This document shows positions 1 through 32,000 of a stretch of DNA of 32,000 nucleotides, one piece after another. The position numbers were made by a program, and so were the translations under genes. The notes below the pieces were generated by a model. The model was not told where the DNA came from, did no database searches, and saw only the letters and a list, made by a program, of their open reading frames with translations. The stretch's first letter is position 1, and every line of letters starts with the position of its first letter. The DNA lies in the NCBI RefSeq assembly GCF_900167395.1, contig NZ_FUWK01000027.1, positions 1-32,000 of the forward strand, given 5' to 3'. This DNA is from Nitrosomonas europaea. GTDB taxonomy: Bacteria > Pseudomonadota > Gammaproteobacteria > Burkholderiales > Nitrosomonadaceae.

Positions 1-918
1 ATGATTACCGGAGCGGCACAAATGGATGGTGCCATTCTGGTGGTATCAGCAGCTGATGGTCCGATGCCGCAAACGCGTGAGCATATTTTGCTGGCTCGGC
101 AAGTGGGGGTGCCCTACATCATCGTTTTCATGAACAAAGCGGACATGGTAGACGATGCTGAATTGCTTGAACTTGTCGAAATGGAGATACGCGAACTATT
201 GTCCAACTATGATTTTCCGGGTGACGACACACCTATTATCATTGGTTCGGCATTGAAAGCGCTGGAAGGAGATAAGAGTGATATTGGTGAAGCCGCCATT
301 CTGAAATTGGCAGAGGCACTGGATTCGTATATACCGGAGCCAGAAAGGGCAATTGATGGGGCTTTCATCATGCCTGTGGAAGACGTCTTCTCAATCTCTG
401 GGCGTGGGACCGTAGTCACGGGGCGTGTGGAGCGTGGGATAGTCAAAGTAGGTGATGAAATCGAAATCGTTGGATTGAAACCCACGATCAAGACAGTATG
501 TACCGGTGTGGAGATGTTCCGTAAATTGCTGGATCAGGGGCAGGCTGGTGATAACGTGGGTATCCTGTTAAGAGGTACCAAGCGAGAAGAAGTGGAGCGT
601 GGGCAGGTACTTGCCAAACCCGGCAGCATACTGCCACACACCAAGTTTACTGCAGAGATCTATGTGTTGAGCAAAGAAGAGGGTGGTCGTCATACACCAT
701 TTTTTGCGGGATATCGCCCACAGTTTTATTTCAGAACAACGGATGTGACAGGATCGATTGAGTTACCGGCAGGTGTTGAGATGGTGATGCCCGGGGATAA
801 TATCTCGGTCACAGTCAATCTGATTGCGCCGATTGCAATGGATGAAGGGCTGCGTTTTGCAATCCGTGAAGGTGGACGTACCGTAGGCGCAGGCGTGGTC
901 GCTAAAGTGATCGAATAA
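1..918 (+). CDS. tuf: Elongation factor Tu, 5'-truncated by the window edge (C-terminal 305 aa)
   Basis: Translation contains [29 protein letters not shown] ... [16 protein letters not shown], canonical EF-Tu domains I-III. It sits directly upstream of rpsJ, as in the str/S10 arrangement. Confidence 0.98.
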
Positions 919-979
919 ATCTGGGATTGGTTGTGGTAACGATCAGGGATACTTTTTAAAAATATACAATCTGTTTTTT

Positions 980-1288
980 ATGCAAAATCAAAAAATTCGA
1001 ATACGCTTAAAGGCATTTGATTATCGCCTGATAGATAAGTCAGCTATTGAAATAGTAGAAACAGCCAAGCGTACAGGTGCAGTTGTCAAGGGTCCTGTTC
1101 CACTTCCAACACGTATAGAACGATTTGATGTTTTGCGATCGCCACACGTAAATAAAACTTCTCGAGATCAGTTTGAGATTAGAACGCATTTAAGATTAAT
1201 GGATATTATTGACCCGACAGATAAGACAGTTGATGCATTAATGAAGCTTGATTTGCCGGCAGGAGTCGATGTTGAAATTAAGCTTTAA
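980..1288 (+). CDS. rpsJ: 30S ribosomal protein S10
   Basis: 102 aa reading [19 protein letters not shown]...[21 protein letters not shown]. First gene of the S10 operon order. Confidence 0.98.
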
Positions 1289-1335
1289 CTTAATGGTTGG
1301 CTGTAACAGGTAAAGATTCATTAAAGAGGAAAATA

Positions 1336-1983
1336 ATGAAACTAGGTTTAATCGGTAAAAAAATAGGTATGACGAGAGTATTTACCGAATCAGGAAACAG
1401 CATACCCGTTACTGTTCTTGACGTATCAGGAAATCGTGTGGTCCAGGTTAAAACAGAAGAAAAAGATGGTTATTCGGCGGTACAGCTAACACAGGGATAT
1501 CGTCGTAAAAATCGGATAACAAAAGCGTTGTCAGGACATTTCTCGCAAGCTGGAGTTGAAGCCGGAACTGTGATCAAGGAGTTTAGAGTTGATCATGATA
1601 TCGGTAGTGATATAAAAATTGGATCTGAAATCAGTGTTGAACTTTTTGAAGTGGGATCGAAGGTAGATGTATGTGGCATATCAATAGGAAAGGGATATGC
1701 TGGTACCATAAAGCGTCATAATTTTTCTTCAAGCAGAGCCAGTCACGGAAATTCAAGATCACATAATGTTCCTGGTTCGATTGGTATGGCGCAAGATCCT
1801 GGAAGAGTATTTCCCGGAAAAAAGATGACCGGGCATTTAGGGAATGCACAGTGTACTGTTCAGAATATAGAGGTTGTGCGTGTTGATGCCGGCAGGGGTT
1901 TACTATTTTTAAAAGGTTCGGTTCCAGGATCTAAGGGTAATGGTGTTTTTATACGTCCTGGCGTGAAACAGCCAAGTAAATAA
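1336..1983 (+). CDS. rplC: 50S ribosomal protein L3
   Basis: [17 protein letters not shown]-terminus. I chose the ATG at 1336, preceded by AAGAGGA (1324-1330), over the TTG at 1297 given in the ORF track. Confidence 0.96.
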
Positions 1984-2003
1984 CAACAGATGAGTGTGAG
2001 TAA

Positions 2004-2624
2004 ATGGTTAAAATTCCTTGTATATACGAAAACGGACAAATAGAAGATATAGAAGCATCAGAATCTGTTTTTGGCAGGGTTTATAACGAGGCGTTGGTTC
2101 ATCAGGTAGTTAAGTCTTATCTGGCGAACGCGAGAGCGGGAACACGTGCTCAGAAAGGGCGTTCAGATGTTACTGGCTCAACGCGGAAACAGTGGAGGCA
2201 GAAAGGAACGGGCAGGGCAAGAACAGGTGCCGCGACCAACCCACTCTGGCGTGGAGGTGGAAAAATTTTTCCAAATAAGCCTACAGAAAATTTCAAGCAG
2301 AAGTTAAATCGGAAAATGTATCGTGCTGGAATGTGCACAATATTTTCAGAATTATTAAGAAATAACAAGTTGGTGGCTATTGATGAGTTTCAGATAGAGA
2401 TGCCAAAAACAAAGGTTTGTCTGCAGAAATTAAAAAACTACCAGCTGGAAAATGTGATGATTATTACCAGTGAGATAGATAGCAATCTGTATCTGGCTTC
2501 CAGAAATCTTCCAAATCTAAAAGTGGTTGAAGTTGATTTAATAGATCCCGTTAGTTTGCTGGCATATGACAATGTGGTTATTACTCGGGATACGGTCAAT
2601 AAAATTGAAAATGTGCTGCAATGA
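2004..2624 (+). CDS. rplD: 50S ribosomal protein L4
   Basis: Motifs [34 protein letters not shown]. Position matches the operon order. Confidence 0.97.
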
Positions 2625-2956
2625 GAAATATTACGATAAGTAGTGAAAGAGCATTAGAAGTAATAAAAGCTCCACAGATTTCCGAAAAATCAACTTTTAT
2701 TGCAGAAAAAACGAAGCAAATCATATTTTATGTTTCGCGCGACGCAAATAAAACTGAAATTAAATCAGCAATTGAACAGATTTGGAGATCACAGAATATT
2801 CAGGTTAAGAGTGTGCAAGTGGTGAATGTGAAAGGAAAAAAGAAAAGATTTGGCCGTTATCTTGGACAAAAATCGGATTGGAAAAAAGCATTTGTAAGTC
2901 TTAAAGGGGATCGTGAGATAGACTTTACTGATGTTAAATTATTCGAGGATAAATGA
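2621..2956 (+). CDS. rplW: 50S ribosomal protein L23
   Basis: Contains APQISEKST and [17 protein letters not shown]. 4-nt ATGA overlap with the rplD stop. Confidence 0.96.
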
Positions 2957-3789
2957 TGGCACTAAGAAAAACCAAGCCCACCTCACCAGGCAGAAGAGCT
3001 GTAATTAAGTCCGTAAATAGTTTTATCTATAAAGGTAAGCCTTTTGCTGCATTAACGGAAAAAAAGAAAAAGAATGCGGGTAGGAACAACTCAGGCAGAA
3101 TAACGGTACGCCATATTGGTGGCGGACATAAACAACATTATCGTATAGTTGATTTCTGTAGAAATAAGGATGATATTCCTGCAAAAGTTGAACGTATTGA
3201 ATACGACCCTAATAGAAGTGCTTATATAGCTTTGCTTTGTTATGCCGATGGCGAAAGGCGGTACATCATTGCGGCAAAAGATATTGAGGTCGGCTCGTAT
3301 TTAGTAAGTGGTTCGAGCTCGCCCATTAAGATGGGTAACGCGATGCCTATACGGAATATACCTGTTGGAAGCGTAATACATTGCATTGAATTGAGACCAG
3401 GGAAAGGTGCACAGCTTGCACGGTCAGCCGGGTCATCAGCTCAGCTAATGGCGAAAGAAGGTGATTATTCTCAAATCAGACTAAGGTCGGGTGAGATTAG
3501 AAAAATTCATATAAGCTGCAGAGCCACGATAGGTGAAGTAAGCAATTCCGAACATAATTTGCAGTCAATTGGTAAAGCAGGTGCTATCCGATGGAGAGGA
3601 GTCAGGCCAACCGTCCGTGGCGTGGCAATGAATCCTATAGATCATCCGCACGGTGGTGGAGAAGGTAAAACAGCTGCAGGACGACATCCTGTCAGTCCTT
3701 GGGGAACTCCTTCGAAAGGGTCTCGTACAAGAAAAAATAAACGGACATCTAATATGATTGTTCGTAGTAGATATTCTAAGAAAGGTTAA
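2953..3789 (+). CDS. rplB: 50S ribosomal protein L2
   Basis: Contains [38 protein letters not shown]. Tandem ATGs at 2953 and 2956 are both possible starts and both overlap the rplW stop. Confidence 0.97.
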
Positions 3790-3794
3790 AAAAA

Positions 3795-4079
3795 ATGAGC
3801 CGATCTGTTTCCAAAGGACCGTTTGTCGATCTTCATCTTGTTAATAAGGTTTTATCTGCTCGTCAGAATAATGATAAAAAACCGATCAAAACCTGGTCGA
3901 GAAGGTCGACAATACTTCCCGATTTCATTGGCTTAACAATTTCAGTTCACAATGGTAGGCAGCATGTTCCCGTTTTTGTAACTGAAAATATGGTTGGCCA
4001 TAAACTTGGTGAATTTTCACATACTAGAACGTTTAAAGGTCATGCCGGAGATAAGAAGGCGGCTGGATCTAAACGATAG
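3795..4079 (+). CDS. rpsS: 30S ribosomal protein S19
   Basis: Contains [36 protein letters not shown]. Confidence 0.97.
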
Positions 4080-4087
4080 GATAATAT

Positions 4088-4420
4088 ATGGAAACATCCG
4101 CAGTTTTACGTAGCGTAAGGTTATCTGCCCAAAAGGGGCGTCTCGTTGCAGATCAAATACGTGGACTACAGGTAGAGCGAGCTATTAGACTTCTGACTTT
4201 TAGCCCTAAAAAGGGAGCTTCAATTATTTTAAAGCTTCTTGAGTCGGCTGTAGCAAATGCAGAGCACAATGAAGGTGCAGATATTGATGAATTGAAAATC
4301 AGCCAGATTTTCATAGGTCAGGGAGCTACCCTTAAACGTGTAAGTCCGCGTGCGAAAGGGAGGGGTAACCGGATATCGAAACCCACGTGCAACATTTTCT
4401 TGACTGTTTCGAATAAATAA
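4088..4420 (+). CDS. rplV: 50S ribosomal protein L22
   Basis: Contains [27 protein letters not shown]. Position matches the operon order. Confidence 0.96.
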
Positions 4421-4456
4421 AACGAGTCAAGTTTATAAGAGAAGGGTGAATAGTTT

Positions 4457-5104
4457 ATGGGTCAAAAAATTAATCCAACTGGGTTCAGGTTATCAGTTTT
4501 AAAAAACTGGTCTTCACGTTGGTATACAAATACAAAGAAGTTTTCGGATTTTTTAAATGAAGACATTAGTGTTAGGCAATATCTTCAAAAGAAACTGGCA
4601 CATGCTTCAGTTGGAAGTATCATAATTGAACGACCCTCAAAAAATGCGAAGATTACGATACATACGTCACGTCCTGGTGTAGTTATAGGTAAGAAAGGCG
4701 AAGATATAGAGATTCTTCGTAGAAATGTCGAAAAATTGATGAATGTACCGGTGCACATCAATATAGAGGAAATACGAAAACCTGAGATTGATGCGCAGCT
4801 TATTGCCGCAAGTATTACTCAGCAGCTCGAAAAAAGAATAATGTTCAGAAGGGCGATGAAGAGAGCTATACAGAATGCTATGCGCCTTGGTGCTCAAGGG
4901 ATAAAAATTATGAGTTCCGGCAGATTAAATGGTATAGAAATAGCTCGAACTGAATGGTATAGAGAAGGCAGGGTGCCACTTCATACGTTACGTGCAGAAG
5001 TTGATTACGGAACCTCAGAAGCCAGAACAACATATGGAATCATTGGTGTTAAAGTATGGGTTTTTAAAGGTGAGCAACTTGGTATTAAGGAAAGGCAAAA
5101 CTAA
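4457..5104 (+). CDS. rpsC: 30S ribosomal protein S3 (215 aa, short C-terminus)
   Basis: Contains [14 protein letters not shown]-domain region, [19 protein letters not shown]. It ends at ...[12 protein letters not shown] and lacks the basic tail present in E. coli S3. Confidence 0.96.
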
Positions 5105-5193
5105 CTTTTAACTCTGCAGTTATCTTGATAGACGCTTACTATTTAAAATTGCAGTTAACATCGTACATCCCGGAATAGCAAAGGAAATATGTA

Positions 5194-5610
5194 ATGTTAC
5201 AACCCGCCAGAACCAAATTTAGAAAACAGCATAAAGGTCGTAATACTGGCATAGCAACAAGAGGGGCAAAAGTCAGTTTTGGAGAATTTGGGTTAAAAGC
5301 CATTGGTCGTGGCAGATTGACTTCAAGACAGATTGAGGCCGCAAGGCGGGCTATGACGCGGCATATTAAACGAGGTGGTCGGATCTGGATAAGAGTATTC
5401 CCGGATAAACCTGTTTCGCAGAAACCTGCTGAGGTAAGGATGGGTAAAGGTAAGGGGAATCCTGAGTATTACGTTGCTGAAATTCAACCAGGTAAAATGC
5501 TCTATGAAATGGATGGAGTGGATGAGTCACTCGCACGTGAAGCATTTAGGTTGGCTGCAGCAAAACTGCCAATGCAGACCACTTTTGTAATTCGGCATTT
5601 GGGGAGTTGA
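5194..5610 (+). CDS. rplP: 50S ribosomal protein L16
   Basis: Contains [40 protein letters not shown]. Confidence 0.97.
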
Positions 5611-5617
5611 TTTTTAA

Positions 5618-5812
5618 ATGAAGGTACAAGAGCTACGGGAAAAAAATCTGTCGGAGTTGGGGAAAGAGCTTCTTTCTCTCAGAAGAGCGCAATTTGGCCT
5701 AAGACTGCAACATAGAACACAACAGCTTGCTAACGTATCCCAGATTAATAAAGTTCGTAAAGATATTGCGCGTCTCAAAACAATTATTCGTGAGAAAACA
5801 GGACAATTATGA
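5618..5812 (+). CDS. rpmC: 50S ribosomal protein L29
   Basis: 64 aa with ELREKN..EL..ELL.L.R.QF.LR.Q. Position matches the operon order. Confidence 0.93.
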
Positions 5813-6063
5813 GCTCAGACAATCAAAGCAAGACACTGATTGGACAGGTCGTGAGTGATAAAAGGGATAAAACTGTAACGGTAAGGATCGACAGAAAAGT
5901 AAAACATCCTCTGTATGGAAAAATTGTTACGCGCTCAAGTAAATATCACGCACATGATGAGCTCAATCAATATAAACTGGGTGATATTGTAGCCATAAGT
6001 GAAACTCGTCCAAAGTCAAAAACTAAGGCTTGGCAGGTAGTTAGAGTAATTAAAGTTAACTGA
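5809..6063 (+). CDS. rpsQ: 30S ribosomal protein S17
   Basis: Contains [14 protein letters not shown]...HPLYGK......KY.AHDE. ATGA overlap with rpmC. Confidence 0.95.
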
Positions 6064-6144
6064 TAGAAATTTTTATTGAGAGTCTTGGTTAATTTCTGTT
6101 TGTTAGTCGATACACTAGCCAAATTATAGATAGGAAACTGAAAC

Positions 6145-6513
6145 ATGATTCAGATGCAATCATTACTGAAAGTGGCTGATAACACTGGGGCACGTACAGT
6201 GATGTGTATTAAAGTCTTGGGCGGTTCAAAAAGAAGGTTTGCCGGGATCGGTGATGTTATCAAGGTCGCTGTAAAAGATGCTGCTCCACGGGGACGTATT
6301 AAAAGGGGCGAAGTATATAATGCAGTTATCGTGCGTACTGCAAAGGGAATTCGTAGAGCTGATGGCTCTTTAGTCAAATTTGATACTAACGCAGCAGTAA
6401 TCCTGAATAATAAGTTAGAGCCAATAGGTACTAGGATTTTTGGTCCGGTTACACGGGAGCTCCGTACGGCAAAATTCATGAAGATTGTTTCACTTGCTCC
6501 TGAAGTTATATAA
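6145..6513 (+). CDS. rplN: 50S ribosomal protein L14
   Basis: Contains [51 protein letters not shown]. The 81-nt gap after rpsQ fits the S10/spc operon boundary. Confidence 0.98.
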
Positions 6514-6530
6514 AGGGGAATTTATAGGTC

Positions 6531-6848
6531 ATGAAGAAAATTAGAAAAGGTGACAGTGTAATTGTCATAGCAGGCAAGGATAAAGGTAAGCAATCTACAG
6601 TCATCCGATTTCAAAGTACTGAAAGGGTAATAGTGAGAGAGGTAAATAAAGTTAAATCTCATATCAAACCTAATCCTAACAGAAATATTGCTGGTGGGAT
6701 TGTAGAAACTGAGAAACCTCTGCATATTTCAAATATTGCAATCTTCAATCCCGAAAAAAACAAAGCTGATAGAGTGGGCTTTAGATTTAATGAATCAGGT
6801 AATAAAGTACGGTATTTTAAATCTGATGGTACTTTGATAGATTCATAA
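6531..6848 (+). CDS. rplX: 50S ribosomal protein L24
   Basis: Contains [18 protein letters not shown] (KOW motif). Position matches the operon order. Confidence 0.95.
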
Positions 6849-6862
6849 AAGTGGATAGAGAA

Positions 6863-7402
6863 ATGGCACGATTGCTAGAATATTATAGAGATACGGTTAC
6901 TAAGGAACTTACACAGAAGTTTAATTATAAGACTGTAATGGAGGTTCCCAAAATTACTAAAATTACCTTGAATATGGGTGTTGGTGAGGCATCCACAGAC
7001 AAGAAAATTATAGAAAATGCTGTTAGTGATTTGGAAAAAATTTCGGCGCAGAAGCCTGTTGTGACCAAGGCCAGGAAGTCAATTGCCACTTTCAAGGTAA
7101 GGCAAGGTTACCCCGTTGGCTGTAAAGTAACTTTACGGGGTGTAAAAATGTACGAATTTTTAGATCGTCTTGTTAACGTTGCGATTCCGCGTATTCGTGA
7201 TTTTAGGGGAATTCAGGTCAAGGGATTTGATGGGCGTGGAAATTTTAATATGGGAATCAAAGAGCAGATTATCTTTCCTGAGATTGATTACGATAAGATT
7301 GATAAAGTGCGTGGTTTAAATATTACTGTTACTACAACTGCCAAGACTGACCAAGAAGCTAGAGCACTTTTATCAGCTTTTAAATTTCCGTTTAAAAATT
7401 AA
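6863..7402 (+). CDS. rplE: 50S ribosomal protein L5
   Basis: [11 protein letters not shown]...L...[21 protein letters not shown] chose the ATG at 6863, which aligns to the E. coli MAKLHDYYKD start, over the upstream GTG at 6851. Confidence 0.96.
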
Positions 7403-7412
7403 GGGATGTATC

Positions 7413-7718
7413 GTGGCAAAAAAGTCAATTGTAAACCGGAATTTGAAAAGATTAAAAACTGTTAATAAGTACGCTGCACGTCGTGCAGAGATAGTTTCTA
7501 TATTGAGAGATGCAGGATCTGATATTGAGGCTAAAGCATCAGCTAGAGATCTTCTTCAGAAATTACCCAGAAATGCCAGTCCGGTTAGGTTGCGGCAACG
7601 TTGTGCTTTAACTGGGAGACCAAGGGGAGTATTTAGTAAATTTGGTTTGGGCCGAATCAAGCTGCGTGAGATAGCCATGCGTGGTGAAATTCCAGGACTT
7701 ATAAAAGCAAGTTGGTAA
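7413..7718 (+). CDS. rpsN: 30S ribosomal protein S14 (long, non-zinc form)
   Basis: 101 aa, GTG start preceded by AAGGGA. Contains [11 protein letters not shown]...[21 protein letters not shown] and has no CxxC pairs. Confidence 0.95.
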
Positions 7719-7790
7719 TAATTGAGTTGCGAAGAGATTAAACTCGTAATTAGTTGGTTTCCCGTAAATGAAGAGTAGAATGGTGTATAT

Positions 7791-8186
7791 ATGTGCATGA
7801 CTGATCCTATAGCCGATATGCTTACGCGTATAAGAAATGCTCAATCGGCTGAGCAGAAAGAAATAAAAATGCCTTCTTCAAAATTAAAGAAAGCAATTTT
7901 GAAAATATTGAAAGAAGAGGGGTATATTGAGAATTTTCAAGAAGATCCCAATCATAAGAAGCCATCCATTAGCGTAATTCTTAAATATTTTAATGGTGAA
8001 CCTGTTATTACCTCAATTAGCCGGGTAAGTAAACCTGGATTGAGAAGTTATAAATCAAAGAATGATTTGCCGAGGGTAATGAATGGTTTGGGGGTAGCAA
8101 TAGTGTCAACTTCCAAGGGAGTTATGACAGAACGTACAGCGAGGATGGCTGGCGTTGGTGGTGAGTTATTGTGTGTGGTTACTTGA
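7791..8186 (+). CDS. rpsH: 30S ribosomal protein S8
   Basis: [17 protein letters not shown] parallels E. coli [17 protein letters not shown]. Also contains [12 protein letters not shown]. An alternative ATG lies at 7797. Confidence 0.96.
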
Positions 8187-8197
8187 GGTAATTATCA

Positions 8198-8740
8198 ATG
8201 TCATCAGTTTTTGTAACGACAAAACCTATAGAGATACCAAAATCTGTAGAAGTTCAGTTGACCGAGTTTGGCGTATTTATAAAAGGCCCATTGGGCAGTT
8301 TATTTCAAGCTATTGATGCACACAATGCTAAAATTGTTGTGAGTTCTGATCAGTTAACGATTGAGGCTTTAAATGCTACAAAGCAAACTAAGTCGATAGT
8401 TGGTACCCTTAAGGCTCTTATATCCAATATGATAAAAGGTGTAACAGCCGGATTTGAAAAAAAACTGCTTATTATTGGAGTTGGATATAAAGCTCAGGCA
8501 GCTGGTAATATTCTTAATTTAAATTTAGGTTTCTCTCATCCGGTTGCTTATACGGTTCCAGAAGGTATTAAGGTTGAAACACCGAGCACGACCGAAATTT
8601 TGATTAAGGGAATAGATAAACAGAAGGTAGGACAGGTTGCGGCAGAGGTGAGATCGTATCGACGTCCTGAACCTTATAAAGGTAAGGGGATACGTTATTT
8701 CGATGAGAAAGTTACGATTAAAGAGACTAAGAAAAAATAA
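8198..8740 (+). CDS. rplF: 50S ribosomal protein L6
   Basis: Contains GVGYKA, GFSHPV.Y..PEGI, YRRPEPYKGKGIRY. Confidence 0.96.
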   Translation: MSSVFVTTKPIEIPKSVEVQLTEFGVFIKGPLGSLFQAIDAHNAKIVVSSDQLTIEALNATKQTKSIVGTLKALISNMIKGVTAGFEKKLLIIGVGYKAQAAGNILNLNLGFSHPVAYTVPEGIKVETPSTTEILIKGIDKQKVGQVAAEVRSYRRPEPYKGKGIRYFDEKVTIKETKKK

Positions 8741-8754
8741 AGTAGGGGCTTGTA

Positions 8755-9114
8755 ATGTTGTTAAATACTAAGCAGATGCGTTTAAGGCGAGCCAAAGCGA
8801 CTAGAATTAAAATAGGAAACTCAAGGCAGTTTAGATTATCTGTTCATAAGAGCAATAATCATATTTATGCTCAGATTTTAGACCCTTCTTCAAATCGTGT
8901 GATTGTTAGTGCTTCTACGGTTGAAGCTGAAGTGAAGAAGCAGTATCCAAGCGGCGGAACAATTGAGGCAGCTAAGTATGTAGGACACTTAGTAGCAAAA
9001 AAATCTATTGAATCTCAAATTTATGAAGTAGCATTTGATAGATCAGGTTTTAAGTATCATGGTCGAATAAAAGCTCTTGCTGATGCAGCCAGATCAGCCG
9101 GTATGAAGTTTTAA
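8755..9114 (+). CDS. rplR: 50S ribosomal protein L18
   Basis: Contains [32 protein letters not shown]. Confidence 0.96.
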
Positions 9115-9130
9115 ACTAGAGGTAATCAAG

Positions 9131-9664
9131 GTGACGAAAACAACTAAATCTGCTAATACTAAAACCCCAGATGAGGTAAAAACAGATGGATTGAAAGAAA
9201 AAATGGTTTCTGTCAATCGTGTCACCAAAGTGGTAAAAGGTGGAAGGATTCTTGGTTTTGCAGCGTTGACAGTAGTTGGTGATGGAAAAGGTAGTGTTGG
9301 TATGGGCAAAGGAAAATCGCGAGAGGTGCCTCTTGCTGTTCAAAAAGCAATGGATGAAGCTCGACAGCGCATGGTTAGAGTTAACCTGATAAATGGGACG
9401 CTTCACCACTCTGTAATTGGGCGACATGGTGCAGCTAGAGTATATATGCAACCAGCTTCAGAAGGTACAGGTATTATCGCCGGAGGGCCAATGAGAGCGA
9501 TTTTTGAAGTGATGGGAGTTCATAATATTTTAGCTAAGTGCTTGGGCTCCACAAATCCTTATAATATTGTACGTGCTACCTTGGATGGATTAAGCAAAGT
9601 TCAAACGCCTGCAATGATTGCTGCTAAAAGAGGAAAAAGCATTGACGAGATTACTGGGGCTTGA
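9131..9664 (+). CDS. rpsE: 30S ribosomal protein S5
   Basis: GTG start 8 nt after TAGAGG. Contains VNRV.KVVKGGR...[24 protein letters not shown]. Confidence 0.96.
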
Positions 9665-9669
9665 AGTAA

Positions 9670-9855
9670 ATGGAAAAGCGAAAAACTATAAAGGTAACCT
9701 TGGTAAAAAGTTTGATTGGTACAAGGCATAGTCATAGATTGGTCATCAAAGGTATGGGGTTAAGAAGGTTGAACCATACAGTTTCTCTGTGTGATCATCC
9801 ATCAATAAGAGGAATGATCAACAAAACGGCCTATCTACTAAAAGTAGAGGAATAA
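9670..9855 (+). CDS. rpmD: 50S ribosomal protein L30
   Basis: 61 aa with [10 protein letters not shown]....HR....GLGLRR-like core. Position matches the operon order. Confidence 0.93.
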
Positions 9856-9856
9856 C

Positions 9857-10318
9857 GTGAAGCTTAATACAATAAAACCTGGTATTGGATCTGCTAAGCC
9901 TAAAAGGCGTGTGGGTCGGGGAATAGGCTCTGGGCTTGGTAAAACATGTGGAAGAGGGCACAAAGGACAGAAATCTCGTGCTGGCGGCTTTCATAAAGTT
10001 GGTTTCGAGGGCGGGCAAATGCCATTGCAACGTCGATTGCCAAAGAGAGGCTTTACTGTTTATGGTAAAAAACAGGTGAGGGAGATTAAGCTCTCTACCT
10101 TGCAGCTAATTGATTTAAGTGAGTTTAATCCGAGTGTTTTATATGATCATGGCTTGATAAAAAATATAAATGATCCAGTTAAGATTATTCTTGGTAATCA
10201 ATTAATTAAACGTGCGATTAAGATAAAAGACTTGATAATTTCGCGTGGAGCAAAAGAAGCGGTAGAGCAAATGGGTGGTTTGGTTGAACTAACTGTAAAA
10301 GATGTAAATGGTGTCTAA
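9857..10318 (+). CDS. rplO: 50S ribosomal protein L15
   Basis: GTG start. Contains [41 protein letters not shown]. Confidence 0.96.
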
Positions 10319-11633
10319 ATCTAAAGCTGCTTTGACTGATAGATTCTACGATCTAAAGAAACGGTTCTGGTTCTTAGTATTAGCTCTGATAGTATACCGT
10401 ATTGGTGCTCATGCCCCTGTTCCGGGGATTGATCCCGTTGTTTTGAAAGATCTGTTTGACTCCCAGGAAGGCGGGATTCTTGGTATGTTTAACATGTTCT
10501 CTGGGGGTGCACTGTCGAGGTTCTCTATATTTGCTCTTGGCATCATGCCGTATATATCTGCATCGATCATTATGCAGTTGGGTACTGTAGCAGTGCCTTA
10601 TTTGGAGTCTTTGAAAAAAGAAGGTGAATCTGGAAGGAAAAAGATTACACAATATACTCGTTACGGTACGTTATTCCTTTCTACATTGCAAAGTTACGGA
10701 ATCTCTATTGCGCTGCAATCACAACCTGGCTTAGTGATTCAGCCTGGTTTTTATTTTGTTGTTACAACGGTTATTACTCTTGTAACTGGAACCATGTTTC
10801 TTATGTGGCTAGGAGAACAGATTACTGAACGTGGCATCGGAAATGGCATTTCACTGATAATTTTTGCAGGAATCGCAGCAGGGCTTCCAAGTGCTATTGG
10901 TGGTACTTTAGAATTAGTGAATACTGGTGCAATGCATTTTCTTACAGCATTGTTCATTTTTGTTGCTGCAATAGCAATAACGTATTTTGTTGTATTCATT
11001 GAGCGTGGCCAGCGTAAAATTTTGGTTAATTACGCGAAAAGGCAGGTTGGTAAGCAAGTTATGGGTGGTCAATCCTCGCATTTACCATTAAAGCTGAATA
11101 TGTCTGGAGTCATACCACCGATATTTGCTTCAAGTATCATTCTATTCCCTGCTACGTTGGCTGGTTGGTTCTCGGATAGTCTATCATTGGACTGGTTGAA
11201 AGATTTTAGCAGCGCGTTGACACCGGGGCAGCCTATCTATGTTGCGCTATACGCTGCTTTAATTATTTTCTTTTGTTTTTTTTATACTGCACTTGTTTTT
11301 AATCCAAAAGAAACGGCTGATAACCTGAAAAAGAGCGGTGCCTTTATACCTGGAATAAGGCCTGGAGATCAAACCACAAGGTATATAGAACGTATTATGT
11401 TGAGACTTACATTGATTGGCTCAATATATGTCACATTGGTTTGTCTGCTACCAGAGTTTATGATTCTGAAGTGGAATGTTCCATTTTATTTTGGTGGAAC
11501 ATCGCTATTAATCATAGTAGTAGTTACGATGGATTTCATGGCTCAAGTTCAGTCTCATGTGATGTCTGGCCAATATGAAAGTTTATTAAAGAAAGCCAAT
11601 TTTAAGGCTGGTGGCAGTAGTTTCTCGCGATAG
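10308..11633 (+). CDS. secY: Preprotein translocase subunit SecY
   Basis: 441 aa polytopic membrane protein with [38 protein letters not shown]. 11-nt overlap with rplO. Confidence 0.97.
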
Positions 11634-11640
11634 GTTTTTA

Positions 11641-11859
11641 ATGGCTAAAGAAGAAACTATACAAATGCAGGGTGAGGTTATAGAAACACTCCCGAATGCT
11701 ACTTTCAGGATAAAGTTAGAAAATGGTCATATTGTGTTAGGTCATATCTCGGGTAAGATGAGGATGAATTATATCCGGATACTACCAGGAGATAAGGTAA
11801 CGGTTGATTTGACACCTTATGATTTAACGAGAGCTCGGATAACCTTTCGGACTAAATAA
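11641..11859 (+). CDS. infA: Translation initiation factor IF-1
   Basis: [55 protein letters not shown]. The ATG at 11641 matches the E. coli MAKEDNIEMQG start. Confidence 0.97.
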
Positions 11860-11904
11860 AACTTAATCCAACTTTTGATAGTATAAATATATAGTGAGTA
11901 TTTT

Positions 11905-12018
11905 ATGAAAGTTCGTGCATCAATCAAAAAAATATGTAGGAATTGCAAAATAATAAGGCGGTATGGTGTTGTGCGTGTTATTTGTGTTGATGCTAGGCAT
12001 AAACAACGTCAAGGCTGA
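11905..12018 (+). CDS. rpmJ: 50S ribosomal protein L36 (zinc-binding C-x2-C-x12-C-x4-H form)
   Basis: Not in the ORF track because it is too short. My translation is [37 protein letters not shown], 37 aa, lying between infA and rpsM as expected. Confidence 0.95.
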
Positions 12019-12047
12019 ATTTAGTATTTTATGTTAGGGTAGGAAAA

Positions 12048-12407
12048 ATGGCTCGTATAGCAGGTGTTAATTTACCTAGTAACAAGCATGTCAATATAGC
12101 ATTGACAGCAATTTATGGAATAGGGAACACGACAGCTCGTAAAATTTGTTCTGATTTGCAGATTCCACCTTTTATTAAGCTTAAAGATTTGGAAGATATT
12201 AAGCTAGATGAATTAAGAGAATCGGTTTCAAAATTGATTGTTGAGGGGGATCTACGTAGAGAGATCTCGATGAATATCAAAAGATTGATAGACCTTGGCA
12301 GTTATCGGGGATTGAGACATCGTCGTGGTTTGCCGGTACGAGGTCAGAGAACTAAAACCAATGCTCGAACCAGAAAAGGGCCACGTAAAGCGATAGGTGC
12401 AAAGTAA
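12048..12407 (+). CDS. rpsM: 30S ribosomal protein S13
   Basis: Contains [20 protein letters not shown]...[27 protein letters not shown]. Confidence 0.97.
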
Positions 12408-12447
12408 TAAAAATTGTTTCTAATATACTTCTTAAACAAAGAAATTA

Positions 12448-12837
12448 ATGGTAAAGCCTTCATTAAAAATTCGTAAAAAAGTTAAAAAAAATGTTGTTGA
12501 GGGGGTGGCGCATATTCACGCCTCCTTCAATAACACAATCGTGACTATTTCTGATCGTCAAGGGAATGCTCTTTCTTGGGCAACATCGGGCGGGGTGGGA
12601 TTTAAGGGTTCGCGTAAAAGCACCCCATTTGCAGCACAAGTTGCTGCAGAACATGCAGGCAGGGCAGCGCTGGAATACGGCGTTAAAAATTTGGAGGTAA
12701 GAGTAAAAGGGCCCGGGCCGGGTCGTGACTCTGCTGTACGAGCTCTCAACGCTACAGGTTTTAAAATTACCAGCATAACCGATGTGACACCCATACCTCA
12801 CAATGGATGTAGGCCGCCTAAGAAACGTCGTATCTAA
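12448..12837 (+). CDS. rpsK: 30S ribosomal protein S11
   Basis: Contains [23 protein letters not shown]...[27 protein letters not shown]. Confidence 0.97.
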
Positions 12838-12851
12838 GAAGGAGAAAATTT

Positions 12852-13478
12852 GTGGCCAGAAATATAAATCCAAAGTGTCGTCAGTGTCGTCGTGAAGGTG
12901 AAAAGCTGTTTCTCAAGGGGGATAAGTGTTTTAGTGATAAGTGCCCCATAGAACGAAGGAATTATCCACCTGGGCAACATGGACAAAAGAAGGTAAGGTT
13001 GTCTGATTACGCAGTGCAGCTCAGGGAAAAGCAGAAAATAAGAAGAATTTATGGACTGCTTGAGAACCAGTTCCGTAATGTTTATAAGCGAGCTGATAAA
13101 CAAAAAGGTGTTACAGGTGACAATTTATTACAGCTTCTGGAAAGCCGTCTTGATAATGTCGCCTATAATATGGGATTTGGATCTTCCAGATCAGAAGCAA
13201 GGCAGATAGTAAGGCATAACTGCGTTCTATTGAACGGAAAAAGAGCAAATATCCCATCTCATTTAGTTGAGCCTGGTGATCTTATTGAAATTGCTGAACA
13301 TGCAAAGAGCTATTTGAGAATCAAAGCTTCTATCGAAGCAGCCAAACGTCGTAGCATTCCATCTTGGCTGGAGGTGGATTTTGATAACCTCAAGGGCCTT
13401 TATAAGAGTAAGCCTGAGCGTAGTGATTTATCTTCGACAATTAACGAATCTTTAGTTGTGGAACTTTATTCCAAGTAG
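12852..13478 (+). CDS. rpsD: 30S ribosomal protein S4 (four-Cys N-terminal form)
   Basis: GTG start 8 nt after AAGGAG. Contains [55 protein letters not shown]...[10 protein letters not shown]. Confidence 0.96.
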
Positions 13479-13507
13479 TTGGCACTTTTTTATATATTGG
13501 CGTATTT

Positions 13508-14518
13508 ATGTCATCGAATAGTTTTCTGACACCTAGGATTGTAGAGGTACATAATATTTCACCTTTGCATGCGAAGGTCGTAATGGAGCCTTTTGAGCAT
13601 GGTTTTGGCTATACTTTGGGTAATGCGTTGCGAAGAGTATTGCTATCTTCCATTCCTGGTTGTGCACCAACCAAAGTCAGCATTAGCGGAGTAGTTCATG
13701 AATATTCAACAATAGATGGTTTACAAGAGGATGTTGTTGATCTGATACTGAACTTGAAAGGGGTGGTTCTTAAACTTCACAATAATAAGACTCAGTCAGT
13801 TCTTACCCTGAAGAAAAGTTCGGAAGGTATTGTCACAGCGGGTGATATTGAAGCTACTCATGATGTAGAAATAGTAAACCCTGATCATGTGATTGCTCAT
13901 ATTACCAGTGGCGGTAAAATTGAGGCTCAAATTACTGTTGAAAAGGGGAGGGGTTATTGGCCTTCTGCTAATCGCAGTAAAGAGGATAAAAGTTCTTCTT
14001 CGATTGGGGATATTCTGTTAGATGCTTCTTTCAGTCCGATCAGACGTGTAAGTTACGCTGTGGAAAGTGCTCGTGTTGAACAAAGAACTGATCTAGATAA
14101 GCTGATTATCGACATAGAGACAAATGGTTCGGTAGATCCTGAAGAAGCGATACGGTATGCGGCCAAGGTCTTGGTTGAGCAGTTTTCTTTCTTCGCAGAC
14201 CTTGAAAGTACACCGCTGCCGACAGAACAGCCAAAAGCACCTGTCATCGACCCTATACTATTACGTCCAGTTGATGATTTGGAACTTACAGTACGTTCTG
14301 CAAACTGTTTGAAAGTCGAGAATATTTTTTATATTGGTGATTTGATTCAACGAACTGAGGCAGAGCTACTTCGTACTCCTAATTTGGGAAGGAAGTCACT
14401 TAATGAAATTAAAGAAGTTCTTGCTTCTCGTGATTTATCCTTGGGTATGAAATTAGAAAATTGGCCACCAGCTAATTTGGAAAACTATATAAAGGAACCC
14501 GGTCATGCGTCATCGTAA
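13508..14518 (+). CDS. rpoA: DNA-directed RNA polymerase alpha subunit
   Basis: 336 aa with [33 protein letters not shown], and the alpha-[50 protein letters not shown]. Confidence 0.98.
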
Positions 14519-14897
14519 TGGTTTACGGAAGTTAAACCGTACTTCAAGCCATCGGTTGGCTATGTTCAGGAATCTTACAAATTCATTACTTGAACATGAA
14601 ATTATTAAAACTACGCTTCCAAAAGCTAAAGAACTTCGACGTGTCGTTGAACCGGTGATTACTTTGGGTAAGAATCCCTCGCTTGCAGGCAAGCGCTTGG
14701 CGTTTGACAGACTGAGAAATAGAGATAATGTAATTAAGATATTCTCTGAGTTGGGGCCTCGCTACCAAAACCGGAATGGAGGCTATATAAGGATCCTAAA
14801 GTGTGGTTTCAGGAGAGGTGATAATGCCCCAATGGCTATCGTAGAATTGTTGGATAGACCTGAAGCTGGCATCATTTCTAATGATTCAGCAGATTAA
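14505..14897 (+). CDS. rplQ: 50S ribosomal protein L17
   Basis: [22 protein letters not shown].....[22 protein letters not shown]. Its start overlaps the last 14 nt of rpoA. Confidence 0.97.
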
Positions 14898-14972
14898 GTA
14901 ATTATCTTCTCATTTAGAATCTGTTTGGACCTGCTTCTTTATACGTAGTTAACCAAGTTGCCGGATAAATCG

Positions 14973-15016
14973 CCCCAGTTCAGAATTTTTGATAAATGAT
15001 GAGTTGGGGTGTTTTT
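14973..15016 (+). terminator. Candidate intrinsic terminator of the alpha operon
   Basis: CCCCAGTTCA (14973-14982) pairs with TGAGTTGGGG (15000-15009), giving 10 bp including 2 G-U pairs and a 17-nt loop. It is followed by GTTTTT (15011-15016), about 75 nt after the rplQ stop. Confidence 0.45.
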
Positions 15017-15051
15017 AATTTCTACAATTGAAATTCAGTAATAAAATATTT

Positions 15052-15080
15052 TTGCTAGAAGTCAGCAATTAATATAAATA
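15052..15080 (+). promoter_or_regulatory. Candidate sigma70 promoter for tRNA-Thr
   Basis: TTGCTA (15052-15057), then TATAAA (15073-15078, 15-nt spacer) or TAAATA (15075-15080, 17-nt spacer). A GC-rich CCCGCG discriminator follows just before the tRNA 5' end. Hand-matched to the consensus only. Confidence 0.3.
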
Positions 15081-15090
15081 TTTCCCGCGA

Positions 15091-15166
15091 GCCGCAGTAA
15101 CTCAGTTGGTAGAGTAGCTGATTCGTAATCAGCAAGTCGGAGGTTCGACTCCTCTCTGCGGCACCA
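15091..15166 (+). tRNA. tRNA-Thr (anticodon CGT/CGU), 76 nt with encoded CCA
   Basis: Hand-folded cloverleaf. Acceptor GCCGCAG/CTGCGGC, D stem ACTC/GAGT with AGTTGGTA loop, anticodon stem GCTGA/TCAGC with loop TTCGTAA, variable AAGTC, T arm GGAGG-TTCGACT-CCTCT, discriminator A plus CCA. Confidence 0.92.
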
Positions 15167-15231
15167 AAATACCGCATCGATATTGCTACAATACTTTTAA
15201 CCAGGGCTACAGTAACTCTCTCTGGTAACCT

Positions 15232-15543
15232 CTATTTTTGCCCCTTTGTAAGACGATCTGATTTCAGTCTGCGCTTTTCTTTTGGATCGATAACGAGAGG
15301 CCTGTATATTTCGATACGGTCATTCTGATGGAGGATTGTTTCCGGGTCGGTGATTTTCCCATGGATCCCTGTTTTGAGTGCGGTACTATCACTTCCAGGA
15401 TAGAAATTCTCTACGCCGGAAAGTTTGATTGCCTGGTACATTGAAGTACCCATTGGAACTTGAAGTCGCCTGAGGAATTGTCGTTGAGGAAGTGCAAAGG
15501 CGACTTCTATGGTGATTGATTCCTTCCTAGATGCTGGGACCAT
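15232..15543 (-). CDS. rnfH: RnfH/RatB family ubiquitin-like small protein (UPF0125)
   Basis: 103 aa with I.IEVAFALPQRQFL...DRIEIYRPL..DPKE.RR, similar to E. coli YfjF/RatB. 17-nt overlap with the upstream ratA. Confidence 0.85.
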   Translation of the reverse strand: MVPASRKESITIEVAFALPQRQFLRRLQVPMGTSMYQAIKLSGVENFYPGSDSTALKTGIHGKITDPETILHQNDRIEIYRPLVIDPKEKRRLKSDRLTKGQK

Positions 15544-15970
15544 AAATTTTTTCTGCTTGTTCTACAAAGGCTTCTACAAAATTATTAGCAATGACATAAA
15601 ATACCGGGCCAACCAGTTTCTCAAGCAATTTATGTGAGAATGTGTAATGTAATTGGAACTCGATCTTACAGGCATTCTCCGACAAAGGGATAAATCGCCA
15701 ATAGCCGTTCAGTTTTTCGAAGGGTCCTTCCACGAGTTCCATTTTGATCAGTTCGGGCGGATGGCGTGTGTTCTTTGTGGTAAAGCTATGCTTGATGTGA
15801 TGATAATCAATATGAACGGTTGCCTGTGCCGTTTCATTATCTTCCATAAGCTTCATTGAAGCACCTGAACACCACGGTAGAAAATCCGGATAGTTTTCTA
15901 CCGTATCCACCAGACGAAACATCTGACTCGCTGAATAACCTACCAGTACTGTTTTTTCTATTTCAGCCAT
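15527..15970 (-). CDS. ratA: SRPBCC-fold RatA/YfjG (CoQ10-like, ribosome-association toxin family) protein
   Basis: 147 aa with V.YSA.QMF.LV.DVE.YP.FLPWC. The conserved ratA-rnfH pair is divergent from smpB, as in E. coli. Confidence 0.85.
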   Translation of the reverse strand: MAEIEKTVLVGYSASQMFRLVDTVENYPDFLPWCSGASMKLMEDNETAQATVHIDYHHIKHSFTTKNTRHPPELIKMELVEGPFEKLNGYWRFIPLSENACKIEFQLHYTFSHKLLEKLVGPVFYVIANNFVEAFVEQAEKIYGPSI

Positions 15971-16065
15971 AACGCCATATTCCCTTATTCAGGGCGTAAG
16001 GATACTAAAAACTGATACACTAAACGAAAATTTTTCATAAGCAAATTTTCTTTCCGTTGTACTCG

Positions 16066-16521
16066 ATGAGCATTGTGCAAAATAAAAAAGCTTTTCACGA
16101 TTATTTTATCGAGGAAAAGTATGAGGCCGGCATTGTGCTTGAAGGATGGGAGGTTAAAGCAATCCGCGCTGGACGAGCTCAGTTGAAAGAAGCCTATATA
16201 CTGATCCGCAAAGGTGAGTTGTTTCTTATCGGGAGCCATATAAGTCCATTAGCAACGGCGTCAACTCATGTAAATCCTGATCCGGTTAAAACGCGCAAAC
16301 TGTTGTTGCATGCATCACAAATAAGAGAGCTCATCGGTAAGGTGGAACGTGCCGGATATACCCTGATTCCGCTAGATATGCATTATAAATCAGGTAGAAT
16401 CAAGCTGGAAATTGGCCTCGCGCGAGGCAAAAAACAATACGACAAACGCGAAACTGAAAAACGTAAGGAATGGGAGCGTGACAAGCAGCGTTTGTTGCGT
16501 ATACGACGCTCCTCTGATTGA
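16066..16521 (+). CDS. smpB: SsrA(tmRNA)-binding protein SmpB
   Basis: Contains [41 protein letters not shown] chose the ATG at 16066 over the TTG at 16057. Confidence 0.95.
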
Positions 16522-16526
16522 TATTT

Positions 16527-17597
16527 ATGCAAACAAGTTCATATCACTCCGTAACTTCTGTAATTTTCGATAAGAATACTCAAAACCATACTTCCATTGC
16601 GATTTGGCTGCTGATTTGCTGTGCGCTGGTATTTGCCATGGTCGTTGTTGGGGGGGTAACACGTCTGACAGGTTCCGGGTTGTCTATCGTTGAGTGGAAA
16701 CCCATAGTAGGAACTATCCCGCCCATCAGTCAGGGAGACTGGGAGATTCTGCTGGAAAAATATCGTCAGATTCCGCAGTATGAGCAGATTAACAAAGGCA
16801 TGACGCTGGATGAATTCAAGGGCATATTCTGGTGGGAGTATTTTCACCGTTTACTTGGTCGTCTGATCGGTTTGGTTTATTTCGTCCCGTTTGTCTATTT
16901 CATGGTGCGCAAGCGCGTTGATCGTGTGCTTGGTACCAAGCTGCTGGGTATATTTGTACTGGGTGGCCTGCAGGGTTTAATGGGCTGGTACATGGTCATG
17001 AGTGGATTAGCGGATAATGTCTATGTCAGTCAATACCGGTTGACCGCACACCTTGGTCTTGCCTTCATTATTTATGCAGCCATGTTCTGGGTGGCAACCG
17101 GCCTACTCTCTCCAGTGAATACGCATTCAGCAGATCCTGCATCTGTGCGCAAGCTCGGACGATTTGCCAGGATACTGACCGGACTGATATTTTTTATGGT
17201 GTTGTCCGGCGGACTGGTAGCAGGGATTCACGCCGGGAAAGCGTACAATACATTTCCCCTGATGGATGGTTTTTTTATTCCTCCTGCCTTATTCGTACTG
17301 GAGCCCTGGTACCGGAACTTCTTCGATAATATTACTACGGTACAGTTTGATCATCGTATGATCGCCTGGCTGCTGATGTTTACTATTCCATTATTCTGGT
17401 TCAAAGCAAGACAATTATCTTTATCGTGGTCTGGTCGGCTAGCCTGTCATCTGCTGCTGATTATGCTATGTACTCAAGTTGCACTGGGGATCACCACACT
17501 GTTGCTGTCGGTTCCGCTGACATTTGCTGCAGCACATCAGGCAGGCGCCGTATTGCTGTTCACCGCTGCATTATGGGTCTGTCGCAAGCTGAGCTGA
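16527..17597 (+). CDS. ctaA: COX15/CtaA family haem A synthase (polytopic membrane protein)
   Basis: Contains [26 protein letters not shown], and multiple hydrophobic segments with conserved His. The ATG at 16527 is 5 nt after the smpB stop. Confidence 0.85.
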
Positions 17598-17693
17598 CTC
17601 AGTCTGTTTTCTGGTCAGCCTGGTAGCGATACGCCTATTCCAATATATGAAATTTCAGAGTGAAACAAATAACCAGCATAAGGGGATGTGCTG

Positions 17694-18107
17694 ATGGAAG
17701 GATCAGTACCAGGTTTCTGGCGTCGTATGCTGGCATTGGCTTATGAGTCCTTACTGTTACTAGGAGTATGGTTCATCGCTGCCTTCCTGTTTCATCTCCT
17801 TTTTCGAGATCCCACAGCCGAATACTTCAGGCCGCTGTTCCAGTTTTACCTGTTAATTGTCGGTGGTATTTACTTTATCTGGTTCTGGACACACAGTGGC
17901 CAGACTCTGGCCATGCAGACCTGGAAATTACGCCTTGTTTCTGCAAATAATGGAAAAGTCACTACACAGCAGGCCATGGTTCGTTACCTGATGGCAGTAA
18001 TAGGCATCAGTTTTCTGGGGTTTGGGCTATTATGGGCTTTGTTTGATCGTAATCGGCAATTCCTGCACGACAGGGTGGCTGGTACACGGATCATAAGACT
18101 TGGATGA
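17694..18107 (+). CDS. RDD family membrane protein
   Basis: Small membrane protein with WRR..A...D/E...L N-terminal segment, GQT.G....L.L and the C-terminal HDR.AGT.I motif typical of the RDD domain. The ATG at 17694 is 7 nt after GGGGA. Confidence 0.7.
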   Translation: MEGSVPGFWRRMLALAYESLLLLGVWFIAAFLFHLLFRDPTAEYFRPLFQFYLLIVGGIYFIWFWTHSGQTLAMQTWKLRLVSANNGKVTTQQAMVRYLMAVIGISFLGFGLLWALFDRNRQFLHDRVAGTRIIRLG

Positions 18108-18178
18108 ATGTAGAAGTGATGGCTGCTTCCATTATTGTGGTGTCAAGGTATACCAATTCTCGCAGCTGTAAAACAAGC

Positions 18179-18207
18179 TGTATTCAAGCGGCCGCTTGAG
18201 GTAGAAT
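18179..18207 (+). promoter_or_regulatory. Candidate promoter of ffs
   Basis: TAGAAT (18202-18207) lies 8 nt upstream of the predicted SRP RNA 5' end. The -35 at 17-nt spacing is poor (TGTATT). The 12-nt palindrome AAGCGGCCGCTT lies in the spacer. Confidence 0.35.
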
Positions 18208-18215
18208 GAGCGCTT

Positions 18216-18315
18216 GGCGGGCCTCCCCGCATTGTGAGGTAGTGAATCTGGTCAGATCCGGAAGGAAGCAGCCACAGCTATTTTTCGCAAGTGCCGGGGG
18301 TTCGGCTCGCCACCC
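18216..18315 (+). ncRNA. ffs: Signal recognition particle RNA (4.5S-type, small bacterial SRP RNA)
   Basis: CTGGTCAGATCCGGAAGGAAGCAGCCACAGC matches the universally conserved domain IV (E. coli CAGGTCAGGTCCGGAAGGAAGCAGCCAAGGC). The ends pair (GGCGGGCC with GGCTCGCC; CCCCGCA with TGCCGGGG) and the 3' end is ACCC as in E. coli 4.5S. Ends are accurate to a few nt. Confidence 0.9.
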
Positions 18316-18500
18316 GTATTATTCCATTTCTAAATCAAAACTAACTTTGTCGGCTTCGCCTAGCCGTATTATTTATACTGTCTGCGGCTCGCCTTCGTGT
18401 CATTTTTGATTTGGGAATGGAATTAGTACAATTGCAGATTTGTTTCCCGGCAGTTTCGCCATCATCCTGATCGCAATAATCATCTTTTCGATAGAAAACC

Positions 18501-20078
18501 TTGACGGATTCTCAGGTACTTGCCCGCAAGTGGCGTCCCAAAGATTTTTCGGAGCTGGTCGGACAAGAACATGTTGTCAGAGCGCTGATCAACTCGATGG
18601 AACAGAACCGGCTGCATCACGCCTATCTGTTTACGGGTACACGCGGAGTCGGCAAAACAACAGTAGCCAGAATACTGGCGAAGGCATTGAATTGTGAGCA
18701 GGGGGTTACGGCTGCACCTTGCGGGAAATGTGCAGCCTGTATGGCGATCGACCAGGGAAATTTCATTGATCTGATCGAGCTGGATGCAGCCTCCAATACT
18801 CAAGTGGATGCCATGCGGGAACTGCTGGATAATGCGCAATATGCACCGGTTGCCGCACGCTATAAGGTCTATCTGATCGACGAGGTCCACATGCTTTCCA
18901 GATCGGCATTCAATGCAATGCTTAAAACACTGGAAGAGCCGCCGGAACACGTCAAATTCATTCTTGCAACTACCGATCCCCAGAAGATTCCCGTGACCGT
19001 GTTGTCACGCTGTCTGCAATTCAATCTGAAGCAGATACCTCCTTCCCTGATTGTGGAGCGCCTGACCGAGATTCTTTCCATGGAAGGGATTCCTGCGGAT
19101 GCTGCTGGCTTGAGATTGCTGGCACAGGCTGCAAAAGGCAGTCTGCGTGATGCGTTGAGTTTGCTCGATCAGGCTATTGCATTCGGTAATAGCGTAGTGA
19201 ATGAATCAGATACCCGTGCGATGCTGGGAGTGCTGGATCAGGATCATATATTTGCATTGCTGGAAGCACTGGCAGAGCAGAATGGCGCAGCGATATTTGC
19301 CATTGCAGATCAGCTGGAAGCAGCAAGTGTATCGTTCGACCAGGCTTTGCAGGATCTGGCAGCGTTGCTTCATCGTCTGGCAACAGCACAGGTCATCCCA
19401 CAGATGCTCGATGAAACACAGCCGGACGGTGACAGACTGCTTGCACTGACAAAACGGTTCAGTCCCGAGGATATCCAATTGTTTTATCAGATTGTACTGC
19501 ACGGGCGCACCGATCTCGCCCATGCGCCGGACGAATACAGTGGCTTTACCATGACACTGATGCGGATGCTGGCTTTTATGCCGGATTCCCGGCAACCTGG
19601 CAGAGCCTATGCAGATACCGGTACGGATCACGCGCGTGAAGTGAAAGTTGAAGCACCGTCCTGCCCCCGGGAGGCGAAGCCAGTGTCAGATCAATCTCCA
19701 AATGAAGCCTGGCTTGCGCTGGTGAACCAGCTCAAACTGAGCGGGATGACGCGAATGCTGGCGCAATACAGTGAGGCAAAATCTTTCTCAGAAAGCAGAA
19801 TCGAGTTGTATGTTGCAGAAATGCATAAACATCTGCTGGAAAAATCCTACCAGGACAGATTGAGATCTCAGCTCGAAATTCACTTTGGCAAACCAGTCGA
19901 AGTGATTTTTTCCCAGGGTAGTATTACTGGTGTGACTTCGGCTGCGCTGCAGGATCGTGACAAACTTGCCAGGCAATCCAAGGCAGTTGAAGCGATTGAA
20001 TCAGATCCCTACGTGCAGGAGCTGATCGAACAGTTCGATGCCAGATTAAATGTTTCTTCCATTAAACCGATCGACTAA
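18501..20078 (+). CDS. dnaX: DNA polymerase III subunit gamma/tau
   Basis: (M)[24 protein letters not shown], Walker [10 protein letters not shown], zinc module C..C......C..C, SRC motif LSRC. TTG start is forced because an in-frame TAG lies at 18492-18494. Confidence 0.95.
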
Positions 20079-20094
20079 CGGAGATTTTAAATTG

Positions 20095-20418
20095 ATGAAA
20101 GCCAATTTGGGTAATCTGATGAAGCAGGCCCAGCAAATGCAGGAAAATATGAAGGCCATGCAGGAAAAGCTGGCGGCGATAGAGGTAGAAGGTCAGGCGG
20201 GAGCAGGGATGGTCAAAGTGACCATGACCTGTCGCTATGATGTGAAACGGGTCAATATCGACAGCAGCCTGATCGGTGATGACAAGGAAATGCTGGAGGA
20301 TCTGGTGGCCGCTGCCGTGAATGATGCGGTGCGCCGAGTGGAAACCGTAACACAGGAAAAAATGGCGAGTGTGGCCGGCGGTTTGGGATTACCCGCGGGA
20401 ATGAAATTCCCTTTCTGA
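20095..20418 (+). CDS. ybaB: YbaB/EbfC nucleoid-associated DNA-binding protein
   Basis: [26 protein letters not shown]...[12 protein letters not shown]. Immediately downstream of dnaX. I chose the ATG at 20095. Confidence 0.93.
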
Positions 20419-20473
20419 ACTAAATCTGGTCACGTATTCCTGACGGGCCGGCTCAAACACAGGATTTATCGTC

Positions 20474-21326
20474 ATGTCGGCTGATCGGCTGAAGAACCAG
20501 AAACCCCGGCGCATACGCAAAGCATCTCCCGCCTCGAAACAATCCGGTGCTGCGCCTGCTGCTATTGAAACCAGCAGATTGCAAAAGCTGCTGGCACGTA
20601 ACGGACTGGGTTCACGTCGGGAAATCGAAGACATGATCGCTGCCGGGCGCGTGAGTATCAATGGAGTGACGGCCAAACCCGGTGATCGTGCCGGACCTGG
20701 TGACATGATACGGATAGACGGAAAAATTATCCGGTTCAGGCTCGCCGCGCTTTTACCACGAGTCATCATTTATCATAAGCCGGAAGGCGAGATCGTCAGT
20801 GTGCGTGACCCGCAGGGACGGCCATCGGTATTTGACAAACTGCCGCACATACGATCTTCAAAATGGATAGCGATAGGCAGGCTGGATTTCAATACCAGCG
20901 GGCTGCTGATTTTTACGACGGATGGTACCCTGGCCAATCACCTGATGCATCCGCGTTACCAGATGGAGCGGGAGTACGCAGTACGTATCGTTGGCGAACT
21001 GACCCCGGAACAGATTACTCGCCTCACTACCGGTATCGAACTGGAAGATGGTCTGGCAAAATTCGATCAGTTGCTCGATGAAGGCGGAACGGGAACGAAT
21101 CACTGGTATCGCATCATGCTGAAAGAAGGCAGAAACCGTGAAGTACGTCGGATGTTCGAAGCACTGGGATTGACGGTCAGCCGCCTGATTCGTGTCAGGT
21201 TTGGTCCTGTCAATCTGCCACCCCGACTCAAGCGCGGTATGTGGATTGAGCTGATGGATATAGAAGTGGAGCAGTTATTGAAGCTGGTCAGTCAGCCGGG
21301 TGCCGGAATTCCGGATAAACCTCCTT

Positions 21327-21352
<26 letters not shown>
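20474..21352 (+). CDS. rluB: 23S rRNA pseudouridine synthase B (RsuA/RluB family)
   Basis: S4 domain RLQKLLARNGLGSRREIEDMIAAGRVS.NG. Catalytic region YHKPEG...RD.QGRP.VFD.LP...W.A.GRLD.NTSGLL.FT.DG. Also GRNREVRR.FEA.G..VSRLIRVR.G. Confidence 0.9.
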
Positions 21353-23294
<1,942 letters not shown>

Positions 23295-23361
23295 AGTCTG
23301 GAGAGAAGCAGGTAACCGGAAGAGCAATATTGACATCAATAGCCTGGCGGGGGAATACAAA

Positions 23362-24972
23362 ATGAAGCCGTTGCGAGGTAAAGCATTACTGAATGATCCT
23401 GTACAAAATAAATCCACTGCTTTCACCCGGGAGGAACGCGAACGCTATGGTTTGCAGGGATTGCTGCCATATAGTGTGACGGATATCGGGAAACAGCAGC
23501 AGCGGGTACTGGCCAATCTGCGCAGTAAGAACAGCAATATCGAGAAGTACGGATATTTGAACGACCTGCTCGAACGGAACCAGCGGCTGTTTTATCGCAC
23601 GCTGATCGACTATATTGGTGAAATCATGCCCCTGGTCTATACGCCCACCGTAGGTGAAGCTTGCATGAAGTTCACACAGATTTTCAGAAAACCGCAGGGG
23701 TTTTACATTACTCCGGAAGATCGGGGAAAAATCCTGCCTTTGTTTGAGAACTGGCCGGAGAATGATGTGCGGATCATCGTCGTCACCGATGGAGAGCGCA
23801 TCCTCGGGCTTGGAGATCTGGGCGCAAACGGTATGGGAATACCGATCGGGAAAATGGCTTTGTATGTGGCTTGCGCCGGCATTCGTCCCGAGTACTGTAT
23901 GCCGGTCATGCTGGATGTGGGTACCAGTAATCAGATACTGCGGGAAGATCCACTGTATCTGGGTTACCCGCGTCCGCGGCTGACTGGTCAGGATTATCTG
24001 TCACTGGTGGAGGAATTCGTGGCGGCCGTACAGAATAAATTTCCGCAGGCATTGATCCAGTTCGAGGATTTCAGCAGTCAGAATGCATTCAGATTGCTGG
24101 ATCGTTATGCCGGGTCGGTTCGATGTTTCAATGACGATATTCAGGGAACGGCTGCGGTTACGCTGGCGGGTATTTATGCTTCCTGCCGGATTACGCACAA
24201 ACCATTTGTTGATCTGAAAATCATGCTGCTGGGAACGGGTTCGGCCGCAACCGGTGTCGCTGAACTGTTGTTGTCAGCATTCATGATGGCTGGATTGAGT
24301 GAAGCTGAAGCTCGTTCCAGAATCAGTTTCGTGGACAGGCAGGGCCTGGTGGTGACTGTTCGGGAAGAGATCAAGCCGCGTGTCCGATCCTTTGCCAGTG
24401 AACATGCCGCAATGGATTTCGTGGGTGCAATTACCGCTATCCGGCCGGACGTACTGATCGGTGCAACGGGAACTGCAGGCGCATTCGATGAGATCGCGAT
24501 TCGTCAAATGGCACGATGTCAGGAACATCCGGTGATCATCGCACTTTCCAATCCAACCTCACATACGGAATGTACTGCTGACCAGGCGTACCGGTGGAGT
24601 GATGGACGCGCTGTTTTTGCAAGTGGCAGTCCATTTGCTCCGGTCACGCTGGATGGACGAACCCGTTACCCGGCGCAGGGAAATAATGTGTATATCTACC
24701 CTGGAATCGGGCTGGGGATGGTGGCCAGCCATGCACGTCTGGTCGTTGAGCATATGTTTCTGGCCACGGCCGAAGAACTGGCGAATTGTGTGTTACCTGA
24801 AGAAATCGAACGTGGATCGATTTATCCGGAGATTGCCCGGGTACGCGATGTTTCACAAAAGATCGCCGTCAAGGTTTGTCAGGTGGCCCGTCAGGAGGGA
24901 CTGGCCGGCGTGGATCTACCTGATGACCTGGAAACGTATGTGTACACCCTGATGTATGAGCCTGGTTATTGA
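23362..24972 (+). CDS. maeA: Malic enzyme, NAD(P)-dependent oxaloacetate-decarboxylating (large SfcA/MaeA family)
   Basis: Contains LLNDP..NK.TAFT..ER...GL.GLLP, YTPTVGEAC, ITDGERILGLGDLG..GMGIP.GK..LY, FNDDIQGTAAV. The ATG at 23362 gives the conserved N-terminus. Confidence 0.9.
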   Translation: MKPLRGKALLNDPVQNKSTAFTREERERYGLQGLLPYSVTDIGKQQQRVLANLRSKNSNIEKYGYLNDLLERNQRLFYRTLIDYIGEIMPLVYTPTVGEACMKFTQIFRKPQGFYITPEDRGKILPLFENWPENDVRIIVVTDGERILGLGDLGANGMGIPIGKMALYVACAGIRPEYCMPVMLDVGTSNQILREDPLYLGYPRPRLTGQDYLSLVEEFVAAVQNKFPQALIQFEDFSSQNAFRLLDRYAGSVRCFNDDIQGTAAVTLAGIYASCRITHKPFVDLKIMLLGTGSAATGVAELLLSAFMMAGLSEAEARSRISFVDRQGLVVTVREEIKPRVRSFASEHAAMDFVGAITAIRPDVLIGATGTAGAFDEIAIRQMARCQEHPVIIALSNPTSHTECTADQAYRWSDGRAVFASGSPFAPVTLDGRTRYPAQGNNVYIYPGIGLGMVASHARLVVEHMFLATAEELANCVLPEEIERGSIYPEIARVRDVSQKIAVKVCQVARQEGLAGVDLPDDLETYVYTLMYEPGY

Positions 24973-25016
24973 AACCGTCCGCCCCGGATCACAGCCGCAA
25001 CAGGGGGACGATCAGA

Positions 25017-25847
25017 TTATTCGAACAGATTGACGATACCGTCGAGTCCGACATGGTTGAGGGAAAAAGTCGCTTTTTCCCTCAATATGGGTTTTGCATG
25101 GAAGGCGATACCGACGCCTGATTCCTCCAGCATCTTCAGATCGTTGGCACCATCCCCGACAGCAATGACCTGCTCTTTACTCAGTCCGAGTTCATCCCGT
25201 ATCCGTTTCAGGATTTCTCCTTTGCCGGATGCGCCGATGATATTACCCAGCACGCGCCCGGTCAGCTTGCCATCCTGCACTTCGAAAGTATTGGCAAATG
25301 CATAATCCAGATTGAGGCGGTCTTTGACCCGATCGGTGAAAAAGGTGTAGCCGCCCGAAATCACCATGGTTTTGATACCTGCAGACTGCATACGCTGGAG
25401 CATTTTCTCAGCACCGCGGTTCAGTCGGACACGTTCATCATAAACTTTCTGCAGCGCCTCTTGTGGAAGCCCTTCGAGCAGGGCGGTGCGGCGGGTGAGG
25501 CTTTCAGCGAAGCTGATTTCCCCGCGCATGGTGCTTTGAGTAATGGCAGAAACTTGCGGTTTGACATTGTGCATGTCAGCAATTTCATCAATGGATTCGA
25601 TGGCGAGCAATGTCGAATCCATATCCATGGCGATCAGACCGAAATCAGTCAGTTTCTTGCCTGATGGGACGAAGGCATGATCCAGACTGGCTTCTTCGCA
25701 GTATTCCGTTATATCCGGATGGGGTTGAGCATCCAGCAGTCGGAAGGCTTCTCCGGTGATACGATCGATCCGGCTGGCTTCCGCAAGTTTGGCAATGGCA
25801 CGTAAATCGTTATTCTGAACGTCGTTTCCTTGAATGATGAGGTTCAT
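25017..25847 (-). CDS. serB: Phosphoserine phosphatase (HAD superfamily, SerB)
   Basis: HAD motif I (A)MDMDSTLL..E.IDE.A, with later ISGG...F, GDGANDL.M...AG.GIAFHAKP. Confidence 0.88.
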   Translation of the reverse strand: MNLIIQGNDVQNNDLRAIAKLAEASRIDRITGEAFRLLDAQPHPDITEYCEEASLDHAFVPSGKKLTDFGLIAMDMDSTLLAIESIDEIADMHNVKPQVSAITQSTMRGEISFAESLTRRTALLEGLPQEALQKVYDERVRLNRGAEKMLQRMQSAGIKTMVISGGYTFFTDRVKDRLNLDYAFANTFEVQDGKLTGRVLGNIIGASGKGEILKRIRDELGLSKEQVIAVGDGANDLKMLEESGVGIAFHAKPILREKATFSLNHVGLDGIVNLFE

Positions 25848-25933
25848 GAGAATTATTTTATTTTAAGTAAGTGACGGAGCAGGCACTATACATGGAATGT
25901 TGTGCCGTATAAATGCTGTGCGGACAGGTGTGA

Positions 25934-27409
25934 TCAGCTTTTCAAAAGTGATGTAAGCGACGGGTTCCATTCAGCGATCCGGTTGCGGCCGGCATGTTTG
26001 GCGGCATACAACGCCCGATCTGCAGCTTCCAGCATTTCTCTGTGAGTCGAGAACGATTTTTCCTTGTCCATGTTGACGGCCAGGCCGATGGAAGTCGTGA
26101 TGCGAATGGTATTCACCTCGTTTGGCTTGTAGGCAATGGCTGCAATACTTTCCATTATCCTGGTAAGGGTGTGACGCGCAGCCGAAAGTGTAGTACCTGG
26201 CAGAATCAGGGCAAACTCATCGCCACCATACCGGCAAAGAATATCTGTTTGGCGGATCTGCTCGGTAATGGCTCTGGCAATCGTAACCAGTACGCCATCC
26301 CCTGCAACATGTCCGTAAGTATCGTTAAAGGTCTTGTAATTGTCGATATCGATCATTGCCAGAGAAAGCGGTGATCCCTGCTGAATCGAAAGCTGAAATT
26401 CATTCTGGAATGTTTCGTCGAAGAAAGCCCGGTTGTGTGCGCCTGTCAAACCATCATGCCGGATTTTATCTCCAAGTTCGCGAACCTTGATGGTGGCGTG
26501 CACTATCAGTAATTCCCTGGCTTCGGTAACGATGCTGCTGAGATGAGCCGGGTTCAGAATGGTGATTTCGAACAGATCCTCTACATGCTGCAACTCATTC
26601 TGCATGGCCTCGAGAACTTCTATCAATGCATGTTCGTCGAGGCCGAGATAAGCTTCTGCTATGCGGGTTACTTCACCAATTTTCTCTTTTCTGTCCTGTG
26701 AAAGAAAATAATCCGTAACGTATCCGGAGGTGGCGACACATTCGTTGATCCCGGCATTGGGTTTTCCTGGTGCGGTATGGCTGTAGCGGCAGGCAGCAGG
26801 TACATAACCGGGAAACTTCCAGTATTCGAGCAATGCGGCACCCAGTTCATCATGCCCTACGCCGAATGTTTCGCGTTCAGCCGCAAGGAGGGCATTATGA
26901 TTGTCTGCAAGTGAAAAAACTGAAGGATAGTCTTCGGGCAGAAGTGCATGGAAAGCGAGAATCCCGATATCCTGCAGTAATCCCGCGAGGAACAGATCAT
27001 CCAGCATCCTGCTCATTCCCAGGCGTTCACCCAGAGCGCGACTGGCCAGTGCCGAGGTGATCGAACGACGCCAGAAGATGTTGCTGCCGGCCATACCCAG
27101 TTTTTTCCCGGATTGTTTTACCAGAGAATCAGCCAGCGAGAAGGACAATGCTATCGTAGTCACACCGTATGTTCCCAGAATACCGGTCGCCTGACTGATG
27201 TTGCTGACTGGATACCTGGATTTATACAGTGGAGAGTTGGCGGTTTTGATAATTTTGGCGGCAAGTGCAGGATCAAGCGAGATATAATGGTTTATCTGCG
27301 TAAGACTGGTGTCTGCATTACCTGCCAGATCAATGATTTTCAGCACAATAGAAGGCAAACTGGGCAGGTTTGTACAAAACCGCAATTGTTCGAGTAAGTT
27401 TTCTTTCAT
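25934..27409 (-). CDS. HDOD domain - GGDEF domain protein (putative diguanylate cyclase)
   Basis: N-terminal LPSLPS...KI..L..........I...I..DPAL.AKI.K.ANS..Y (HDOD). C-terminal DGLTGA.NR..F, an RQTD I-site five residues before RYGGDEF, and ADRALY.AK..GRN. Confidence 0.85.
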   Translation of the reverse strand: MKENLLEQLRFCTNLPSLPSIVLKIIDLAGNADTSLTQINHYISLDPALAAKIIKTANSPLYKSRYPVSNISQATGILGTYGVTTIALSFSLADSLVKQSGKKLGMAGSNIFWRRSITSALASRALGERLGMSRMLDDLFLAGLLQDIGILAFHALLPEDYPSVFSLADNHNALLAAERETFGVGHDELGAALLEYWKFPGYVPAACRYSHTAPGKPNAGINECVATSGYVTDYFLSQDRKEKIGEVTRIAEAYLGLDEHALIEVLEAMQNELQHVEDLFEITILNPAHLSSIVTEARELLIVHATIKVRELGDKIRHDGLTGAHNRAFFDETFQNEFQLSIQQGSPLSLAMIDIDNYKTFNDTYGHVAGDGVLVTIARAITEQIRQTDILCRYGGDEFALILPGTTLSAARHTLTRIMESIAAIAYKPNEVNTIRITTSIGLAVNMDKEKSFSTHREMLEAADRALYAAKHAGRNRIAEWNPSLTSLLKS

Positions 27410-27511
27410 ACATCCTTCTCAGGTGGTGAACAGATAGCGTGCTTATTCATTCTGGATTTCCGAGAACAGTCATTCTACCCGATATAATTCCATGAAAACA
27501 CTGGAGAAGGG

Positions 27512-27583
27512 CTATTAATCAAACTCATTTGTGTTGAATGTCGTGAACTATTAATTAAACCTATTTGTGTCGAATGTCGCAAG
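27512..27583. repeat. Tandem direct repeat, 2 x 36 bp (29/36 identical)
   Basis: Unit 1 (27512-27547) is CTATTAATCAAACTCATTTGTGTTGAATGTCGTGAA. Unit 2 (27548-27583) is CTATTAATTAAACCTATTTGTGTCGAATGTCGCAAG. The units are head-to-tail with no spacer, in the divergent GGDEF/pepA intergenic region. Confidence 0.85.
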
Positions 27584-27699
27584 CAGGATTCCGGAATATG
27601 GCAGGAAGTTCAGTTTTTGATTTGGAAGCAGAAGTATGGCCATAGTCCGATCGGTAGCCATTATCAAAAATAAACAAATAAAACAGGAGTAATAAAACC

Positions 27700-29193
27700 G
27701 TGGACTTCGCAATCAGATCCGATAATCCGGAAAAATACCGTGGCGACTGTATTGTCGTCGGGGTGTTCGAATCTCGTAAACTGACTGAAGCAGCCAGAGT
27801 GCTGGATGAAGCTGGCAAAGGCCATCTTGGCAGGATCGTGGATCAGGGGGATATGGATGGCAGGGCAAACACGACACTGTTATTGCACGGTATTTCCGGC
27901 ATCGACAGTAAGCGTGTATTACTGATCGGGCTGGGTAAAGAAGAGGAATTCGGGGAAAAAGTATTTCTGGATGTTGTTCGTACAACATTCAAAGCGCTGC
28001 AGCCGACTGGCGCGAAGGATGTCGGCTTGTATCTGACCGAACTTACCGTAAAAGGAAGAGATGTTGCCTGGAACGTGTTGCAGACGGTGATCCTGGCCGA
28101 AGAAAGTGCATATCGCTTCGATCGTCTCAAGAGCAAGCCCGAGGGGCGCCAGCCCTCCCTGGCCAAGGTAGATATTGGCATCACCGACACATCCACAGCA
28201 GCAGCGGTAGAAACGGCATTGCAGCAGGGGCTGGCCATTGCACACGGCATGAAAGTGACCAAGGATCTGGGCAATCTTGCTCCCAATATCTGCACACCTT
28301 CCTATCTGGCCGGACAGGCTGAAGAAATGGCCAGAACGTTCAATCTCAAATTCTCCGTACTGGAAGAAAAAGACATGGAAGAACTGGGCATGGGTGCATT
28401 ACTGGCCGTAGCACGTGGTAGCCACCAGCCGGCCAAGCTGATTGTGTTGGAATATCATGGTGGAAAAGATTCGGAAAAACCGGTTGCCCTGGTCGGCAAA
28501 GGTGTAACGTTCGATGCGGGTGGTATTTCACTGAAACCGGCTGCCGAAATGGACGAAATGAAATACGATATGGGTGGCGCTGCAAGTGTATTCGGTACGC
28601 TGACAGCCGTTGCAGAGCTGAAGTTGCCGATCAATGTGATCGGTGTTATCCCGACCACTGAAAATCTGCCAGGAGGTAATGCGACCAAACCGGGTGATGT
28701 CGTTACCAGCCTTTCCGGTCAGACGATCGAAATACTCAATACCGATGCGGAAGGACGGTTGATTTTATGTGATGCTCTGGCTTACACGGAACGTTACGAT
28801 CCGGAAGTCGTGGTGGACATCGCAACGCTTACCGGTGCTTGTGTGGTTGCTCTGGGCCATGTGGTATCCGGAGTGATGGGTAACGATGAGCCGCTCGTAC
28901 AGGAGCTGCTTCAGGCAGGTGAGCAAACTTATGATCGTGCCTGGCATCTGCCGCTGTTCGATGAATACCAGGAACAGCTCAAGAGTAATTTTGCCGACAC
29001 TGCCAATATTGGCAGCCGCTGGGGAGGTGCTATCACCGCTGCGTGTTTCCTGTCACGGTTTACCAAGAAATTTCGCTGGGCACACTTGGATATTGCCGGT
29101 ACAGCCTGGAAATCCGGCAAGGAAAAAGGGGCCACCGGGCGTCCGGTTCCATTGCTGACGCAGTTCCTGATCAGCCGTGCAAACAAACATTAA
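27700..29193 (+). CDS. pepA: Leucyl aminopeptidase (M17 family)
   Basis: GTG start 10 nt after AGGAG. N-terminus [23 protein letters not shown] parallels E. coli [23 protein letters not shown]. Contains VGKG.TFD.GGIS.KP...M.EMKYDM.GAA and [8 protein letters not shown].LCD. Confidence 0.96.
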   Translation: [497 protein letters not shown]

Positions 29194-29218
29194 GGAACAT
29201 TAACTTCTCAAAGCTGAT

Positions 29219-29647
29219 GTGACACAGATTGATTTTTACACTGGGGCAGCAGACAGATTGCTGATAGCCTGTCGCCTGTGTGCAAAAGCGGTGCAGCAGG
29301 GGTTGAAAACCGTCGTCTATGTTCCGGATGAGCGTCTGGCAGGCCAGTTTGATAAGTTACTCTGGACGTTTACACCCACCGGCTTCGTGCCGCATTGCCG
29401 GGTGGATAACAAGCTGGCAGATGTGACGCCCGTAATAATGAACAGTCGGCCCGTATTGATGGAAGCCGGCTGTTTTGGTGTATTACTCAATCTGGATGCG
29501 GATGTTCCGCCAGGATTTGAACAGTTTCCACGCGTGGTGGAAATTGTTGATGAAGCAGAGGATGGTAAACTGCAGGCGCGCAAACGTTACCGGCACTACC
29601 AGGAACAGGGACACGATGTTCGCCATCACCGGCTCGATGGAAATTGA
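29219..29647 (+). CDS. holC: DNA polymerase III chi subunit
   Basis: 142 aa with IDFY......RL..ACRL..KA...G.K..VY..DE.....D..LWTF....F.PH. The pepA-holC-valS neighbourhood is conserved as in E. coli. GTG start. Confidence 0.85.
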   Translation: MTQIDFYTGAADRLLIACRLCAKAVQQGLKTVVYVPDERLAGQFDKLLWTFTPTGFVPHCRVDNKLADVTPVIMNSRPVLMEAGCFGVLLNLDADVPPGFEQFPRVVEIVDEAEDGKLQARKRYRHYQEQGHDVRHHRLDGN

Positions 29648-29719
29648 TGGGTTTTCTGGCGATATAAGAATGGTTCATATCTCGGATTTTGCATTTTTTA
29701 TCCGTCGAGGAGCAATCTG

Positions 29720-30130
29720 GTGACTGACGATCAGCCTGATCTTTCTGCAGAACCGGAAGAAGATGAACTTCTGCTGGGTAAAGTGGATTCGATGTTGCAC
29801 CGGCATCGGCGCGAACAGTCTTCCCTCATGCAATCGTCGGAACAGACTGTTGCAAAGCTGGATGATCCTGGGGAAATGCTGCCTGCCGAAGTCGGACCTG
29901 TTGAAGTACCTCAGAATGATGAGAGTGTATCGTCCGAGGTCGACGGGATTCCCGTTCTGACTGAGCAGGTGACGCTCGTGCTGGACGAATGGCCCTCCCA
30001 GTCAGAAATCTCCGAGCTGCTGTATTTTGCCTTTGATGCAGCATTGAGAGAAACCTCCATCCATCTTGATCCTGCTGAGCGGCTTACCCTGATACAAGCA
30101 TTGGGAAAACGGCTACCCAAGAATCTTTAA
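29720..30130 (+). CDS. Hypothetical acidic protein, 136 aa
   Basis: GTG start 7 nt after GAGGAG (29707-29712). By my count it has 29 D/E against 10 K/R. I recognise no motif. It fills the holC-valS gap on the same strand. Confidence 0.55.
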   Translation: MTDDQPDLSAEPEEDELLLGKVDSMLHRHRREQSSLMQSSEQTVAKLDDPGEMLPAEVGPVEVPQNDESVSSEVDGIPVLTEQVTLVLDEWPSQSEISELLYFAFDAALRETSIHLDPAERLTLIQALGKRLPKNL

Positions 30131-30266
30131 GCCATTCATTCTGCCTTCATTGGTTATAATGACCGGTTTTATTCTACCGGTTCGCCTTAGGAAATTCTGA
30201 GAGACAACTGCCTTCTACATCTTGTCTGGCGCTTTTTTTCAGCATTTCCTCAATTACCTGATCATC

Positions 30267-32000
30267 ATGGAACTTGCAAAAAGCTTTGATCCAAAAGAGA
30301 TAGAAACCCGCTGGTATTCGACTTGGGAGACGGCCGGCTATTTCAGCCCAACCGACCATAAGGGAGCAGATCCCTACTGCATCATGCTGCCGCCGCCCAA
30401 TGTTACCGGTACGCTGCATATGGGACATGCCTTCCAGCATACCCTGATGGATGCACTCATTCGTTATCACCGCATGCTGGGTGACAACACATTATGGCAA
30501 CCGGGTACCGATCATGCTGGAATTGCCACACAAATCGTGGTTGAACGGCAATTGGATCAGGAAGGCAAGGATCGCCGTCAGATGGGGCGTGAAGCTTTCC
30601 TTGAGCGAGTCTGGCAATGGAAGGAGGAATCAGGTTCCACGATCACCCGTCAGATGCGCCGTATGGGGGCTTCCTGTGACTGGTCGCGCGAACGTTTCAC
30701 CATGGATGAAACACTCTCCCGCGCGGTGACCGAGGTATTCGTGCGCCTTTACCGGGAAGGGCTGATCTATCGCGGCAAGCGGCTGGTCAACTGGGATCCG
30801 GTACTGCAGACAGCAGTCTCGGATCTGGAAGTGGTTTCGGTTGAAGAACAGGGTTCACTCTGGCATATCCTTTATCCTTTCGAACAACTGGAAGGAGGCA
30901 GTGAGCATCAGGGGCTAGTCGTTGCCACTACACGCCCGGAAACCATGCTGGGGGATATGGCGGTTGCAGTTCATCCGGAAGATGAACGTTATCGTCACCT
31001 GATCGGACGTCATTTGCGTTTGCCACTGTCCGAACGCACGATCCCGATCATTGCAGACAGTTATGTTGATCCTGCTTTTGGTACCGGTTGCGTCAAAATT
31101 ACCCCGGCACATGATTTCAACGACTATCAGGTCGGATTGCGGCACAAATTGATCCCGCTCAATGTTTTTACACTGGATGGCAAGATCAATGACAATGCTC
31201 CAGCAGAGTTTCAGGGGTTGGATCGTTTCGATGCCAGAAAGAAAGTGATTGCCGATCTTCAGGCACAGGGACTGCTGGTTGAAACCCGTCCGCATAAACT
31301 GATGGTTCCGCGTGGAGATCGCACCAATACCGTCATTGAACCGATGTTGACCGACCAGTGGTATCTGGCGATGGAAGGTCTGGCCAAGCAGGGTCTGGCG
31401 GTAGTTGCAAGCGGCAAGGTCAGGTTCGTGCCGGAGAACTGGACACATGTCTACAATCAGTGGCTGGAAAACATCCAGGACTGGTGTATTTCGCGCCAGC
31501 TGTGGTGGGGGCACAGGATACCGGCCTGGTACGATGAAGATGGCAACGTAACCGTTGCGCATGATCTGGAAGAAGCCAGAAAACTGTCCGGTAAAGAAAT
31601 CCTCCGACAGGATGACGATGTGCTCGATACCTGGTTTTCTTCAGCGTTATGGCCTTTTTCGACATTGGGCTGGCCGGAGCAGACACCCGAGCTCAAGACT
31701 TTTCTGCCCGGATCAGTGCTGGTGACAGGATTCGACATCATCTTCTTCTGGGTGGCGCGTATGGTGATGATGTCCCTGCATTTCACCGGTGAGGTACCTT
31801 TCCGAGAGGTATACATTACCGGCCTGATCCGTGATGCGGAAGGCCAGAAAATGAGCAAATCCAAGGGTAATGTGCTCGATCCGCTCGATCTGATCGATGG
31901 TGTTTCGCTGACAGAGCTGATCAGAAAACGTACCACCGGCCTGATGAATCCCAAACAGGCAGAATCCATCGAAAAAACTACCCGCAAGCAGTTTCCGCAA
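30267..32000 (+). CDS. valS: Valyl-tRNA synthetase, 3'-truncated by the window edge (first 578 codons)
   Basis: Not in the ORF track because no stop is reached. My translation is [26 protein letters not shown]....[51 protein letters not shown] (HIGH motif region) and, later, KMSKSKGN (31849-31872). Confidence 0.96.

Follow-up and report, generated by a model that had tools for sequence, protein, structure and literature searches.

The AT-rich stretch analysed here is very probably the native, vertically inherited S10-spc-alpha supercluster of Nitrosomonas europaea ATCC 19718, with a low GC content that extends across the genus and a substitution bias that differs locally from that of its surroundings. 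We studied it in a window of 32,000 nucleotides and compared it with homologous loci. The comparison covered about 0.1 Mb of the genome, and expression levels were assumed.

The initial annotation had described the supercluster as a sharply bounded AT-rich block on the basis of hand counts, and exact computation agrees. GC content is 39.6% in the block (980-14897) and 0.394 over 919-15090. The other parts of the window display values of 0.500 (tuf, 1-918), 0.432 (15091-16521), and 0.510 (16518-32000). Lines of 60 nucleotides average 0.396 in the block (sd 0.070, n=232) versus 0.510 in the flank (sd 0.066, n=258), and pooled GC3 is 0.315 (4409 codons) versus 0.546 (4019 codons; chi-square 458, p=1.6e-101). 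The GC3 contrast between block and tuf is also clear (p=8e-10), while that between tuf and flank yields p=0.05. Every gene of the block, secY, infA, rpmJ, and rpoA among them, has a GC3 within 0.24-0.37, and the genes between 16.5 and 30 kb lie at 0.49-0.60. The earlier GC3 counts for rplW (28/111), the last 63 codons of rplB (16/63), and the first 120 codons of tuf (57/120) were reproduced exactly, and line 841-900, counted at about 58% GC, has 60%.

The left step falls inside the 61-nt tuf-rpsJ spacer: GC3 ranges from 0.39 to 0.57 over six 51-codon bins of tuf and then takes values of 0.20 and 0.31 in the two bins of rpsJ. The right edge, as had been noted, is soft. Past the end of the alpha operon and a tRNA gene come small genes whose composition is intermediate and whose order and GC3 are common to N. 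eutropha, HPC101, and PE_soil1. The spacers have a GC content of 30% in the block versus 42% in the flank. The encoded proteins, previously described as rich in I, K, and N, are still betaproteobacterial and have a FYMINK fraction of 0.292 versus 0.243-0.266 in other betaproteobacteria; genus-wide, Nitrosomonas displays 0.29-0.32 versus about 0.25 in other betaproteobacteria. The features of the window are listed below.

Table 1. Features of the analysed window and their composition
Feature	Position	Strand	Remarks
tuf (EF-Tu), 3′ 305 codons	1-918	+	GC 0.50, GC3 0.49, background-like codon usage; one copy of a two-copy repeat; Pfam GTP_EFTU on identical loci
tuf-rpsJ spacer	919-979	+	GC 0.31; composition step
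S10 operon	980-6063	+	GC3 0.25-0.37; Pfam families on 100%-identical loci L003, L005, L006
S10 genes, first part	rpsJ 980-1288, rplC 1336-1983, rplD 2004-2624, rplW 2621-2956, rplB 2953-3789	+	
S10 genes, second part	rpsS 3795-4079, rplV 4088-4420, rpsC 4457-5104, rplP 5194-5610, rpmC 5618-5812, rpsQ 5809-6063	+	
spc operon	6145-11633	+	GC3 0.24-0.35
spc genes, first part	rplN 6145-6513, rplX 6531-6848, rplE 6863-7402, rpsN 7413-7718, rpsH 7791-8186	+	
spc genes, second part	rplF 8198-8740, rplR 8755-9114, rpsE 9131-9664, rpmD 9670-9855, rplO 9857-10318, secY 10308-11633	+	
infA 11641-11859, rpmJ 11905-12018, then alpha operon	11641-14897	+	GC3 0.24-0.37; Pfam on loci L116-L123
alpha operon genes	rpsM 12048-12407, rpsK 12448-12837, rpsD 12852-13478, rpoA 13508-14518, rplQ 14505-14897	+	
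tRNA-Thr (anticodon CGT), directly 3′ of alpha operon	15091-15166	+	ARAGORN; Rfam RF00005, 70.7 bits
Transition zone	15232-16521: rnfH 15232-15543, ratA 15527-15970, smpB 16066-16521	-, -, +	GC3 0.41-0.43
Background used as reference	16518-32000	mixed	GC 0.51, GC3 0.49-0.60
Background genes	ctaA/COX15 16518-17597, RDD 17688-18107, SRP RNA 18216-18314, dnaX 18501-20078, pepA 27700-29193, valS from about 30268		
ybaB, pseudouridine synthase, methyltransferase (-), tadA, ykuD, maeB, HAD hydrolase (-), HDOD-GGDEF protein (-)	dnaX to pepA		background
holC	between pepA and valS		background

The low GC of the block is a lineage-typical, genus-wide property of Nitrosomonas. The ribosomal cluster has a GC3 of about 0.2-0.4 in all Nitrosomonas loci examined, at backgrounds from 0.23 to 0.65. 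In the pepA region, this background lies lower in N. stercoris (0.34-0.43) and N. communis (0.37-0.41) than in Is24 (0.57-0.68) or the window (0.52-0.60). In Nitrosomonas sp. Is35, gyrA (0.65) and argDFG (0.51-0.54) stand against 0.17-0.31 for rpsJ to rplO, and four loci (L013-L016) share both the downstream synteny and the GC3 gradient of the window. The block is striking in N. europaea only because the background of this lineage is GC-richer (GC3 about 0.55).

At least one unlinked operon displays the same drop. In N. eutropha C91, the pil genes (GC3 0.47-0.52) and tuf2 (0.44) are followed by secE, nusG, rplK, rplA, rplJ, rplL, and rpoB at 0.26-0.36 and by the 5′ part of rpoC at 0.42. Two further genomes, one of a strain with 94% identity to the window (L103) and one related to Is35 (L113), have the same fall in GC3 in secE-nusG-rplKAJL-rpoBC, directly behind their second tuf copy. 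The str operon (rpsL-rpsG-fusA) is more mildly shifted in the same direction, and hupB is low in GC3 too. In a published table for N. europaea (PMC6928123), GC3 averages 0.58 over the genome; infB lies at this mean, and rpoB and atpD are both at 0.39. Meanwhile, amoB lacks the AT shift, and contigs close to N. europaea have a GC3 of 0.25-0.35 in the non-translation neighbours copC, copD, and ykuD. The latter, together with the intermediate values of the opposite-strand rnfH and ratA, make membership in a highly expressed operon an imperfect predictor of low GC3. Among the three explanations offered initially, a region-specific mutational regime comes closest, but the regime is tied to one class of operons, found at more than one locus and throughout the genus, and not to this region only.

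The bias is still operating and maintained. Among about 200 SNPs, polarised by minority allele, S>W changes stand to W>S changes in a per-site rate ratio of 2.16 for the block, compared with 1.10 for the flank (likelihood-ratio test p=0.02). At these rates, block GC is moving to about 32% and flank GC to about 48%. These SNPs revealed no amelioration of the block towards flank composition (p=0.004).

These data weigh heavily against the proposal that the 29-gene supercluster was replaced en bloc from a low-GC donor, through recombination in tuf and the tRNA, and has kept the donor composition. We consider such a replacement highly improbable, even though the sharp changes in composition coincide with a tRNA and with a conserved gene, tuf, itself a recombination-active repeat, and the codon usage of the block resembles that of a genome with about 38-40% GC. 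Low GC3 is common to all relatives, and the N. europaea/eutropha clade has the same flanks. In a neighbour-joining tree of 28 block proteins, the window groups with PE_soil1, N. eutropha, HPC101, and Bin_1 in a clade sister to the other Nitrosomonas, in agreement with taxonomy and with the order of relatives in the homolog ranking of the flank protein PepA. A lineage-typical composition with congruent phylogeny, which the initial annotation itself had set against a transfer, is essentially what we find. At synonymous sites, block and flank have diverged equally from the nearest relative, with four-fold-site identities to PE_soil1 of 0.743 (block) and 0.742 (flank). Identities to N. eutropha are 0.42 and 0.50, where chance would give 0.30, and thus approach saturation, indicating that synonymous sites have turned over while block GC3 was kept; a transferred signature would have ameliorated by then, and the SNPs have no W>S excess. 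No closer donor lineage was visible among 80 loci. Moreover, several parallel transfers would be needed, as the unlinked secE-rpoBC and str operons share the shift. Replacement after the split from N. eutropha is refuted for practical purposes; an ancient replacement from an unsampled donor, before the whole N. europaea/eutropha/Bin_1 clade arose, is a remote possibility. The further suggestion that contigs of two organisms were fused at conserved tuf or tRNA sequence can be dismissed with near certainty. Exact matches to L4 (CAD84313.1) and PepA (CAD84352.1) lie 39 accession numbers apart on the closed 2,812,094-bp chromosome of ATCC 19718. At least eight independent assemblies carry rplQ-rnfH-ratA-smpB-ctaA-RDD across the right junction, and four reach dnaX. 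A 110-kb JGI contig (Ga0169454_100202) spans both junctions, a 40-kb ENA contig (407x) is among those across junctions, and rplQ-rnfH-ratA-smpB is also kept in N. eutropha C91, HPC101, and PE_soil1. As a 1.2-kb repeat, tuf is variously linked in short-read metagenome assemblies (zwf-tuf-rpsJ, zwf-tuf-secE, fusA-tuf-rpsJ), but either upstream neighbour belongs to the same genome: the contigs of L003, with one neighbour, and of L005 and L006, with the other, are all 100% identical to window positions 1-12624, L005 being a second chromosome-level assembly.

As causes of the bias, mutation, selection, and conversion were considered. Four-fold sites of the block contain T 0.42, A 0.29, G 0.17, and C 0.12, versus A 0.20, C 0.25, G 0.35, and T 0.20 in the + strand flank, so that T gains most; the transcribed spacers of the block are T-rich and C-poor, and both the T-heavy shift and a T excess in the secE-rpoB operon recur in N. 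eutropha. This would fit transcription-associated mutagenesis, in which the non-template strand, exposed by heavy transcription, suffers cytosine deamination and the coding strand thereby gains T at the expense of C. It is nonetheless an unlikely cause. The shift in Is35 is symmetric (A 0.37, T 0.39), hence no single strand-specific mutational signature fits; opposite-strand rnfH and ratA are partly shifted; and tuf, whose product EF-Tu is assumed to be highly expressed, is unshifted immediately upstream, with no terminator-like hairpin found in the spacer (919-979). To our knowledge, transcription-coupled asymmetries are also far smaller than a GC3 drop of 0.23. As for selection, the AT bias is not translational codon optimisation, because the S-type index of the block is negative (-1.37), ATA (33% of Ile) and AGR (49% of Arg) are over-used along with U-ending two-fold codons, and spacers and amino acids are AT-shifted as well. 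The initial annotation was therefore correct in rejecting classical codon selection, but its argument from EF-Tu against a link to expression is weak, since tuf is special in being a two-copy gene under gene conversion. Rather unlikely, too, is sustained selection in highly expressed genes, which, as the background GC rose, would have kept ancestral AT-ending codons or transcripts that are AT-rich, cheap, or weakly folded. The near-constant GC3 of ribosomal protein genes (0.2-0.35) across Nitrosomonas backgrounds of 0.23-0.65 argues for it, as do the enriched U-ending four-fold codons (GCU, GGU, GUU, ACU, CCU) and the low GC3 of rpoB, atpD, and hupB, and the same pattern has been so interpreted in Lactobacillus (PMC5629928). 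Against it stand the over-used ATA and AGA/AGG, the shifted spacers and amino-acid content, and the ribosomal protein genes of low-GC relatives, which do not differ from their flanks in the selected direction (S = -0.20). Furthermore, neither tuf nor the very highly expressed amoB is shifted.

In Nitrosomonas, strongly transcribed operons for translation and transcription that occur in single copy (S10-spc-alpha, secE-nusG-rplKAJL-rpoBC and, to a lesser degree, rpsL-rpsG-fusA) have a substitution equilibrium far richer in AT than that found elsewhere in the genome. As a cause, we tentatively prefer that these operons lie near an AT-biased mutational equilibrium and feel little of a GC-raising force that would lift the remaining genome and the multicopy tuf. 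GC-biased gene conversion associated with recombination is the likeliest candidate for this force; alternatives are AT-biased mutation linked to expression and selection favouring AT-rich transcripts. Between tuf paralogs, identity is 97.9% and 99.1% across precisely the ORF, while orthologs are 84% identical; the repeat ends exactly at the stop codon, and the GC3 step coincides with this end. Gene conversion keeps the tuf copies nearly identical. The left edge is sharp because the converted repeat goes no further than the stop codon and the codon usage of tuf is like that of the background.

Horizontally acquired genomic islands are known for atypical GC and for their location beside tRNA genes, and acquired DNA is subject to amelioration, a model reportedly due to Lawrence and Ochman (1997). 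The block resembles such islands in its sharp bounds, atypical GC and codon usage, and one edge at a tRNA. It differs from them in that its content is core translation machinery, its phylogeny and its synonymous divergence agree with those of the flanks, its composition is common to all relatives and to unlinked operons, and no amelioration signal is seen.

The behaviour of tuf recalls the concerted evolution of the duplicated tufA/tufB genes by gene conversion; long-lasting concerted evolution in prokaryotes is described in PMC6053082. Here, tuf paralogs are 98-99% identical within a genome versus 84% between species, and homology stops at the ORF ends. GC-biased gene conversion has been hypothesised for bacteria (Lassalle et al. 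2015, PMC4450053); in tuf, a GC bias of the conversion is putative.

The compositional peculiarity itself was already flagged by Sharp et al. 2005, who, as cited in PMC2639113, singled out N. europaea and Xylella for the peculiar base composition of their highly expressed genes. The organism and phenomenon are the same as ours, and the odd composition of translation genes leads to spurious negative codon-selection estimates, as with the S of -1.37 obtained here. In Xylella, clustered ribosomal protein genes are the main low-GC outlier (PMC8495750). The literature searched, in which Sharp et al. 2005 is represented through PMC2639113, yielded no mention of the constancy across Nitrosomonas, the step at the tuf repeat boundary, the equal synonymous divergence of block and flank, or the SNP spectra. 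In Lactobacillus delbrueckii and L. fermentum, ribosomal protein genes retained AT-rich codons after the background switched from AT to GC (Sun, Tamarit and Andersson 2016, PMC5629928). As in these species, ribosomal protein GC3 in Nitrosomonas lies far below that of the genome, relatives are AT-rich, and the contrast arose because the background moved and not the ribosomal protein genes. Translational selection is clear in the two lactobacilli (S of +1.2 to +1.3), whereas in Nitrosomonas the negative S and the over-used ATA and AGR leave selection for old optimal codons unsupported.

The AT-rich block described in the initial annotation proved to be real, and its hand counts were matched exactly by computation. 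Overall GC was 0.394 at 919-15090, 0.500 in the tuf fragment at 1-918, 0.432 at 15091-16521 and 0.510 at 16518-32000. Third-codon-position GC (GC3) ranged from 0.24 to 0.37 in all 29 genes from rpsJ (980) to rplQ (14897), the non-ribosomal secY, infA and rpoA included. Outside the block, it was 0.49 in tuf, 0.41-0.43 in rnfH, ratA and smpB, and 0.49-0.60 in the genes between 16.5 and 30 kb. Pooled GC3 was 0.315 for the block versus 0.546 for the flank (chi-square 458, p=1.6e-101), and tuf did not differ significantly from the flank (p=0.05). The claims that composition steps within the 61-nt tuf-rpsJ spacer on the left, and changes more softly on the right, were also borne out, the soft edge beginning past tRNA-Thr(CGT).

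The gene content and order of the block are those of the canonical S10-spc-alpha supercluster. On a single strand, the S10 genes rpsJ-rplCDWB-rpsS-rplV-rpsC-rplP-rpmC-rpsQ are followed by the spc genes rplNXE-rpsNH-rplFR-rpsE-rpmD-rplO-secY, and these by (infA)-rpmJ-rpsMKD-rpoA-rplQ, as established from ORFs and from the Pfam families of each gene on 100%-identical loci. No integrase or transposase ORF was found at either edge, tuf and tRNA-Thr being the only border features. Scans for promoters and terminators at both edges returned nothing exceeding shuffle expectation, and no terminator-like site was detected in the tuf-rpsJ spacer. An Rfam scan detected no r-protein leader families in the block, its sole matches being the tRNA and the SRP RNA. 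Three spacers within the S10 and spc operons are unusually long and matched no Rfam family; that between rpsC and rplP has long counterparts in N. eutropha (84 nt) and in Nitrosomonas sp. Is35 (66 nt). The minus-strand ORFs opposite valS are probably antisense shadow ORFs and were left out of the background gene set.

Features of the window and their positions
Feature	Position	Strand	Remarks
rpsC-rplP spacer	5105-5193		89 nt
rpsQ-rplN spacer	6064-6144		81 nt
rpsN-rpsH spacer	7719-7790		72 nt
rpmJ	11905-12018		ORF
tRNA-Thr(CGT)	15091-15166		right border of the block
Bacterial small SRP RNA (ffs)	18216-18314	+	Rfam RF00169, 78 bits; just upstream of dnaX
ORFs opposite valS	30174-31987	-	several, 88-215 aa
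valS	starts near 30268	+	runs off the window; position from retrieved locus L007

With the L6 protein as query we searched a single genome of each species, keeping 10 kb on each side, which yielded 80 loci with PE_soil1 as the best match (91%). Among these, cluster GC3 was 0.2-0.4 in every Nitrosomonas locus, and in most other betaproteobacteria the cluster lay merely 0-0.07 below its flanks. The downstream synteny and gradient of the window recurred in PE_soil1, two N. eutropha strains and HPC101, with GC3 values of 0.29-0.42 for rnfH/ratA/smpB, 0.43-0.47 for ctaA and 0.49-0.51 for RDD. Meanwhile, the backgrounds differed widely. Immediate flanks had a GC3 of 0.23-0.45 in most Nitrosomonas metagenome-assembled genomes, and the pepA region displayed 0.34-0.43 in N. 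stercoris, 0.37-0.41 in N. communis, 0.52-0.60 in the window and 0.57-0.68 in Nitrosomonas sp. Is24. In the distant Is35 the contrast is larger than in the window, with gyrA at 0.65, argDFG at 0.51-0.54 and tuf at 0.47 versus 0.17-0.31 for rpsJ to rplO. The composition of the cluster is therefore approximately constant across the genus, and it is the background that varies.

Low GC is a lineage-typical property that the block has in common with other translation and transcription operons. The closed genome of N. eutropha C91 carries rpsL-rpsG-fusA-tuf1-rpsJ and onward genes at 0.57 Mb and pilMNOPQ-tuf2-secE-nusG-rplKAJL-rpoBC at 1.9 Mb; this second tuf context was reached through 99%-identical and N. 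eutropha EF-Tu proteins. GC3 was 0.47-0.52 in the pil genes and 0.44 in tuf2, and directly past tuf2 it dropped to 0.36 in secE, followed by 0.34, 0.33, 0.26, 0.34, 0.29, 0.36 in rpoB and 0.42 in the 5' part of rpoC. In a strain with 94% identity to the window (L103), GC3 went from 0.48 in tuf to 0.26-0.38 beyond it, and a genome related to Is35 (L113) displayed the same fall. Of the two operons that the initial annotation had named as potentially sharing the low GC3, rplKAJL-rpoBC thus did so in all three genomes, and rpsL, rpsG and fusA were intermediate (0.33-0.44). A published table for N. europaea ATCC 19718 gives a genome mean GC3 of 0.58 (SD 0.10), with rpoB and atpD at 0.39 and infB and trpB at 0.56 (PMC6928123).

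Some genes outside translation are also AT-rich. In the Is35-related genome, hupB (L113 2829-3101) had a GC3 of 0.32 between neighbours at 0.39-0.53. Its product HU is typically highly expressed, which suggests that further single-copy genes with high expression, outside the translation operons, share the AT shift. Upstream of rpsL in contigs near N. europaea, the non-translation genes copC, copD, a hypothetical gene and ykuD displayed GC3 values of 0.25-0.35 (L001 1-4221; L099 1-6488). In such contigs GC3 descends from 0.51 in amoB through 0.42 in orf4/orf5 to 0.30 in copC, and this descent may correspond to the point where the amo repeat ends.

The block is native to this genome, was inherited vertically and has been assembled correctly. 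A chimera joined at conserved sequence, one of the readings offered by the initial annotation, is excluded by a comparison of assemblies, as the junctions recur in independent assemblies and in a closed genome. Positions 1-12624 are 100% identical in a second chromosome-level assembly and in two JGI contigs, both junctions lie within one 110-kb JGI contig, and a 40-kb contig with 407x coverage runs from rpsE to past valS. The order rplQ-rnfH-ratA-smpB-ctaA-RDD was present in eight independent assemblies (ENA, JGI, Logan), half of which extend into dnaX. In addition, the closed 2,812,094-bp ATCC 19718 chromosome carries the exact L4 (CAD84313.1) and the exact PepA (CAD84352.1), with accession numbers 39 apart. 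As for a second copy of the cluster, which the initial annotation had considered, none was seen among the exact-L4 contigs read, and these displayed two upstream contexts and one common downstream block. Replacement of the block by a foreign homolog, another reading in the initial annotation, likewise failed. A single en-bloc transfer is insufficient when several unlinked operons are low, and the orthologous loci of relatives have low GC3 as well. Neighbour joining on 28 concatenated proteins from the block (4,432 columns) grouped the window with PE_soil1, then N. eutropha with HPC101, then Bin_1, a clade that is sister to the remaining Nitrosomonas inside Nitrosomonadaceae and not within any low-GC lineage. 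PepA identities were 99-86% for the N. europaea group, about 80% for further matches, 78% for HPC101, 75% for N. halophila, 74% for N. stercoris, 71% for N. communis and 67-70% for other Nitrosomonas and Nitrosospira. With the caveat that one is a distance tree and the other a ranking of matches, the two agree in the succession of N. europaea group, N. eutropha/HPC101, deeper cluster-7 relatives and other Nitrosomonas, and no conflict emerged between the block and its flank or species. By the neighbour-joining tree and a table of identities to the relatives, the supercluster is orthologous and vertically placed with the host lineage.

Divergence points in the same direction. At conserved four-fold sites, identity to PE_soil1 was 0.743 over 1847 sites of the block and 0.742 over 383 sites of the right flank, and therefore block and flank are of the same age. 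To N. eutropha it was 0.42 in the block and 0.50 in the flank, with 0.30 expected by chance. GC3 near 0.3 has been kept in both N. europaea and N. eutropha, although synonymous sites have been almost wholly rewritten since their split. Nor was there amelioration towards the flank: the block displayed 45 G/C-to-A/T (S>W) versus 32 reverse (W>S) changes, an S>W fraction of 0.58 versus the 0.42 expected under flank bias (p=0.004; a small sample polarised by minority allele). We also rejected the possibility that an ancestral low GC is still fading, since four-fold sites are near saturation relative to N. eutropha and GC3 is unchanged.

The sharpness of the left edge is explained by tuf, a gene-converted two-copy repeat that ends at its stop codon. 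Its two copies share 97.9% identity in N. eutropha and 99.1% in an N. europaea-like strain, and tuf orthologs of the two are just 84% identical, indicating at the level of sequence identity that the paralogs evolve in concert by gene conversion. Homology between the copies starts 20 or 3 nt 5' of the start codon and ends exactly at the stop codon. The codon usage of tuf is background-like (e.g., G-ending four-fold codons at 0.34), and in three genomes the converted repeat had a GC3 of 0.44-0.49 versus 0.25-0.36 in the genes just past its end. Across betaproteobacterial loci containing tuf, this gene has a GC3 0.05-0.28 higher than the cluster beside it; therefore the tuf-rpsJ step is a general feature that is amplified here. 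Two Burkholderiales genomes of about 53% GC displayed gaps of 0.25-0.3 between tuf and the supercluster (0.82 vs about 0.55 in L043; 0.83 vs about 0.57 in L054). The surroundings of tuf also vary (window 1-918; L005 7284-7661; L093, L097, L098-L104). In the N. europaea-type chromosome the S10 operon is preceded by tRNA-Tyr/Gly/Thr-tuf, a tufB-type context with zwf upstream, and in N. eutropha C91 by rpsL-rpsG-fusA-tuf1. Short-read assemblies display zwf-tuf-rpsJ, zwf-tuf-secE and fusA-tuf-rpsJ joins, which reflect either tuf-mediated rearrangement or assembler ambiguity across the repeat.

What keeps the GC of the block low is a substitution regime distinct from that of the background and still operating, not codon optimisation. 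The C/(C+U) ratio of two-fold pyrimidine codons was 0.21 in the block and 0.44 in the flank, ATA made up 33% of Ile codons, AGA and AGG 49% of Arg codons, and TTA 25% of Leu codons. The hallmark of translational selection, in which C-ending codons for Phe, Tyr, Ile and Asn are enriched and rare codons are shunned, was absent from the r-protein genes of the block. The Sharp-type S index was -1.37 in the block and -0.20 in low-GC Nitrosomonas, the latter giving no sign that C-ending codons are selected for in the genus. Moreover, the bias is not confined to codons, as spacers and amino acids are AT-shifted as well. Non-coding spacers had a GC of 30% inside the block and 42% in the flank. FYMINK was 0.292 in the block proteins, 0.285-0.322 across all Nitrosomonas, 0.27-0.28 in Nitrosospira-like genomes and 0.243-0.266 in other betaproteobacteria; the amino-acid composition of PepA displayed no clear trend over lineages. 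SNP spectra from contigs 99.3-99.97% identical to the window are supportive only, with a per-site S>W/W>S ratio of 2.16 for the block, which implies an equilibrium GC of 0.32, and of 1.10 for the flank, which implies 0.48, based on about 200 variable sites polarised by minority allele (likelihood-ratio p=0.02).

Based on these findings, we infer that the translation operons may lie near an AT-biased mutational equilibrium, and that a GC-raising force would lift the remaining genome together with the gene-converted tuf. Most plausibly, this force would be recombination-associated biased gene conversion, which has been hypothesised for bacteria (Lassalle et al. 2015, PMC4450053). Biased conversion would explain why the cluster stays constant among lineages whose backgrounds differ greatly, why tuf is an exception whose step falls at the repeat end, and why the shift spills over in part into neighbours on either strand. 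Alternatively, the cause could be expression-linked AT-biased mutation, or selection favouring AT-rich codons or transcripts of ancestral type, an explanation put forward for Lactobacillus delbrueckii and L. fermentum (PMC5629928). Four-fold sites were A 0.29, C 0.12, G 0.17 and T 0.42 in the block, and A 0.20, C 0.25, G 0.35 and T 0.20 in the plus-strand flank. A purely strand-asymmetric, transcription-coupled deamination has been downgraded as a cause, since the shift in Is35 is symmetric (A 0.37, T 0.39) and tuf is unaffected. Returning to biased conversion, a more far-reaching speculation, which we consider unlikely, is that bacterial GC-biased gene conversion could be studied in Nitrosomonas as a natural experiment: in every lineage, single-copy translation operons would stand at an AT-rich mutational equilibrium (GC3 0.2-0.35), a force dependent on recombination and of lineage-varying strength would lift the rest of the genome (background 0.23-0.65), and multicopy converted genes (tuf, possibly amoCAB) would be lifted too, with a step exactly at the repeat boundary.

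As a lineage-typical compositional property, the block is of low to moderate interest, and its main value is cautionary. Detectors that work on composition label as a foreign island just such a 14-kb block, lying 11 GC and 23 GC3 points under its surroundings and bordered on one side by a tRNA, yet no part of this genome is more vertically inherited. On Nitrosomonas, composition-based calls of horizontal transfer, metagenome binning by GC or tetranucleotides, the S index, and CAI with an r-protein reference will all misbehave. Near-constant AT-rich r-protein operons set against backgrounds differing by up to 0.4 GC3, plus the tuf exception, also offer a tractable system for asking what keeps bacterial GC above its mutational equilibrium, although the residual interest is modest.

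In the literature consulted, where Sharp et al. (2005) is known through citations, we found no mention of a cluster composition that stays constant across Nitrosomonas lineages, of a step that falls on the tuf repeat boundary, of synonymous divergence being equal in block and flank, or of the SNP spectra. The phenomenon itself had been recorded for N. europaea before: Sharp et al., as cited by dos Reis and Wernisch (PMC2639113), singled out N. europaea and Xylella because their highly expressed genes are peculiar in base composition. As with the block described here, the main low-GC outlier in Xylella is a clustered group of r-protein genes (PMC8495750).
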